Shown here piece by piece: positions 1 to 64,000 of a stretch of DNA of 64,000 nt (its first letter is position 1; each line of letters begins with the position of its first letter). The translations under genes were made by a program, and so were the position numbers. The DNA comes from an uncultured bacterium (GTDB taxonomy: Bacteria > Actinomycetota > Acidimicrobiia > Spongiisociales > UBA5794), in the NCBI GenBank assembly GCA_963801165.1, contig CAWDDT010000006.1:256001-320000 (forward strand), in the 5' to 3' direction. A model generated the notes under the pieces. It did not search any database and was not told the origin of the DNA. It worked only from the letters and a program-made list of their open reading frames with translations.

Positions 1-192
1 GGCGGCGGTGGCCCCCGGACCGTTCAGCTGGAAGCGACCGAGGTGGGTGACGTCGAAGACACCGACGCCTTCCCGCACCGCCATGTGCTCGGCGATTACT
101 CCCCCGTACTGGAGCGGCATCTCCCAGCCGCCGAAATCGGTGAAGCGGGCTCCGAGTGCCTCGTGTGCGGAGCGGAGCGGGGTTACTGGCAT
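1..192 (-). CDS. gcvT: Glycine cleavage system aminomethyltransferase T, 5' part (runs off window)
   Basis: Manual translation from ATG at 192: [52 protein letters not shown], the classic GcvT N-terminus; GGAGA RBS upstream. Confidence 0.9.
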
Positions 193-273
193 GTCGGTGA
201 CTCTCCGTCTCGTGTCACACCAGACTAACCGAGCGGGCTATGGGGCAGATAACCCACACCCGTGGTACCAGCG

Positions 274-726
274 CTAACCGGCGGCGATCTGGTCGTCCTC
301 GCCCAGATCCTCGATTCGCGGCGGTCCCGGCAGCCGGGTCGGCGCCGCCGGCAAACCCTGATCGGGAGGTTCCTCCAACCCATACTTCACGAGCAGGTTG
401 AGGTAGTCGCGTTGGTAGAACAACTTGCACACGATTTCCGGGTACAACTCGCGGAGCAACCGGAGCTTCTTGTTCTTCTTGGTGACGAGTTTCTGACTCA
501 TCGTGGTTATCTCGATGTAGAGATCATCCGCCGGTAGGTAGAAGTCGGGTCGGAAGAACTTCGTGGGCTCACCGTTGCCATTGAACTTGATGGCGAACTC
601 ACGCGGCTCGTAATCCCACTCGACCTCGTAGAAGTCGAGGAGACGCGCAAACTGGCGCTCACTCTCGTGGGCGAAGTCGACGAGATCTGCGGGTTGGAGC
701 TCTTCGTCGAGCCGGTCGTTACTCAG
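274..726 (-). CDS. Conserved hypothetical protein with PD-(D/E)xK nuclease-like motif; probable CTG start
   Basis: Frame is open upstream of the ATG at 501: ...FAHESERQFARLLDFYEVEWDYEP...FRPDFYLPADDLYIEITTMSQKLVTKKNKKLRLLRELYP; CTG at 726-724 overlaps the merR stop. Confidence 0.7.
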   Translation of the reverse strand: MSNDRLDEELQPADLVDFAHESERQFARLLDFYEVEWDYEPREFAIKFNGNGEPTKFFRPDFYLPADDLYIEITTMSQKLVTKKNKKLRLLRELYPEIVCKLFYQRDYLNLLVKYGLEEPPDQGLPAAPTRLPGPPRIEDLGEDDQIAAG

Positions 727-1211
727 TTGGCCTTCGCCTCCGTGATGGCGGCCACCGGTGCTTCCTCTTCCGGGAAGAGGCCATGGATCTCACCTTCCAG
801 CTCGTGCTGGACGGGACCGACCGCGATCCCGAAGACGCCCTGCCCCTTCTGGAAGACGTCGACAACTTCGTCGGCGCTGTGCGCCGCAAAGATGGTCGTG
901 CCGTCCGAGAGCAGTGTCACATCTTCGAGCGGGTTGTTGCTGGCGAGCTGATCCCGCAGGATCGCCATCGCGCTCCGGATCTTTTTGAGGCTCATTCCGG
1001 CATCGAGCAGCCGCTTGACGACCTTCAGCTGCACGATGTCCGTAAACGAATAGCGGCGCTGGGTTCCGGATCCCTGTGCCGCCTGCAGCGACGGTGTGAT
1101 GAGGCCGGTGCGCGCCCAGTAGTCGAGCTGACGGTACGTGATCCCAACCAGGCCACACACCTGTGGGGCGCGATATCCGACGTCCTGCTCCTTCACGGCA
1201 AGCCTCCTCAT
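723..1211 (-). CDS. MerR-family transcriptional regulator (Rv1830/McdR-like)
   Basis: GYRAPQVCGLVGITYRQLDYWARTGLITPS...GSGTQRRYSFTD; syntenic with the DUF151 gene. Confidence 0.9.
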   Translation of the reverse strand: MRRLAVKEQDVGYRAPQVCGLVGITYRQLDYWARTGLITPSLQAAQGSGTQRRYSFTDIVQLKVVKRLLDAGMSLKKIRSAMAILRDQLASNNPLEDVTLLSDGTTIFAAHSADEVVDVFQKGQGVFGIAVGPVQHELEGEIHGLFPEEEAPVAAITEAKAN

Positions 1212-1260
1212 GGCTTGTAGCTTACATCGACGTAATTCCGCCCGCCGAACTACGTTAGTG

Positions 1261-1290
1261 AAGTTAACGACTCGACGCGCGACTTGTCAA
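1261..1290 (-). promoter_or_regulatory. Sigma-70/SigA-type promoter of the merR gene
   Basis: Minus strand TTGACA (1290-1285), 18-nt spacer, TAACTT (1266-1261). Confidence 0.65.
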
Positions 1291-1297
1291 CAACCCC

Positions 1298-1306
1298 TGT
1301 GGATAA
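1298..1306 (-). promoter_or_regulatory. Perfect DnaA box
   Basis: TGTGGATAA = reverse complement of TTATCCACA, 7 bp upstream of the -35 element. Confidence 0.5.
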
Positions 1307-1340
1307 CACCCAGACGTTGGGTGGTCCGAGCGTAGTTTGG

Positions 1341-1841
1341 TCAGGAATCGGTTGAGCGGCCGGAGTCGAAATCCTCGGGCTCGATCTCCTCGAGAAACTC
1401 CCGGAACTTCTCGATCTCGTCTTCCTGGCCGTCTTCTTCGATCTCGACGCCCGCATCGCTCAGCAGCTCGCGATCGGCGAACACCGGTGACCCGGTGCGG
1501 GCGGCAATTGCCACGGCGTCCGAGGGGCGGGCCGAGATGACGACCTCGTTTCCCTGCTGGTTCATGACCAGGTTGGCATAGAAGGTGCCGCTGACCAGCT
1601 CGGTCACATCGACCCGCACCACAGATCCGGCGAGCCCGTCGATGACCAGCTTCAACAGGTCGTGAGTCATCGGCCGCTGCGGCTCGACACCCTGAAGTGC
1701 CAGGGCAATCGCAGTCGCCTCATTGGGGCCGATCCAGATGGGAAGGTAGCGGGCGCCGTCACGCTCCCGCAGCAACAAGATGGGCACGTTGGATGGCAAC
1801 TCTATCCTGATTCCAACCAATTCCATGGGTACCGGGTCCAT
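1341..1841 (-). CDS. Bifunctional nuclease family protein (DUF151, Rv1829-like)
   Basis: LPIWIGPNEATAIA, RPMTHDL, ARPSDAVAIA motifs. Confidence 0.92.
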   Translation of the reverse strand: MDPVPMELVGIRIELPSNVPILLLRERDGARYLPIWIGPNEATAIALALQGVEPQRPMTHDLLKLVIDGLAGSVVRVDVTELVSGTFYANLVMNQQGNEVVISARPSDAVAIAARTGSPVFADRELLSDAGVEIEEDGQEDEIEKFREFLEEIEPEDFDSGRSTDS

Positions 1842-1865
1842 GCGACCAGCCTATCACCGGTCTGC

Positions 1866-2441
1866 TCATCGGCTGGCGTAACCACCGAACACGACGGCGG
1901 GAAATGTCTCGTGCAGATCCTGAAGCCGCTCCATGTCCATCACCGCCCACAACCCCGGCAAGTTACGGTACCGGCCCTCCCAGTCGAGGCCGTACCCGAG
2001 AAGAAACTCGTCGCCGATCTCAAACCCCCGATACTCGACAGGTACCTCGACGATCCGCCGCGCCACCTTATCGAGAAGGGAAACGGTGCGTAGACTCGCC
2101 GGTCGCCGCACCTCCAGGTTGCGCAGCAAGGTGCTCAACGTCAGCCCGGTGTCCACGATGTCCTCGACGATGAGAACATGCCGGTTCTCGAGCGAGATCG
2201 CGGTGTCCATCGCCAACGACACACGGCCTTTCTCGCCAAAGCGGGTGAGGAGGAGAAAGTCGACCTCGTGCGATATCCGGAGCCGTCTGATCAGGTCGGC
2301 GAGAAACGGGATGGCGCCGTTCATGACGCCGACCAGCACAGGGTTCAGTCCGTCGTAGTCCGCAGTGATCACCGCCCCCAGCTCCGAGATCCTCCGCTGC
2401 AGGGACTCCGGGTCGACCACCTCCAGATAGTGGTCGGTCAC
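1866..2441 (-). CDS. hpt: Hypoxanthine phosphoribosyltransferase
   Basis: PRPP-binding LIVEDIVDTGLT, FLLGYGLD...YRNLP; GTG start overlaps the upstream stop (GTGA). Confidence 0.88.
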   Translation of the reverse strand: MTDHYLEVVDPESLQRRISELGAVITADYDGLNPVLVGVMNGAIPFLADLIRRLRISHEVDFLLLTRFGEKGRVSLAMDTAISLENRHVLIVEDIVDTGLTLSTLLRNLEVRRPASLRTVSLLDKVARRIVEVPVEYRGFEIGDEFLLGYGLDWEGRYRNLPGLWAVMDMERLQDLHETFPAVVFGGYASR

Positions 2442-3472
2442 TCCGTGCCGCCGAGGACCACCGGGATCATCCCCCGCACCATGTCGAGGATGCGACGTTC
2501 CCCGGGCGTATCTCCCCATGGCGTCAACGCCTGCTGGCCGTCCGGCTCAGGCATTCGTGTCTTGACGAACTCCTCGGTCACCGGATCCAGCCGGGCACCG
2601 GCCACACCCCCGCCTCCCTCGAGCTGAACGAGAGGCGTCAGGAATCGGTCGACCACGTTGAGCCGTTGGGTCAGGTAATCCAGGATTGCGGCGGTGTCTC
2701 CAAAGTGATCCTCGCTACCCATGACCACAACCACGAACGTCTGGTCCTCCACTTCGTAAGCGGTGACCAGCACCCGACCGGCCTTAGAGGTATATCCCGT
2801 CTTGAGGCCAACAACGCCCGGGTAGCTGTTGAGCAGATGATTTGTGTTGACCGCGACGCGGCTGGTGCCGTCGGGTGCGGGCTTGAAGCGGATGATCCCG
2901 GTCCGTGCGAATTGGCTCAGCACGTCGTCGGCGAGCACCGTCTCCCCGATCTTGGCAAGATCGCGTGCCGAGGTGTAGTGCCCGTCCGTGTCGAGACCGT
3001 GCGGGTTCATGAAATGAGAGTGCTCGAGACCGAGCTCCGCGGCTTTCTCGTTCATGAGCGCGGCGAACCCCTCGATACTGCCGCCGACATACTCGGCCAA
3101 AGCGTATGCCGCGTCGTTGCCCGACCGCACCAGCAGCGCAGCCAGCAGGTCCCGGACGCTCCACACCTCTCCGGCCACGAGGCCGATCTCGGACTCTCCC
3201 ACATTGGCGGCGGCTTCGCTGATCCGCACACGATCGTCGAGGTCCGCATGGTCCCGCACCACGAGCGCGGTCATCAGCTTGGTCACCGACGCCATGGCCC
3301 GCTCCTCATCGGCGTTGTGCTCGAGAACAACCGCACCCGAGCCCACGTCCATGGCAATCCACGACGCTGCGGTCAGTTGCGGTGGTGTCGCAGGCGCGGG
3401 CGCCCGCACCGGCGACGCCACCAGAGTTAGCGCGGCCAGCACTGCGATCGGTGACCAATGAGCGCGCATCAT
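2438..3472 (-). CDS. D-alanyl-D-alanine carboxypeptidase (peptidase S11)
   Basis: Signal peptide, SxxK (ASVTK), SGN, NPHGLD and KTG motifs. Confidence 0.92.
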   Translation of the reverse strand: MMRAHWSPIAVLAALTLVASPVRAPAPATPPQLTAASWIAMDVGSGAVVLEHNADEERAMASVTKLMTALVVRDHADLDDRVRISEAAANVGESEIGLVAGEVWSVRDLLAALLVRSGNDAAYALAEYVGGSIEGFAALMNEKAAELGLEHSHFMNPHGLDTDGHYTSARDLAKIGETVLADDVLSQFARTGIIRFKPAPDGTSRVAVNTNHLLNSYPGVVGLKTGYTSKAGRVLVTAYEVEDQTFVVVVMGSEDHFGDTAAILDYLTQRLNVVDRFLTPLVQLEGGGGVAGARLDPVTEEFVKTRMPEPDGQQALTPWGDTPGERRILDMVRGMIPVVLGGTE

Positions 3473-4194
3473 CCCTCGAGTAGCTTGCGCAGACGGGACC
3501 GCACCAGGTTCTCCTGCAACTTTGCGCCGGCACTTGCTCCATCGGCCAGAACCTCGGCGGCGCGGCGACGGTTCTTCGGGTTGTGATGGTGCAGCAACGG
3601 CGTGACGAGCTGCGACAACAGATCCACCTCGCGGTCGGCAGCCAGCCGTAGCGAGCGGATGTGCCTGCCCTCGAAGCCCCGGACGAACAGACGGTGCGCC
3701 GAACGGGCGATGGCAAGATCCTCGTCACGGTAGATGTGACGCCCATCAGCCAGCTCGACCGGGTTGAGCACCTGCTGAGCAACCAGTTCGTCGATCTGGT
3801 CTCGGCTCAGCCCGCTGGCACGGCTCAGCTCATCCGCCGCCATCGACACGCCCGCTCCGCCGAAGTACGCCTCGGGTGCCGGGCCGCTCTCGCGTGGGGT
3901 TTCGGTCTCCTCCCCTCTATCCCACGAGGTGAGCTTCGACTTGATGACCTTGAGCGGCAGGAAGTGGTCGCGTTGCTCGCTGAGGACATAGCGCAACCGG
4001 TCGACGTCATCGTCGGTGAACATGCGGTAGCCCGACGGGCTCCGTCCCGGGTTGATCAGTCCTTGCGCCTCGAGAAAACGGATCTTGGAGACCGTCAGGT
4101 CCGGGAACTCGCCGCGGAGGACGTTGATCGCCTCCCCGATCGACCGCGATTTCCGGCCCGAGAGGTGCGCAGGGGCCGTACCGTCCTCAGCCAT
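3469..4194 (-). CDS. MerR-family regulator FtsR/Rv1828-like
   Basis: SIGEAINVLRGEFPDLTVSKIRFLEAQGLINPGRSPSGYRMF...FLPLKVIK; directly downstream of the FHA gene; start taken at ATG 4194. Confidence 0.88.
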   Translation of the reverse strand: MAEDGTAPAHLSGRKSRSIGEAINVLRGEFPDLTVSKIRFLEAQGLINPGRSPSGYRMFTDDDVDRLRYVLSEQRDHFLPLKVIKSKLTSWDRGEETETPRESGPAPEAYFGGAGVSMAADELSRASGLSRDQIDELVAQQVLNPVELADGRHIYRDEDLAIARSAHRLFVRGFEGRHIRSLRLAADREVDLLSQLVTPLLHHHNPKNRRRAAEVLADGASAGAKLQENLVRSRLRKLLEG

Positions 4195-4624
4195 GGCCGC
4201 CGGCCACGACGAGGTGGAACTTGCCGATGATGACCTCGTCGCCTGGCTGCAGCTGAGCGCTCTCCTGGCGCTCCGCATTGACATAAGTCCCATTCGTAGA
4301 CCTGAGATCCTCAACACGAAGGCCCTGCTCGTCAACGGTGAAGCAGGCGTGGCGACGGGACACGGTGACGTCGCCGAGGAAGATGTCGATGTCCTCCGAA
4401 CGGCCCGCAACGGTCTCCCCTTCGCCGAGAACGTAGGTGAGACCGGCCCGCGGCCCTCGTTCGACGACGAGCGCATAGCGGAACGCACCCTCGATACGAC
4501 CGACGATCTCACCAACGTCGGCAGTGCCGGCGCCGAAATCGTAGAAAACGGTCTTCTCTGAGTCCTTCTCGGCGTCGTTCTCGGCGTCCTTGTTGTCCTG
4601 GAGCGCGTTGGAGTCATCGGCCAT
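4187..4624 (-). CDS. garA: FHA-domain protein GarA/OdhI-like
   Basis: GRSEDIDIFLGDVTVSRRHA...DLRSTNGTYVN...GDEVIIGKF; conserved position after gcvH. Confidence 0.85.
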   Translation of the reverse strand: MADDSNALQDNKDAENDAEKDSEKTVFYDFGAGTADVGEIVGRIEGAFRYALVVERGPRAGLTYVLGEGETVAGRSEDIDIFLGDVTVSRRHACFTVDEQGLRVEDLRSTNGTYVNAERQESAQLQPGDEVIIGKFHLVVAGGHG

Positions 4625-4630
4625 ATGGGA

Positions 4631-4667
4631 ATGGTAGTCGCTAAGCCTCGATCTGAGGTTGAGGCTC
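4631..4667 (-). promoter_or_regulatory. Leaderless promoter with MerR/FtsR-type inverted repeat upstream of garA-ftsR
   Basis: -10 TACCAT (4636-4631) lies 6 nt before the ATG; inverted repeat AGCCTCGA-N7-TTGAGGCT at 4644-4666. Confidence 0.55.
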
Positions 4668-4716
4668 TTGTGCTTCGTTGCAGTGGGCAGTCGGGTTTAC
4701 AGCCGCCGGCGACGCC

Positions 4717-5091
4717 CTACTCGCAGAACTCGGTGTAGGCGGCCGAGTCCATCAAATCGTCGAGCCTCGAGAGGTCGCCGTCGATGAGTATGAACCATCC
4801 GGCACCGTAAGGGTCGCTGTTGATGATCTCCGGTTGATCCGCCAGGGCCTCGTTGATGGCTGTTACCGTCCCGTCGATGGGCGCGTAGACATCGGCCACC
4901 GACTTGGTGGACTCGATCTCGGCAAACGATTCCCCCGCGGTCACGCCGGCACCGACGTCCGGGAGGTCCACGAAGACGACGTCTCCGAGTGCGTCCTGGG
5001 CGTAGTCGGTGATCCCCACTTTGGCCTTGCCGTCCTCGACGGCGACCCATTCGTGGTTCTCCGTGTAGCGAAGTCCATCTGGAATCTGCAC
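4717..5091 (-). CDS. gcvH: Glycine cleavage system H protein
   Basis: YTENHEW, VGITDYAQDALGDVVFV, lipoyl-Lys in IESTKSV, INSDPYGAGW. Confidence 0.95.
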   Translation of the reverse strand: MQIPDGLRYTENHEWVAVEDGKAKVGITDYAQDALGDVVFVDLPDVGAGVTAGESFAEIESTKSVADVYAPIDGTVTAINEALADQPEIINSDPYGAGWFILIDGDLSRLDDLMDSAAYTEFCE

Positions 5092-5143
5092 GGTGTCTCC
5101 TGTTTCAGACGATGCGACGCGAGCTTACCTCTTGCCGGGGCGC

Positions 5144-5695
5144 CTATGCATTCGACGCCCGGCCACGCTCGGAGATGGCAGTTGCCGCGTCCTTCGCGTA
5201 TTGGACGGCAACGACGTAGTAGAGGATCACACCGGGTATCCCGGACCCCCAGGCAATGATGAGGCCGGGTGACCACGATGCGCCGACAAAGAACCACGCC
5301 ACTGCCGTGTACAACAGGAGGGTCGCCAGCTTGCCCATCTTGCGCACCGATAGGCTCGTGTGACCACGCAGGGCCACAACGGCCGCCCCGATCGCTACGA
5401 GCGCCTCACGGATGATCAGCAGCCAGGCGAACCAGGCGGGCAAGTAGCCGGTCACCAATCCGGCGATAACGCCGGCAGCTACGGCGATTCGGTCGGCCAG
5501 CGGGTCGAGGATCTTCCCTACTTCCGACACCTGATTCAGCCGTCGCGCCAGGTAGCCGTCGATCCAGTCGGTAGACCCGATAATGCCGAGCAGCAGCCCT
5601 CCCCACACCGGTTCGTCGGCGCCGATGACCAGCCATAGGAACACCGGGACCAGCGCCAGCCGGATCAGCGATATCAGGTTGGGAAGCGTCAGCAT
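5144..5695 (-). CDS. CDP-alcohol phosphatidyltransferase (PgsA family)
   Basis: PNLISLIR, DWIDGYLARRLNQVSEVGKILDPLAD signature. Confidence 0.93.
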   Translation of the reverse strand: MLTLPNLISLIRLALVPVFLWLVIGADEPVWGGLLLGIIGSTDWIDGYLARRLNQVSEVGKILDPLADRIAVAAGVIAGLVTGYLPAWFAWLLIIREALVAIGAAVVALRGHTSLSVRKMGKLATLLLYTAVAWFFVGASWSPGLIIAWGSGIPGVILYYVVAVQYAKDAATAISERGRASNA

Positions 5696-5707
5696 TTTCC
5701 TACGGTA

Positions 5708-6115
5708 TCAGCCGACCCTGATCACCCGGAAGCGGATACGCTCGAGTTCCTGGTCTTCGAATGTGACCACGAACGCATAGCCTTTGGCATCGGGGAACTC
5801 GATACCGTGGAACGGGCTGACGATGGGCACGATGCTCGATGAGCCGGGAGGCAGGTTGGGAGGTGCGCCGACCCGTAGCTTGCCCTTCGCTTCGACCCCC
5901 ATATCGACCCCGTCTTCGTCGATGAGCCGCAGCGCGATCTCGAGATCGCGGTGGCGCTCATCGGGCTCGATCTCGGCGACCAGAGCGACGGTCAAGCTGC
6001 GATGAATCACCGGGACCTTCCGCGCACTGATGGTGTCGAAGCCTCCGCCCAGTACGAACAGCTTGCCACCCTGTACCTGTGCCGCATCGGCGAGCATTGC
6101 CGTCGTCAATCGCAC
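5708..6115 (-). CDS. Conserved hypothetical protein (DUF6941-like)
   Basis: MLADAAQVQGGKLFVLGGG N-terminus; coding-like codon usage. Confidence 0.7.
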   Translation of the reverse strand: MRLTTAMLADAAQVQGGKLFVLGGGFDTISARKVPVIHRSLTVALVAEIEPDERHRDLEIALRLIDEDGVDMGVEAKGKLRVGAPPNLPPGSSSIVPIVSPFHGIEFPDAKGYAFVVTFEDQELERIRFRVIRVG

Positions 6116-6297
6116 CGTCGTCTCCTCATCTTGCTGCCAGGCTCACAATAACGCCCGCAAGCAGGTTCACCTCTGCCTCCCCCCTGTATCGGCTGATTTC
6201 GAGAGCGACTCAACCGATCATTGCCATGGGTGGGACACTCGCCCATTCTGGAGCATGTGCGACGGCAGAACCGCGCTCCCCGCTTATTCTGACGCAA

Positions 6298-6972
6298 ATG
6301 TCGCTACGCATCCTCACCATGAACCTGTACAACGGCGCGGCCGATCCGACCGAGCTGGCCGCAGTGCTCGACGACGAGAAGCCGAATGTGGTCGCCGTCC
6401 AGGAGCTGTCGTCGAATAGCGCAACCGTGCTCTCTGAGTGGGGCGAGTCGACGCTGCTGGACCCGCGAGACGACGTTACCGGCATGGGCATGGCCGCGCG
6501 GACCCACCTCGCAACGTCCCGGGTCGACTTTCCCGGCCGCAACCCGATCATCGGGCGCTTCGACGGGGCGCCGTGGGGGCTGCCGGAGGTCGAGCTGGTC
6601 AATGTGCATTTCACTAACCCGATCTCGCTGCCTCTCTGGGACTCCCGGCGGAGGAGACGCGCCGAGCTGGACGCCCTGGAGGGCCTGCTCCGTGACCACG
6701 ACGGAACGAGTGCCCGAGTGGTCGTCGGCGACTTCAACTCCTCCCCAGCCTGGCCCTTCTACCGGCGGATCGCCGAGCTGGCGACCGACGGTGCGGTTCA
6801 GGCCGGCACCGCCCGCCGCACCTGGGGCTACTACCCCAACTCGCCACGGATGCTCAGGATCGACCACGTGTTTCTGCAAGGCCCGATCCGTTGTGTCGCT
6901 ACCGGCCTGGTCAAGGTCTCCGGCGCCGACCATCGTGGCCTGCTCATCGACCTGGAGCCGCTCGCCGGGTAG
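6298..6972 (+). CDS. Endonuclease/exonuclease/phosphatase family protein
   Basis: RILTMN, AVQE, VVGDFNS, RIDH and ADHR motifs; start taken at ATG 6298. Confidence 0.88.
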   Translation: MSLRILTMNLYNGAADPTELAAVLDDEKPNVVAVQELSSNSATVLSEWGESTLLDPRDDVTGMGMAARTHLATSRVDFPGRNPIIGRFDGAPWGLPEVELVNVHFTNPISLPLWDSRRRRRAELDALEGLLRDHDGTSARVVVGDFNSSPAWPFYRRIAELATDGAVQAGTARRTWGYYPNSPRMLRIDHVFLQGPIRCVATGLVKVSGADHRGLLIDLEPLAG

Positions 6973-7059
6973 TTGTCGGCGGGCGCGAGTGTGCGAATCA
7001 CCGGTCGTCGCCCACTCCCATAGGTCGCGTAGCGAGGTTTCCGCGAGGTATGCGTGGCC

Positions 7060-7464
7060 TCATGTCCGAGAATCGTGGGAAAGCAGATCCCATCGGTTGC
7101 CTTCGAGATCGAGGAAGACGGCGAGACGCCCGTACGGTTCCGTGCGAGGTTGCGAGACGAATTCCACGCCTGCGTTGACCATCCGCTCATAGGTGGAGTG
7201 AAAGTCGTCTACCCGAAGGAAGAATCCCACTCTCCCCGCAACTTGGTCTCCGGCCCTCTCGGCCTGACGTTCGCCGTCAGCCTGAGCAAGAAGTAGCCCG
7301 GTTTGCGCGTTCCGCGGCTTCACGACGACCCATCGTTTTGGTCGGCCATCGTTCGTCAGAGACGGCGAGTCGTCAACGAGCTCGAAGTCGAGGACATCTA
7401 TGAAGAACCTGACGGCAGCGTCGTAGTCCCGCACGATCAGAGTGACTAAGTCGATATGCGCCAA
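7060..7464 (-). CDS. VOC/glyoxalase family protein
   Basis: HIDLVTLIVRDYDAAVRFF...KRWVVV...EPYGRLAVFLDLEGNRWDLL; TTG start after a GGAGG RBS. Confidence 0.88.
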   Translation of the reverse strand: MAHIDLVTLIVRDYDAAVRFFIDVLDFELVDDSPSLTNDGRPKRWVVVKPRNAQTGLLLAQADGERQAERAGDQVAGRVGFFLRVDDFHSTYERMVNAGVEFVSQPRTEPYGRLAVFLDLEGNRWDLLSHDSRT

Positions 7465-7571
7465 TGGATGAATACCTCCGAATTGTCCGGTCTGACCTCG
7501 AAGTCGAATCCTATGTCGCAAACACGACGTCGAGACACCGGCCACCGAACGGAATTGGTCATCGACCGAGG

Positions 7572-7940
7572 CTACCCCGCACGTAGCCTGGCGCGGCGCG
7601 CCCGGGTCCAGCCCAGGCCGATCCGCCAGGCGACCAGACCGAAGCCGTTGACGAGGATCGTCACCAGCACGAACACCCAGGGTATGTCGCGGTCGAGGGC
7701 CATCCCGCGTAGGAACGTCGCCAATGGCGCCGCCAGCAGCCACGCCCAGGCAACCCGCCATATACCCCCGGGGGAATCAATGGTGGCTTCCTCGTAGACA
7801 CCCAGGAAGGGGGCGACGGCGGCCCAAGCCAGCAGCCCGCTGAGCGCGGTGACCAGAAACCGTCCCACCGCATCGAGGGTGGCGTGGGTGGCAAACCCCA
7901 CAACGGTCAGCAGCACCAGCACGGCAGCGTCGCCGATCAT
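7572..7940 (-). CDS. DUF3054-like membrane protein
   Basis: GDAAVLVLLTVVGFATH followed by four hydrophobic segments ending WR; start could be at 8009. Confidence 0.7.
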   Translation of the reverse strand: MIGDAAVLVLLTVVGFATHATLDAVGRFLVTALSGLLAWAAVAPFLGVYEEATIDSPGGIWRVAWAWLLAAPLATFLRGMALDRDIPWVFVLVTILVNGFGLVAWRIGLGWTRARRARLRAG

Positions 7941-7945
7941 TGCGG

Positions 7946-7999
7946 TTCTCTGGGTCGGTGTGATTCTCTGGGTCGGTGTGATTGTCTGGGTCGGTGTGA
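7946..7999. repeat. 3 x 18-bp tandem repeat
   Basis: TTCTCTGGGTCGGTGTGA x2 plus TTGTCTGGGTCGGTGTGA, with no spacers. Confidence 0.9.
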
Positions 8000-8054
8000 A
8001 TCGAGGCATGCAGCCAGGGACACTACCCCAGCGACCGTGCCACCAGACGCATCG

Positions 8055-8136
8055 GGGACCCGACCCGGGACTTTATGGGCCTTTTGGCCCTATGAGCGAC
8101 ACCGTCGCAGACGTATTACATACGGTATATATGCGG
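8055..8136 (+). promoter_or_regulatory. Promoter region of the tusA-hydrogenase operon with a DosR/DevR/OsdR-like box
   Basis: TGGGCCTTTTGGCCCT at 8076-8091; possible -10 TACGGT at 8121-8126; AT-rich ATTACAT-N5-ATATATGCGG at 8115-8136, repeated at 22186-22207. Confidence 0.55.
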
Positions 8137-8289
8137 AAGTGTGAATAGATCCTATGTCGTTTACGGGCGAAAACGCATTGGTGCCAACCGGAAGGCCACC
8201 TCTGGTCACGGATCCGCTACACGACGCCCTCCCTCTCGACAACAGCTCCACCCCCTGGAGCGCGTCCCTTTCCCCCTGAGGAGGTTCCA

Positions 8290-8526
8290 ATGTCCGTAGC
8301 CGCCGATGAAGTTCTCGACTGCAGCGGCCTGGCCTGTCCCATGCCGATTCTGAAGACCAAGAAGGCAATCGATGCGCTAGAGCCCGGGAAGATCTTGAAG
8401 ATGATCGCCACCGACGCCGGCTCGCAAAGCGACATCGATGCTTGGACGAACCGAACGGGCCACGTGCTCGTCGATTCCGAAGTGTCCGGCGACAAGTTCA
8501 TCTTCTTTATCCAGAAGAAGGCCTGA
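8290..8526 (+). CDS. tusA: Sulfur carrier TusA-family protein
   Basis: LDCSGLACPMPILKTKKA (CPxP motif), ATDAGS..DI.AW; GAGGAGG RBS. Confidence 0.93.
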   Translation: MSVAADEVLDCSGLACPMPILKTKKAIDALEPGKILKMIATDAGSQSDIDAWTNRTGHVLVDSEVSGDKFIFFIQKKA

Positions 8527-8527
8527 G

Positions 8528-8998
8528 ATGGGCACAACCAGGCGCTTGGGCATCATTGCCGGCCACGGGACTCTGGATGCCGCCTATCCCCCATTGATCC
8601 TCGCCACCTCGGCGGCGGCACTGGACATGGAGGCCGCCATCTTCTTCACCTTTTACGGGCTGGAGATCATCAAGAAGGGCCAGGCAGACAAGCTCCAGGT
8701 AGCGCCGATCGGCAATCCGGCCATGCCGGTATCCGTTCCCAACATCGTCGGCATGCTCCCCGGCATGACCGCCATGGCCACCCGCATGATGAACGGCTGG
8801 ATGGAGAAGGCCAACGTCGCCAAGGTCAGCGAGCTGCTCGAAATGGCGCAGATGGCCGAGGTCCGTCTCATCGCCTGCCAGATGACAATGGATGTGATGG
8901 GTATCAAGAAGGAAGACCTCATGGACGGCGTCGAGATCGGTGGCGCCACCACGTTCCTCGCCTACGTCGGCGAGGACGCCATCAGCCTCTCGTTCTAG
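8528..8998 (+). CDS. DsrE/DsrF/DrsH-like sulfur relay protein (DsrE2 type)
   Basis: GTLDAAYPPLILATSAAA..FFTFYGL and LIACQMTMDVMG (catalytic Cys). Confidence 0.9.
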   Translation: MGTTRRLGIIAGHGTLDAAYPPLILATSAAALDMEAAIFFTFYGLEIIKKGQADKLQVAPIGNPAMPVSVPNIVGMLPGMTAMATRMMNGWMEKANVAKVSELLEMAQMAEVRLIACQMTMDVMGIKKEDLMDGVEIGGATTFLAYVGEDAISLSF

Positions 8999-9056
8999 CG
9001 GAGTGTGCTGATGAATCGCCGTGCTTCAGGGCACTTCGTTGAAGGGAATGCCAGCA

Positions 9057-9425
9057 ATGGATGAAGACAAGGTATTGATCGTCATGACCAGCGGCCCGGA
9101 CACACCGCGCCGCTGTGCCACCCCGTTCTTCATGGCCAATCTGGCCGCGGTCATGGATCAGGAAGTGACGATGTTCTTCACGATCGACGGCATCAAGCTC
9201 GTCGAAAAGGGCGTCGCTGAGGACATCTACCCCAAGGCAGGCGGCAAGTCGGTCGCCGAGTTTCGTGACGACTGCATCGAAGCCGGGGTCAAGTTCCTGG
9301 CCTGCACTGCGGCTACCGAACTGCATGATCTCACCGAAGACGACCTGATCGACGAAGTCGAGATGGCCGGCGGCGCAACCATGATGGCCATGGCCACCGA
9401 AGCCGGCACCGTGCTGAGTTTCTGA
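9057..9425 (+). CDS. DsrE-family sulfur transferase
   Basis: TSGPDTPRRCATPFFMA..MFFTIDG..FLACTAA; two conserved-looking Cys. Confidence 0.88.
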   Translation: MDEDKVLIVMTSGPDTPRRCATPFFMANLAAVMDQEVTMFFTIDGIKLVEKGVAEDIYPKAGGKSVAEFRDDCIEAGVKFLACTAATELHDLTEDDLIDEVEMAGGATMMAMATEAGTVLSF

Positions 9426-9435
9426 GGAGGAGAAC

Positions 9436-9882
9436 ATGGCAACAGTCAACGGCTGCGACCTGCCCGAGGACGTCTTCTACAACCTGGAGAAGCACACCTG
9501 GGCGAGGTTGCTCGATGATGGCACAGTCCGGCTCGGAATGACCTCCGTTGCCGGCAAGCTGGCTGGTGGCACACTCGCTGCAGTCACGGTGTCTGCCCGC
9601 AAGGTCGGCAAGGAGATCGCGGCCGGCAAGAGCGTCGCCACCGTTGAGAGCAGCAAGTACGTCGGCCCTGTGCCGACGCCGGTCTCGGGAACACTGCTGC
9701 GAGGGAACGACCGCCTCGTCAACGAGCCGAATCTGGCGGTATCGGACCCCTACGGGGACGGATGGATCGCCGAGGTGACTCCCTCCGACTGGGACGGCGA
9801 GAGCCCGGCGCTGCCATCAGGCGCCGCCGGTGTCGCCGCCTACCAGGCGTGGCTGGAGGCAGAGGGGGTGTCCTGCACCTAG
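9436..9882 (+). CDS. lbpA: GcvH-like lipoate-binding protein, LbpA type
   Basis: Lipoyl-Lys in ATVESSKYVGP; DPYGDGW; N-terminal GC.LP and C-terminal Cys; lacks the GITDYAQ of true GcvH. Confidence 0.8.
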   Translation: MATVNGCDLPEDVFYNLEKHTWARLLDDGTVRLGMTSVAGKLAGGTLAAVTVSARKVGKEIAAGKSVATVESSKYVGPVPTPVSGTLLRGNDRLVNEPNLAVSDPYGDGWIAEVTPSDWDGESPALPSGAAGVAAYQAWLEAEGVSCT

Positions 9883-9940
9883 GTACGGATCCATTGCAGG
9901 CAGACACGCCCCGACCAAGCCGAACCGGAGGAGGGGACCT

Positions 9941-11080
9941 ATGGGCGAAGAATCGATATACGAACATCTAGCCAAACAAGGGGTCAGCCGCCGAGACTTC
10001 ATCACTTACTGCGGAGTCATCGCCGGAGGACTCGGACTCAACCACCTGGCACCAGTAGGCGCCAGCGGGCTGCCGGCGAGACTCGCCGACGTACCGACAC
10101 CCGATCTGACCGCGATGGTCAGCCGTGCACTCCAGACCAAGCCCCGGCTCCCGGTCATCTGGCTCGAATTCCAGGACTGCGCGGGATGCACCGAGGCTCT
10201 GACCCGATCGCAGTCACCGACGCTGATCGATCTCGTGCTGAACAAGATATCCATCGACTACCACGAGACGTTGTTCGCCGCGGCAGGGTTCCAGGCCGAG
10301 CAGAACCGCGACGCGGTCATGGAGCAGTACAACGGGCAGTACGTGCTGGTGGTCGAAGGCAGCATCCCGGTCGCCGACGGCGGCATCTATTGCACCGTCG
10401 GTGGGCGCACCGCGGTCGACATCGTCGAACAGGCGGCTGCGGGGGCCGCGGCCATCATCGCCACCGGCAACTGCGCTGCGTACGGGGGAATCCCCAAGGC
10501 GAAACCCAACCCCACAGGCGCCAAGGGCTTGATGGACATCATCACCGACAAGCCCGTGGTCAACATCCCGGGTTGCCCGGCGATCCCCGAATCGTTCACC
10601 GGCACCCTCGCCCACTTCCTGATCTTCGGAGAGCTGCCGGAGCTCGACGACCTGGGCCGACCCAAGGCGTTCTACGGAACGACCATCCACGACCGCTGCT
10701 TGCGGCGCCCCTTCTACGAGGCGGGCAAGTTCGCCAAGAGCTTCGACGACGAAGGAGCTCGCCACGGCTGGTGTCTCTACAAGCTCGGCTGCAAAGGCCC
10801 GACTACCTACAACGCCTGCGCCACGATCAAGTGGGACGGCGGCCTCTCGTTCCCGATCCAGTCGGGGCACCCGTGCCTCGGATGCTCCCAGCCGGACTTC
10901 TGGGACGGGGGCGGCTTCTACCAGGGTCAGTCTGCGCCGCTCGATAGGCCGGGCGTCACGATGGTCGGTACCGCGGCTGTGGTGGGTGCGGCCGCCGGTG
11001 CCGGGTTTGCGGTAGCGAACCGCTCGGCAAAGAAGCGTCTCGAGACCATCGAGGTAGCACCCGGAGAGGAGTCGTCATGA
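9941..11080 (+). CDS. hynS: Group 1 [NiFe]-hydrogenase small subunit
   Basis: Tat motif SRRDF, QDCAGCTE, GNCAAYGG, PGCP, IHDRC, WCLYKLGCKGP, HPCLGC; C-terminal membrane anchor. Confidence 0.95.
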   Translation: MGEESIYEHLAKQGVSRRDFITYCGVIAGGLGLNHLAPVGASGLPARLADVPTPDLTAMVSRALQTKPRLPVIWLEFQDCAGCTEALTRSQSPTLIDLVLNKISIDYHETLFAAAGFQAEQNRDAVMEQYNGQYVLVVEGSIPVADGGIYCTVGGRTAVDIVEQAAAGAAAIIATGNCAAYGGIPKAKPNPTGAKGLMDIITDKPVVNIPGCPAIPESFTGTLAHFLIFGELPELDDLGRPKAFYGTTIHDRCLRRPFYEAGKFAKSFDDEGARHGWCLYKLGCKGPTTYNACATIKWDGGLSFPIQSGHPCLGCSQPDFWDGGGFYQGQSAPLDRPGVTMVGTAAVVGAAAGAGFAVANRSAKKRLETIEVAPGEESS

Positions 11081-11754
11081 CCTGGACCGACACGCTCGAG
11101 TTCCTCCGGGGACCACTCTTCCGGATCGCGTTCCTCGTCTTCATCGCCGGGCTGGCGTACCGCCTGATCCGGGTGGTGACGCTGGGGTGGCCCAAGGACA
11201 AGGTGCTCTCGGCGGGCAGCAAGGCCAAAGGTGTAGCGACCACGTACGTCAAAGCGATCGGCATCTTCCCGTTCATCCCCTGGGTGAAAAAGACGTTCAA
11301 CGGCAATGCGGTGACGTTTCTCGCCGGCGGGATGTTCCATGTTGGGTTGATATCCGTGATCCTCCTGGGGACCGCCCACATGCTGGCGTGGAAGAGCCTG
11401 CTCGGCTTCGGATGGCCGACGCTGTCTCTGCCGATCATCGACTGGCTCGCCGCCGCCACCATCGCTGCCATGGTTGCTCTGCTGGTGAACCGCTTGACCC
11501 ATCCGGTCGTGCGCAAGCTGTCGGGGCCGGCGGAGTTCCTCAACTGGACGCTCGTCTTCCTGCCGATGGTGACCGGCTACATGATGACCCATCACATGTT
11601 CTTCAGGTATGAAACGCTGTTCAGCCTGCACATGTTGACCGTCGACGTGATGTTGATCTGGATCCCGTTCAGCCGGCTGTCGCACTTCGTGTTCTATTTC
11701 TTCTCACGAACGATCCACGGGGCGCAGTTCGGCAAACGTGCGGTGACTCCGTAG
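11077..11754 (+). CDS. isp1: Isp1/DsrM/NarI-like membrane cytochrome b
   Basis: About five TM helices; heme His candidates in MFHVG, TAHM, SLHML, PFSRLSHF; located between the hydrogenase subunits. Confidence 0.8.
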   Translation: MTWTDTLEFLRGPLFRIAFLVFIAGLAYRLIRVVTLGWPKDKVLSAGSKAKGVATTYVKAIGIFPFIPWVKKTFNGNAVTFLAGGMFHVGLISVILLGTAHMLAWKSLLGFGWPTLSLPIIDWLAAATIAAMVALLVNRLTHPVVRKLSGPAEFLNWTLVFLPMVTGYMMTHHMFFRYETLFSLHMLTVDVMLIWIPFSRLSHFVFYFFSRTIHGAQFGKRAVTP

Positions 11755-11757
11755 GAG

Positions 11758-13032
11758 GTGGCCATGAGTACACACATAGCTCTAGACACGTTCGTAGCGG
11801 AGACAGGTGGCTGGGTTGCGGCACAGCTCGAGGCGTGCACCCGCTGCGGTATCTGCGCCGAGGCGTGCCATTTCTACCAGGCCACAGGCAACCCCGATTT
11901 CGCCCCCGTGTGGAAGATCGAGGTGCTTCGCAAGGCCTACGAGCAGCGGATGACACCGGGCGGCAAGCTGAAGACCGCATTTCATATCGAGAAGAAGATC
12001 GACGACCAGGAGCTCCTCGACTGGAGCAAGATCGTCTACGAAGCATGCACGGTGTGCAACAAATGCTCGATGGCATGCCCGATGGGCATCGACCTGGGCC
12101 CGCTGATCCACAACGTCCGCACCGGCCTCGCCGCGGCGGGCCTGGTTCCCGCGGACCTTGCTGCGGCCGTGCAGAAGCAGCTCGACGAGGGCAGCCCGCT
12201 CGGTGTGACCGATGACGTTTTCGCCGACCGGATGGACTGGGTACAGGACGACTGGGACGTCGACATCCCGATCGACAAGGAAGGCGCCGACACGATGGTC
12301 GTCTTCTCGTCGATCGAGATCATGAAGTTCCCCGAGAACCTCGCTGACATCGCCAGGATCCTCAACACAGCCGGCGAGAACTGGACCTTGAGCTCCAAAG
12401 GCCGTGAAGTGGTGAACTTCGGTTTCTACGAGGGAAGCCCCGAGCACACTGCGTTGTTCCTGCAGAAGCTGGTCGACGCAGCGACTGAGTTGAAGGTCAA
12501 GAAGATCGTCGTCACCGAGTGCGGGCACGCATACGACGCGCTCCGGTGGACCGCCGCCAATCTGATCGATGTTCCCAAGGAACTCGAAATCACCCACATC
12601 GTTGCGTTGATGGACAAGTTCGTCAGCGAAGGCAAGATCAAACTGAAGAAAGGTGCCTTTGACGGAAGCGGCGGCATCGCGTTCCACGATGCCTGCAAGA
12701 TCCAGCGGCGTGGTGGCCATATCGAGGAGCCGAGGCGGCTGCTCAACATTCTGGCGCCCGAGTCGTTCCGCGAGTTGACCCCCAACAAGGAGCAGGCCAT
12801 CTGCTGCGGCGGCGGTGGTGGCGTGATCGCGATCAAGGAAGCCGATCCGTACCGCTTCGCCGTGTTCGGTCTCAAGATCGATCAGGCGAAGGTAGCCGGA
12901 GCGGACACAGTGGTGATGGCGTGCTCCAACTGCCGTCTCCAGTTCCTCGACGGGATCCAGCACTACGGCTCCGAGCTGAAGATCAAGGGACTATCGAACA
13001 TGGTTGCCGAGGCGATGGAAGGAGCGAACTGA
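11758..13032 (+). CDS. isp2: Isp2/DsrK/HdrD-like Fe-S protein with CCG domain
   Basis: CTRCGICAEAC and CTVCNKCSMACP ferredoxin motifs; TECGH, HDAC, CCGGGGG, ACSNC. Confidence 0.88.
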   Translation: MAMSTHIALDTFVAETGGWVAAQLEACTRCGICAEACHFYQATGNPDFAPVWKIEVLRKAYEQRMTPGGKLKTAFHIEKKIDDQELLDWSKIVYEACTVCNKCSMACPMGIDLGPLIHNVRTGLAAAGLVPADLAAAVQKQLDEGSPLGVTDDVFADRMDWVQDDWDVDIPIDKEGADTMVVFSSIEIMKFPENLADIARILNTAGENWTLSSKGREVVNFGFYEGSPEHTALFLQKLVDAATELKVKKIVVTECGHAYDALRWTAANLIDVPKELEITHIVALMDKFVSEGKIKLKKGAFDGSGGIAFHDACKIQRRGGHIEEPRRLLNILAPESFRELTPNKEQAICCGGGGGVIAIKEADPYRFAVFGLKIDQAKVAGADTVVMACSNCRLQFLDGIQHYGSELKIKGLSNMVAEAMEGAN

Positions 13033-13352
13033 TGGCGTCATTCACTCTGACTCCCGTGGAGAAGGGCATCATGCGCTGCCGCCACACCGGCGAGCTCAGC
13101 CATGAGGATGTGCAGACCCTCGCATCCTTCTTGCACGACTATCGAGGGAAGCTCCTGATCGACCTCACCGACATCACCGGGGAGGAGTGCGGCCGGCATA
13201 TCCATGAGTTCGCACCGATGATGCCGACCGCCGCCATCTTCGGGGCCGAGCTGGACCCGGGAGTGCTCGACTTCCCGGAGAGCTACTACACACACCAGGT
13301 GAAGCTATTTGACACAGAGGCCGAGGCGCTCGCCTGGCTTCGCGAGCAATAG
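13032..13352 (+). CDS. Small SpoIIAA/STAS-SEC14-like protein
   Basis: KLLIDL core and FDTEAEALAWL C-terminus; TGATG overlap with isp2. Confidence 0.6.
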   Translation: MASFTLTPVEKGIMRCRHTGELSHEDVQTLASFLHDYRGKLLIDLTDITGEECGRHIHEFAPMMPTAAIFGAELDPGVLDFPESYYTHQVKLFDTEAEALAWLREQ

Positions 13353-13360
13353 GAGGTCCC

Positions 13361-15100
13361 GTGGCTACACGATTGGTTGTAGACCCGATTACCCGTATCG
13401 AGGGGCACCTCCGCATCGAAGCGGAGCTGGACGCCGACAACACGATCACCGCGGCTTACTCGTCGGGCACGATGGTGCGTGGCATCGAGATCATCCTCGA
13501 GGGCCGCGACCCGCGCGACGCCTGGGCATTCGCCCAGCGCGCCTGTGGGGTGTGCACCACCGTGCACTCGTTCGCCTCGATCCGTTCGGTTGAGGACGCC
13601 CTCGACATCCAGATTCCGCATGCGGCCAACCTCATCCGGAACCTGATGATCGCCCAGCAGTACGTACACGACCATGTCATGCACTTCTATCACCTGCATG
13701 CCCTCGACTGGGTCGACATCGTCAATGCTCTCCAGGCCGACCCTGCCGAGACGTCGGCGATCCAGCAGAGCATCTCCACCTGGAAGAACTCGTCGCCTGG
13801 ATACTTCGCCGACGTACAGAAGAAGGTGCAGTCAATCGTCGACAGCGGCCAGCTGTCGATCTTTGCCAACGCCTACTGGGGTCATCCGGCGTACAAGCTC
13901 CCACCCGCGGTGAACCTGCTGGCGGTCGCCCACTACCTGGAGGCCCTCGACTGGCAGTCGCACGTCACCAAGATCCACACGATCTTCGGCGGCAAGAACC
14001 CGCACCCGAATTTCGTTGTCGGCGGTGTTCCGATGCCGATCGATCTGAACAGCGACACGGCGCTGAATGCCTCGAGACTGTCGATCATCTCCGACTCGAT
14101 CGACCGGATCATCGAGTTCGTCGACCAGGTCTATCTGCCCGACGTGCTGGCGATCGCACCCAACTACCTCGAGTACGCATCGATCGGTGAGGGTTTGGGC
14201 AACTTCCTCACCTGGGGCGAGCTTCCCGGAGATGACAACCGCGACACATCGAAGTTCCTGGTGCCCCGGACCCTGATCGTCAACCGTGACCTGACGACGA
14301 TCACCGAACCGGACCCGCGCGACTTTGAGCGGATGCAGGAGTTCATCACCCATTCTTGGTACGAGTACGCCGACGGTGACAACGCCGGGCTCCACCCCTG
14401 GGATGGTGAGACCAAGTTCAACTACACAGGTCCTCAGCCACCATATGAGGAGCTGAACGTTGACGGGAAGTACTCCTGGCTCAAGGCACCGCGCTGGAAC
14501 GGCATGCCGGTCGAGGTGGGACCGCTCGCCCGAGTTCTCGCCTTGTATGCGACCGGTCACGCACAGACCGTCGACCTGGTCGACGCCACCTTGAAAGCCC
14601 TCGACGCTCCCCTAGGCGCCGTCTTCTCCACATTGGGGAGAACCGCGGCAAGGGCGATCGAGTCCAAGGTGTTTGCGGACTCCTTGCGTACGACGTACGA
14701 CGAGTTGATCGCGGCGATCAAGGCCGGTGACACCAGGACCTTCAACAACGACCGCTGGGAGCCCCGCTCCTGGCCGAGCGAGGCACGCGGTTTCGGCTTC
14801 ATGGAAGCCCCCCGCGGCGCCCTCGGTCACTGGATCGTCATCAAGAACCGGAAGATCGAGAACTACCAGATGGTCGTCCCGACCACCTGGAACGCGTCGC
14901 CTCGCGACGGCAACGGGCAAGCGGGTGCCTACGAGGCATCGCTGCTCAACCACAAATTGGCGAAGCCCGAGTGGCCGCTCGAGATCCTGCGTACGATCCA
15001 CTCATTCGACCCGTGCATGGCCTGCGCCATCCACATGATCGACGCCACCGGCGAGTCGGTCGCCGAGGTTGCCACCGGCATGAACGTCTGCATGACATGA
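13361..15100 (+). CDS. hynL: Group 1 [NiFe]-hydrogenase large subunit
   Basis: VDPITRIEGH, L1 QRACGVCTTVH, EAPRGALGHW, L2 SFDPCMACAIH plus cleavable C-terminal tail. Confidence 0.97.
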   Translation: MATRLVVDPITRIEGHLRIEAELDADNTITAAYSSGTMVRGIEIILEGRDPRDAWAFAQRACGVCTTVHSFASIRSVEDALDIQIPHAANLIRNLMIAQQYVHDHVMHFYHLHALDWVDIVNALQADPAETSAIQQSISTWKNSSPGYFADVQKKVQSIVDSGQLSIFANAYWGHPAYKLPPAVNLLAVAHYLEALDWQSHVTKIHTIFGGKNPHPNFVVGGVPMPIDLNSDTALNASRLSIISDSIDRIIEFVDQVYLPDVLAIAPNYLEYASIGEGLGNFLTWGELPGDDNRDTSKFLVPRTLIVNRDLTTITEPDPRDFERMQEFITHSWYEYADGDNAGLHPWDGETKFNYTGPQPPYEELNVDGKYSWLKAPRWNGMPVEVGPLARVLALYATGHAQTVDLVDATLKALDAPLGAVFSTLGRTAARAIESKVFADSLRTTYDELIAAIKAGDTRTFNNDRWEPRSWPSEARGFGFMEAPRGALGHWIVIKNRKIENYQMVVPTTWNASPRDGNGQAGAYEASLLNHKLAKPEWPLEILRTIHSFDPCMACAIHMIDATGESVAEVATGMNVCMT

Positions 15101-15699
15101 GCGGGCGCCACGTCGTACTCGGCATCGGCAACATCCTCAACCGTGACGAGGGTTTGGGGGTAAGGGCGCTCGATCTGCTCGAAGAGCGGGTCGGCGTCGT
15201 CCCCGATGTCGAGTACGTCGACGGCGGTGTGATGGGCCTGACGCTGCTACCTCTAGTCGAAGAGTGCGACCATCTCCTCGTCCTCGACGCCATCGACGCC
15301 GGGGCCGAGCCGGGCGAGCTCATCGAGATGAGCGGAGACGAGATACGGCTGTTCAGCGGAGTCAAGATGTCCGAGCACCAGATCACCTTCCAGGAGGTCT
15401 TGGGGTTGGCGTTCATCCGTGACAAGCTCCCCCCTCACTTGCACCTCATAGGTGCGCAGCCCGCGAACCTGTCCATCGGCCTCGAGATCTCGGACCGGGT
15501 GCGCCGCACTCTCTCCCCCATCGTCGTGCGAGCCGCGGCAGTGCTACGCGACTGGGGATTCGAAGTGCCCGATGGGCTGGAAGGTAGCGACCGGGGGGAG
15601 GGGTCACGGTCGACGACGACCATCGCAGATCCTTCCGACGGTCCTATCCCCCCGACGTGGGCGGACAGCCGCGTCCCGAGCCGTCTCGGACCGGCCTGA
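15097..15699 (+). CDS. Hydrogenase maturation protease (HyaD/HybD family)
   Basis: VLGIGNILNRDEGLG, VDGG, LDAID, SEHQ. Confidence 0.92.
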   Translation: MSGRHVVLGIGNILNRDEGLGVRALDLLEERVGVVPDVEYVDGGVMGLTLLPLVEECDHLLVLDAIDAGAEPGELIEMSGDEIRLFSGVKMSEHQITFQEVLGLAFIRDKLPPHLHLIGAQPANLSIGLEISDRVRRTLSPIVVRAAAVLRDWGFEVPDGLEGSDRGEGSRSTTTIADPSDGPIPPTWADSRVPSRLGPA

Positions 15700-15701
15700 C
15701 C

Positions 15702-15995
15702 ATGTGTCTCGGGATCCCCAGTCGCGTCGTGTCACTCGAGAAGAATCTCCTCGGCATGACCATGGGGCGCGTCGAAGCGGGTGGTGTGGTTCGAGAGGTG
15801 TGCCTTGACTACGTTCCCGACGCTACGGTCGGCGATTACGTAATGGTCCAGATGGGCTTTGCCGTCAACCGGATCAGCGACGAGGAAGCCGGCGACGTCC
15901 TCGATGCGCTCGAGCAACTCGTTGACCTCAGTCCGATCGATCGCGATAGCCTCCCTTCAGGGTCCGGTGCCCTCAGAAGCGAGAACAACCAATGA
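15702..15995 (+). CDS. hypC: HypC/HybG/HupF hydrogenase chaperone
   Basis: MCLGIP N-terminus, VGDYVMVQMGFA. Confidence 0.92.
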   Translation: MCLGIPSRVVSLEKNLLGMTMGRVEAGGVVREVCLDYVPDATVGDYVMVQMGFAVNRISDEEAGDVLDALEQLVDLSPIDRDSLPSGSGALRSENNQ

Positions 15996-17044
15996 GACAG
16001 ATAAGGGTGCTGAACCTCGGCGAGGTGGACTCGGTCCGCTCTCAGTCGATCTATCACGCCGTCGGGAGGGCGCTCACCGCCGATTCCCCCGACACCATCA
16101 TCATGGTGACGGGCAAGGACCCTTATGTGTCGATCGGCTTTCACCAGGATCTGCACAGCGAAGTCGACACCGACTTCTGCGCCAGCGCCGGCTTGACGGT
16201 GGTGCGACGCGAGGTCGGCGGCGGCGCCGTGTATCTCGACCGCAACCAGATGTTCACCCAGTGGGTGTTTCACAACTCCAGCCTCCCTGGTGACCTCAAC
16301 GACCAGTTTGCGCTATATATCAAGCCGCTTGTCGACACGTATCGGGCGCTCGGCATCGACGCCTATCTGCGCCCCGTCAACGACATCCACGTCGACAACA
16401 AGAAGATCGGCGGCACCGGCGCCGCCCAGATCGACGAGGCCCGGGTGCTCGTCGGCAGCCTCATGTTCGACTTCGACAAGGCAACCATGGCCAGGGTGCT
16501 CAAGGTCCCGGACGAGAAGATGCGTGACAAGATCTTCGCCGGTCTCGAGCAATACATGGTGACGATGGCCGATCTGCTCCCCGAGTCGCCGGACCGCGAT
16601 GCCACCATTACGCTCTATCTCGAGAAGTGCGCCGAGACGCTCGACGCCGAGCTCGTCCCCGGCGAGCCCACCGCACATGAGTTGGAGATAGCAGCCGAGC
16701 TCGACGACCTCTTCGTCAGTGAGGAATGGCTCAACGCCAGGACTTCCCTCCCCCGCGATGGCGTCAAGATCCACGAGGGGGTCTCCGTGATCGGTGGGAT
16801 GTTCAAGTCACCGGGTGGGCTGATCCGGGCCACGGCCCATCGCATCGACGGTGCCCTTGCCGACGTCAACTTCTCCGGCGACTTCACCATCCTGCCTGCG
16901 GAGGGCCTCAAGGTCCTGGAAGATGCGGCGGCAGGGGACGTCACAGGTGTCCGGGGCCGTCTCCAATCGGTCTACACCGAGTACGACCTCGAGACACCCG
17001 GCGTCCTCCCCGAGCATTTCGTCGCTGCCCTGCTTGGCGGCTGA
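15992..17044 (+). CDS. Lipoate:protein ligase, Lpl(AB) domain order
   Basis: RREVGGGAVY, PVNDI..KKIGGTG catalytic domain; C-terminal accessory domain KSPGGLIR..FSGDF. Confidence 0.9.
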   Translation: MRQIRVLNLGEVDSVRSQSIYHAVGRALTADSPDTIIMVTGKDPYVSIGFHQDLHSEVDTDFCASAGLTVVRREVGGGAVYLDRNQMFTQWVFHNSSLPGDLNDQFALYIKPLVDTYRALGIDAYLRPVNDIHVDNKKIGGTGAAQIDEARVLVGSLMFDFDKATMARVLKVPDEKMRDKIFAGLEQYMVTMADLLPESPDRDATITLYLEKCAETLDAELVPGEPTAHELEIAAELDDLFVSEEWLNARTSLPRDGVKIHEGVSVIGGMFKSPGGLIRATAHRIDGALADVNFSGDFTILPAEGLKVLEDAAAGDVTGVRGRLQSVYTEYDLETPGVLPEHFVAALLGG

Positions 17045-17772
17045 TGACGGCCGCCGACATCTTCGCTCGCTATGCCTACCCGCCAAATGAGCTGGGCTAT
17101 TGCGGCCCCGCCAACAGTGGTGAGGTGCTCAGCTGCGGTCTCGCCGGTCTCGAGGCCACGGCCCGGTGCTTTGAGGGTACCTGGCCGTACTTCGAGTTCA
17201 TCGCGACAAGACACGGGCTCGACCCCCTCGACGGGCGGGTTGTCGAATCATACTGGCTCGGTGGTGCGCTAACCGAAGGTCTGGATGTGAAGGTCGAGGG
17301 CGCCGACCTGCTGGAGGAACTGGCCCGTGCAGGCGGCACCTGGGCACACAGCACCGAAGATCTGCTCCCCGGCATGACCCCCGATCACAACTTCCATGTG
17401 TTCGCCATCTACCCGTGGCTCGGCTTGCTCTCGCGCAACCTGAGCGACCAGCCCCGTTTGGTGCTCGACCGGTGCCGGATCCGCTGGGGTGAGCTGATCG
17501 CGATCGATGGTGATACCGCAACGGTCGCCTCAGCTGCGATCGAATGGGATGGAGAGCGTCTCAGCCTCGGACCAAGCCGTAATGAGGCTGTGGTTCTGGC
17601 GAAAGGCCCGATCAGGCTGGCAGGAGAGGTCTCCCCAGGAGATGTGGTGGCGTTGCACTGGAACTGGATCTGTGGAGCGATCTCGCAGGAGCAGTTGGCT
17701 CATCTGCGCCGGTCGACGGCGACCCACCTGGACATCGCCAACCAGCGTCTGGAGCTAGGGTTGGTGGACTGA
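17044..17772 (+). CDS. DUF6390-like hydrogenase-associated protein
   Basis: FARYAYPPNELGYCGP, VESYWLG, HNFHVF, LDRCRIRWG, GDVVALHWNW. Confidence 0.75.
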   Translation: MTAADIFARYAYPPNELGYCGPANSGEVLSCGLAGLEATARCFEGTWPYFEFIATRHGLDPLDGRVVESYWLGGALTEGLDVKVEGADLLEELARAGGTWAHSTEDLLPGMTPDHNFHVFAIYPWLGLLSRNLSDQPRLVLDRCRIRWGELIAIDGDTATVASAAIEWDGERLSLGPSRNEAVVLAKGPIRLAGEVSPGDVVALHWNWICGAISQEQLAHLRRSTATHLDIANQRLELGLVD

Positions 17773-17862
17773 CAGCAAGTCCGGGAACTCGACGACGGAC
17801 CTGAACGTCCTATCGTTGCGGGCCATCCCAGCAAAGGGTTCCGCTCGATCCCAGGGAGGACG

Positions 17863-18864
17863 ATGACACGAGCGTGTGCGATCGCTGCATTGAGCCTGTT
17901 GATGGCGACCGGCTGCACTGTCAGCGGCGATCCTCATTCGGGGACGGCATCAGAAACCACCCCGGCCGTGCCCGCGACACACGTCGCGCCGCCTGGTTCA
18001 GAATCCACGCAGGCAGCAACGTCTACCGTCCCGACGACGCCAGCCCTGCGCGTGACGGGCCCAGACGCAAACGGTACATACGCGGTTGTTGCAGCCACGG
18101 TCGACGCGTGGAGAACCTGCTGGGACGACACCGCCCCCTCCGAATACCAAATGTCTGTCGCCGTAGCCGCGTTCGCGTTGCTCCCAGCCAGCGTCTCTCA
18201 CGTCATCGACGGAGAGGCTGTCGAAGCGTACGGGTCCGGTGACGATCCGGTCACGATGATCAACGTCTGGGAAGGTATCGACAGACTGCTGAGCAATCGA
18301 CCCGACTCGATCGCGATCGAGTTCGACCCCGATCTCTGCTATCCGACATTTATCGGAGTCGATGAGGATCGTGCCATTGAGGACGACGGGATGACCGAGC
18401 GCATCCTCATGCAGCCCGGAGGTCGGCCCGAGGGTCGGCAGGTGATCGGCTCTGTCGATCATGTCGATTACGCGGACGCCACGGATGAGAACACCACGAC
18501 GGTTGTGCTAGAGGATGGTTCGAGTTTCGATGTCCACCTAGCGGATGACATCTGGAGACAATGCCGGAAAGACACCTCTGGCTGTGGGGCGCTGGCCATC
18601 CTCGACGACTCGGGTGACGCTCTGTACGCCTTGCCGTTGTCGCTCAACGCCGATCGCACGCAGTGGCACGTCCCAACCGTCGGTGTGTTGGACATCGCGG
18701 GCGACCCACTTGTGCTCTGGGAAGGTCCTGTGCTGGACCGTGCCAACGAGCTTGACGCGTCACAGTGCAATGGCAGCATCGAGATCGGTGTAGCCACGGC
18801 GATCGGCGGCGAGATCCTCGTCGAGACGGTCACCGGCGTGGCCACCGGATACACCTGTTGGTGA
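17863..18864 (+). CDS. Putative lipoprotein (DUF6174-like central domain)
   Basis: Lipobox MATGC, Thr/Pro linker, FDPDLCYPTFIGVD; GGAGG RBS. Confidence 0.65.
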   Translation: MTRACAIAALSLLMATGCTVSGDPHSGTASETTPAVPATHVAPPGSESTQAATSTVPTTPALRVTGPDANGTYAVVAATVDAWRTCWDDTAPSEYQMSVAVAAFALLPASVSHVIDGEAVEAYGSGDDPVTMINVWEGIDRLLSNRPDSIAIEFDPDLCYPTFIGVDEDRAIEDDGMTERILMQPGGRPEGRQVIGSVDHVDYADATDENTTTVVLEDGSSFDVHLADDIWRQCRKDTSGCGALAILDDSGDALYALPLSLNADRTQWHVPTVGVLDIAGDPLVLWEGPVLDRANELDASQCNGSIEIGVATAIGGEILVETVTGVATGYTCW

Positions 18865-19178
18865 TCCGTTCCAGCGTGGGCCTGGTGTCATCGCCCGAGC
18901 TGTCCGAATCCGGCGAGATCACGCCTGCGCGCTACCACCCCGTTGCGTCGCCACATCCGCGAATCGTCGACAACCTCCTAATGTCGTCCTAGGAGGGCGC
19001 TGGTAATCGCCGAGAAGGCCTGCACGCAGTGCAGGTACGGTCGCTCCACCCCTGATTCCTCGCTGTTCCTGACCAGGTATCGAGCCTGAACTGGAATTAT
19101 TCAGCACGCTGCTAGGAGGGTCGTTCGCGTAGACGCCGACGACCGTGGCGGGAGGTGCCCGCCGCTAGGGTGTCGCCA

Positions 19179-19379
19179 ATGTTCACATCACGCCAAAGGT
19201 TTCTCGTGGCGGCAGGATCGACCATCCTGCTCGCTATCACGGTGGTCGCCTTTCTGTTGTTCGACCGGAACTCGCACTCCGCCAGCGACACGCTGCGCCC
19301 GTTCCTGATCCTCATGGTTCCTGTTTGGCTGTTTGCGCTAGGCATCGGCCGGTACCTCATCACCGGCAGGCGTCGCTGA
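19179..19379 (+). CDS. Small two-helix membrane protein
   Basis: MFTSRQRFLVAAGSTILLAITVVAFLLF...PFLILMVPVWLFALGIGRYLI. Confidence 0.5.
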   Translation: MFTSRQRFLVAAGSTILLAITVVAFLLFDRNSHSASDTLRPFLILMVPVWLFALGIGRYLITGRRR

Positions 19380-19588
19380 CCGGCCGCACCAAGCGCCCCC
19401 CCATCCCTTCTTGCGGACGTGAAGCCTACGTGTAGACATGACGTACGCCGGAACGCGGACGCCGCCGACCCCCCGGCTTCCGGCGTCTCGAGTGCCTACA
19501 TGCTGACATGGTGTACGCAAGAGCGCCGACGTCGACGAGCCGCTCCGGACCGCTTCAACCGGATGAGCCGACACGTCACGAACGCAAC

Positions 19589-21526
19589 TCAGGGCAACAG
19601 GATTCCTCTCCCCACCAGCCTGATCGCGGTCGGGTCGTCGACGAGGCCCGCGATGGTCTGTGCCAGTGATCGGTCTGCCACGGGCACCTGCACCTCCACC
19701 CGGCCGCCCGGTCCGGTGGCGACCGCATACGAGCCGCCGATCTCAGGAATGTCGCGAAGGAGCGGAACGATGGAGTCCTGGATACGACGCTGTTCCGCCT
19801 CACTGCGCGAGACTTCGATCACGCACGCCCCGCCCGAGGCCGCCAACGCCTCCCGGTGGGGCGCCGGATCCCCGACCACCTGGAGAACGAGCGTGCCGTC
19901 GTTGGCTACGTAGAGACCACCGTTGGCATCACCCAGCGAGCTGGCGTACTGATTGATCGGGCCGGCCCCGGCCCCGGTGGCAACGCCTTGACACTCGGCG
20001 GGGAGCTCGCCGGGCGGGTAGCGGAGACCGAGATCCAGGTATGACGCTTCCGACTGGCTGATGACTTCTACCGCACCATCCACGGGCGGCCAGGTGACGA
20101 CGAGTGTCTGCTCACCCCACCGGACACCACTTGCCTCTTCCGTCCACCCCTCCATATCGAGCCCATTGGCCACAGGTCCGGAGCATTGCGGCGGGAGGGA
20201 ATCCATGACCGCGCCGAGGCAGAGTTCGGGACCATCCCCGGAATCGATGACCGTCGTGGTGACCTCGACATGGGTTGCTTGCGCGGGCAGGTTATCCAGA
20301 CGTGTCGGCGTGACCACCTCGACGCCTTCCACCTCGTACACACGCATGTCGGGATTGGCGTTTGGCTCGGCGACGGTCGTTGTGGTTGGCTCGACTGGAG
20401 CCCCTTCCCGACGAAACGTCACCGGATGCGACGCACCCTCGAGGTTGCTGCCGTACCACTCCATCGTGTCGCCGTCCATGACCACCTCGATACCATCCGG
20501 CGTGTTCCGAAGCACGGCCAGGAGCACGCTCTGGGCGGTATCTCTGCCGCAGCCTCCGGCAGTCGCAACCACTTCTCCATGCGTGAGGAATCCGGCCGAG
20601 TACTCAAAATCGGTCGGCCAGATGGCGTTGCACCCCGTCGATCCCTCGAACGTGCCGGCGACCCCAGCACTGGTGACTTCGTCGACTGCAAACTCGAGCC
20701 ACGGCTCGTCATCCGCATTCACGCCTGGTTCGATCCGGATCTCATCGTTCCCTTCCTGCCACGATGCAAAGATCCAGTGCCCCTCAATTGCTCCAGGGCC
20801 GCCGGGAACCGCACTCGAAGTTGTAGTTGACAACGTCGTGGTCGATGTACTCTCGGACGATGCCGAGTCCGTGCGACGTAAGGTCAGCGGAGACCACGTA
20901 CTCACGGCATTCCTGCCGTACCACTCCATCGTGTCGCCGTCCATGACAACTTCGATCCCGGCGGGGTTGTTCACTACCATGGCCCGCAAGACTCGTTCCG
21001 CAGTGTCCGGATCGCACCCCATGGCCGTCGTGTCCATCTGCCCCAGGTCGAGAAAACCCGCGGAGTAGTGGTAGTTGGCCAGCACGATTCCATTGCATCC
21101 TGTCGATCCGGTGAAGGTTCCGACCGTGCCCCCGCTGTCAGGTGCCGCGGTGAACACAAGAAACACTTCACCGGTCGTGTTGACCCCAATCTTGACCGGA
21201 ATCTGTTTCCCGTCTTCTTCCCACGACTCGAGAACCCACCTACCTTCGATCGAACCACCTGCAGCCGCATCCGAGGGCGGCGTTGCGGAATCGCCCGGCT
21301 CCCCACGGTCGCTGCTACCTACACGGCCGAGCAAGAGGATCGAGCCCACACCCACAAGGATCACAACAGCCGCGGCAACGGCAGCCAACCAACCGCTTCC
21401 GATCCGGTGCGACGGAGGCCCGAAGTCGTACTGCAATGACTCCCATGCCGGTGCGGGTGGCGCCTCGTCCAGCACGGGGGCGAGACCCTCGTTGAACACC
21501 GCCGCCACGTCGCGCTCATCGGTCAT
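19589..21526 (-). CDS. Membrane-anchored protein with two META-like domains (probable anti-sigma partner)
   Basis: N-terminal TM (WLAAVAAAVVILVGV), two repeats EGxW...GSTGCN...T.MGC/TAGGC; overlaps the end of the ECF sigma gene. Confidence 0.75.
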   Translation of the reverse strand: MTDERDVAAVFNEGLAPVLDEAPPAPAWESLQYDFGPPSHRIGSGWLAAVAAAVVILVGVGSILLLGRVGSSDRGEPGDSATPPSDAAAGGSIEGRWVLESWEEDGKQIPVKIGVNTTGEVFLVFTAAPDSGGTVGTFTGSTGCNGIVLANYHYSAGFLDLGQMDTTAMGCDPDTAERVLRAMVVNNPAGIEVVMDGDTMEWYGRNAVSTWSPLTLRRTDSASSESTSTTTLSTTTSSAVPGGPGAIEGHWIFASWQEGNDEIRIEPGVNADDEPWLEFAVDEVTSAGVAGTFEGSTGCNAIWPTDFEYSAGFLTHGEVVATAGGCGRDTAQSVLLAVLRNTPDGIEVVMDGDTMEWYGSNLEGASHPVTFRREGAPVEPTTTTVAEPNANPDMRVYEVEGVEVVTPTRLDNLPAQATHVEVTTTVIDSGDGPELCLGAVMDSLPPQCSGPVANGLDMEGWTEEASGVRWGEQTLVVTWPPVDGAVEVISQSEASYLDLGLRYPPGELPAECQGVATGAGAGPINQYASSLGDANGGLYVANDGTLVLQVVGDPAPHREALAASGGACVIEVSRSEAEQRRIQDSIVPLLRDIPEIGGSYAVATGPGGRVEVQVPVADRSLAQTIAGLVDDPTAIRLVGRGILLP

Positions 21527-21991
21527 CGGTGAACCTCCCGAGCTTCTCCCTGACGAGATGGAGATACCGTCGCACGGTGCCGTCGCTCCACCCCATCAGC
21601 TCGGCCGTCTCGACGGCCGTGTACTCACACCAGTAGACCAGGTAGGCGGCGGCACGCTGCTGCGGTGGTAGAGCCATGACCGCGTCGGTGAGATCGGTCC
21701 GGGCGATGTCGGCCGCGTCGCGGGCCTGTTGACCCGGCCCTACGCGAACCATCGCTGCTCGCTGTCTGTCTTGCCCCGATGGAGTTGACGTACTTCGTTC
21801 ATCACTGCCTGCATCAGGTATGCCTGTGGCTTCTCTATCGACGAGAGCGACCGCTTGCCGAGCACACGGACCACGACCGCCGACACGACGTCGGGTGCGT
21901 CCGCCGGTCCGACCAGGGCCGTGGCGAAGCGCACCAACGCCGGTGCGACGGCTTCGTAGACCTCACTGTCGCCAGACCCCACGCTGCTCAT
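21516..21991 (-). pseudogene. ECF sigma-70 factor split by a frameshift near 21765
   Basis: Region 2 (LVRFATALVG..APDVVS..AYL..AVMN) in 21740-21991; region 4 (LPPQQRAAAYLVYW..ETAELMGWSDGTVRRYL) in another frame, 21516-21752. Confidence 0.75.
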
Positions 21992-22128
21992 CTTCCCGTG
22001 TTGAATGCCGCAGACGATAGAACCGTTGCACGCCTTTTCCTGGTGGACACCGCTTGCAACAGCGTCTACCCGAGCGCCGCGTCACCGTTCTCGAGCTTGT
22101 CTTCACAGAAACACCCACCCGGGCCATT

Positions 22129-22207
22129 TGGGAACCGACCCAGGACCCGAGGCCGTTCGGCCCTGGCAACGCCACCGTCCGATGCATTACATTTCCCATA
22201 TATGCGG
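22129..22207 (+). promoter_or_regulatory. Second, diverged copy of the tusA promoter region with a DosR/OsdR-like box
   Basis: GAGGCCGTTCGGCCCT at 22149-22164 and ATTACATTTCCCATATATGCGG at 22186-22207. Confidence 0.5.
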
Positions 22208-22347
22208 TGACGTGCATGCGCCTGGGTAGCACATGGCGGCAGCGCATCGATGAAACCGGATCCCGCCGGTCCTAGATGCGTCGCACGTCACCCTTCCTCT
22301 CGAAACAACGCGCTCCACCTCGGTGGAGCGCGCCTGGTAGACGCCGG

Positions 22348-23418
22348 CTATGCCTCCGGCTCGTCGACCAACGTCGCCAGCAGCGATGCAGTCGACTCCG
22401 TGGCGTGGTCTCCTGCCTCCCCCAGTACGCCCCGTTCCACCAGGGTAAAGAGAAAGCCGAGCGCAGGGACAGCCAGGAGCCCGGCGAGAGCGAACGCACC
22501 CAGAAGCGCGATGAGCACCGCATTCGATGAGGCATAACCGGAGACGGTGATGTTGGGCTCGAGGAGATTCGGGTACTGTGCCGCTCCCCAACCCCACAGG
22601 ACGGTTGCCGTGGCCAGCACGGCGGCCACCCGGGCGGGCCCGAACCGCTCTTGCCGCACCAGCCACAAAGTCAACAGACCACCAGTCGCCGAGCCGGCCA
22701 TGAGGGGAACGCCCCGCAACGAGACGAGACCGTCGAAGAGCTCGGGGGCGTCGACGGCAAGCACGCCGATCCCCGCGACCGCCACGACACCAACCGCGAC
22801 CCCGGTAACCATGGCTCTCGTCTTGAAGTAGCCGGTCAGGGTCGCGTCCGCGATGGCCGCCGCATCGCGACACGAGAACACAGCAGCGATGAATGCCGTG
22901 GCCCCTACTGCCATCACCCCGCCGAGTATCGAGGTCGGGTTGAGCCAGGAGGTCACAGGGTCACCGGCTGCGTTGCCAAGCGGAACCCGCCCCGACGCCA
23001 CACCCCCCGCGATGGTTCCCAGGAAGAAGGGGGTGAGGATCGATGAGAGCGCGAAAGTCAATCCCAGGGCGCGCTGCCGGTTGAGGGTGGCCGCCCACTT
23101 GCGGAAAGCAAACGATGAACCGCGCAGGATGATGCCGAGGGCCGAGAGCGTCAACGGTATGTACATAGTCGTTGCGATGGAAACGAAGGGCTCGGGAAAA
23201 GCGGTCCACAGAAAGACGAGGACAAAGATCAGCCACACGTGGTTGGCTTCCCACACCGGGCCGATGGTGTGCTCGAGGAAGGTGCGCACCGGGCCACCCT
23301 TCCTGGCGCTGCCGGCGAACAGGTCCCAGAAACCGGCGCCGAAGTCGGCGCCACCCAGAATGCCGTATGCGGTGACACCTGCCCAGATGACGACCAGGAC
23401 TGCGTTGGCGAGGGTCAT
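22348..23418 (-). CDS. cydB: Cytochrome bd ubiquinol oxidase subunit II
   Basis: YGILGGADFGAG, IGPVWEANHVWLIF, GIILRGSSFAFR. Confidence 0.95.
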   Translation of the reverse strand: MTLANAVLVVIWAGVTAYGILGGADFGAGFWDLFAGSARKGGPVRTFLEHTIGPVWEANHVWLIFVLVFLWTAFPEPFVSIATTMYIPLTLSALGIILRGSSFAFRKWAATLNRQRALGLTFALSSILTPFFLGTIAGGVASGRVPLGNAAGDPVTSWLNPTSILGGVMAVGATAFIAAVFSCRDAAAIADATLTGYFKTRAMVTGVAVGVVAVAGIGVLAVDAPELFDGLVSLRGVPLMAGSATGGLLTLWLVRQERFGPARVAAVLATATVLWGWGAAQYPNLLEPNITVSGYASSNAVLIALLGAFALAGLLAVPALGFLFTLVERGVLGEAGDHATESTASLLATLVDEPEA

Positions 23419-24782
23419 CGGGAGACCGCCGAATCAGGCCCGTACGGCGCCGGAGCGTCGTCACCAACAGCGAACCGTTTGGCCATGCGGCGCAGCACGG
23501 CGACCGTGATCGTGCCGAGCGCGATGTAGACGATCGCGATTGCCGTCGCCGACACGACGATGCCTCCTGCCCTCGTCACTGCGTCGGTGGTGCGGACGAT
23601 GCCGTAGACGATCCACGGCTGTCTGCCGACCTCGGTAGTCACCCATCCTGCCTCGACCGCAACCATCGCTCCGATACCCGCCGGCGCGGCCAGCCGCCAA
23701 AACCATCGCGACGCCGGGAGATCGCGGCGCCGCCACCAGGCAATACCGAACCAGAGAGCGAGCAGGAGAAGACCGGTGCCGATCGCCACCATGATCTGGA
23801 AAGACGTGTGGACGATATTGGCATGTGGCTGATCCTCAGGTGCGACCGAGTCGAGCCCGGGAACGACCCCGTTTACGTCGTGGGTACCCAGCCACGACGC
23901 GAGCGCCGGGATCTCGATCGCTCCCTTCACCTCGCCGTCCACCAGCACGCCCCCCAGGCTCAGCGGCGCCCGGCTTTGTGTGTGCGTGAGCAACTCGATC
24001 GCAGCGAACTTGGCCGGCTGGGCGTCGATCAACCGCCGGGTAGCGGCATCGCCGACCACGATCTGCACCGGTGCGGCGATGGCGGCAACAACGAACGGGA
24101 TCATGAACCCGAGACGGTGGAGCCGATCGCGGCGTCCCTTCAGCCAGCCGACGGCGTACACGCCGGCCACCGTGAACCCGGAGACCATGTAGGCAGCCAG
24201 CACCATGTGCAGGTACTGGATCCCGACCGCCGGGTTGAACATGGCGGCCAGCGGGTTGACGTCGGTGATGCTGCCGTCGGCGGCGATGCGGAAGCCGGCA
24301 GGTGAGTTCATCCAGGCGTTCGCCGAGAGCACGAAGAAGGACCCGGCGATCCCGGCGGCGACGATCGGGAACAAGGTGAAGAAGTGGAGGCGGGCCGGTA
24401 GCCGGTTCCAGCCGTACAGATAGATCGCGATGAAGATCGCCTCCAGAAAGAAGGACACGCCCTCGAGAGCGAACGGAAGCCCGATTACATCGCCATAGGG
24501 ACCCATCAGACCGGGCCACAGCATCCCCATCTCGAAGCTGAGGATCGTGCCTGAGACGGCGCCGACGGCGAACAGGACCGCCATGGCCTTCGCCCAGCGT
24601 TTGGCCAACTGGAGGGCGGCCGCATCGCGGTGGCGCAGCCCGCGGCGGTGGGCGATCAGCGTCATCACGGGGAATCCGATCCCCATCGCGGCAAAGATGA
24701 TGTGGAATCCGAGGCTGATCGCCATCTGTGACCGCGCCGCAGCCAGGTTGGCGTCTGCGATCAGTCCGACCCAATCCGCCAT
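23415..24782 (-). CDS. cydA: Cytochrome bd ubiquinol oxidase subunit I (short Q-loop)
   Basis: SLGFHIIF, GAVSGTILSFE, FFLEAIF, QPAKFAAIE, GWVTTEVGRQPW. Confidence 0.96.
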   Translation of the reverse strand: MADWVGLIADANLAAARSQMAISLGFHIIFAAMGIGFPVMTLIAHRRGLRHRDAAALQLAKRWAKAMAVLFAVGAVSGTILSFEMGMLWPGLMGPYGDVIGLPFALEGVSFFLEAIFIAIYLYGWNRLPARLHFFTLFPIVAAGIAGSFFVLSANAWMNSPAGFRIAADGSITDVNPLAAMFNPAVGIQYLHMVLAAYMVSGFTVAGVYAVGWLKGRRDRLHRLGFMIPFVVAAIAAPVQIVVGDAATRRLIDAQPAKFAAIELLTHTQSRAPLSLGGVLVDGEVKGAIEIPALASWLGTHDVNGVVPGLDSVAPEDQPHANIVHTSFQIMVAIGTGLLLLALWFGIAWWRRRDLPASRWFWRLAAPAGIGAMVAVEAGWVTTEVGRQPWIVYGIVRTTDAVTRAGGIVVSATAIAIVYIALGTITVAVLRRMAKRFAVGDDAPAPYGPDSAVSR

Positions 24783-24969
24783 GGTGGATTGCCTCCGATC
24801 GAGGTCTGTTGCCGATCCCGGTCAACCTAGCCGCGATGAGGCGATGTGAATTCGGGCAACCGGACTAGACCGATTCGCACCGGCCCCCCTCGACCCGGCT
24901 CTCCGGGTCTGTTGATCCTCCCAGAGGGAGTGTCAACTCCTTCTCCCCGCGGTAGAAGTGGCGTCTGCC

Positions 24970-26868
24970 CTAGAGGGCCTCTGCGGGGACTTCGGTGTTG
25001 TCGGTGCCAAGACGGACGATCCACAGGCCGCTGTTCAGGTCGCTCATGAACACCAGACCGTCGCTCAAATCGACACCCCACACCATGGCGAAGCTGGAGC
25101 CGCGGCCCTGGCCCTGGAAATAGCCCTGCGGGTCGGGCTTCGGGGCGGGAACGAATGAGGCAACCTCGGCAGGTGACGTCGGGTCGGAGACATCCACCAC
25201 CCGCAGCCCATCGGAGTACCACGACACGTACTCGAGCCCACCGCTCAGGATGATCTCGTGAGAGCTGAAGTAGCCCGGCGCCGCCGGATCACCCGAGCTC
25301 AGATCCGACCGCTCCGTTGCGAAAGTGGCGAGTTGGGAAACGTCGCCCAGATCGGATGCGTCGTAGAAGGTCTGCGCTCCCCAGGCCCCGGGACGATCGT
25401 CTTCCGGTGCCCACTCCAGGTCCTCGTCGCTGCGGATCAGCAGGCCTGTCTCGGGGTCGTATGCGATGCTGTGGGTGTTGCCGTCCTCGCCTTCACCTAT
25501 CGGCACGTGCGCCGCTACCGACGGCGTCTCGAGGGTCGTCAGGTCGAGCAGCACAAGACCCGCGTCCCAAACGGCCACCCACGCCGACATCCCGTCCGGT
25601 GTGAAGGTGGTGCTGTGGGTGTGCAGGTTGATGTCGTCGACACCCGGGTCGTCTTCGGGAAGTGTCGCCCGATAGTCCCAGTCGGCAACCTGGGCGGGTG
25701 CCGCAGGATCGGTCACGTCGAGCAGCCGCCAGTCTCCGAGCGCACCGTCGGTGTGCAGGTACGACTGCATGACCGTGACTGCGACCACGACGGTGCCGTC
25801 GGGCCTGACTGCCCCGGTCACCTCATGGACGCCCTGGGTCAGGTCCCCGCTGTCGAACGTGCTCAGCAGGGCCGGTTGGGCCGGGTCGGTGACGTCGTAG
25901 ATCGCCAGGCCGCGGAAGTCCGCCCGACGGCGGTTCCGCTCGCTCGTGTCGCAAAGACGGACGGCGACCACGGCGATATCGCCGGTGAACGCGGGAGTGT
26001 CGATCGAGGCGACCCACACCGAGTCGGTACTGGTGCCCGGGAACTCGTCGGCCGCGGCAACCGCACCCAGCAGCTCCGGGTTTGCCGGATCAGTGGCGTC
26101 GACGATCCGCACGCCGGTGTTGGGGCACGCGTCCTGTCTACCCCAGGTGCCCATGTAGACGATTCCATCCTGGACGGCGAGACCGGCGTTGAACCCCGCC
26201 CCGGTGTCGAGGTGACCGACCAGGGTCGTGTCGGTGGCCTGATACAGCGGCTTGGCGGCGGGGAGAGCCACATTGCTCTGCGGGGTAGCGACCGTGCCTC
26301 CGGCTACAGCCGCGGCGAGGTGCGGCGCCGGGTCGATTGCGGTGCCGTCGGGTGTGTGAAGCTCGAAATGCAAATGCGATGGCGTCTCTTCCGCGTTGCC
26401 GCTGTCACCCACGAGATCGATGACCTGCCCTGCCGTCACCCGAACCCCGACGGCAATCCCGGGGAGGGTCTGGTTGAGCGCGCCGTCGTCTGTGCCCGGC
26501 GTGTCGTTGTTGAGATGGATGTAGTAGGTGGACCAGCCGTCGTCGTGGGTGATCTTGATGTACCGGCCCGCCAGCGTCCCCACGGAGATCTTGGTGATGA
26601 CACCGTCGGCCGCGGCAACCACGGGAGTTCCCTTCTCCGCAAAGATGTCGGTGCCCTTGTGGGTGCGGCCCCCCGACCGGGGTGCTCCAAAGGTATCGGT
26701 CCAGTTGTTCCGGCCGGCCACCGGGAACACGAGCGGGTAGACATCCCGGGACGTGTCCACCTGAGCGCTGGCGGTGAACAACATGGCGGCGAGGGTCACG
26801 ACAGCAAGCGCCAGCCGCCCGGCACGTGCCGCGAAAGCCTGCCCATTCCCCATTTGAGATGCCTCCAA
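24970..26868 (-). CDS. Secreted M23 peptidase fused to an LVIVD-repeat propeller
   Basis: HKGTD, YIHLN and HLHFE M23 motifs; GVRIVDATDPANP, GLAIYDVTDP, GLRVVDVSDP repeats. Confidence 0.85.
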   Translation of the reverse strand: MEASQMGNGQAFAARAGRLALAVVTLAAMLFTASAQVDTSRDVYPLVFPVAGRNNWTDTFGAPRSGGRTHKGTDIFAEKGTPVVAAADGVITKISVGTLAGRYIKITHDDGWSTYYIHLNNDTPGTDDGALNQTLPGIAVGVRVTAGQVIDLVGDSGNAEETPSHLHFELHTPDGTAIDPAPHLAAAVAGGTVATPQSNVALPAAKPLYQATDTTLVGHLDTGAGFNAGLAVQDGIVYMGTWGRQDACPNTGVRIVDATDPANPELLGAVAAADEFPGTSTDSVWVASIDTPAFTGDIAVVAVRLCDTSERNRRRADFRGLAIYDVTDPAQPALLSTFDSGDLTQGVHEVTGAVRPDGTVVVAVTVMQSYLHTDGALGDWRLLDVTDPAAPAQVADWDYRATLPEDDPGVDDINLHTHSTTFTPDGMSAWVAVWDAGLVLLDLTTLETPSVAAHVPIGEGEDGNTHSIAYDPETGLLIRSDEDLEWAPEDDRPGAWGAQTFYDASDLGDVSQLATFATERSDLSSGDPAAPGYFSSHEIILSGGLEYVSWYSDGLRVVDVSDPTSPAEVASFVPAPKPDPQGYFQGQGRGSSFAMVWGVDLSDGLVFMSDLNSGLWIVRLGTDNTEVPAEAL

Positions 26869-27015
26869 ATGTCCCTGGCGCCGAGACTACCGGTGAAAGG
26901 GCCCAAGGATCAATGAACTTTCCCTGAATGCACGATTTGGGCTAGCCGGCCGCGCGCGCACTCCGATCCGGGTGGAGCGTCGTAGAGTCTCCGGTTGGAA
27001 TCAACAAGGTGGAGT

Positions 27016-27912
27016 ATGACTGCGATTGAAGTCAAGGGTCTCGTGAAGCGTTACGGAAGCCTCACCGCAGTAGCGGGAATCGACCTCGAGGTGGAATCCG
27101 GGGAGGTGCTCGCATTGCTCGGGCCAAACGGCGCAGGCAAGACCACAACGGTTGAGGTGCTCGAGGGTTATCGCGAGCGCGACCAGGGAGACGTCTCGGT
27201 GCTCGGCTTCGATCCCGGCCGCGATGACCGGAACTTCCGGGAACGCATCGGCATCGTCCTCCAGGAGACGAGGTTGGAGGAGCAGCTGACGCCGCGTGAG
27301 CTCTTCGACGTTTATGGTGCCTCGTACCCCAAGCACCTCGAGACCGACCACGTCTTGGAGATAGTGGGTCTGACCGGCAAGGCCGACGACCGTATCAAGA
27401 CGCTGAGCGGCGGTCAGCGGCGGCGGGTCCAGCTCGGCCTCGGGCTGGTCGGCGACCCCGAGTTGATCTTCCTAGACGAACCGACGACCGGCTTCGACCC
27501 GTCCGCCCGACGCCAGGCGTGGGAAGTGATCACCAACCTGCGGTCGATGGGCAAGACGGTGCTGCTGACGACCCACTACATGGATGAGGCGCAACACCTC
27601 GCCGACCGGGTCACCGTCATCTCCGGCGGCAAGGTCGTCGCCGAGGGTACGCCGGAGTCTCTAACGACGGGCATGGCCACCGAGTCGAACATCCGCCTGG
27701 TGCTGCGCGACGGTGCATCGCCGCCGCTCGCCGGTCGCCGGTCGGGCGACGTCTTCGAGGCGAGTAGCAGCGACCTGGCCCGTGACCTCCACCAACTGAC
27801 GCAATGGGCGCTCGACACGAACGTCGATCTGCACACGCTCACCGTCACCCGCCCCACGCTCGAAGACGTCTATCTCGAGTTGACCGCAGGGAGTGACAAC
27901 CATGACAACTGA
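27016..27912 (+). CDS. ABC transporter ATP-binding protein (ABC-2 exporter)
   Basis: GPNGAGKTT, LSGGQRRR, FLDEPTTG, TTHY. Confidence 0.95.
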   Translation: MTAIEVKGLVKRYGSLTAVAGIDLEVESGEVLALLGPNGAGKTTTVEVLEGYRERDQGDVSVLGFDPGRDDRNFRERIGIVLQETRLEEQLTPRELFDVYGASYPKHLETDHVLEIVGLTGKADDRIKTLSGGQRRRVQLGLGLVGDPELIFLDEPTTGFDPSARRQAWEVITNLRSMGKTVLLTTHYMDEAQHLADRVTVISGGKVVAEGTPESLTTGMATESNIRLVLRDGASPPLAGRRSGDVFEASSSDLARDLHQLTQWALDTNVDLHTLTVTRPTLEDVYLELTAGSDNHDN

Positions 27913-28681
27913 GACGGTCCACCCGCCAACCGGGAAACTGCTGAAGAGCCAGTTCCGCTACCAGAACCTGATCTTCTGGCGGACGCCGATCTCCGCGTTC
28001 TTCTCGCTGATCTTCCCGGTCCTGCTGTTCGTAATCTTTGCGCTCGTCTTCGGCAACGGCCCCATCGAGGGAATGAACTTCACCGTGGTGCAGTACTTCG
28101 CCCCGTCGATCGCCGTCTTCGCCACCGCGACAGCCGCCTACACGAATCTGGCCATAAACACGGCCTATCAGCGTGACTACGGGATCTTGAAGAGGGTCAG
28201 GGGCACCCCGCTTCCGCCGTGGATCTACGTAACCGGGAAGGTGCTGGTCGCCGTCTTGGTCGGAGCGGTAGCTGTCATCACGTTGCTCGCGATCGGGTTT
28301 GTGTTCTACGACCTCCGCCTGCCGGCATCTCATGTGCCGGCGATGGTGCTTTCGTTCCTCGTCGGTTCGGCGGCGTTCGCCGCGCTGGGCATGCTGCTGG
28401 CGGCGTTGACCTCGTCCGGGGAATCGGCGACTGCCCTTGCCCAGGCGACCTTGCTGCCATTGGCGTTCTTCTCGGGCAACTTCTTCCTGTCGACGCAGCT
28501 GCCGGCCTGGCTCTCCCGTCTTGCGGATATCTTCCCCCTGAAGCACTTCAACGAAGCGTTTCTGGCTCCCTTTGATCCAACCACCACCGGGCTGGGCTTC
28601 GAATGGCTGCACCTAGCGATCATGGCAGCGTGGGGCGTCGGCGCGGCGTTGTTGACCGCCCGCTACTTCAGGTGGGAGTAG
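27902..28681 (+). CDS. ABC-2 type permease
   Basis: Six TM segments, GILKRVRGTP, FPLKHF; overlaps the ATPase gene. Confidence 0.92.
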   Translation: MTTETVHPPTGKLLKSQFRYQNLIFWRTPISAFFSLIFPVLLFVIFALVFGNGPIEGMNFTVVQYFAPSIAVFATATAAYTNLAINTAYQRDYGILKRVRGTPLPPWIYVTGKVLVAVLVGAVAVITLLAIGFVFYDLRLPASHVPAMVLSFLVGSAAFAALGMLLAALTSSGESATALAQATLLPLAFFSGNFFLSTQLPAWLSRLADIFPLKHFNEAFLAPFDPTTTGLGFEWLHLAIMAAWGVGAALLTARYFRWE

Positions 28682-28688
28682 CTTCGGG

Positions 28689-29180
28689 GTGAGCCTGTCT
28701 CTCCGCCACATGACGAGCATCGAGTTCTCGGAGTTCCTCAGTTGGCTCACCGACGACTACGCAGCTGATCTCCGCCGGGCGGACGGATACTCAAAGGAGG
28801 CCAGCCGTGAGCGGGCCGTTGACCAGCTACGCTCACTGCTTCCTCGAGGCGTTGCTACGACCAGCCACAGCCTGCGAACCGTTGTGAACAGCCGGAACGA
28901 ACCCGTCGGCTCGGTGTGGTTTGGACCACAGACCCACGACCACAAACCGGCAGTGTTCCTATACGAGATCGTCATACGGCCGGACCATCGCAAACACGGC
29001 CACGCGTCAGAGGTCCTCTCGCTGCTCGAGCACGAAGCCCTCGCCGACGGCGCAGAACTGATCGCCCTGCACGTCTTCGAGCACAACCCACCGGCCATTG
29101 CCCTCTACGCAGCGTGCGGATACGTCCAGGCCGACTCCCGACCCGGCCACCTACTGATGACGAAGCAGCTAGCCGGGTAG
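28689..29180 (+). CDS. GNAT N-acetyltransferase
   Basis: LYEIVIRPDHRKHGHA, LHVFEHNPPAIALY..GY. Confidence 0.88.
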   Translation: MSLSLRHMTSIEFSEFLSWLTDDYAADLRRADGYSKEASRERAVDQLRSLLPRGVATTSHSLRTVVNSRNEPVGSVWFGPQTHDHKPAVFLYEIVIRPDHRKHGHASEVLSLLEHEALADGAELIALHVFEHNPPAIALYAACGYVQADSRPGHLLMTKQLAG

Positions 29181-29488
29181 GACCACCCGAGGCTCGAGTC
29201 GCGTTGCCGCCGGATCAGCCAGCATCTGCATTTGATGTGGGCTGAAAGCAATAGGTGATCCCCCAATTTCGGGGGATCGGCCGGGCGTAGCCCGGTCGAT
29301 GGGGGAAGAACGGGAAGCGGTCGCCGTTGATCTTTGCCCCTTCCCGGACCGGGCGCCGGCTGCGCTGGCGGTCGGTCAACAGTCAACGGGTGTTAGCGTG
29401 TTGCGGGCGCACCCGGCGGTAGGGGCTGATACGCCAACAGTGAACGCCGGTTGTCGCGCTCCCCCGCATCCGAGAAGAAACATCGACG

Positions 29489-29938
29489 ATGAAGCAAGCT
29501 CAAACAGTGCGGCCCGTTCGCGCCATGCATCGTGGCTGGGCGATCACGACGGCTTGTTTTGCGGCTGGCGTCCTGCTGCTGACGCTCTGGCCCGACTCGA
29601 CGGTGAACAGCGCCAACTTCGCCCCATTGCGGGAGCATGGGGCCGCCTGGTCCTGTTTGCTCCGAGGATGCCCCGCCTCCGGTGCGTCGGCTCGGTTCCT
29701 CGTGAGCGACGTCATCGGGAACATCGCGCTATTCGTTCCTATCGGCTACGCCGCCGCGGCGACCCTCACTGGACGGTCCCGGTCACGCCGGTTCTGGATG
29801 GCGACTCTCTTCGGGGTCCTGCTTAGCCTTCTCATCGAAACGACACAGCTCGGGATCGCTACCCGTGCCACCGACGTCGACGACCTCATCTTCAACTCGC
29901 TCGGGACGGTGCTCGGCGCCATCCTGCGACGAAGTTAG
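29489..29938 (+). CDS. VanZ family protein
   Basis: GNIALFVPIG, SLLIETTQ, DVDDLIFNSLG. Confidence 0.85.
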   Translation: MKQAQTVRPVRAMHRGWAITTACFAAGVLLLTLWPDSTVNSANFAPLREHGAAWSCLLRGCPASGASARFLVSDVIGNIALFVPIGYAAAATLTGRSRSRRFWMATLFGVLLSLLIETTQLGIATRATDVDDLIFNSLGTVLGAILRRS

Positions 29939-30131
29939 CCGGTGATGCGCACGACTCGAGTTGAGGACGCGTCCGAATTCCCGGGAGCCCGTGCCCGGAT
30001 GCCGTTTGGTTCCGTCTACGGCCGGAGAGGCCGACTCCCGGTCGACCACACGGTTAGTCTCGCGGACATGACCGGTGACAGGACGCAGAGAGCATGAAGG
30101 GCCACGTGGCGTCGCCGCCCGGGACCGTCGT

Positions 30132-30941
30132 ATGAGAGTGACCTTCCATGGGGTGCGTGGTTCTCTGCCCGCTTCCACCCCTCAGACCAGCCGGTACGGG
30201 GGCCACACCCTCTGTATCGAGATCGCGTCGGGCGACGCTTCCATGGTGCTGATCGACGGGGGTACCGGAATCACACGCGTAGACCCCGGCGGCCTGGACG
30301 CTGTTTCCGAGTTCCACGTGTTGCTGACCCACTACCACTGGGATCACATACAGGGTTTGCCCTTCTTCCCACCGCTCTACGACGAAGCGAACACCTTCAC
30401 GCTCTACGGGCACAGCTGGGACGGGCTCGGCCCGCGCGAGATCCTCGACCAGGCCCTGCGTCCCCCCTTCTTTCCCGTGTCGATCGAAACCACCGCGGCG
30501 CTCAAGCGCTATGTGACCGTCGCCTCCACCGTCTTGCAGATCGGAGGGCTGACGATCACCACCGCCCCACTCCACCATCCTCAGGGGGTGACGGCCTACC
30601 GGGTCGACGGCCCCTCCCGGTCGATCGTGATCGCCACCGACTGCGAGCACGGAGACGCCCGGGCCGATGACGCGCTCCGCACCCTGGCTACGGGCGCCGA
30701 CGTGCTGGTTCACGATGGGCAGTACGGCCCGGAGGAATACGAGCAGCACCGTATCGGCTGGGGACACAGCACCTGGGAGCAAGCAACCCGGGTCGCCCGG
30801 GAAGCCGGTGTCGGGGAGCTCATTCTCATCAGTCACGATCCCGCACGCACCGACGACGGGATAGACAGTTTCGTCGCCCGCGCTCGTGAGGCATTCACCA
30901 ACACCAGGGCGGCGTTCGAGGGCATGCAGCTCGAGCTGTAA
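30132..30941 (+). CDS. Metallo-beta-lactamase-fold hydrolase (phosphodiesterase-like)
   Basis: FHGVRGS..RYGGHTLC, IDGGTG, THYHWDHIQG, TDCEH, GWGHS, SHDP. Confidence 0.9.
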   Translation: MRVTFHGVRGSLPASTPQTSRYGGHTLCIEIASGDASMVLIDGGTGITRVDPGGLDAVSEFHVLLTHYHWDHIQGLPFFPPLYDEANTFTLYGHSWDGLGPREILDQALRPPFFPVSIETTAALKRYVTVASTVLQIGGLTITTAPLHHPQGVTAYRVDGPSRSIVIATDCEHGDARADDALRTLATGADVLVHDGQYGPEEYEQHRIGWGHSTWEQATRVAREAGVGELILISHDPARTDDGIDSFVARAREAFTNTRAAFEGMQLEL

Positions 30942-30964
30942 GGCCTACCGGGTGCGACGCCCGC

Positions 30965-32359
30965 CTACCCGAGACGAAGCGGCAGCTCTACCCGGAACAC
31001 GGTCTTGCCCGGCTCGCTGGCGACCGTCAGATTGCCACCGTGGTGATGCAGCACGATGTTCCGGCTGATGTCGAGCCCGAGACCGGTGCCCGACCCGGGT
31101 GGCTTGGTGGTGAAGAACGAGTCGAAGACCCGACGCTGTATCTCCCGGGGTATCCCGGGACCGTTGTCTTCGATCTCGACCGCTACCCCACCGTCGGTGA
31201 CCATCGTTCGAACGATCAAGCGGGGGTCGGCCACGCCCGATTCGTCGAGCGCATACAGAGCATTGTCGATCAGGTTTGTCCACACCTGGTTGAGCTCGCT
31301 GCCAAGAGCTTCGATAGCGGGCAGATCGGGCGCATACTCGCGCTCTATGGTGACCCCTTTGGCGCGGTGTCCCAGCAGCAGCAACGTGTCGTCGAGACCG
31401 GCGACGACGTCCACATTCTGCACCGGTGCCTGATCCAGGTAGGCGTACGACTTCAACGCCCGCACAATCGCCGACATGCGCCGGGTGCCTTCCTCTATCT
31501 GATGCATCATCGATAGACCGTCCTGAGCCGCGTCTACCAGCTCGACCAGCAGGGGTAGCCCGGCCGGCTCGATCTGCCGGGCGACGTCGGACAACGTCTC
31601 GGTCGTGAAACCCGCATCGACCAGTCCGGGCGCCAGCTCCCAACCCCGACCAATCCCGTGCTCACCCAGCCAGTCGGCGACGCCGTCCTCCAGGTCGGAC
31701 CGATCAAGGGCCGAGAGCGAAGGCCCTATGCCACGCCTCTCCTGTACCCTCGCCAGTAGGCCCTCCGCAACCGTCCGACCCGCCTCGTCGAAGCCCGCCG
31801 CCACGGCGGCTCTCGCAGCCCCGTAGCGAACGATGGCCCCCATCAGCTGGCCTGCGCTCCGGTTGACTGCCGCAGCCGGATTGTTCAGCTCGTGCGCCAA
31901 TCCCGCCGTCAGGGTGCCCAGTTGCGCCATCCGCTCCTGTTGCTGCAGCTTGACCTGTGTGTCCCGCCAGCGGGCCAGCATCACCTCGAAGAACGCCCGG
32001 GACGCAGACGGGCTCGAATCGAGCAATTCATCGAGCTGTGCTTTTGGGATAGCCAGCAGCGTCGTGTCCGACCTCGCCCGGACCGAGGCGTTGCGCGGGG
32101 CGTTCTCCAACAATGCCATCTCGCCGACAACACCATCGGTCTGCACGGCCAGCAGCACTTCACCACCAACCGACGTCTTGACGATCTCGATCTGGCCGTC
32201 CATCACGATAAAGGCACGATCACCTTCATCTCCCTCGGAGAACAGAAGCTCCCCGGCGGCCAACCGAACCTCTTCGCTCCCGCGGCAAAGCCGTTCCAGA
32301 TCCTGCTGAGGCAACTCTGAAAAGAGCGGAACCTCCCGCAGACGCTCCAGAAGACTCAT
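30965..32359 (-). CDS. cNMP-binding-domain histidine kinase
   Basis: cNMP domain GEMALL..PRNASVRA; H-box AHELNNP; DNGPG, FFTTK..GTGLGL. Confidence 0.93.
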   Translation of the reverse strand: MSLLERLREVPLFSELPQQDLERLCRGSEEVRLAAGELLFSEGDEGDRAFIVMDGQIEIVKTSVGGEVLLAVQTDGVVGEMALLENAPRNASVRARSDTTLLAIPKAQLDELLDSSPSASRAFFEVMLARWRDTQVKLQQQERMAQLGTLTAGLAHELNNPAAAVNRSAGQLMGAIVRYGAARAAVAAGFDEAGRTVAEGLLARVQERRGIGPSLSALDRSDLEDGVADWLGEHGIGRGWELAPGLVDAGFTTETLSDVARQIEPAGLPLLVELVDAAQDGLSMMHQIEEGTRRMSAIVRALKSYAYLDQAPVQNVDVVAGLDDTLLLLGHRAKGVTIEREYAPDLPAIEALGSELNQVWTNLIDNALYALDESGVADPRLIVRTMVTDGGVAVEIEDNGPGIPREIQRRVFDSFFTTKPPGSGTGLGLDISRNIVLHHHGGNLTVASEPGKTVFRVELPLRLG

Positions 32360-34014
32360 GCGGTCTCGAGATACCTGTGTATCAGGCTCACCGCCACCGC
32401 CCCCTGGCCAACGGCGGAGGCGACCCGGCGGATCACGTTGGCTCGCACGTCACCCGCAGCGAAGATGCCCGGGACGCTCGTCTCGAGAAGAAACGGGTCC
32501 CGGCTCAGCGGCCACAACCGCGGCCAGGCCCCGTCGACCATCAGATCGCTGCCGGTCAGCACGAAGCCCCGCTGATCCCGCAGCACCACACCGTCGACCA
32601 GTTCGGAATGTGGCCGGGCGCCGATGAAGATGAAGAGGCCACCAGCGTCGCGAGTGACCTCGGAGCCATCCCCCCGGTCGCGGAGTGTCACCTTTTCCAG
32701 ATGCCCCTCGCCGGCAACACCGGCAACCTCGGCGTGCAGACGCACCATGATGTTGGGGGTGGCGGCGATCTGATCGATCAGGTATTGCGACATCCTGGCT
32801 TCGATTGATTCGCCGCGCACAACCAGCGTCACGGTTCCGGCGAATTTCGATAGCATCATCGCGGCCTGACCGGCCGAGTTGGCGCCGCCGACGACCAGCA
32901 CATCCTCACCCCGGTAGGCCACGGCCTCGGCCACCGCCGCGCCATACCAGATCCCGGCGCCGATGAGTGTCTCCGCTCCCGGCACGTCCAGGGTTCGGAG
33001 GGTCATACCGCTGGCAATGAGCAGAGCCCGACAGCTCAGTTCTTTCCCGTTGTTCAGGGTCACGATCTTGGTGGGGTCCTCGACCCGCACCCCGGTAGCC
33101 TCCACTGCGGTAAGGATCTCCGCTCCGAGCCGCTTAGCCTGCGCCGTGGCCCGCCTGGCGAGGTCGCCACCGCTGATGCCCTTGGGGAAGCCCAGGTAAT
33201 TCTCGATTCTGGAGGATTGCCCCGCCTGGCCGCCCGTGGCGTGCCTTTCGATCACCGCAGTCCGCAACCCCTCGGATGCCCCGTACACGCCGGCACCGAG
33301 CCCGGCCGGACCGGCTCCGATGACCACCAGGTCGTAATGGCTCGTCAAGGCCTCCGTTTGCAGTCCGGCATGATCCGCCAGTGTGCGGTGGTCTGGTCGC
33401 TCGAGCCTGGTCCCGTCGGGGAACACCACGAGCGGCAGTTCTGCGCGCCGATCGCCCGCCCCGGCAATAGCTCGAGCTTCCGGCTCGGTTTCCACATCCA
33501 TGAACCGGTACGGGACTTGATTGCGGGAAAGGAAGTCCTTTACGTCGTAGCTGTCGGGGGACCAGCGCACGCCGACCAATTTGATCCCGTCGTAGGGGGT
33601 GGGGACAGCGGCCCGCCAGTCATCGAGCAACTCGTCGAGTACCGGGTACAGGTGCTCCTCCGGCGGATCCCACGGCTTCATCAGGTAGTGGTCGAGACCG
33701 ACCTCGTTGATCGCAGAGATGGCGGCATCGGTATCGGCATACGCCGTCAGCAGAATCTTCTTTGCGTCGGGATAGTCCGGCACGACGCTTGCCAGGAACT
33801 CGGTGCCGCTCATCTCCGGCATCCGCTGGTCGACAACGAACAGCGCCACAGTGTCGCCCCGCCCGGTCAGCTCGGCCAGGGCATCGAGGGCTTCCGAGCC
33901 GGACTCGGCACGCACGATGCGATAGGACTCGCCGTATTGCCGGCGCAGATCGCGAGCTACTGCAGCCAGCACCTGCGGGTCGTCGTCCACCGCGACAATC
34001 ACCGGCTTACTCAC
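32356..34014 (-). CDS. Receiver domain-glutaredoxin-like-thioredoxin reductase-like fusion
   Basis: VDDD..DQRMP..LTAY..KPW receiver; GAGPAG, GGANSAGQ and AAGDVR flavoprotein motifs. Confidence 0.92.
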   Translation of the reverse strand: MSKPVIVAVDDDPQVLAAVARDLRRQYGESYRIVRAESGSEALDALAELTGRGDTVALFVVDQRMPEMSGTEFLASVVPDYPDAKKILLTAYADTDAAISAINEVGLDHYLMKPWDPPEEHLYPVLDELLDDWRAAVPTPYDGIKLVGVRWSPDSYDVKDFLSRNQVPYRFMDVETEPEARAIAGAGDRRAELPLVVFPDGTRLERPDHRTLADHAGLQTEALTSHYDLVVIGAGPAGLGAGVYGASEGLRTAVIERHATGGQAGQSSRIENYLGFPKGISGGDLARRATAQAKRLGAEILTAVEATGVRVEDPTKIVTLNNGKELSCRALLIASGMTLRTLDVPGAETLIGAGIWYGAAVAEAVAYRGEDVLVVGGANSAGQAAMMLSKFAGTVTLVVRGESIEARMSQYLIDQIAATPNIMVRLHAEVAGVAGEGHLEKVTLRDRGDGSEVTRDAGGLFIFIGARPHSELVDGVVLRDQRGFVLTGSDLMVDGAWPRLWPLSRDPFLLETSVPGIFAAGDVRANVIRRVASAVGQGAVAVSLIHRYLETA

Positions 34015-34195
34015 GGCAGCCCCCTCATGTTTTCAAGCGAAGTCGCCATCGCCAACAATCTCATCCGTGCCTCCCTCGTACCTCACGACACGATCCACAA
34101 GATAGTGAAGCCGACAAACCGCCGCCCGAATGAGACGGGCGGCGTTACCTTCGGCGCCACTAGAGTCGATAGCGTCGGCAGCGTGGGAGTGTGTG

Positions 34196-35914
34196 ATGAT
34201 CGGGCAGGAATCTCGTGATCTCGTTGCGCTCAACGCGGATGTGGTCGGCTACAGCGCCCTGGTCGCAGATGACCCCGCCGCTACGACCGCCACAATGACC
34301 GACTACCGCCAGCTGGTGGAGAACAGAACCAGCGAGAACGGCGGCACCCTGGCCAATTTCGTCGGCGACAACTTCATGGCCCTTTTCGAAGACGCCAAGG
34401 CCGCGTTGCGAGCAGCAATCGCCATCGCCGCCGCCGCCGAGCAGTACAACGCTGATCTCCCGGCCTCGCGCCGCGTTCGCTTCCGTATGGGCATGGATGT
34501 TGGCCCCGTCACCGGTATCGAAGGTGATTATCTCGGCGACGCTCTCAACATCGCAGCCCGTATCCAGGCCATCGCCCCGGCCGGCGGCCTGGCCGTTTCG
34601 GGCCGTGTCTACCACGCTCTCGACGAGCCTGCCCTGCGGTTCCGGCCGATGGGTAGGCAGCGGCTCAAGAACATACCGGAGCAGGTAGAGGTCTACCGGT
34701 TCGCCGACTTGCCCAGCGACGGTACCCAGCGTGTTGCCCACGGCTCACTGTCGCTCGAGATACCTACGCTCGCAATTCTCCCCATTCATGCCGAAACGGT
34801 CGATGAGACGGTACGGGGCACCGCAGCGATGATCCGTCTCGACCTCGTCCACCGGCTCTCCATGATCCCCGACCTGGAAGTGATCGACGCATTGGGTGAG
34901 CCCGGGAGCGGCCCCGATACGACCGCCCGGTATATGGTCGAAACCGGTGTCCACCAGTTCGGGCGCAACCTCCGGGTCTTCGCCATGCTCTTCGACGTGG
35001 ACACGATGAACATCGTCAAGTCACACAAGTGGATGACCACCGTCGACGATCTGTTCAACCTGTCAGAGAAGCTGGCCGAGGAAGTGGCTCAATCGGTGGA
35101 GGTCGAGCTGGTCGTCGGTGAACCGGCGCGGCTCTACGCCGAACTCGATGACCCCGCCGCCATCGAGAAGATCTACCTCGGCTGGTATCACCTGCGAAAC
35201 GACACGAAGGAGGGCTGGCAACGGGCGCTCGACATGTTTGCAGACGTCGCCCGCACCCACCCCGGCCACACATACGGGTCGGTTCTGTCGGCCTTCGCCT
35301 GGTGGCTAGGCGCGGTCAACGGCTGGGCCACGGACACGCAGGCTGCGCTCGACAAGGCGATGGCGCTCGCCAAACAGGGCGCGGCAGTGGGAGACCTGAC
35401 CGGCATGGCGCAGGCCGTAGAGGCAGCGGTGTTGATGGCGCGAGGTTCCGTCGACGAGGCCCTGGTGAAGCTCGACAACGCCGAGATCGTGCGCCCCACC
35501 TGCGACATCACCTACGGCCTCCAGGGCAGTCTGCGACGCTACCTGGGACAGTGGGAGCAGGCAGTCGAGCTGCTCGACGTCGCCATGCAGCTCACCGGGA
35601 TCAACAAGCCGTGGTACCCGACGGTCAAGGCGGCGTCGCTCTTTGTGGGCGGAAGGGTCGAAGAGGCCGCATCGCTGGCTCAGGGAGTCCTCGACTACCA
35701 ACCGAACAACCTGGAAGCACTGCTCGTGCTGGCCGCCGCCCAGGTCGAGCTGGGCATGGACCGCCGGGCGCGGGCGACGGCCGAGCTGATCAAAGAGCGG
35801 TTTCCCTCTGTCGACGTCGAGGACTGGCTGGACAAGACGCCGTATCACCGCCGTGATGTCGTAGAGCGGTGGAAGGTCGATATGACCTCGGCAGGGGCGA
35901 TCGTGGGCGCGTAA
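34196..35914 (+). CDS. Class III nucleotide cyclase with TolB-like and TPR regions
   Basis: ADVVGYS, FVGD, RFRMG, GDALNIAARIQ, RLKNI; helical TPR-like C-terminus. Confidence 0.85.
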   Translation: MIGQESRDLVALNADVVGYSALVADDPAATTATMTDYRQLVENRTSENGGTLANFVGDNFMALFEDAKAALRAAIAIAAAAEQYNADLPASRRVRFRMGMDVGPVTGIEGDYLGDALNIAARIQAIAPAGGLAVSGRVYHALDEPALRFRPMGRQRLKNIPEQVEVYRFADLPSDGTQRVAHGSLSLEIPTLAILPIHAETVDETVRGTAAMIRLDLVHRLSMIPDLEVIDALGEPGSGPDTTARYMVETGVHQFGRNLRVFAMLFDVDTMNIVKSHKWMTTVDDLFNLSEKLAEEVAQSVEVELVVGEPARLYAELDDPAAIEKIYLGWYHLRNDTKEGWQRALDMFADVARTHPGHTYGSVLSAFAWWLGAVNGWATDTQAALDKAMALAKQGAAVGDLTGMAQAVEAAVLMARGSVDEALVKLDNAEIVRPTCDITYGLQGSLRRYLGQWEQAVELLDVAMQLTGINKPWYPTVKAASLFVGGRVEEAASLAQGVLDYQPNNLEALLVLAAAQVELGMDRRARATAELIKERFPSVDVEDWLDKTPYHRRDVVERWKVDMTSAGAIVGA

Positions 35915-36111
35915 AGCCGGCCGTCGTTTCCCAGCGCGATTCCAAGACTCGCATCGTTCCTGCAGACCTCGCCCGTGCACTAGCACCGTCGCCGACCCCC
36001 TGACCGCGTGGTGATCGAAGCAGCCGTCGCCGCCTGGGAGCGGCTGCGTGACAGGCACGGTGACGAGGTCGTCGGCTGTAACGCGAGGCCGTTCCCCGGC
36101 ACCGACGGATA

Positions 36112-36151
36112 GGCGAACCGGCGATCGGCGAACCGGCGATCGGCGAACCGG
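36112..36151. repeat. 15-bp tandem repeat (about 2.7 copies)
   Basis: GGCGAACCGGCGATC x2 plus GGCGAACCGG, between convergent genes. Confidence 0.85.
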
Positions 36152-36169
36152 TCCAGGCGGCGGCGTCGC

Positions 36170-36841
36170 TCAGTCCGGGCGCGCCGGCGTCGCCACCACC
36201 ACCTCCGAGGGGACACCCCAGGCGGTGACGACCCGACGATGCAGTATGCGCCACGTCTGGCCGGGTTCGAGGCTGGTGGGCCGGCAACCACCGACCACCC
36301 TGGGAGCCCGGGCCCACAACCATTGCCAGCCCCGGCTCACCGCCTTGCTGATCGGCGTCGTGCCCGGGGTCAAGCCGACGGTGCACAGCTTTCCGCCCGT
36401 GGCAAGCAGCCGCGACGCCTCGCTGAGGATCCCGGCGGTAAATTCGGCATCAAGCAGGTCAAACACGTAGACGGCGACAAACCGATCGAAACCCCCATCC
36501 TCTCCCGGCAGGGGAAGGCTCCCGTCCACCCGGTGAACATCGGCTCGCTCGACCCAGGGCGCCAACCGCCCCGAAGCCAGCCGCACCATCGTGTCACTGA
36601 CGTCGAGCCCGAGATATGTCGCAGCAGGAGCGAGATGGTCATCGAGTAGTTCCCGGGCGAAGGCACCCGTACCGCAACCAAGCTCAAAGACGCGCCGGGC
36701 GGAGTCGAACTCGCCATGCTCGATGAGGTCTTTGACGGGCGGCGCCTCGTAGAACCGCTGCCAGTCCTGCATCCGACCGATGCGGTTGTAAACGCCTCGC
36801 GCTTGCTGTGGGGTGAGGGCACCGCCTTCGCCGGTAGCCAT
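36170..36841 (-). CDS. Class I SAM-dependent methyltransferase
   Basis: VFELGCGTG, GLDVSDTM, FDRFVAVYVFDL, LATGG. Confidence 0.9.
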   Translation of the reverse strand: MATGEGGALTPQQARGVYNRIGRMQDWQRFYEAPPVKDLIEHGEFDSARRVFELGCGTGAFARELLDDHLAPAATYLGLDVSDTMVRLASGRLAPWVERADVHRVDGSLPLPGEDGGFDRFVAVYVFDLLDAEFTAGILSEASRLLATGGKLCTVGLTPGTTPISKAVSRGWQWLWARAPRVVGGCRPTSLEPGQTWRILHRRVVTAWGVPSEVVVATPARPD

Positions 36842-37041
36842 AGGCTTCCGATACTACGTGCGATCGCTCCGGTGTTCGTCGTCGCAGAGCCGCGAGGATC
36901 GGCTTGATATGTCGACCAGGGTTCTGGCGCCCCGCGCCGCCGTCCACGCGTTCCACGACAGCCGCCAACGCTGATGCGTAGGCTGTGATCGGCCCCGCCG
37001 ACGATTCCTCGAGCGGGTTGGGAGAGACGAAAGGAACCCAC

Positions 37042-37833
37042 GTGAAGGATCTCAACACTCGCGTCTCGGCCAAATGGCTGCGACGTCTTGTTCTTTCGAC
37101 GGTGATCGCCATGATCATGGTGCCGACTGCCGTCATCGCTTCTGGTGGCGCATTTGTCGACGACGACACAAATATCTTCGAGAACGACATCAACTGGATG
37201 GCCTCCTCTGGTGTGACCCTCGGTTGCGACGCAGCCAACAATCTGTACTGCCCCAATGACAACGTCACACGCGGCCAGATGGCCGCCTTCATGCATCGGT
37301 TGGCAAAGTACCTTGGCGCCGAGGACGGCACACCGGCACAAGCCGACAACGCAACCCACGCAGACGACGCAACTCACGCAGACAACGCAGACGCCCTCGG
37401 TGGCGTGGCCGCCGTTGACGTGTTGCCGGGCGGTACGCTCCCTGCGGGCTCCGTCCTACGAGGCACGCTCAACGTCGGGGGCACCGCAGCCAACCCTAAC
37501 GATCTGGCGACCGCGGACATCTCATACGGGTTCGACATGGGATCGCCGCTCAGCGTCGTGGTCATCGACGCGGGTGGTACTCCCCCGGACACATGCCCCG
37601 GAACGGCAAACGATCCTGCGGCCGATCCCGGGTACATTTGTATCTTCTCGACCGTGGACGCGAACACAACGCTGGGCGGCGACAACGACTCGTTCTCCTT
37701 CGGCGTGACGGTGTACACCCGATCTGATGCTGCGGGCGACTTCTACACGATCGCAAACTGGGCAGCAACCGCACCCGGGCCGGCGCCGGCAGCCGCGACG
37801 CCGCACCAATCCACGTCGGCCAACGGGTCATAG
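37042..37833 (+). CDS. Secreted SLH-like domain protein
   Basis: Signal peptide; FVDD..FENDINWMASSGVTLGC..YCPNDNVTRGQMAAF; ADNATH repeats; AAGGA RBS before GTG. Confidence 0.75.
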   Translation: MKDLNTRVSAKWLRRLVLSTVIAMIMVPTAVIASGGAFVDDDTNIFENDINWMASSGVTLGCDAANNLYCPNDNVTRGQMAAFMHRLAKYLGAEDGTPAQADNATHADDATHADNADALGGVAAVDVLPGGTLPAGSVLRGTLNVGGTAANPNDLATADISYGFDMGSPLSVVVIDAGGTPPDTCPGTANDPAADPGYICIFSTVDANTTLGGDNDSFSFGVTVYTRSDAAGDFYTIANWAATAPGPAPAAATPHQSTSANGS

Positions 37834-37876
37834 CCCGACCTGAGGCCGAGCGCCGCCAGCGGGCGTCGATCATTGC

Positions 37877-37914
37877 CAGCAGCGGGGGTCGTCACGAGAC
37901 GACCCCCGCTGCTG
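37877..37914 (+). terminator. Strong hairpin, probable terminator
   Basis: CAGCAGCGGGGGTCGTC-ACGA-GACGACCCCCGCTGCTG perfect 17-bp stem. Confidence 0.75.
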
Positions 37915-38170
37915 CGGTTACGGCCTCTGCACCTGGTACACACCTAAGGTCGCGCATCCAACCCCGCAATGGCCGGGAGATTCACTGAGCCGTCATTCGA
38001 CGTTCGAAAGCCGTCAATTTCCAGCGCCCCGTAGTGCCGCGACCGTCGCTAGGGTTGGTTGCGGTCTGAAACGCTGAAGGGGTTAGACGCAGTGGGGAAA
38101 TGCGACTTTGGGTGGACCGAGACTCGATCCGTCATCCTCGTTGCTACGCACGTCCTCTGAAGGAGGCAAT

Positions 38171-41100
38171 GTGAAACGAAAGCTATGGACCGTGCTCGCG
38201 GTCTTCGCAATGGTGGCTGCGCTGCTGCCATTGAGTGCCATAGCGGCGGTAGCCGCCCCGGGCACTTCGGTATTTATCAATGAGATCCATTACGACAACA
38301 CGGGGTCCGATTCCGGTGAGGCGGTTGAGGTCGCCGGTCCGGCGGGAACCGATCTGACCGGGTGGAGCATCGTGCTCTACAACGGGAACGGCGGCGCCTC
38401 CTACAACACGACCGCGCTTTCGGGCACACTGGCAGATGACTCCAACGGCTACGGGTTTGTGGTTCTGGACTACCCGTCGAACGGCATCCAGAACGGTGCA
38501 CCCGATGGGTTGGCACTGGTCGACGCCTCCAACAATGTGGTCCAATTCCTCTCCTACGAGGGAACCTTTGCTGCCGTGGGCGGCGCTGCCGACGGGATGA
38601 CCAGCACCGACATTGGTGTGTCGGAAGGTGGATCCGATCCAGCGGGCGAGTCACTGCAGCTGACCGGAACCGGATCGGCCTATGAAGACTTCACCTGGGC
38701 AGGATCGGCGACGAGCACTTTCGGTGCCGTGAACACCGGCCAAACCCTCGTGACCGCTACCTCTTCACCGTTCATCAATGAGATCCATTACGACAACACG
38801 TCTACCGATACCGGTGAGGCGATTGAGGTCGCCGGTCCGGCGGGAACCGACCTGACCGGGTGGAGCATCCTGCTCTACAACGGAAACGGCGGCGCCGTCT
38901 ACGACACCATCGCTCTGTCCGGAACCATCCCCGACCAGGACTCAGGATATGGAACTCTCTCGTTCCCCCGGGCGGGCATCCAGAACGGCTCACCCGATGG
39001 GCTCGCTCTGGTTGATGCATCCAACGGCGTTGTGCAGTTCCTCAGCTATGAGGGCAGCTTCATCGCTGTTGGCGGCGCTGCCGACGGGATGACCAGCACC
39101 GACATCGGGGTTGAGGAAGCCTCGAGCTCTGCGGTTGGCGACTCGCTCCAGCTGACCGGTTCGGGAACGGCCTACGAGGACTTCACCTGGGCAGCATCAC
39201 AGCCCAACACGTTCGGTGCCGTCAACACCGGCCAGAGCTTCGGGATCGTGCTCAACGCTCCCGTTGTTGTCGACTGTGGTGACACGCTCTTCTCGACGGA
39301 GGGCTTCGAGGCAACGAGGACGATCGAAGCATCCGATGCCGACGGCACGGTTGTCGACATCGCGATCACTTCTTCCCCCGTCGCAGGCATCACCCTCGGC
39401 GATCTGGTGCCGGCGAGCGGCGTCGGAGAGACGGCATCGGCCGTCGTGACAGTTGACGCCACCACGGCACCTGGTTCCTACGGTGTCGAGCTGACCGCGA
39501 CCAACGACGACGCCGAACCACAGACTGCGACGTGCACGTTGGACGTCACGGTCGACCCTATTCTGTCCATCGGTACGGTCCAGGGCTCGGTGAGCGACAC
39601 CGACAACGGGGCAACGTTCGACTCGACGTACGTCGGTGACTACGTGACCATCCAGGCCGTCGTCACCCAGCAGGTCCTGAGTCGCACGAGCTCGGGAGAC
39701 AACAGCTACGGCTACTTCCTGCAGAACACCGCAGCGACGGCAGACGGCGACCCGAATTCGTCGGACGGCATCTTCCTGTATACGGGATCCTTCGACGATA
39801 TCTACGTCGGGCCCGGTTACTACACCCCGCAGGTCGGCGACGAGCTCATCATCCGGGCCAAGGTGAGCGAGTACTTCCACCTGACCGAGCTGTCGAGCGC
39901 AAGCCTCGTGTCAATCGTCAGGACCGGTGTCGACGTCGATGCGGAGACGCCCGCGTTCGTGACGAATCCGCCCGCCGACCTCGATGACGCCAACCGATAT
40001 TGGGAGCGCCATGAGGGCATGCGTGCGGAGATCCCCTCCGGGAGCTTTGCACTCGGTGGACGTGACGTGTTCGCTAGCACGGCCGATGGTGAGGTGTGGG
40101 TGGCAACACCCGACAGCCCCATCGCGTCGCTCAGCGGCTATGCCCGCAGGGCGTTCCGCGACGAGCGCAACCTGGCCTCCGGGGTGGCCCCCGGCAACGG
40201 CTACCGCATCGTGATGGGCAGCCTGGGCATCAAGGCCACCGCGGGTGACAACACGGCGCTGATCGCACCGGTGCGGACCTACGACACGCTTACGGCACCC
40301 GCCGTCGGCGGTGTGTACTTCTCGTTTGCGAAGTACCAGATCCAGGTGGGTTCGCAACTCGAGCTCGATGCGGGTCTCAACCCGGCGAACGACTACCCGC
40401 CTCGGACACCCAACGTGGAGGGGCAGTACAGCCTCACCACATTCAACATGGAGAACCTGTACGACTATCGGAACGACCCGTTCGACGGGTGTGACTTCAC
40501 AACCGACACCGGTTGCCCGGGCGTCACCCCGCCGTTCGACTACGTGCCGGCAAGCGATGCGGCCTACCAGACGCGTCTCGGTGAGATCGCCTCGCAGGTG
40601 ATCAACAGCCTCCATGCCCCCGACGTGGTGTATGCGCAGGAGCTCGAGGATCAGGACATCTGCTCGGTCGACGTGTCGTGGACGCTCGTCTGCGGCGCCA
40701 CCAACAACGCCGACGGCAAGCCCGACACGCTCCAGGAGCTGACGACCAAGATCTATGCCCAGAGCGGCATCATGTACGACACGGCGTACGACCGTGACGG
40801 GGCTGATGACCGCGGCATCGTCAACGGCTACATGTTCCGGACCGATCGAGTCGAGCTGCTGCCGGCCGATGCGAGCGATCCCGTGCTCGGGTCCGACCCG
40901 CAGGTCGTCTACCGATCCGACGGGCTGGGCTTCAACACGGACGTGCAGAACCCGAAGTCGCTGAATGCGGATCTTCCGGGCGATGTCGACACGTCGACCG
41001 GCACCGATGGTGACCTGGTCTTCACCAGGGCTCCCCTTGTCGGGCACTTCCGGATCTGGCAGGAGGCCGTCGGGCTCGGGGCGTACACCGACGCCTATCT

Positions 41101-41782
41101 CATCGACAACCACTTCAGCAGCAGCCCGGACGCCCGAGTCGGTCAGCGGACCGAGCAGGCGAACTACAACGCCGCGATCGTCGCAGCCCTGCAGGACGCA
41201 AATCCGGGGGTGCGAGTGGTGGTCGGTGGTGACCTGAACGTCTATCCCGACAGCGACCAGCTCGCCGGGTTGTACGCCCAGGGCATGAGCAACCTGTATT
41301 ACACGCTGCTGGCAGCGAACCCCATCGCCGCCTACAGCTACGTGTACCAGGGACAGGCGCAGACGCTGGACCAGTTGTTCGTTACTCCGTCGGTGCTCTC
41401 GGATCTTTTCGAGATGAGGGCAGCGCACATCAACAGCGACTGGCCATCCGATTACGTGGGTGACGGCGCTCACGGTACGAGCGACCATGACCCACAGGTC
41501 GCCCGGTTTGCATTCAGCGAGAACGTCAGTCTCGACACGCTCGCGGCATTGGTGCAGTACTACGCCGACAACGGGATGATCACCGGCAACCAGACGGAGA
41601 CCATCCTGCTCAACAGGCTGGAAAAGGCACGCAGGTTCCTGCAACGGCACCAGATCAGCGCGTACAAGGCGCAGCTACATGCCTTGATAAACCAGGTGCA
41701 GGGCTTCTCGCCGCAGTTCATCGACCCGCACGCGGCCGATGTGCTGTCCTACGACGCGCACCTGCTGCTGGCGATGGCGTAG
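38171..41782 (+). CDS. Large secreted nuclease (2 lamin-tail domains, OB fold, EEP nuclease domain; ExeM/NucH-like)
   Basis: Two FINEIHYDN..EVAGPAG domains, GYFLQ..SSDGIF, TFNMEN, QELE, GDLN, TLDQ, SDHDP; GGAGG RBS before GTG. Confidence 0.9.
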   Translation: MKRKLWTVLAVFAMVAALLPLSAIAAVAAPGTSVFINEIHYDNTGSDSGEAVEVAGPAGTDLTGWSIVLYNGNGGASYNTTALSGTLADDSNGYGFVVLDYPSNGIQNGAPDGLALVDASNNVVQFLSYEGTFAAVGGAADGMTSTDIGVSEGGSDPAGESLQLTGTGSAYEDFTWAGSATSTFGAVNTGQTLVTATSSPFINEIHYDNTSTDTGEAIEVAGPAGTDLTGWSILLYNGNGGAVYDTIALSGTIPDQDSGYGTLSFPRAGIQNGSPDGLALVDASNGVVQFLSYEGSFIAVGGAADGMTSTDIGVEEASSSAVGDSLQLTGSGTAYEDFTWAASQPNTFGAVNTGQSFGIVLNAPVVVDCGDTLFSTEGFEATRTIEASDADGTVVDIAITSSPVAGITLGDLVPASGVGETASAVVTVDATTAPGSYGVELTATNDDAEPQTATCTLDVTVDPILSIGTVQGSVSDTDNGATFDSTYVGDYVTIQAVVTQQVLSRTSSGDNSYGYFLQNTAATADGDPNSSDGIFLYTGSFDDIYVGPGYYTPQVGDELIIRAKVSEYFHLTELSSASLVSIVRTGVDVDAETPAFVTNPPADLDDANRYWERHEGMRAEIPSGSFALGGRDVFASTADGEVWVATPDSPIASLSGYARRAFRDERNLASGVAPGNGYRIVMGSLGIKATAGDNTALIAPVRTYDTLTAPAVGGVYFSFAKYQIQVGSQLELDAGLNPANDYPPRTPNVEGQYSLTTFNMENLYDYRNDPFDGCDFTTDTGCPGVTPPFDYVPASDAAYQTRLGEIASQVINSLHAPDVVYAQELEDQDICSVDVSWTLVCGATNNADGKPDTLQELTTKIYAQSGIMYDTAYDRDGADDRGIVNGYMFRTDRVELLPADASDPVLGSDPQVVYRSDGLGFNTDVQNPKSLNADLPGDVDTSTGTDGDLVFTRAPLVGHFRIWQEAVGLGAYTDAYLIDNHFSSSPDARVGQRTEQANYNAAIVAALQDANPGVRVVVGGDLNVYPDSDQLAGLYAQGMSNLYYTLLAANPIAAYSYVYQGQAQTLDQLFVTPSVLSDLFEMRAAHINSDWPSDYVGDGAHGTSDHDPQVARFAFSENVSLDTLAALVQYYADNGMITGNQTETILLNRLEKARRFLQRHQISAYKAQLHALINQVQGFSPQFIDPHAADVLSYDAHLLLAMA

Positions 41783-41806
41783 GCTGCCACGCTCCAACTG
41801 GACGAA

Positions 41807-41839
41807 ACAGGGACGGGCTCTGGAAGAGCCCGTCCCTGT
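41807..41839. terminator. Hairpin between convergent genes
   Basis: ACAGGGACGGGCTC-TGGAA-GAGCCCGTCCCTGT perfect 14-bp stem. Confidence 0.75.
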
Positions 41840-41907
41840 CGTTGGTTGCCCGACAACTGCCCACAACGCTTCGCCCCGCTGTGACGCGTTTGCCTACCGA
41901 CCGATGC

Positions 41908-42876
41908 TCAATCTCCCCGGCGGGCTCGGATCTCGGCCGAAAGGGCCGGCACCACCTCGTGCAGGTCGCCGATCACCGCGAAGTCGGCCTTCGTGACCAT
42001 GTTCGCCTCGGCGTCCGTGTTGATGGCAAGAATCGCCTTTGACCCCATCGCCCCGACCCAGTGCTGAATCGCACCCGAGATGCCGCATGCGATGTAGAGC
42101 CTGGGGGCGATCCTCGTTCCGGTCTGGCCGACCTGGTCCGAATGGGGACGCCAACCGTTGTTGGTAGCCACCCGGGAGCAGCCCACCACGCCACCCAGCA
42201 GACCGGCCAGTTCCTCGAGAGAGGCGAAGCCATCTTCCGACCCGACCCCGCGACCACCGCCAACGACGACAGGTGCGGTGGCGAGGGTCATTCCCTCCGT
42301 AAGCACAACCCGGTCGACGACGCGGGTAACAGCGTGCGTGTCATCGAGCTCCGGGGTAAACGTGCGGACATCGCCGGGGACCGGAGACGGCTCCGGGTCG
42401 ACTCCGGGAGGGGCGTATGTAATCAGCTTCACGCCCGCAGTCAGCTCGGCCCGCTCGAGCAACGAGCCACCCCAGCGCAGCCGAGTGAAGCGCCATGGCT
42501 CGCCGGGGGCGACCGCGGTGACGTTGACCACCAAGGGCTCTCCCATCCGGGCCGCCGCCTGTGCCAGCGTCTCGTTGCCCCGATCGGTACCGGCCGCGGC
42601 GACGACGGCGGCCCCGGTCGCAGCCACCACCTGAACGACGGTCTCCGCCCACGAGTCCGGGCCGTAATCCGAGAGAACCGGGTGTTCGGCAACGTGGACC
42701 ACGCCAGCCCCATAGGTCGCGGCCTCGCCGGCAATTCCGGCTCCGGCGGCGCCGATCACCAGCGCCTCCAGCCCGATGCCGAGCGAGGATGCCAGCTCGC
42801 GCCCGGCCGTCAGAGCCCCCCAGCTGGCAGGAGCGGCTTCGCCCCGATCGTGATCTATGAGCACGAGGACCGACAT
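41908..42876 (-). CDS. etfA: Electron transfer flavoprotein alpha subunit
   Basis: VVGGGRG, QVGQTG, YIACGISGAIQHWVG, AINTD. Confidence 0.95.
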   Translation of the reverse strand: MSVLVLIDHDRGEAAPASWGALTAGRELASSLGIGLEALVIGAAGAGIAGEAATYGAGVVHVAEHPVLSDYGPDSWAETVVQVVAATGAAVVAAAGTDRGNETLAQAAARMGEPLVVNVTAVAPGEPWRFTRLRWGGSLLERAELTAGVKLITYAPPGVDPEPSPVPGDVRTFTPELDDTHAVTRVVDRVVLTEGMTLATAPVVVGGGRGVGSEDGFASLEELAGLLGGVVGCSRVATNNGWRPHSDQVGQTGTRIAPRLYIACGISGAIQHWVGAMGSKAILAINTDAEANMVTKADFAVIGDLHEVVPALSAEIRARRGD

Positions 42877-43640
42877 CAGACGACCCCCAGTTCCTCGAGC
42901 ACATCGACCACTCTTGACGCGGCGGAGGCCCCCTCCCCCAGCATCACCGTCTCCGACATCTGTTCGACGGGGGAGGACAACTCCACCATCCGTTGCGGGC
43001 CGGCCGGCGCAGTCCCTTCCGACTTCTCGACCTGGGCCTTCCTCGATGCCAACCGACCCTTCAACGTCGGGTAGGACGGAATGTTGATGCCCTCGCGAAC
43101 CCCCACCACCGCGGGCAGGGGCAGCCGGTACACCTCGAACCCGGCATCAACCCCGCGCCGGACCACGGCCGTCCCGCCGTCGATCTCGATCCCCTTGGCG
43201 CCGTTGACCATGGGACGACCCAGGGCGTGAGATACACGAATCCCAACCTGATACCCACCCGAGTCGGCCGACTCGTTCCCGAACAGGATCAAATCGAATG
43301 GTCCGGCACCGTCCTCGGCGGCGTGGATCGCCTCGACGATCGAGACGGCGGTGCGCATCGGATCCCAGTCGGAGCTGTCGGTGGTGACCAGAATCGCCGA
43401 CCCTATCCCGACACTGACCGCATAGCGAAGCTGTTCTTCGGCTTCGGGGGGACCGACGGTGAGGACGGTCGAGTCACCGCCGTGGTCGGTGGCCAACTTG
43501 ACCGCTTCCGCCACTGCACATTCTTCGTGCGGGCTCATGGTGAATCCTAGATGCTCGGTGTCGATTGCCTGCCCGTCGGGGCGGAGGACGATCCGGGCCC
43601 CGGGCGCGGGCACTCGCTTGATGCAGACCAGGATGCGCAC
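42876..43640 (-). CDS. etfB: Electron transfer flavoprotein beta subunit
   Basis: VCIKRVP, DLILFGNESAD..QVG, INIPSYP. Confidence 0.93.
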   Translation of the reverse strand: MRILVCIKRVPAPGARIVLRPDGQAIDTEHLGFTMSPHEECAVAEAVKLATDHGGDSTVLTVGPPEAEEQLRYAVSVGIGSAILVTTDSSDWDPMRTAVSIVEAIHAAEDGAGPFDLILFGNESADSGGYQVGIRVSHALGRPMVNGAKGIEIDGGTAVVRRGVDAGFEVYRLPLPAVVGVREGINIPSYPTLKGRLASRKAQVEKSEGTAPAGPQRMVELSSPVEQMSETVMLGEGASAASRVVDVLEELGVV

Positions 43641-43641
43641 G

Positions 43642-46167
43642 TCAGATCTTCATGCGTTCGTCGTCGGGGTCGAACAGCGGCTTGCTCCCTACCCGGGCCA
43701 CGGTCACCGGATATGTCTCGTTCATGTACATCACCTGAAGCGATGACCCCTCGACGGCATGTTCCGGCGGCAGGTACGCCATCAGCAGATACGCTCCCAA
43801 CGACGGTCCGGCGCCGGCCGAAGTGACCCGGGACACCCGGCCTTTGGCGTCGACAATCCGCTCGCCGTCCAACGTGAGAATCGGCTCGTTGCCGCCTGCC
43901 GGATAGCGGGCAACGCCGGAAGCGCTCGTGTGGTCATCCACGGTCAACGTGCACAGCACCGTTACCGGGTCCGCCTCCCGTGCGGCGAGGTAGGCATCCT
44001 TACCGATGAAATCGGCCTTCTTGACCTTCCGTCGTGCCAGCCCTGCCTCCACCGGGGTGTACTCCGATTCCAGCTCGGCACCCATGAGGCGGTAGCCCTT
44101 CTCGAGCCGGCCGGTGGTTCCGTATACCCCGATGCCAACGGGCCGAACGTCGAACGGCTGCCCCGCATTCCACAGAGTGTCCCACAGGCGGAGACCGTGC
44201 TCCATGGCGGTGTAGACCTCCCAGCCGTTCTCCCCCACGTACGAGATGCGGAACATCCGACACGGGATCCCGTCGATGAGCACCTCCCGGGTGGTCCCGT
44301 AGGGGAACGCGTCCTGGGACAGGTCGGCGTCGGTCACGCTCGCCATCATCGCCGCAGCGTCCGGCCCCCAGACTCCTATCGTGGTGAGCGCGGAGGTGCG
44401 GTTCTCGAACTGGACCGATCCGTCCCCCGGCTGGTTGCGCCGGAACCAGTACTCATCACGGCCACCGTCGAAGGCTCCGGTCACGATCCGGAACCGGTCC
44501 GGAGCAAGCCGCAGGATCGTCAGGTCGGAGCGGAAGCCGCCGTTCTCGGCCAGGACCGGGGTATACACCGCACGACCGACAGAAACGTCGCATTTGTTGA
44601 CCGTCATCCGCTCGATGTATTCGAGGACGCCCGGACCTGAAACGTCGAAGATCTGGAAGGCAGTGAGGTCCACCATCCCCACCTTCTCTCGCATGTGAAG
44701 GTGCTCCCCGTTGATGATCGGCGACCACCATCGGCCGTCCCACTCGTCGGCGCGGTCGGCGACCCCGTACCGGGCGACGAGATCGGAGTTCGACTCGTAC
44801 CACTGGGGCCGCTCCCAACCCCGGGCGTCGTAGAACACCGCGCCCAGGGCTTCCTCCCGCGCGGCAAACGGTGCACGGTTCATCCCGCGCTCGGTCTCCC
44901 ACTGCTCGCGGGGATGGACAATGCCGTACGTCTTGTTGAAGTGCTCGCCGCAGCGGGCGTAGATGTGGTGCTCGGTGCGCTCGTGCGGGTAGAAGCGGGC
45001 AATGTCGGACCCGTGCGGGTCGCAGATATGGGGATACCCGAACGTCATCCATTCAGCGACCAGCTGGGCGATCGCCGGGCCTTCCTTGACCCACACGGCC
45101 GCCGCCGACCACAGGTTCTCGACCTCGACGGTCTCACCCAACACCGGCATGGCGTCGGGAGTGAGCGAAAGCAGCCCGTTGATGGCGTAGCGAATCTCGG
45201 CCGTCTCCAGGATCTCCCCCATGATCTCGAGGGCGTCCTCGAGCTGGGGATCGAAGTCGTCCTGGGTAAACGGCAGCTCGGTTGGTGACAGGGCTGCCTC
45301 GTCGTTCGATGGGATGTCGTCCGGGTGATGGAAGATGGGTCGGTGGGCATAGCTGCCGACCTCCATCGAACCCGCCGACTGCCGCTCATACATGAAGGTG
45401 TCCATGTCCCGGACGATGGGATAGCCGATCTCGTTGCCGGTTTGCTGGAGGATGTCGATCGGCCCCACATCGGCCATCTGGTGCACGGCGGGGGTCAGCG
45501 GGATCCTGGCACCGGCCATTGCTGCGATGCGGGGGCTCCACACGCCACAGGCGACGACCACGTGCTCGGCCGCGATCCGGCCCTGGTCGGTGACGACGGC
45601 GGAGATCCGGGGCCGCTTGTAGGGAACCGGTTCGGTCTCGAGGTCGAGCACCTCCGTGTTGGCGAAGACACGCAACACGCCGGCATCGCGGGCCTTCTCT
45701 CGCATAATCGTCCCGAACCCGAGCGAGTCGACCACGGAGACGCTCGGAGTGTAGAAACCGCCGAGAATCACATTGGGGTCGACGAATGGGACCAGTTCAA
45801 CAACTTCCTCCGGGGTGAGCAATCGTGACTCGATGCCCCAGGCGGTGGCCGAGGTCATGCGGCGGCGCAGCTCCTCCATGCGCGCCTCGGTGCGGGCGAC
45901 CTCGATGCCGCCGCTGGTTGTGTTGAGCCTCGCGTCCCCGTACTGGCGCTGGCTCTCCACGGTGAGTAGCGCCATCTCTTTGTTGTGGTCGGTGGGAAAA
46001 ATGAAGTTGGAGGCGTGACCTGTCGATCCCCCCGGGTTGGGCAGGGGTCCCTTGTCGATCAGGATTATGTCGGTCCATCCCAGTTCGGCCAAATGACCCA
46101 CAAGGGAATTGCCGACAATCCCGGCACCGATCACCACCACCTGCGCACGATCCGGAAGCTCGCTCAC
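43642..46167 (-). CDS. Dimethylglycine/sarcosine dehydrogenase-like flavoprotein with GcvT domain
   Basis: VIGAGIVG, GSTGHA (covalent-FAD His), TPDAMP, GWERP, RISYVGENGWE, RLEKGYR. Confidence 0.92.
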   Translation of the reverse strand: MSELPDRAQVVVIGAGIVGNSLVGHLAELGWTDIILIDKGPLPNPGGSTGHASNFIFPTDHNKEMALLTVESQRQYGDARLNTTSGGIEVARTEARMEELRRRMTSATAWGIESRLLTPEEVVELVPFVDPNVILGGFYTPSVSVVDSLGFGTIMREKARDAGVLRVFANTEVLDLETEPVPYKRPRISAVVTDQGRIAAEHVVVACGVWSPRIAAMAGARIPLTPAVHQMADVGPIDILQQTGNEIGYPIVRDMDTFMYERQSAGSMEVGSYAHRPIFHHPDDIPSNDEAALSPTELPFTQDDFDPQLEDALEIMGEILETAEIRYAINGLLSLTPDAMPVLGETVEVENLWSAAAVWVKEGPAIAQLVAEWMTFGYPHICDPHGSDIARFYPHERTEHHIYARCGEHFNKTYGIVHPREQWETERGMNRAPFAAREEALGAVFYDARGWERPQWYESNSDLVARYGVADRADEWDGRWWSPIINGEHLHMREKVGMVDLTAFQIFDVSGPGVLEYIERMTVNKCDVSVGRAVYTPVLAENGGFRSDLTILRLAPDRFRIVTGAFDGGRDEYWFRRNQPGDGSVQFENRTSALTTIGVWGPDAAAMMASVTDADLSQDAFPYGTTREVLIDGIPCRMFRISYVGENGWEVYTAMEHGLRLWDTLWNAGQPFDVRPVGIGVYGTTGRLEKGYRLMGAELESEYTPVEAGLARRKVKKADFIGKDAYLAAREADPVTVLCTLTVDDHTSASGVARYPAGGNEPILTLDGERIVDAKGRVSRVTSAGAGPSLGAYLLMAYLPPEHAVEGSSLQVMYMNETYPVTVARVGSKPLFDPDDERMKI

Positions 46168-46179
46168 GTGTCTCCTTCC

Positions 46180-46189
46180 TGATATATCA
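46180..46189. promoter_or_regulatory. GntR-type operator palindrome
   Basis: TGATATATCA perfect palindrome between the divergent dehydrogenase and gntR genes. Confidence 0.55.
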
Positions 46190-46250
46190 TTAGCGTACGA
46201 TTCATGTTGCAGGATCGTCAAGTCATCCATGGACTCCAGAAGGCGACACC

Positions 46251-46892
46251 GTGACCGTACCGAATGCCACCAATCCCCGTCCCAACCAGGCTGACCTCGC
46301 CTATGAGACGGTACGCGACCTGCTGATCCGCCTGGACGTCCCGCCCGGTGCCCCGATTGTCGAGGCCGACCTCATGGCTCGCACCGGGTTCGGACGAACC
46401 CCGCTCCGGGAAGCGCTCAACCGTCTCGAGTCGGAGCAGCTCGTCAACATCTTCCCGCGCCGCGGCACCTTTGCTGCAGACATCAATCTCGCCGATCTGG
46501 CGCTTATCACCGACCTGCGCCAGGAGCTGGAGGGTCACGCCGCCGCCCGGGCCGCCGTGCGGGCGACGCAGCCGGAACGAGCCTCGCTACAGGCGTTGGT
46601 GCACGAGATGGAGGAGGGCACCGAGGCGCAGATGGAGTTCGACACCAGGATTCATCGTGCCATCTACGCCGCCGCCCACAACCGGTTCCTCGAAGAGACC
46701 GCTACCCGCTATCACAACCTGTCGATGCGCATCTGGCGTCTCTTCGTGGACCGGCTCCCCGATCTCCGCACCCACATCGAGGAGCATCAGACCCTCATCG
46801 CAGCCATCGTCGCCACGGACGCCGACCAGGCCCGTGCCATAGCCCGCCAACATGTCCGCGGCTTCGAAGAAGCAGTACGCATACTGCTGTAG
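46251..46892 (+). CDS. GntR-family (FCD) regulator
   Basis: GRTPLREALNRLE..PRRGTF HTH; FDTRIH..AHNRFL..EHQ. Confidence 0.94.
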   Translation: MTVPNATNPRPNQADLAYETVRDLLIRLDVPPGAPIVEADLMARTGFGRTPLREALNRLESEQLVNIFPRRGTFAADINLADLALITDLRQELEGHAAARAAVRATQPERASLQALVHEMEEGTEAQMEFDTRIHRAIYAAAHNRFLEETATRYHNLSMRIWRLFVDRLPDLRTHIEEHQTLIAAIVATDADQARAIARQHVRGFEEAVRILL

Positions 46893-46950
46893 AACCGTGG
46901 GCTGGCATTTACCAGCCATCCGCCCGCGCACTTGCACCGGAGGGAATTCA

Positions 46951-47001
46951 CCCTCCCCCTGGGAGGGTGAGCGGCCGCCGCAAGCGGCTCACCGGGGAGG
47001 G
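46951..47001. repeat. REP-like nested palindrome / terminator
   Basis: CCCTCCCC...GGGGAGGG outer stem and GGTGAGC...GCTCACC inner stem between convergent genes. Confidence 0.5.
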
Positions 47002-47055
47002 CCTTCCTCCGCTCCCGGCCACATTGGCCTGCCGCTAGCTCCCGACCCGCTCCTC

Positions 47056-47904
47056 TTACCCCAATGCTTCGAGGCTGGACTCGACGTATTGGGCTATGTC
47101 GCGGAAGGAGGTGACCGCTACCGGCCGGTCTGTCTCGCCCAGGAGCGGGACGTGGGAGAACCCGTGGGCGGCGATCTCGGCGATGGCACCGGCGATAGGT
47201 GAGCGCACACGCAGCGCCACCGGGTCGGGGGTCATGATTTCCCCGACTTCGATCTGGTCGAGGTCGCTGCGGTCGCAGCCGATCTTCTCGAGAAGGTCGT
47301 ATTCGGTGAGGACGCCCACGAGGGATTCGCGACTGTCGACAACTAGCACCGAACCGATGCCGCGGGCCCGCATATGGTGCGCCGCCACATCGGCGGTCTC
47401 GTCTGTGGTCACTGTTACGGGCGGGTTGGTGGGGAGCCCCGTGAAGTCGACAAACGACAGCCCGTGTTGTAGCTCGGGCTCGTCGGCGGCTCCCAGCCGG
47501 GCCGAGAGCAGATCTGCCATCGCGGTCATTACTACGTAAAACGAGAGGTTACCCACGAGCGTTTCCTCGTCGGTGACCGGCACGTTGCGCACCCACCAGT
47601 CGCTCATGATGGCAAGCCCCTGCCACACGGAATCCGTCGACCTCATCGTGCGCACCCGGATCGTCATCTCTTCAGTGATCGGCCGATCCCAGGTGCCGGG
47701 TCGCCCGATTACTCGATGCAGTACGTCGCGCTGAGTGAACACTCCGACAACCCGCCCGGAATCGACGACACACGCGCACGCCCGGTGGGCGGCTCGCATC
47801 TTGCCGACAGTGGTAGCCACCGTCGCGTCGCGGACAACCGCCACATAGCGGCTGAGATCCACGTCCGTGACCGGCATCGCGGCCAGGCTGTCAGCAATGT
47901 TCAT
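47056..47904 (-). CDS. Four-CBS-domain protein
   Basis: VVGVFTQRD, VRNVPV, GIGSVLVVD..LVGVLTEYD, FSHVPL; start taken at ATG 47904. Confidence 0.85.
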   Translation of the reverse strand: MNIADSLAAMPVTDVDLSRYVAVVRDATVATTVGKMRAAHRACACVVDSGRVVGVFTQRDVLHRVIGRPGTWDRPITEEMTIRVRTMRSTDSVWQGLAIMSDWWVRNVPVTDEETLVGNLSFYVVMTAMADLLSARLGAADEPELQHGLSFVDFTGLPTNPPVTVTTDETADVAAHHMRARGIGSVLVVDSRESLVGVLTEYDLLEKIGCDRSDLDQIEVGEIMTPDPVALRVRSPIAGAIAEIAAHGFSHVPLLGETDRPVAVTSFRDIAQYVESSLEALG

Positions 47905-47965
47905 GGTCGACCTCTTCTCTCTTCGTCGCGCCGCAGTCCGCCGCCCATCATGCCATCTCGCCCCA

Positions 47966-49525
47966 TTACGCCGAATCCCGCTCGGCGGCGATCTCGGTCC
48001 GACGGCGCGCCATGAATTCCTGCAACTCCTCGACCACGGCATCGTCGAGCGGCGGGGGCTCGTATCGAGCGAGCCGTTCCTTCCACACCTTGTTGGCCCG
48101 CGCGACCGAGTCTTCGGCCCCCTCCTCACTCCACTGCTCGAAGCTGTCGTTGTTGGCCAGTTCGGACACCCAGAACGCCGACGTGTAGTTGTCGAAAGTG
48201 TGCGGGTTGTCCAGGAAATGCTTCCCCGGCCCGTTGCCGAGGATCGCATCCAGCGCCAGGCCATTGTCGGATAGATCGACGCCGGATATCAACGCCTGGG
48301 CCGCGCCCAGCTGATCATCGTCGAGAACGAACTTCTCGTAGCCGGCGACCAGCCCGCCCTCCAGCCACCCGGCCGCGTGCAGCACGAAGTTGACACCGCC
48401 GAGCAGCGTCGGACTGAGCGTAAGCGCGGCTTCATAGGCCGCCTGTGCGTCGGGAACCTTGGATGCGGTCAGGGTTCCTCCGGAACGGAACGGCACGGCG
48501 AGCCGTCGGGCCAGAGCAGCCACCGTGTACAGGACCAGAGCCGGCTCCGGAGTTCCGAACGTAGGCGCACCGGACTGCATCGACATCGACGACGCAAACG
48601 AGCCGAACACCACCGGGGCACCGGGGCGGACCATCTGGCAGAAGGCCATCCCGGCCATGGCCTCGGCCAGGGTCTGGGTGGCCGTTCCCGCCACCGTGAC
48701 GGGAGACATTGCCCCGGCGAGGATGAACGGGGTGATGATCACCGCCTGCCCCGCCTCGACGTAGGTGCGAGCTGACGCCAGCATCGAGAAGTCCCAGGAG
48801 AGCGGCGAGTTGGCGTTGATCAGCGAGAGCAACACCGTGTTGTTCTCGACGGTGTCGGCACCAAAGAGGATCCGGGCCATGTCCACTGTGTCACGGGCCC
48901 GGTCGGGATGGGTGACCGACCCCATGAACGGTTTGTCACTCAACCGCATGTGTGCGTAAACCATGTCGAGGTGGCGCTCCTCCACCGGGAGGTCGACGGG
49001 CTCGCAGACGGTCCCACCGGAGTGGTGCAAATTGCGCGAGACGTATGCCAGCTTCACCAGGTTCTCGAAGTCCTCGTAGGTCGCATAGCGGCGACCCCCG
49101 TCGAGGTCGCGTACAAATGGCGGCCCGTAGACGGGAGCGAATACGACATGCGGTCCACCTATGGTGACCGACCGCTCCGGTTTGCGAGCCAGTTGTGTGA
49201 AAGAGCCCGGGGCGTACTGCGCGATGAGGGAGCGGCACAGCCCGCGCGGAAAGCGCACTCTTGTTCCTTCGACCTCCGCTCCCCCGTCACGAAAGATCCT
49301 CAATGCCTCCGGGTAGTCGACGATCTCCACCCCGACGCGCTCGAGGATCGTGTCGGCGTTCTCCTCGATCAGCGACAGACCCTCCTCGCTGATCACCTCA
49401 TACGGCGCCAGGGAGCGGGTCAGAAACGGTGCTTGCTGCATTTCGGAGGCCGCAACGCGCGCCGCCCGGCGGGCCTCGCTACCGCCCCCGCGCCGGCGCC
49501 CTGTCCTATTGGTTCGGTCGGTCAC
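47966..49525 (-). CDS. Non-pyrrolysine MttB-family methyltransferase (MtgB-like)
   Basis: YGPPFVRD, HHSGGTVCEP, NANSPL, SGAPTFGTPE, SKVPDAQAAYE, HAAGWLEGG; no in-frame TAG. Confidence 0.92.
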   Translation of the reverse strand: MTDRTNRTGRRRGGGSEARRAARVAASEMQQAPFLTRSLAPYEVISEEGLSLIEENADTILERVGVEIVDYPEALRIFRDGGAEVEGTRVRFPRGLCRSLIAQYAPGSFTQLARKPERSVTIGGPHVVFAPVYGPPFVRDLDGGRRYATYEDFENLVKLAYVSRNLHHSGGTVCEPVDLPVEERHLDMVYAHMRLSDKPFMGSVTHPDRARDTVDMARILFGADTVENNTVLLSLINANSPLSWDFSMLASARTYVEAGQAVIITPFILAGAMSPVTVAGTATQTLAEAMAGMAFCQMVRPGAPVVFGSFASSMSMQSGAPTFGTPEPALVLYTVAALARRLAVPFRSGGTLTASKVPDAQAAYEAALTLSPTLLGGVNFVLHAAGWLEGGLVAGYEKFVLDDDQLGAAQALISGVDLSDNGLALDAILGNGPGKHFLDNPHTFDNYTSAFWVSELANNDSFEQWSEEGAEDSVARANKVWKERLARYEPPPLDDAVVEELQEFMARRRTEIAAERDSA

Positions 49526-51522
49526 GCTGGATCCCTCCTTCCCCTTCGACGCTTTCGTGTCGCGGTGATGGCGGGAAGGTTCACCACCGCGGCCAGGTTC
49601 GGGTGCTCTGCGGGGCCGCTCGGCAGCGCCATGGCCGCCACGAAATGTTCCTGGAATCGGGGGGCGACCGCTGTCTCGATCTTGTCGATCTTGTGTACAA
49701 CGTCTTCGATCTCGGTCCGGGCGGCTCCATTCAGCAGGGCGATGATCGCACCGCTGCCGGCGGCGTTCCCGGCGGCCGACACCCGCGTCAGGTCACAGTC
49801 CGGAATGAGCCCGAGGACCATGGCGTGCAACGTGTCGATGTGGCTACCGAAGGCACCGGCCAGACGAATCTGGTCAACATGATCGACACCGAGGTGGTCC
49901 ATGAGCAGCTGCACGCCGGCGTGCAGCGCCGCCTTGGCAAGCTGGATGGCCCGAATGTCGTTCTGGGTGACGCTCACCGCATTGCAGACCCTGTACGAGA
50001 ACGTTCGGTCGTCGGACACGATCCGGTCGGTGCGCTCGCCCGCGTCGGCGACGAAGCTGCCGTCGGTGCCGACCAACCCCGCCAGATACAGCTCGGCGAC
50101 GGCCTCGATGATCCCCGATCCACAGATTCCCGACACACCGACCGCAGCGACGTCGGCCTCGAAGCTCTCCTCGTCGGACCAGGTGTCGCACCCGATGACC
50201 TTGTAGCGCGGCTCGAGCGTCAGCGGATCCACCCGCACCCGCTCGATCGCACCGGGGGCGGCCCGTTGCCCGGCTGAGATCTGCGCTCCCTCGAAGGCGG
50301 GCCCGGTCGGGCTCGACGCCGCCAACAAGCGCTCCCGGCCTCCCAGCACGATCTCGGCGTTCGTCCCCACGTCCACCAACAGTTGGATCCCGTCGGCCCG
50401 ATACGGCGCCTCGGAGAGAATGGCCGCCGCGGTGTCGGCGCCGACGTGCCCGGCGACACAGGGAAGGGCATACAGCCGGGCCGCCCGGGGAACGTCCAGA
50501 TCCAGATCGGCAGCGTCGGTGTCGATGGCGTCTGCGGTGGCGAGGGCAAACGGAGCCGTCCCCAGCGGTCTCACGTCGAACCCGAAGACAAGGTGGTGCA
50601 TGATCGGGTTGCCCACCAGGGTGAGCTCCAGGACGTCCTCCCGGGCTACGTCCGCTTGATCTACGAGCTCGCCGATCATCAGATCCAGTGCTTCCCGCAC
50701 CGCGTTGGTCAGCTCCGCGGATCCTTCCGGGTGCATCATGACGTACGAGACCCGGCTCATCAGGTCTTCGCCGAACCGGATCTGAGGGTTCATCCTCCCC
50801 GTCGACGCGATCGTCTCCCCGGTCCGCAGATCGCACAGGTAACCCGCCAGCGTGGTCGAGCCGACGTCGAAGGCCGCACCGAGGGCAACATCCCGGAACC
50901 CCGGCCAGGCGGCCACAACGCGGGCACCGTCCCGCACCGCAACGGTGATGCCTTCCTCGGGAACGGAAAGCGCCGATCTGATGTCGGCGATCGCCGCGGT
51001 GGTGACCGTCAGCCCGTCGAGATGCCACTCGGTGAGAAGCGCCCGAAGCGTGCGCTGCACGTCCCCCACCGAATCGTCCAGGGTGGGCGGCGGCACCTCC
51101 AGGTAATAAAGGCGGAGCACCGGGTCCAGTGTGATGGCGGCGACCTCGACCCTCTTGCGGACCACTTGACGGTGGAGCTGGCTGTCGGCGGGAACGTCGA
51201 CAACCACGTCACCCGCGATACGTGTCTTGCACCCCAGCCGCCGCCCGACGGCCAGGCCCTTGCGCTCGGCGTAGCGTTCCTCGTCTTCTGTGAACGGGGT
51301 GAGGCTCGCATCGGTTGACCCAAGACCATGGGCGGGGGTGTTGCCCGACACAGGGACGATCTGGCAGCGGCCGCAGATGCTACGGCCGCCACAGACCGAA
51401 TCGAGATCAACGCCGAGGGCGCGGGCGGCGTCGAGAACACTCGTGCCGCGCTCAAACTCCCCTCGTCTCCCCGATGGGGTGAAGACGATGCGGGCCTTGT
51501 CAGGTCCCGTTGCCATCGCCAC
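49522..51522 (-). CDS. Corrinoid reductive activase (RACo/RamA-like; 2Fe-2S plus ASKHA domains)
   Basis: CGGRSICGRC..RLGC, DVGSTT, DVGTNAE, GPAFEG, GICGSG, LAGAFG. Confidence 0.92.
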   Translation of the reverse strand: MAMATGPDKARIVFTPSGRRGEFERGTSVLDAARALGVDLDSVCGGRSICGRCQIVPVSGNTPAHGLGSTDASLTPFTEDEERYAERKGLAVGRRLGCKTRIAGDVVVDVPADSQLHRQVVRKRVEVAAITLDPVLRLYYLEVPPPTLDDSVGDVQRTLRALLTEWHLDGLTVTTAAIADIRSALSVPEEGITVAVRDGARVVAAWPGFRDVALGAAFDVGSTTLAGYLCDLRTGETIASTGRMNPQIRFGEDLMSRVSYVMMHPEGSAELTNAVREALDLMIGELVDQADVAREDVLELTLVGNPIMHHLVFGFDVRPLGTAPFALATADAIDTDAADLDLDVPRAARLYALPCVAGHVGADTAAAILSEAPYRADGIQLLVDVGTNAEIVLGGRERLLAASSPTGPAFEGAQISAGQRAAPGAIERVRVDPLTLEPRYKVIGCDTWSDEESFEADVAAVGVSGICGSGIIEAVAELYLAGLVGTDGSFVADAGERTDRIVSDDRTFSYRVCNAVSVTQNDIRAIQLAKAALHAGVQLLMDHLGVDHVDQIRLAGAFGSHIDTLHAMVLGLIPDCDLTRVSAAGNAAGSGAIIALLNGAARTEIEDVVHKIDKIETAVAPRFQEHFVAAMALPSGPAEHPNLAAVVNLPAITATRKRRRGRRDPA

Positions 51523-52405
51523 CCCTTTTGCGCCGTCCGCTGCGGCGCCGCTCGAGCTGGTCGGGAGAGCGGTGGGTCGTGATCCAGCGGAACATGTCGG
51601 GGTCGTTGCCGAGCAACACGTCCCCGGCCATCACCGCCGCCTTCACCTCGTCGTAGAGCGGATTGGTTATCGCGGAAGTGAGCCCGGCCGTCATCGCCAT
51701 TGTGAGGAACGCACCGTTGATGAGCTCGCGCCGGGGCAGGCCGAAGCTTATGTTGGACGCCCCGCAGGTTGTGTTGACGCCGAGCTCGTCACGCAGCCGC
51801 CCCAACAACGCAAACACCTGGCGTCCGGCGGTGCGTATCGCCCCTACCGGCATGACCAGGGGGTCGACGACCACGTCCTCCCGAGGAATCCCGTAATCCG
51901 CGGCCGCAGACACGATCTTGCGCGCAACCTCGAACCGCACATCCGGGTCCTCGGAGATACCGGTCTCGTCGTTGGCGATAGCGACCACCGCGGCGCCGTG
52001 GCGAGCGACCAGCGGCAGCACTTTGTGCATCACCTCGTCTTCCCCGGTCACCGAGTTGACGAGCGGTTTCCCCTGGTAAGCCGCGAGACCCGCCTCGAGC
52101 GCGGCGACGATGGACGAGTCGATCGACAGCGGCACGTTGACGAGCGCCTGTACCCGTTTGATCGTTTCGGCAAGGATTGCGGGCTCGTCCGCCAGCGGTA
52201 TCCCGGCGTTGACGTCCAGCATGTGAGCGCCGCTTTCGACCTGTGCGACCGCGTCCCTCTCGACACGGGAGAAGTCGCCGGCCTTCATCTCCTCGGCGAG
52301 CACTTTGCGCCCGGTCGGATTGATGCGTTCGCCGATGATCACAAACGGTTCCTCGGACCCGATCGCCACCTCACGGCCTACGCCGGACAGAACGGTCCTT
52401 GTCAT
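51500..52405 (-). CDS. Methyltetrahydrofolate:corrinoid methyltransferase (pterin-binding)
   Basis: IIGERINPTG, LDVNAG, SIDS, VNSVTGE, DPLV, GASNISFGLP. Confidence 0.9.
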   Translation of the reverse strand: MTRTVLSGVGREVAIGSEEPFVIIGERINPTGRKVLAEEMKAGDFSRVERDAVAQVESGAHMLDVNAGIPLADEPAILAETIKRVQALVNVPLSIDSSIVAALEAGLAAYQGKPLVNSVTGEDEVMHKVLPLVARHGAAVVAIANDETGISEDPDVRFEVARKIVSAAADYGIPREDVVVDPLVMPVGAIRTAGRQVFALLGRLRDELGVNTTCGASNISFGLPRRELINGAFLTMAMTAGLTSAITNPLYDEVKAAVMAGDVLLGNDPDMFRWITTHRSPDQLERRRSGRRKRGGDGNGT

Positions 52406-52752
52406 CCCCGATCACTCCCATCTTGTGAATCGCCTGCATCGGGGCGGAAGCCGCCGTTGTCGACGTACTGGAGAAGAACTTTGTTGGTGAATCGGCTTTC
52501 CAGCTCATCGGCCGCTTCGTCGGCCGCTGCCTCCAGATCGGCGCCGCAGGGCGTCTCGGTCTTTCGCCATTCACCCAGGTACTCGTTCGTTGTGCGCTTC
52601 CCCGCACGGGTAGCGGCTTTGTCGATCGCTCTCTGGAACCGCTCAGTCAGCTGGACGCTCGTCTTCTTGCGCCCGTTCCGGGCTGTCACCTGGGCTGGGA
52701 TGTCTCGCCAGGAGATGGTGATGAGTCGGTTTCCCTCGCTCATCCGTCTCAT
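52402..52752 (-). CDS. 'Virulence factor' domain small protein of cobalamin methyl-transfer clusters
   Basis: WRDIPAQV..LTERFQRAIDKAA..YLGEWR. Confidence 0.8.
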   Translation of the reverse strand: MRRMSEGNRLITISWRDIPAQVTARNGRKKTSVQLTERFQRAIDKAATRAGKRTTNEYLGEWRKTETPCGADLEAAADEAADELESRFTNKVLLQYVDNGGFRPDAGDSQDGSDRG

Positions 52753-53342
52753 ACGACCGACTCCAAACGAATGAGCGAGGTTTGCAGGTGCCCGTAGCCA
52801 ACGATCAGACGCTCATAGCTGAGCCGGAGCTTGGCCGCCGCGCTTCGCCCGGCTCGTTCCGCCTCGAGATCGTCTGTCTGGCCGAGATGAACGACCCGTC
52901 GGTAGTTGCCGAAGTACATGGGGTATAGCTCGGGGTGCTTGTCCAGGCCGAGCCCGCGCATCACCAGCCGGTCGAAGTGGCGGGCGAGGAAATCCGTGAG
53001 GTAGAACGTGCCCGGCTCGGCGTCTTGGACGAGGGCGAACACCGGTGACGTAGCGAAGAACTCGTAGCAGTGGGCGCCGGGCAGCCGTTCGATCCCTTCC
53101 TGATCGAGCAGCCGGTCGAGCCCGCCGCCGGTACCGCAGTCACCGTAGGCAACGAAGATGTGCTCGTAGCGTTCCCGGGCCCGGGTGATGCGGTCGGCGA
53201 CGGCTCTGGGAATCCGGTCCGGGTAATTATGTAGCGAGGCGGGGAGACACTCGACGCTGAGCGTGTCGAGCTTGTTTCGGTTGATGATGTCCTTCAGCTC
53301 GCCGGCCAGCGCCCCGCAAGCGATGACTAGCGTACCCTGCAT
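52749..53342 (-). CDS. DUF1638 family protein
   Basis: IACGALA, LHNYP, YGDCGTGG, HCYEFF, FYLTDFL. Confidence 0.88.
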   Translation of the reverse strand: MQGTLVIACGALAGELKDIINRNKLDTLSVECLPASLHNYPDRIPRAVADRITRARERYEHIFVAYGDCGTGGGLDRLLDQEGIERLPGAHCYEFFATSPVFALVQDAEPGTFYLTDFLARHFDRLVMRGLGLDKHPELYPMYFGNYRRVVHLGQTDDLEAERAGRSAAAKLRLSYERLIVGYGHLQTSLIRLESVV

Positions 53343-53343
53343 A

Positions 53344-54048
53344 TCAGGCGTCCTCCGCGTCCAACGCTCTTCGTTTCTCGATGAGCTTGGTCGCCGTGTC
53401 GGCGGCAACGGCCGCGTCCCTGCAGTACGCGTCGGCGCCGACCGCCTGGCCAAACTCCTCGTTGAGGGGAGCCCCGCCGACAAGTACGATGTAGTCGTCA
53501 CGGATGCCGGTTCTGACCATCTCGTCGATGACGACCTTCATATAGGGCATCGTGGTGGTCAGCAGCGCAGACATACCGAGGATGTCGGGCTTGTGGGTCT
53601 CGAGGGCCTCCAGGTACTCCTCCACCGAGGTGTTGATACCGAGGTCGATCACTTCGAGACCTGCGCCCTCGAACATCATCGTGACCAGGTTCTTGCCGAT
53701 GTCGTGGATGTCACCCTTGACGGTTCCGATGACCACCTTGCCGACCTGTGCCGCCCCGGTCTCGGCCAGGAGAGGTCGCAAGAGCGCCATCCCCGCCTTC
53801 ATGGCGTTGGCGGCAAGCAGCACCTCGGGGACAAAGAGGATCCCGTCGCGAAAGTCGATGCCGACGATGCGCATTCCCTCAACCAGGGCCTTTTCGAGAA
53901 CGGCTTCGGCGTCCCAGCCACGGTCGAGAAGGATGCGGGTGCCTTCCGCAATTTCATCGGCCAGGCCGTCGTACACGTCGTCGTGCATCTGGTCGACAAG
54001 CTCGTCATCGGCCAGTGTGGATAGGTCGAGTTCCTCTTCCTCAGACAT
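53344..54048 (-). CDS. Corrinoid (B12-binding) protein
   Basis: GTVKGDIHDIGKNLV (DxHxxG), SALLTTTM, VGGAP; cap domain LFVPEVLLAA. Confidence 0.94.
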   Translation of the reverse strand: MSEEEELDLSTLADDELVDQMHDDVYDGLADEIAEGTRILLDRGWDAEAVLEKALVEGMRIVGIDFRDGILFVPEVLLAANAMKAGMALLRPLLAETGAAQVGKVVIGTVKGDIHDIGKNLVTMMFEGAGLEVIDLGINTSVEEYLEALETHKPDILGMSALLTTTMPYMKVVIDEMVRTGIRDDYIVLVGGAPLNEEFGQAVGADAYCRDAAVAADTATKLIEKRRALDAEDA

Positions 54049-54262
54049 ATACACCTGGCTTCCCGCTGCGCCGAGCGGGATCGTGCTCGCTTGCGCGACC
54101 GGTCGGCCGCGTCGGATGGCCGGACACCTTAACGCGCTCGTTCCTCCGTTGCGACCATTTCCCGAGTCGTGAACTACTCGACTGGAGCCCAGCGTCAGGA
54201 CGACCACGTCCCCGTTCGGTGACGATTCCCGGCAGTCTTGCCCCCAGGACTACGAAAGGATC

Positions 54263-54541
54263 CTGCACGAGGATGCACTGAGCTCGCTCTCGTGTCTGCA
54301 TGCGGGCACAGTCGTCTATGTCGCCTGGATAGTCTCCCCCGCACCGGATAACCCCGGTGAACCGGTTGCGATCTCGCCCGGCGGAGGCCGGATGGGCACC
54401 CTGATGGACGGCGCACTCGACCATGCGATAGTGGACGCCGTTCGTGGCGGCCACCAAGGCAGGCGGCCGTCGACATTCCACTCGGGCCGGTTGCCCGCCA
54501 AACGCCACCGCCGAGCTCGGGGTCCTGTCGGCGGGCCGTGA
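54263..54541 (+). pseudogene. Possible truncated XdhC-like remnant
   Basis: Manual translation LHEDALSSLSCLHAGTVVYVAWIV..VAISPGGGRMGTLMDGALD after a GAAAGGA RBS; no canonical start; decays after ~60 codons. Confidence 0.4.
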
Positions 54542-54635
54542 GCCTCCCGGCACCACGAGGTGGTCGGAGCACGCCCACGGGCAGGCCACTTTTGCGCCAC
54601 CGGCCGGTCGGCGACGGAGGGCTAGCATCCCCGCC

Positions 54636-55451
54636 ATGGTGGACGGTGCCATCTTCATCCCCGACGGGAACAAATACGTGCCTACCGGGCTGGCCCGAGG
54701 CGGTTGGAGTGACGACGCTCAGCACGGTGGTCCACCGTGCGGGCTGCTGGCTCATGTCATCGAATCGGTGCCGACCGATCACCCGATGCAGACGGTGCGG
54801 ATCACCGTCGACCTCATCCGCCCGGTCCCGATGGCTCCGGTCACCGTTGCCACCAGCATCGTCCGGCATGGGCGGCGTATCCAGCTCGTTGCCGCCACCA
54901 TCGAGGCGGACGGGGTCGAGGTCGCTCTCGCCCGTGCGCTGCGGATCCGGATCGGCGAGGTGGCACTTCCCGAGCCACCCGGCACCACCTGGGTCGCCCC
55001 ACTCCTGCCTGAGGAACTCGCGGTTCTCGACATCCCCCACTGGCACGAGGAGGAGCATCCGCTGACTCGCTACTACGTCGACGCGATCGAGATCCGCTCG
55101 GTGGGCGACAGCTTTGTGCAAATGGGCCGGGGCGTCTCCTGGATTCGTCTCCGCTACCCCGTGGTTGCCGGCACCCCCAACTCGCCGCTGGTACGGGTCG
55201 CCGCCGTCGCCGATCTGGGCAACGGCAACTCCATGGCGCTCGATCCCGTGCACTACCTCTACGTCAACCCGGAACTCACTCTGCACCTCCACCGCCTCCC
55301 CACAGAGGATTGGGTGGGCATGGACTCACTCGCCCTCCAGCACCCCACGGGCATCGGTCTCGCCGACACTCTGCTGTTCGACACCACCGGCCCCTTCGGG
55401 CGTGTCACCCAGTCCCAGCTGATCGAGAAACACGACCGACCCGGCGCGTAA
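54636..55451 (+). CDS. Acyl-CoA thioesterase-like (TesB double hot-dog) protein
   Basis: GGWSDDAQHGGP, RITVDLIRPVP, ADLGNG, NPELTLHLHRLP. Confidence 0.88.
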   Translation: MVDGAIFIPDGNKYVPTGLARGGWSDDAQHGGPPCGLLAHVIESVPTDHPMQTVRITVDLIRPVPMAPVTVATSIVRHGRRIQLVAATIEADGVEVALARALRIRIGEVALPEPPGTTWVAPLLPEELAVLDIPHWHEEEHPLTRYYVDAIEIRSVGDSFVQMGRGVSWIRLRYPVVAGTPNSPLVRVAAVADLGNGNSMALDPVHYLYVNPELTLHLHRLPTEDWVGMDSLALQHPTGIGLADTLLFDTTGPFGRVTQSQLIEKHDRPGA

Positions 55452-55530
55452 GTGAGCTTCGCACGTGCCGGACCGAAGCCGGCCACCTGCCCCGAGGGCG
55501 GCAACAGGGATTACCAGTTTGCGAACCTCT

Positions 55531-56511
55531 CTAGTAGCCGACGGAATCGACAATATTGCCACTGGGATCGAGTACGAAGACGGTGTCTCCGGAATTGTTC
55601 CAGATACCCGACCCGATGTTGCACCAATACAAGGTCGAGTCGCTGTCGGTGCCGCAGCCGCTGTGAATACGAATAGTCTCTCCCGGTCCGAGCACGAATC
55701 CGTTCGGGAAGCTGTAGCGATGGGAGGCCGACTCATCCTTGACCCCCCACCCGGTGAGGTCTACGTCGTTTGTCCCGCTATTTATGATCTCGACCCATTC
55801 GTCATTGAGGTTGGTGCTGTCGTCGCCATCAGCGTCGTATCGGATCGTCCCAACTCTGATATTTCCGCTCGCAGCCGGTCCACATGCGTCGGAAGCCCAC
55901 ATACCGACTCCATCAGCTACTGCCTGAGCTTGGGCGTTCTCCAAGGCGCCTGCCATTGCAGTGTCGGGCTCGTACCTCCGAGCGACGGCGAGCCCTTCCC
56001 GCACCAGAACCTCGTTGACGAAGATGTCGCCCGCGTAGACGTAGCGCAGTAACCGGTCGTATTGGTCACGATCGCTGGTATCCGATTGCAGGGTCACGGT
56101 CCGGCCGGCGACGAGTTCGCTGAGCCGGGCCGAAGCTTCGGCTGCCAGGCATTCGCCAACCTCCGGTGTGTTGATGCCGATCAGGCGAAGTGGCTCCTCG
56201 ACGCCATCGACGATCACTCGAATGGTGTCCCCATCTGTGACAGAAACCACGGCCACTCTAGGGCCGCCAATAGGAATCGGCTCCGACGCGACCTCCGTGC
56301 TCGGCGCTGTCGTTGTCGTTGTCGACCCAGCCGTCTCTCCTGTCGTGCTGACAGAGGTGATCACCGTTGTTAGGTCGCCGGCGTTGTCGCTGACCAGCCG
56401 AACGCCCTCATCCTCGGCGGCAGTTGTACAAGCGGAGAGCATCAACAGTGCCAGGAACACGATCACGCCATATCTAATGGACTGCAGGATCAGCACCCCT
56501 CTCTCGGACAC
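55531..56511 (-). CDS. Thermonuclease (SNase) lipoprotein with lamin-tail domain
   Basis: Lipobox LSAC; DGDT, RLIGINTPE, DQYDRLLRY; EWVEIIN..DLTGW..WNNSGD. Confidence 0.9.
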   Translation of the reverse strand: MSERGVLILQSIRYGVIVFLALLMLSACTTAAEDEGVRLVSDNAGDLTTVITSVSTTGETAGSTTTTTAPSTEVASEPIPIGGPRVAVVSVTDGDTIRVIVDGVEEPLRLIGINTPEVGECLAAEASARLSELVAGRTVTLQSDTSDRDQYDRLLRYVYAGDIFVNEVLVREGLAVARRYEPDTAMAGALENAQAQAVADGVGMWASDACGPAASGNIRVGTIRYDADGDDSTNLNDEWVEIINSGTNDVDLTGWGVKDESASHRYSFPNGFVLGPGETIRIHSGCGTDSDSTLYWCNIGSGIWNNSGDTVFVLDPSGNIVDSVGY

Positions 56512-56943
56512 TGTTCATTCTCGCCCGGCAACCGACGACGCTGAAAATTGCTCGCCCGGGGGGTTCCGTCGACCTGGGTGAAATCGGCCTGTCGAATGGA
56601 CATTGGATAGGCGGTTCATTCCATCGGATGCCATCATCCGCGCACTCTCTGAGGTCCTGCCTGAGGGCGAAGGCCCGCTGGCGAGCCCCCCGGCCAAGAC
56701 GGACCAAGGGTTGGTGCATTCAACCACGTGAGAGGGTCGGTTCATCCGACGGTGCGGGCACAGAGACAAGGGTGCAACGAAGAGGTCGGGGAACCCACTC
56801 ACGCATCGTTGCTGGGGCAACCGTGCTTGTCCGCGTCATAGCCTCAGTGCAGGCGTCCCCGGTAGCTGCACTCGAGGTCCGTGATCGACGCCGCGCCGTA
56901 TGTCCGTAGGCCTGCGCACGTGTCGAGGCATCACCGCTGAGGG

Positions 56944-57324
56944 TCAAAGTGGGTCGAGGCGGGTCCTGAGCACACAGAACTCATTGCCTTCGGGGTCGGC
57001 CAGGACATGCCACCCCTCCTCCCCCGTCTGGCCGATATCGGCCGGGCGAGCGCCGAGTTCGAGAAGCCGCTCGAGCTCGGCGTCCTGATCGCGGTCGGTG
57101 GCGTTGACGTCGATGTGCAGTCGGGACTTCCCCTCCTCCGGCGGATCCCTGCGACTGAGGATGATCGTCGGCTGCAGACCACCGAACCCTACGTCCGGCC
57201 CGATCTCCAACGTCCCGTCGTCCTCTCGATCGAGCACGACGAAGTCAAGGACCTCACACCGGAACCGCGCCAGCACCTCAGGGTCGCGGCAACCCAGCAC
57301 GAGCTCACTGATACGACATGCCAT
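56944..57324 (-). CDS. VOC/glyoxalase family protein
   Basis: KSRLHIDV, WHVLADPEGNEFCV. Confidence 0.9.
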   Translation of the reverse strand: MACRISELVLGCRDPEVLARFRCEVLDFVVLDREDDGTLEIGPDVGFGGLQPTIILSRRDPPEEGKSRLHIDVNATDRDQDAELERLLELGARPADIGQTGEEGWHVLADPEGNEFCVLRTRLDPL

Positions 57325-57473
57325 TGAAAAAGCCCTCTCTCAACTTGGGAACTGCCGACGCCACCGGCGAACCTCCTAGCGCCCAGCAGCGTAAACAACC
57401 CGGCGATCGTACCGATCGCTTCTCGGAATCGGTCGGTCAAACGCGCACCGGCAGGACGCTTCGCACGTTCCGG

Positions 57474-58676
57474 TCATGTTTGTCCCGCTACAGCCGAAGC
57501 GTTCGCACTTATGAGCAGAGTGATGATGGCGATCAGGCCGAGTGCCACGGAGATGCTGGACATCGCCGCGACGGCACCGATGAGGGGCGGTCCGACGAGA
57601 AAGCCGGCATGACCGAATATGGCGGTGGCACCTATTCCCCCGGCCGGTGTCGAGCCCCTTGCGGCTGCGGCAGTGAAGACGACCGGGATGATGTTTGCGT
57701 ATCCCAGACCCATAAAGGCCAACCCGACGATCACCGATACCGGCTGCCCGACGACAAGCCCGGCTCCCAACCCGATCGCTGCGAGTACGGCGCCAAATCC
57801 GAGAAGTCGCTCCGCTCCCAACCGCAGACTGAATCGATCGCCGGCCAATCGACCCACCGCCATGGCCACTGAGAAGACACCAAAGCCGAGTGCGGCTACC
57901 GAGGTGCGGGCTCCCAGTTCGTCGTGAATCAACGTTCCGCTCCAGTCAAGCACGGCGCCCTCTCCGAGCATTGCCGCAAATGCAATCAGTCCGAGGACAC
58001 TGATTCCTCTTGCTGTTCGTCGGCGCACGTGCCGTGTGGTGTCGATCGCAGACGAAACCGAAGCGGGCAGGCTGGGTTGGACCGCCACCGTAACCAAGAC
58101 CGCCAGCATCACGGCCTGAACAGACGGCCGAATGCCGAGCTCGAGGAGGGCGGCTGCCAGGAGCGAACCGGCCAGGACCCCGACGCTGTACAGGGCGTGA
58201 AGCGATGACATGATCGGTCGACCAAGACGTACCTGGATGTCCGCCCCCACCGCGTTCATGGCGACGTTCATTGCACCGAGTGAGGCGCCGAAGACAATCA
58301 ACGCGACGACAAGCTGAGGCGCGTTGTGAGCAGCCAGAGGCAGAGGTAGCGCCGCCGCCATAGCTCTTGTTGCCCACTTTGTAGTCGTGTGGGCACCATG
58401 GCGCGCCGATATCGCGCCCGCGAACCGCATCCCTGCCGCTGCTCCTGCGGCAAGGACCAACAGCACCAGCCCCAGCGCTGCCTCACCCAGTGACAAGGTG
58501 TCCCTGACGTTCGGGATGTGGGCAACCCACGTCGCCAGCATGAGCCCGTGAGCAACGAATATCGCGGCGAGTCTGGTCCGTTGCCGTTCCAAATCACCCA
58601 CCACGACCTCCTGTGCGGGGTCGACCCATCCAACTGTCGGCGTGGCGTCGAGGGACGGGCACGGATACCCGTTCAC
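57474..58676 (-). CDS. MFS transporter
   Basis: About 12 TM helices; NVAMN, MSSLHA, EGAVLDWS, GRLAGD, GPPLIG; exact start uncertain. Confidence 0.9.
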   Translation of the reverse strand: MNGYPCPSLDATPTVGWVDPAQEVVVGDLERQRTRLAAIFVAHGLMLATWVAHIPNVRDTLSLGEAALGLVLLVLAAGAAAGMRFAGAISARHGAHTTTKWATRAMAAALPLPLAAHNAPQLVVALIVFGASLGAMNVAMNAVGADIQVRLGRPIMSSLHALYSVGVLAGSLLAAALLELGIRPSVQAVMLAVLVTVAVQPSLPASVSSAIDTTRHVRRRTARGISVLGLIAFAAMLGEGAVLDWSGTLIHDELGARTSVAALGFGVFSVAMAVGRLAGDRFSLRLGAERLLGFGAVLAAIGLGAGLVVGQPVSVIVGLAFMGLGYANIIPVVFTAAAARGSTPAGGIGATAIFGHAGFLVGPPLIGAVAAMSSISVALGLIAIITLLISANASAVAGQT

Positions 58677-58723
58677 CCACGCGACGACCCACGCCGTGTA
58701 TCAAAGAGTGAGCGCCTCTCAGG

Positions 58724-59938
58724 TCATGGCATTTCGTTGCGGCGAGCGAACCCCCCTAGGAACTCCGCGCTCGGCTTCGGAGTCCGCACTTGCGTGCGGT
58801 GGTCGACGTCTACGAGACCAAAGCGCATTGAGTAGCCACGGTTCCATTCGAAGTTGTCGAGCAGGCTCCAGTGGAAGTAGCCGCGCACGTCGATTCCGTC
58901 TTCGAGACAACCGCGAAGACTCTCCAGCGCACCACCGATGTACTCGATGCGTTCACGGTCGTCGTCGGTGGCGACCCCGTTCTCGGTAACGAGAACTGGG
59001 AGACCGGTCAGCTTCGCCGCCCTCCTTGCCGCCTCACCAACTGCGGCCGGGTAGAACTCGTAGCCCATCGGCGTCAGCCGGGTTCCGGGCGGGTAGGGGA
59101 AACCGCCCTCCCCATCCTCCATCTCTTTTGCGCCGTACGTGGGCTGAGCCCACATACGGGAATACGAGTGGACGCCGACGTAGTCGTCGCCATGTGTGGC
59201 TTCGTAGAACTCACCTTCCCATTCCCGGACGATCGGCACGCGCACCAGCTCCTCTTCCGAGCCGTCGAAGACCCACACCTGACACGCAATGCCGATACCG
59301 ACCTGAACATCGGGGATGTTGGCCCGGATAGCTGCTCTGCCGTCATGGTGAGCCGCAACCAGGGTCGGCGCCGCCTTCTCGGCAGCCTCCTCTCCGCTCA
59401 TTGTGCGGTGTGCGATCCATCCCGGCAGTGTCTGGCCGCGCCGGTAGCCGATGTTGGCGTCCAGGTCCGGCTGGTTGATGGTCATCGCATAGGTGATTTC
59501 GTCTGACAATTCTCTCGAAATGAGGTCGCAGTAGTTGGCGAAGCGCGCTGCAGATTCCGACCACAGCCACCCACCCTTGTGCGCCATCCAGCGGGGCAGC
59601 GTGTGGTGAAGAAAGGTAACGAGCGGCTCGATGTTTCGTTCCCGACACGCCTCCAGGACGCGTCGGTAATGCTCTACCTGAGCGTAGGAGATCTCGCCCT
59701 CCTCCGGCTCGATGCGCGACCATTCGATTCCGAAGCGATAGGCGTTCAACCCGAAACCGGCAAGCAGGTCGAGATCTTCCTCATAGCGGTTGTAGTGATC
59801 ACATGCGTCGCCGCTGGGTTCAGTGACCGGCGACCCGGGGGTGTGTTCCATCTCCCACCAGTCACTGGCGTAGTTGCCACCTTCGACCTGATAGGCCGCG
59901 GTTGAAGCGCCCCAGAGGAAGCTGTTGTTGAGTTTCAT
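58724..59938 (-). CDS. Glycoside hydrolase family 1 with Gln at the acid/base position
   Basis: FLWGASTAAYQVEG, YRFGIEWSRI, TINQP, VTENG, WSLLDNFEW. Confidence 0.93.
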   Translation of the reverse strand: MKLNNSFLWGASTAAYQVEGGNYASDWWEMEHTPGSPVTEPSGDACDHYNRYEEDLDLLAGFGLNAYRFGIEWSRIEPEEGEISYAQVEHYRRVLEACRERNIEPLVTFLHHTLPRWMAHKGGWLWSESAARFANYCDLISRELSDEITYAMTINQPDLDANIGYRRGQTLPGWIAHRTMSGEEAAEKAAPTLVAAHHDGRAAIRANIPDVQVGIGIACQVWVFDGSEEELVRVPIVREWEGEFYEATHGDDYVGVHSYSRMWAQPTYGAKEMEDGEGGFPYPPGTRLTPMGYEFYPAAVGEAARRAAKLTGLPVLVTENGVATDDDRERIEYIGGALESLRGCLEDGIDVRGYFHWSLLDNFEWNRGYSMRFGLVDVDHRTQVRTPKPSAEFLGGFARRNEMP

Positions 59939-59966
59939 GACTTTCCTTCGTCTCGTTGTACAAGCG

Positions 59967-60854
59967 TCAAGACTTGACCGCCCCGGTGAGCACTCCTCGA
60001 ATGAACGCCTTCTGCGCCACCAGGAAGACGATCAGTGGTGGGATCATCAGCAGCACTGCGCCTGCGGCCATCACCGTCACGTACTGCCCATAACCGCCAC
60101 TCAGGTTCGCGAGAATGGCCGTCAGGGGCTGCATCGTGGGGTCGGGAATGATGACGAGTGCCCGTAGGAGATCATTCCAGACCCAGAGGAAGTCGAAGGT
60201 CGCCAGTGACGCCAAAGCCGCTCCCGAGAGCGGAATCACAACCCGGAACAGCACATGTCGCGCCTTTGCTCCGTCGACACGCGCCGCTTCCACGAGCTCT
60301 CCCGGGATCTGGGCAAAGAAGTTGCCAAGGAGGAAGATGGCAAACGGCATCACTGCCGATACATGGCTTAGCCAGATCCCGGGAAAAGTGTTGATGAGGT
60401 GCAGGGTTTTGAGAATGTTCAGCGTCGGGACGAGCGTGATCTCAGGCGGTACTACGAGCAACCCCACCATGGCCGCATAGAGCCACCTGCGGCCCGGCAG
60501 GTCGGTCCAGATGAGTGCAAAGGCGGCGAACGACGAGACCACCACAACGAGAATCACCGTCGGGACGGTTATCAACAGGCTATTGACGAAGGCTCTGAGG
60601 AATCCCGATGCCCCCAGGGCCTCCTTGAAGTTCCCGAGCGTGAGGTTCGGGTTGCCAATCGTGGTCCACCATCCGGTGGATGTCGCATCGGTAAAGGGGC
60701 GGAATGAGCTGATGACGAGCCCGATCAGTGGCAGGACCCAGACGAGAATCGCCACCACCATGAAGACGCTGAAGACCGCCCGAGGGACCCGCGTCAGCAG
60801 CAGATTGGCACCGGCCGCCGTTTGACCTCGTGTCTGAGTGCCGGTGTCACGCAT
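59967..60854 (-). CDS. Carbohydrate ABC transporter permease
   Basis: EAA loop ELVEAARVDGA, FLWVWNDLL. Confidence 0.93.
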   Translation of the reverse strand: MRDTGTQTRGQTAAGANLLLTRVPRAVFSVFMVVAILVWVLPLIGLVISSFRPFTDATSTGWWTTIGNPNLTLGNFKEALGASGFLRAFVNSLLITVPTVILVVVVSSFAAFALIWTDLPGRRWLYAAMVGLLVVPPEITLVPTLNILKTLHLINTFPGIWLSHVSAVMPFAIFLLGNFFAQIPGELVEAARVDGAKARHVLFRVVIPLSGAALASLATFDFLWVWNDLLRALVIIPDPTMQPLTAILANLSGGYGQYVTVMAAGAVLLMIPPLIVFLVAQKAFIRGVLTGAVKS

Positions 60855-61761
60855 GGCCTTCGACCCCACCGGTTCTCCGAGCCAGCGAATAGCCAACGAT
60901 AATCAGCGCCGACATCGCAACCACGATCGCGGCGCCGTATTGCGGCTTGAGCGACACGAAACTCTGCTGAAAGAACAGCAATGCAAGTGTGCGACTTCTT
61001 CCCGCGGGCCCACCTCCGGTCATGACGAACACAACGTCGAAGACTTTCAGTACTTGGACAAGCTGGGTTGTGAGCAGAAACGACAGCGGGAGCCGGATCG
61101 AGGGCAGGGTGACGTGCCAGAAAAGCCGCCACCCGAAAGCACCGTCCACCTTGGCGGCTTCGACGATGTCGTCGGGTACGCCCTTGAGTGCGGCAGCGAT
61201 GATGACGACCGAGAGCCCCGTGGCACTCCATACCCATGTCGCCATGAGGGCATAGTTCACCGTCGACGGGCTGCCGAGCCACGACTGATCGGTCCCGAGT
61301 GCTGCGTTGAGCAGTCCGACATCTGGAGACGGCGCATAGACAAACAGCCAGATGACGCCGAGCACAGTTCCCGACAGGACCATCGGGAGGAAGAATGCGC
61401 CCCGGACGATGGTCTGGAGTCGAGATCGGTCGGCGGCCAGCGCCACGACCAACCCGATCAGGATGCACGCCGGCACAGCGAAGATCATCCACCCCAGGCT
61501 GTTGAACAACGCACCGGTTGGCGGGAAGTGGGAGAAGTCGGCGAACTTGGCGTCGCCGACCAGCCGCTGGTAGTGCTCCAGACCGACAAAGCCGCCGATC
61601 GTGAATCCCGGGCCTTCAGCCACGCTCATTCGCAGCGTATAGAGGATCGGAATCAGGAGAAACACGACGACGATCAAGAGCGCAGGGGCAACCATCAACG
61701 CCCCGGCGCCCGCGGACGTGCGGCGCTGTTTCGCAAAACGGGTTGCAATTCCCACACTCAC
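60847..61761 (-). CDS. Carbohydrate ABC transporter permease
   Basis: VEAAKVDGA, LKVFDVVFVMTGGGP. Confidence 0.93.
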   Translation of the reverse strand: MSVGIATRFAKQRRTSAGAGALMVAPALLIVVVFLLIPILYTLRMSVAEGPGFTIGGFVGLEHYQRLVGDAKFADFSHFPPTGALFNSLGWMIFAVPACILIGLVVALAADRSRLQTIVRGAFFLPMVLSGTVLGVIWLFVYAPSPDVGLLNAALGTDQSWLGSPSTVNYALMATWVWSATGLSVVIIAAALKGVPDDIVEAAKVDGAFGWRLFWHVTLPSIRLPLSFLLTTQLVQVLKVFDVVFVMTGGGPAGRSRTLALLFFQQSFVSLKPQYGAAIVVAMSALIIVGYSLARRTGGVEGHA

Positions 61762-61898
61762 GACGACACCACGCCGGCGGCTGCGAGGTCGCCTGGGGCG
61801 AGAACGACGCACGTCCCCGCCCCATGTAGGCCGCGATTGCAGCAGCCGACGAGGCTCTCGCTGCGCTTCGGTCTACGGCCTTGTACTCTCATCGTGCT

Positions 61899-63182
61899 CT
61901 ACCCGAGGCTGTCCTGAGCCACAGACTGGAAGTCCTCCAGCTGCGAGCTGATGGTGCTCGGATCGAGGATCACAGCACCGAGCAACTCGATCCACTGTGC
62001 CTTGAGATCGTTCGAGATCAGCTCAGTAGTGCCGTCGACCGTTGCCAGCAGCCCGGATGTCTTGCCGAGCAGGCCGGTTTCGGACGACGAATCCACATGC
62101 ACATTGGCGACGGAGTATCCGCTCTCGAGAAACAGCGTTTGGCCGTCTGTGCTGGCAAGGTACTGCGCCAACTCTCGGGCCGCCGGGCTATCGGTCAACA
62201 CGACGACGACATCGGAGTACACCATGGACGCGTTCTCACCGGCCGACTCTGTCGGGAACATGACATAGTCGATGGTCTCGCCCTCGACGAGATTCTCGTT
62301 CACGGCCCCGATTGCGAGACCCCCACCCCAGCTGCCGGCCTGTACGAACGTGGCATCGGCGTTCTCTCCGAAGACACGAGCGAAACCGTCAACCAATCCC
62401 GTCCCCAGAGCACCCTCGGGTCCTCCGGCGGCGTAGTCGGCGCCGTAGTAAGTGGTCATCTTCTCCAGCGCGGCCGAGACGCTCGGATCGGTGAAGGGAA
62501 CGTCGCCCGCCCAGAGTGCCGTGTTCTGTGCGGCCCCGTAGCTTGCGGTGTAGATGACCGCAAAGAGCATATCGAGTGTCCAACCGTCGGCTCCGATTCC
62601 CGCCACGCAGGCCTCGCCGGAGGCAGCCATTGAATCGCAATATGCTACGAAGTCGGCCCACGTTGCCGGAGGCTCGGTAACGACCGCTGGGTTGTACCAG
62701 AGCGCACTCCCGATATCGGCGCGAGTCGGGAACGCATACGGAGTCCCGTCGACGCTGAACGCGCCGAGCAGCCCGTCGGCGAAGTTGCTCGCGAGCTCAT
62801 CCTGCATGAAGTCGAGCGGCACGAGCGCTCCCTGGGCCGCGAAGTCGAGGAGCCCGTTGCCTGTCGGCAGAACCGCTAGATCCGGTGGAGACCCGGCGGC
62901 GATCCTGGTCGACAGTGGTGCCAACACATCATCGACACCTTCGTAGACGACTTCGACTCCCGATGTCTCGCGGAACCCATCGAGAACCAACTCGAAGGCA
63001 TCTGCTTCGGTCGCACGCCAGGGTCCGATGATCTGCAGGCTCGCCGATTCAGCCGCCGGTGCGACTGTGGACTCGGTGGGCTGCGTCGTCACAGTTGATC
63101 CGGCGGAGTCGTCGCCGCCCCCGCAAGCAGCCGCAATGAGCGCTAGCGCCACCAGCACAATGGCGAAGCGTGTCCGTTTCAT
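61899..63182 (-). CDS. Sugar ABC transporter substrate-binding lipoprotein
   Basis: Lipobox LIAAAC, GSPPDLA, LWYNP; start at ATG 63182 after an AAGGA RBS. Confidence 0.9.
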   Translation of the reverse strand: MKRTRFAIVLVALALIAAACGGGDDSAGSTVTTQPTESTVAPAAESASLQIIGPWRATEADAFELVLDGFRETSGVEVVYEGVDDVLAPLSTRIAAGSPPDLAVLPTGNGLLDFAAQGALVPLDFMQDELASNFADGLLGAFSVDGTPYAFPTRADIGSALWYNPAVVTEPPATWADFVAYCDSMAASGEACVAGIGADGWTLDMLFAVIYTASYGAAQNTALWAGDVPFTDPSVSAALEKMTTYYGADYAAGGPEGALGTGLVDGFARVFGENADATFVQAGSWGGGLAIGAVNENLVEGETIDYVMFPTESAGENASMVYSDVVVVLTDSPAARELAQYLASTDGQTLFLESGYSVANVHVDSSSETGLLGKTSGLLATVDGTTELISNDLKAQWIELLGAVILDPSTISSQLEDFQSVAQDSLG

Positions 63183-63192
63183 GTTCTTCCTT

Positions 63193-64000
63193 TCAATCAG
63201 GGGCTGGTTGCCCCGTTGCCCGCTTCTTCTCTCTAGGAGAAACCTGTTGAGTCGTGCTCCGCACGATGAGAGTGGTCGGGAGTACGAGCTCGTCCGCTTG
63301 GTCCTTGCCGTCGACGATGCCAAGCACCTTCCTGGCGGCTGTCGCGCCCATGTCACGCAGCGGCTGTCGTATGGCCGTAAGCGGTGGGTCCGTTTCCCGC
63401 ACGAGCTCGGAGTCGTCGAACCCGACGATCGCTACGTCCTCTGGGATGCGGCGGCCGGAACGATGTAAAGCACGTAGGGCACCGATCGAGTACCGGTCGA
63501 ATACGCAGAACAAACCCTTGAGATCAGGCTGTGCTGCTAGGAGTTGCTCCGACGCGCCCTCGCCGGACACGGAAGAATCGTCATTCCCGAACCCGACAAG
63601 AGCTTCGTCATAGGCAATGCCCGCGTCCTCCAGGGCTGCCCGGTAGCCCAGAAGGCGCTGATCGAAGACCGGTATGCCGGGCGTGCGCGTAATGGCACCG
63701 ATCCGGCCCTGGGTCGAATCTATGAGGTGCCGGACTCCTTCCCTGGCACCGCCGAAGTTGTCGGCCCGGACCGATGGGAACGAGGGACGATGCTCATAGT
63801 CGTCGACGAGCACCACCGGCATACCCTCGGCGTTGATCCGTTCGAGGTAGTCGAGCATGCCCGGCGGAAGAATTGCCACGAAGCCGTCTACTGCACGCGA
63901 TTTGATGATGCGTCGTGCAAGCTCGTCTCGGGATTCTGGATCGGACCCGACGCTCGCCAACGTCACCGTGAGGCCTGCCTGCCCGACCGCTTCGACGACA
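63193..64000 (-). CDS. LacI-family transcriptional regulator (5' end outside window)
   Basis: VDGF, VRADNFGGA, RLLGY, IPEDVAIVGFDD, PPLTAIRQP, LIVRST. Confidence 0.92.
   Translation of the reverse strand, partial: VVEAVGQAGLTVTLASVGSDPESRDELARRIIKSRAVDGFVAILPPGMLDYLERINAEGMPVVLVDDYEHRPSFPSVRADNFGGAREGVRHLIDSTQGRIGAITRTPGIPVFDQRLLGYRAALEDAGIAYDEALVGFGNDDSSVSGEGASEQLLAAQPDLKGLFCVFDRYSIGALRALHRSGRRIPEDVAIVGFDDSELVRETDPPLTAIRQPLRDMGATAARKVLGIVDGKDQADELVLPTTLIVRSTTQQVSPREKKRATGQPAPD

Follow-up and report, generated by a model that had tools for sequence, protein, structure and literature searches.

According to an excerpt of PMC7735108, Isp-type (group 1e) hydrogenases presumably use H2 for sulfur respiration, and an excerpt of PMC10892978 describes S0 reduction with H2 by the Thiocapsa hydrogenase Hyd as well as a similarity between Isp2 and heterodisulfide reductase. 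A full-text literature search returned no paper connecting the lipoate-binding protein LbpA with a hydrogenase.

Layout and transcription of the operon

The DNA analysed here, a stretch of 64,000 nucleotides from an uncultured actinobacterium (the window), carries 13 co-oriented genes at 8290-17772 on the plus strand, as identified from Pfam and NCBIfam matches and ORF translations. These genes overlap or almost touch and make up a single operon encoding an Isp-type [NiFe]-hydrogenase that is extracytoplasmic and anchored in the membrane; their order behind a leader is as follows.

8151..8289, plus strand: leader; ribosome-binding site GGAGG, 7 nt 5′ of the tusA ATG (from sequence)
8290..8526, plus strand: tusA, sulfur carrier (Pfam TusA, 82.8 bits)
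8528..8998, plus strand: dsrE2, soluble DsrE2-type sulfur transferase (Pfam DrsE_2, 164.9 bits)
9021..9425, plus strand: dsrE-like sulfur transferase (Pfam DsrE, 66.3 bits)
9436..9882, plus strand: lbpA, LbpA-type lipoate-binding protein (Pfam GCV_H, 90.6 bits)
9941..11080, plus strand: hynS, [NiFe]-hydrogenase small subunit (Pfam Oxidored_q6 and NiFe_hyd_SSU_C; NCBIfam hydA, 427 bits)
11077..11754, plus strand: isp1, membrane protein (best NCBIfam matches TmcC, 123 bits, and HmcE, 112 bits, neither reaching its cut-off)
11758..13032, plus strand: isp2, cytoplasmic HdrD/DsrK-like iron-sulfur protein (Pfam Fer4_8 and CCG)
13032..13352, plus strand: small STAS/SpoIIAA-like protein, 106 aa (Pfam SpoIIAA-like match of 22.8 bits, below the 25-bit cut-off; Atlas STAS/SEC14 clusters, 0.97)
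13361..15100, plus strand: hynL, [NiFe]-hydrogenase large subunit (Pfam NiFeSe_Hases, 759.5 bits)
15097..15699, plus strand: maturation endopeptidase, HyaD/HybD type (Pfam HycI, 83.4 bits)
15702..15995, plus strand: hypC/hupF-type chaperone (Pfam HupF_HypC, 82.2 bits; N-terminus MCLGIP)
15992..17044, plus strand: lipoate:protein ligase (Pfam LplA-B_cat, 119.3 bits; C-terminal LplB-like domain)
17044..17772, plus strand: DUF6390 protein (Pfam DUF6390, 270.3 bits)

Most intergenic junctions in the ORF translations measure -4 to +10 nt; dsrE2 starts 1 nt past the tusA stop, and the STAS-like start and the isp2 stop share 1 nt. Wider gaps lie between lbpA and hynS (58 nt) and 5′ of dsrE (about 22-58 nt), where the start is uncertain, the ATGs at 9048 and 9057 being the probable alternatives. 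No terminator-like site was found on the plus strand between 7400 and 19600, the three sites detected all being on the minus strand, and no sigma-70-like promoter match was found for the leader. Contigs from RNA libraries cover 8151-10075, 11671-12636, and 13982-15493, one of them covering the leader and tusA (8151-8585) and another, from a metatranscriptome library, spanning the lbpA-hynS junction (9418-10075); these contigs represent a relative 95-97% identical to the window, and DNA carry-over in the libraries is possible.

Every gene named in the original prediction was recovered on the plus strand with Pfam or NCBIfam, although the count is 13 and not twelve plus one, and the small STAS-like reading frame stands under a label that is weak at its Pfam score. 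The overlapping or near-abutting genes, together with the contig across lbpA-hynS, agree with the expectation that the sulfur and hydrogenase genes are transcribed jointly. A DUF6174 gene downstream (17863-18864) is absent from both congeners (2/2) and was rejected as an operon member. The operon showed no gene for a sulfur importer or a rhodanese.

Sulfur carriers, hydrogenase, and maturation proteins

Cys16 of the TusA CPxP motif is invariant in 13/13 aligned copies. DsrE2, which scores 173 bits against NCBIfam SulfCarrDsrE2 (under the cut-off of 210), keeps Cys117 in 8/8 copies, and DsrE keeps Cys83 in 13/13 copies and Cys20 in 11/13.

The HynS sequence contains the Tat motif SRRDF and, at its C-terminus, a membrane anchor, and HynL has the motifs RACGVC and DPCMACAIH, followed by a C-terminal extension. 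Isp1, which has no Pfam match, is putatively a di-haem cytochrome b; its His88, His101, His185, and His203 are invariant in 16/16 sequences, hydrogenase-free relatives included. Isp2 contains two 4Fe-4S motifs and one complete CCG motif, scores 205-220 bits against NCBIfam TmcB, HmcF, and DsrK (all under cut-off), and has Cys255, Cys313, Cys349, Cys350, Cys389, and Cys392 invariant in 31/31 sequences.

The protease scores 137.7 bits against NCBIfam hupD, below the cut-off of 151.8, and 122 bits against the hydrog_prot superfamily model, whose cut-off is 47. The STAS-like gene occurs in 4/13 genome and metagenome loci and in 7/13 class-sample loci. The DUF6390 gene, present in both congeners (2/2) and absent from the other genome, metagenome, and class-sample loci, is limited to this genus's version of the operon; its Atlas neighbours include clusters with 24-50% of members carrying HupF_HypC, and it may, as a lead, be a hydrogenase maturation accessory.

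The lipoate-binding protein and its ligase

Judged from its sequence, the GcvH-like protein of the operon is of the true LbpA type and not GcvH. Against NCBIfam GcvH it scores 92.7 bits, under the cut-off of 117 that the genome's canonical GcvH passes with 166 bits, and the median net charge is -3 for LbpA versus -19 for GcvH. Lys74, Cys7, and Cys147 are invariant in 11/11 copies, and excerpts from Cao et al. 2018 and a 2026 preprint give the lipoyl lysine and these cysteines as the LbpA signature. An LbpA/GcvH tree of 86 rows, proposed along with the original prediction, nests the hydrogenase-linked (Hyn-linked) clade (support 100/99) in a 38-row group (94/79), the rest of which is almost all sHdr-linked LbpAs (type II sHdr clusters), with the canonical GcvH clade (100/100) separate.

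Residues 269-347 of the ligase match LplB (NCBIfam) and PDB chain 3r07_C. Full-length identity between this enzyme and the ligase encoded in a type II sHdr cluster (L098) is 53%; a BLASTP comparison with the LplA-LipA fusion encoded in the same genome as the operon showed no similarity. A ligase gene is present in 8/10 genome loci and 11/13 class-sample loci; all four loci lacking it end at contig edges, and every complete locus has it. Two ligase types occur among the loci, 50-62% and 26-41% identical to that of the window, which suggests that the function was retained even where the gene was apparently replaced.

Distribution and genomic context

Beyond the window, this core gene order was found at 25 other distinct loci, most of them in Anaerolineae MAGs, and in 2 congeners, so the arrangement is conserved elsewhere, as had been predicted. 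The lbpA gene lies directly 5′ of hynS-isp1 in 10/10 genome loci and 3/3 metagenome loci, and also directly precedes hynS-isp1 in all 13 loci examined in a class sample of 401 genomes, one of these loci duplicating an earlier one. Across phyla the operon is conserved at 55-80% protein identity. An ortholog was found in 0/400 other genomes of the window's own phylum sample; the main home of the system is Anaerolineae, not Actinobacteria. Both congener copies carry many frame breaks, which may be assembly errors or decay.

A genome-wide CCG search found no sHdrC1B1AHC2B2 in this 98%-complete genome (G000), in line with the proposal that an Isp hydrogenase replaces the sHdr core. The CCG proteins of G000 are LutABC, GlcDEF, EtfD/EMO-like, HdrB/HdrA-MvhDGA hydrogenase, and Isp2, and its single DsrC-family gene encodes one Cys only. 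In the related MAGs G041 and G042, Isp2 is the sole CCG-domain protein.

A hydrogenase-free module, found in L250-L252 and L221-L225, combines ArsR-TusA-DsrE2-DsrE with a NarI-like cytochrome b, an Isp2-like protein, and LbpA. Sister Isp operons (L246-L249) lack LbpA, in genomes with only a 32-40% GcvH-like match, which indicates that LbpA is not required for Isp function in general; it is not a partner of Isp hydrogenases at large.

Predicted Isp2-LbpA complex

Modelling of the Isp2-LbpA complex, also suggested with the original prediction, gave a score of 0.61 against 0.00 for the best of three controls, a level reached by 58/80 solved complexes versus 2/110 mismatched pairs. The runs showed 100% contact agreement and a partner pLDDT of at least 90; the input alignments were shallow, at 10 and 11 rows. 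We know of no solved HdrD-GcvH complex.

The model predicts that the LbpA hairpin 73-78, which includes lipoyl Lys74, contacts Isp2 beside the CCG cysteines. On the Isp2 side, the predicted interface comprises 161 (W161), 164-165 (D164), 189-192 (the invariant M189-K-F-P192), and 397-401, the last a short way past CCG Cys389 and Cys392. At the sequence level these contact residues track LbpA linkage: M189 is found in 22/22 Isp2 proteins from loci with Hyn and LbpA and in 3/3 hydrogenase-free LbpA-linked ones, versus 0/6 LbpA-less Isp2 proteins. L013, which has LbpA, carries W, D, and M at contact positions; L246 and L247, its sisters in the Isp2 tree (grouping supported at 100/100), are without LbpA and have Q, A, and L there.

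Proposed mechanism and alternatives

Chances are about even that HynSL, Isp1, and Isp2 convey electrons from H2 to lipoyl-LbpA and to sulfane sulfur bound by the relay; we infer all of the electron- and sulfur-transfer steps, as well as the direction of flow. HynSL would oxidise H2 on the outer side of the membrane, di-haem Isp1 would carry the electrons across it to Isp2, and the CCG-bound cluster of Isp2 would reduce either the lipoyl dithiolane disulfide on LbpA or a sulfane sulfur bridging the lipoyl thiols. Reduced LbpA would free sulfide from persulfides delivered by TusA, DsrE2, and DsrE, for a net conversion of H2 and sulfane sulfur to H2S, and the co-encoded ligase would maintain LbpA lipoylation. 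As protons would be released outside and consumed inside, such a loop could conserve energy.

Flow in the reverse direction is unlikely. Isp1-Isp2-LbpA with TusA, DsrE2, and DsrE would then amount to a minimal, membrane-bound equivalent of sHdr, in which relay-bound sulfane sulfur or thiols are oxidised and dihydrolipoyl-LbpA donates electrons that reach the quinone pool by way of Isp2 and then Isp1. The hydrogenase would simply share this membrane module, with H2 and reduced sulfur both feeding respiration, for example via a nearby cytochrome bd oxidase. The cydAB genes lie near the operon in the window (22348-24782) and in L013, an SQR-like, TusE-like, DsrE2 cluster sits elsewhere in G000, and LbpA and the ligase trace back to type II sHdr clusters, which oxidise sulfur. 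In the hydrogenase-free relatives no electron partner other than the quinone pool is apparent, and with midpoint potentials of about -75 mV for menaquinone and about -290 mV for lipoamide, LbpA oxidation would be favoured there; the Isp2-LbpA couple may run oxidatively. The regulator of that module is of the ArsR type, like the sulfane-sulfur-responsive repressors of sulfur oxidation described in the abstract of PMC12423496. However, in all studied cases sulfite formation from sulfane sulfur depends on the multi-subunit sHdr, whereas the operon has one CCG motif and no sHdrA, and G041 and G042 have no CCG protein to add to Isp2. The position of isp1-isp2 between hynS and hynL suggests the hydrogenase as their electron donor, and for Thiocapsa the excerpt of PMC10892978 gives S0 reduction with H2 as the sole physiological role known.

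It is more doubtful still that LbpA is a general dithiol shuttle, kept in the dihydrolipoyl form by H2 via Isp2 and acting in protection or redox balance rather than respiration. Its targets would be persulfides that arise during sulfide stress, peroxidases of the OsmC/Ohr type, or NAD+ (via dihydrolipoamide dehydrogenase). Lipoyl-dependent Ohr activity is known, the Lpd gene adjoins E2 in G000, and two OsmC-adjacent GcvH-like proteins (L016 and L017) branch within the Hyn-linked LbpA clade (98/73 within 100/99). An H-protein/OsmC peroxide-reducing system also appears in the reference list of the 2026 preprint. Both OsmC-linked copies, however, have lost both LbpA cysteines, which suggests a derived use; retention of tusA, dsrE2, and dsrE in almost all hydrogenase loci points to sulfur as the specific substrate, and no peroxidase or Lpd gene was found in the hydrogenase loci scanned.

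Least probable is direct action of Isp2 on TusA- or DsrE-bound persulfide, comparable to DsrK on DsrC, with LbpA and the ligase as accessories (regulatory, storage, or assembly factors, for example) and not as redox partner: tusA-dsrE2 lies next to Isp2-like CCG proteins without LbpA in 12/37 loci checked over ±1.5 kb (L180, L181, L183-L189, L228, L231, and L232), so the relay might feed Isp2 directly, and LbpA-less L246 retains a DsrE gene and a PocR regulator, but the predicted interface centres on the lipoyl lysine adjoining the CCG cysteines, the contact residues co-vary with LbpA presence, and all complete loci encode the dedicated ligase.

Comparison with known systems

Under the preferred reading, H2-driven reduction of sulfane sulfur through lipoyl-LbpA, the action of Isp2 on LbpA would be akin to that of DsrK on the DsrC trisulfide. 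LbpA, its ligase, and the sulfur carriers normally serve the sulfur-oxidising sHdr system, whereas here they accompany a hydrogenase instead, and the operon points to a new coupling of H2 and sulfur and to a partner for the long-unexplained hydrogenase subunit Isp2.

Gene content of the operon and its hydrogenase

The studied genome (G000) is 4.55 Mb in size and 98% complete, and the window corresponds to C6:256001-320000 in it. Pfam and NCBIfam searches bore out the gene set of the original prediction, in which a hydrogenase operon was fused with a lipoate-dependent sulfur relay. Thirteen genes lie on one strand in the following order:

Genes of the operon, 8290-17772, + strand, 5′ to 3′
tusA
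dsrE2
second dsrE-family gene (dsrE)
GcvH-like gene (lbpA)
hynS
isp1, putative membrane cytochrome b
isp2, HdrD/DsrK-like CCG-domain protein
106-aa STAS-like open reading frame
hynL
HyaD-type protease gene
hypC
lipoate:protein ligase gene
DUF6390 gene (17044-17772)

With starts taken from the translations, gene junctions measure -4 to +10 nt with two exceptions, a gap of ∼22-58 nt 5′ of dsrE, the start of which is uncertain, and one of 58 nt that separates the GcvH-like gene from hynS. The sequence GGAGG lies 5′ of tusA, and no terminator-like sites were found on the + strand in the operon region. Because a sigma-70 promoter scan gave no match and a search upstream of tusA found no inverted repeats, no operator or promoter is proposed.

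On reading of the sequences, HynS has the twin-arginine motif SRRDF and a C-terminal anchor, and HynL has the N- and C-terminal metal-site motifs RACGVC and DPCMACAIH, corresponding to the large-subunit definitions RxCGxC and DPCxxCxxH. The order hynS-isp1-isp2-hynL is that described for Isp-type (group 1e) enzymes in the available text of PMC7735108 and PMC8551704, and the operon hydrogenase is putatively assigned to the Isp type (HydDB group 1e) by this gene order only. Four histidines are invariant in all 16 Isp1 sequences compared, relatives included, and we infer that Isp1 is a haem-binding b-type cytochrome. Isp2 matches the Pfam CCG domain at 46.8 bits and contains two ferredoxin-type motifs and one complete CCG motif (Cys313, 349, 350, 389, and 392); Cys255 is also invariant, making six invariant cysteines. 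Its scores fall below the NCBIfam equivalog cut-offs for DsrK (205 vs 400 bits), HmcF (213 vs 750), and TmcB (220 vs 735).

The DUF6390 gene is placed after hypC and the ligase gene, and the Atlas clusters nearest to it by features and structure include some with HupF/HypC in 24-50% of members; the protein may be a hydrogenase maturation accessory. A DUF6174 lipoprotein encoded 3′ of the operon (17863-18864) was rejected as a member because it is absent in both congeners and all other loci. Another DUF6174 protein (L004:20-1372) is encoded ∼3.5 kb upstream of the HdrB-like gene in the Hdr-Mvh hydrogenase locus of the same genome.

LbpA and its dedicated ligase

LbpA is defined in the accessible text of Cao et al. 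2018 (PMC6067878) by a lipoyl lysine and two near-terminal cysteines absent from GcvH. The portions available of a 2026 preprint place these cysteines at positions 7 and 145 in LbpA2 of Thioalkalivibrio TK90 and describe a surface less acidic than that of GcvH. In 11 of 11 operon copies, Lys74, Cys7, and Cys147 are invariant, and Lys74 aligns with the lipoyl lysine of the solved GcvH 3ift. Median net charge, a crude whole-protein measure of surface acidity, is -3 for Hyn-linked proteins, i.e., those encoded with this hydrogenase (n=13), -5 for sHdr-linked proteins (n=20), and -19 for others (n=127). The next-nearest relatives, at 41-52% identity, are found in type II clusters of the sulfur-oxidising sHdr system, which encode CCG proteins, an sHdrA-like flavoprotein, EtfAB, EMO, two or three GCV_H proteins, and a ligase.

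A tree of 86 rows, in which context-free sequences were represented by 40 drawn at random from 126, recovered a canonical GcvH clade (support 100/100) and a Hyn-linked clade (100/99). The latter is nested with moderate support (94/79) in a group of 38 rows, the rest of which are almost wholly sHdr-linked LbpAs, so the predicted affiliation with LbpA, apart from GcvH, held. The operon protein is thus of the LbpA type by sequence, yet is no member of an sHdr-LbpA system.

The canonical gcvH (4717-5091, - strand) precedes the operon by 3.2 kb and scores 142.6 bits vs 90.4 for the operon copy, with an NCBIfam score of 166 bits, above the cut-off. Its product clusters with Acidimicrobiia and Actinomycetota sequences in the GcvH tree, which makes an actinobacterial host likely, and the gene is flanked by CDP-alcohol phosphatidyltransferase and MerR/BFN genes, an arrangement known from mycobacteria. 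The two H-type proteins of the genome are therefore encoded close together on opposite strands.

The ligase combines an LplA catalytic domain with an LplB accessory domain and is 53% identical over its whole length (352 residues) to the ligase of sHdr cluster L098. By pairwise identity its nearest relatives (49-53%) are in type II sHdr clusters, and it falls under the NCBIfam cut-offs for LplAB (93.6 vs 550 bits) and lipoyltrans (107 vs 280 bits). Housekeeping lipoylation is encoded elsewhere in the genome by an LplA-LipA fusion adjoining E2 and Lpd, and BLASTP found no similarity between this fusion and the operon ligase; hypF, hypC, hypD, and hypE are likewise at a distance (C4:144.6-149.4 kb). 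Taken together, the signature, tree position, and charge of LbpA and the identity of the ligase indicate a module that, as judged from these comparisons, is derived from an sHdr-type system with its usual catalytic partner absent.

A tblastn search with a single query, the LipS-like radical SAM protein of sHdr cluster L102, found no LipS1/S2-like gene in the studied genome. In another hydrogenase locus, a LipS-like radical SAM gene 49% identical to that of L102 stands beside a divergent ligase gene, 26% identical to the one studied here (L244:158-1207), so some lineages pair the operon with lipoate assembly of the sLpl-LipS type. OsmC-like genes lie directly 5′ of GcvH-like genes that branch within the Hyn-linked LbpA clade in two further loci (L016:383-1355 and L017:8745-9814), and both LbpA cysteines have been lost from these copies; the pair may be a lipoyl-dependent peroxidase system derived from the Hyn-linked LbpA lineage.

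CCG proteins and sulfur genes elsewhere in the genome

Searching the whole genome for the CCG domain turned up 12 matches at the following loci, and Pfam scans took in the five main ones (LutABC, GlcDEF, the 715-aa protein, the Hdr-Mvh hydrogenase, and the 606-aa protein):

CCG-domain loci of the studied genome
LutABC
GlcDEF
715-aa NarI-Fer4-CCG protein
HdrB-like-HdrA-MvhD-MvhG-MvhA hydrogenase
Isp2
606-aa Fer4-CCG protein
Two 1056-aa frames

The 715-aa protein is 32% identical to EMO of type II sHdr clusters and is probably an EtfD-type enzyme. Among the 12 matches, with the five main loci scanned, no sHdrA, B1, B2, C1, C2, or H and no type II sHdr cluster was found, in agreement with the original prediction of a relay that lacks sHdr. 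An sHdr system elsewhere in the genome was accordingly rejected as an explanation for LbpA, every major CCG locus having been scanned and otherwise identified. G041 and G042, two Anaerolineaceae MAGs that share the operon (completeness not given), yielded no CCG-domain protein other than Isp2.

The sole DsrC-family gene of the studied genome is TusE-like, its product ending in PKPQGCV without the second cysteine, and DsrC was rejected as the Isp2 substrate there because this one-cysteine protein is its only representative.

Several other genes of sulfur or electron transfer were observed. A second tusA-dsrE2 pair (C5:39683-41441, L176:6683-8441), 43% and 50% identical to that of the operon, lies directly 3′ of a PLP-dependent cysteine-synthase-like gene, with another such gene ∼3 kb upstream, and probably serves assimilatory sulfur transfer. 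A second hydrogenase locus (C4:580890-587100, L004:4890-11100) encodes an HdrB-like protein with two CCG domains, HdrA, MvhD, and small and large subunits, resembling a group 3c enzyme, and further NiFe large-subunit matches lie at C5:105056 and C11:107229. Searches by tblastn with Etf proteins of sHdr clusters located EtfA/EtfB-like genes at 41908-43640 (- strand) of the window, and an EMO/EtfD-like membrane protein is encoded at C9:566099-568246. The cytochrome bd oxidase genes cydAB (22348-24782, - strand) lie 4.6 kb downstream of the operon, and cydA is also found 3′ of the hydrogenase locus in L013 (L013:12046-13479); this proximity may be coincidence or a hint of microaerobic H2 use.

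Predicted contact between Isp2 and LbpA

The original prediction named lipoylated LbpA as the partner of Isp2, and complex modelling supports binding. Built on alignments of 10 and 11 rows, the predicted Isp2-LbpA complex scored 0.61, a level reached in tests with solved complexes (58 of 80) and with mismatched pairs (2 of 110), and the best of three controls scored 0.00. Prediction runs showed 100% contact agreement with a partner pLDDT of at least 90. The predicted interface sets residues 73-78 of LbpA, the lipoyl-lysine hairpin, against W161, D164-D165, M189-K-F-P192, and 397-401 of Isp2, the last of which immediately follow the CxxC of the CCG motif.

Conservation of the predicted contact residues was compared among Isp2 relatives. 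M189 is kept in all 22 Isp2 proteins encoded with both hydrogenase and LbpA and likewise in the three LbpA-linked relatives without hydrogenase, which share only 35% identity. None of the 6 Isp2 proteins of LbpA-less Isp operons (47-48% identical) has it. In the Isp2 tree, 21 of 22 LbpA-linked proteins form one clade (100/99), and the remaining one, from L013, is sister to the LbpA-less L246 and L247 (100/100). At the contact positions L013 has W, D, and M, and its sisters have Q, A, and L. These patterns hint that the Isp2 contact residues follow linkage to LbpA, in lineages that are few and related.

Conservation and distribution of the operon

The operon recurs well beyond the studied genus. 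A search of species genomes with the GcvH-like protein found 10 loci at 56-71% identity, labelled as eight Anaerolineae, Caldilineaceae, or Chloroflexota MAGs, one Acidimicrobiia, and one Eubacteriales, and the order tusA-dsrE2-dsrE-lbpA-hynS-isp1-isp2-hynL-protease/ligase was present in 10 of 10 as far as the contigs extend. A metagenome scan added three loci. Among 401 species genomes sampled from the class of the MAG G041, 14 (∼3.5%) encode Isp2 at 63-70% identity; lbpA is immediately 5′ of hynS in all 13 loci fetched from this sample, and tusA and the ligase are present in 11, the other two ending at contig ends. One of these loci duplicates an earlier one, leaving 25 distinct loci outside the genus in which the arrangement is conserved, in line with the original prediction.

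Within the genus, the locus is present in 3 of 15 genomes at the same chromosomal place. The congener copies (L201 in G014:C8 and L202 in G005:C3) share ∼85% DNA identity, and tblastn aligns hynS, isp1, isp2, and hynL to them piecewise, in several frames and with many frame breaks, which could be assembly indels or gene decay. No Isp2 above 35% identity was found among 400 other genomes sampled from the phylum (0/400). Given this result and the presence in only 3 of 15 genomes of the genus, an actinobacterial origin of the operon is unlikely; related loci are mostly labelled Anaerolineae.

A regulator of the HTH_17-PocR family is encoded upstream, directly 5′ of tusA, in most Chloroflexota hydrogenase loci but not in G000, and one also precedes the LbpA-less operon L246. 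In the studied genome the family occurs at G000:C6:598361-602519 (L177:4361-8519), together with an SQR-like Pyr_redox_2 protein, a 244-aa protein, the one-cysteine TusE/DsrC-like protein, DsrE2, and DUF302. This regulator may be responsive to sulfur or H2.

Related modules without LbpA or hydrogenase

Relatives of the operon lack one or another of its parts. The sister Isp operons L246-L249 contain hynS-isp1-isp2-hynL and hyp genes without tusA, lbpA, or the ligase gene, and the only GcvH-like match in their genomes is at 32-40% identity. Conversely, a hydrogenase-free module found in 5 of 401 sampled genomes (L250:3892-8794, L251, and L252; L221-L225) encodes thioredoxin, ArsR, TusA, DsrE2, DsrE, a NarI-like cytochrome b, an Isp2-like CCG protein, and a two-cysteine LbpA. 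To our knowledge, this module has no previous description.

In a third arrangement, tusA-dsrE2 stands beside distant Isp2-like proteins without LbpA (12 of 37 loci, ±1.5 kb). These loci, L180-L189 (except L182), L228, L231, and L232, encode Isp2/DsrK-like CCG proteins (30-33% identical) and have neither LbpA nor hydrogenase inside the 1.5-kb flanks; several come from small genomes (1.3-2.4 Mb) of the phylum studied here. Based on these variants and the four histidines shared by the Isp1 family, the recurrent unit is a pair made up of a cytochrome b and a CCG protein that a sulfur relay serves, and to which LbpA and hydrogenase are added.

RNA libraries and habitat

Part of the stretch is contained in 19 public runs from 16 studies, every one of them labelled as a metagenome of salt marsh or soil; in five of these at least half of the sampled words are present, and two are RNA libraries. 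Contigs of four runs were aligned to the stretch, and the reading of habitat leaves out the small-share runs X11-X19. Contigs of one metatranscriptome (X7) cover 8151-10075, 11671-12636, and 13982-15493 at ∼95-97% identity, and one spans the lbpA-hynS junction, with DNA carry-over possible. Such contigs carry no information on strand, start, ends, or expression level, and because the data are contigs, the stretches that they leave uncovered (7500-7900 and most of 15520-19500) are uninformative. Due to its occurrence in the class sampled, in metagenomes of salt marsh and soil, and in RNA libraries, the operon may contribute to hydrogen and sulfur cycling in sediments.

Proposed mechanism and alternatives

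The best-supported reading is a path from H2 through Isp1, Isp2, and LbpA to sulfide. H2 would be oxidised outside the membrane and electrons would pass via Isp1 to Isp2, which would reduce lipoyl-LbpA, either as the dithiolane disulfide or as sulfur held between its thiols. Reduced LbpA would then free sulfide from persulfides carried on TusA, DsrE2, and DsrE, and the whole could form a proton-motive loop. With potentials of -414 mV for H2, about -290 mV for lipoamide, and about -270 mV for S0/HS-, the path from H2 through lipoamide to sulfur runs downhill, and the direction of flow is likely reductive. This proposal agrees with the link between Isp-type enzymes and sulfur respiration with H2 made in the available portions of PMC8551704, PMC7735108, and PMC10892978.

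On a fuller reading, Isp2 would have lipoyl-LbpA as its physiological substrate, and the operon would encode a respiratory chain from H2 to sulfur that depends on lipoate. The Isp1/Isp2-like pair with LbpA and TusA/DsrE would be a minimal membrane-bound relative of sHdr, unrecognised until now, that exists in two forms, one wired to hydrogenase and one connected to the quinone pool only. We advance this reading tentatively, at slightly below even chances.

Flow in the oxidative direction, with the LbpA couple running towards quinone, is an unlikely alternative to reductive flow; it is kept because the hydrogenase-free module speaks for a couple to which that direction is also open, and this module offers a natural comparison for direction. 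It is improbable that LbpA is a general dithiol shuttle, and a shade more doubtful still that Isp2 acts directly on the relay proteins.

If the fuller reading holds, lipoate would carry electrons and sulfur in respiration beyond the setting of sulfur oxidation. Earlier descriptions confine LbpA and its dedicated ligase to sulfur-oxidising sHdr systems; their presence in a hydrogenase context suggests that protein-bound lipoate has a second role in energy metabolism. For Isp2, whose substrate, and hence the link between Isp hydrogenases and sulfur metabolism, has been a question since the first description of these enzymes, the operon offers a concrete and testable encoded partner; confirmation of this link was still required according to a 2024 abstract (PMC10892978).

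Comparison with known systems

Full-text literature searches found no LbpA or lipoate ligase tied to a hydrogenase, and supplementary tables might list such genomes. Isp-type hydrogenases of Thiocapsa, Allochromatium, Acidithiobacillus ferrooxidans, and Acidianus share with the operon a Tat-exported small subunit, the Isp1 cytochrome b, the HdrD-like Isp2, and a large subunit, followed by a protease and HypC. The operon differs by the addition of tusA, dsrE2, dsrE, and lbpA upstream and a lipoate ligase gene downstream, none of which is mentioned in the available text of PMC8551704, PMC7735108, or PMC10892978, and sister Isp operons of the same bacterial class are without tusA, lbpA, and ligase.

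Systems of the sHdr-LbpA kind (type II with EtfAB/EMO; Cao et al. 2018; Tanabe et al. 2023, 2024) have in common with it TusA, DsrE2/DsrE, a two-cysteine LbpA, and a dedicated ligase. However, the studied genome has no sHdr and one operon LbpA instead of two or three, and the catalytic partner is a hydrogenase-bound HdrD-like protein.

DsrMK(JOP), HmcEF, and TmcBC, which act on DsrC, also consist of a cytochrome b and CCG-protein pair, and use a small dithiol protein as the carrier that TusA and DsrE proteins feed. The best NCBIfam matches are TmcC/HmcE for Isp1 and TmcB/HmcF/DsrK for Isp2, but all scores are below the family cut-offs, and the carrier here would be lipoyl-LbpA rather than DsrC.

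In Methanosarcina, HdrDE works with VhoGAC/VhtGAC, combining an extracytoplasmic hydrogenase and a membrane cytochrome b with a disulfide-reducing HdrD in the cytoplasm, in a proton-motive redox loop with methanophenazine as the inter-enzyme carrier and CoM-S-S-CoB as the substrate. The operon follows the same logic, except that the hydrogenase and Isp1/Isp2 form one coding unit and the proposed disulfide is protein-bound lipoamide. Relative to these precedents, the operon unites two known systems in a new form.
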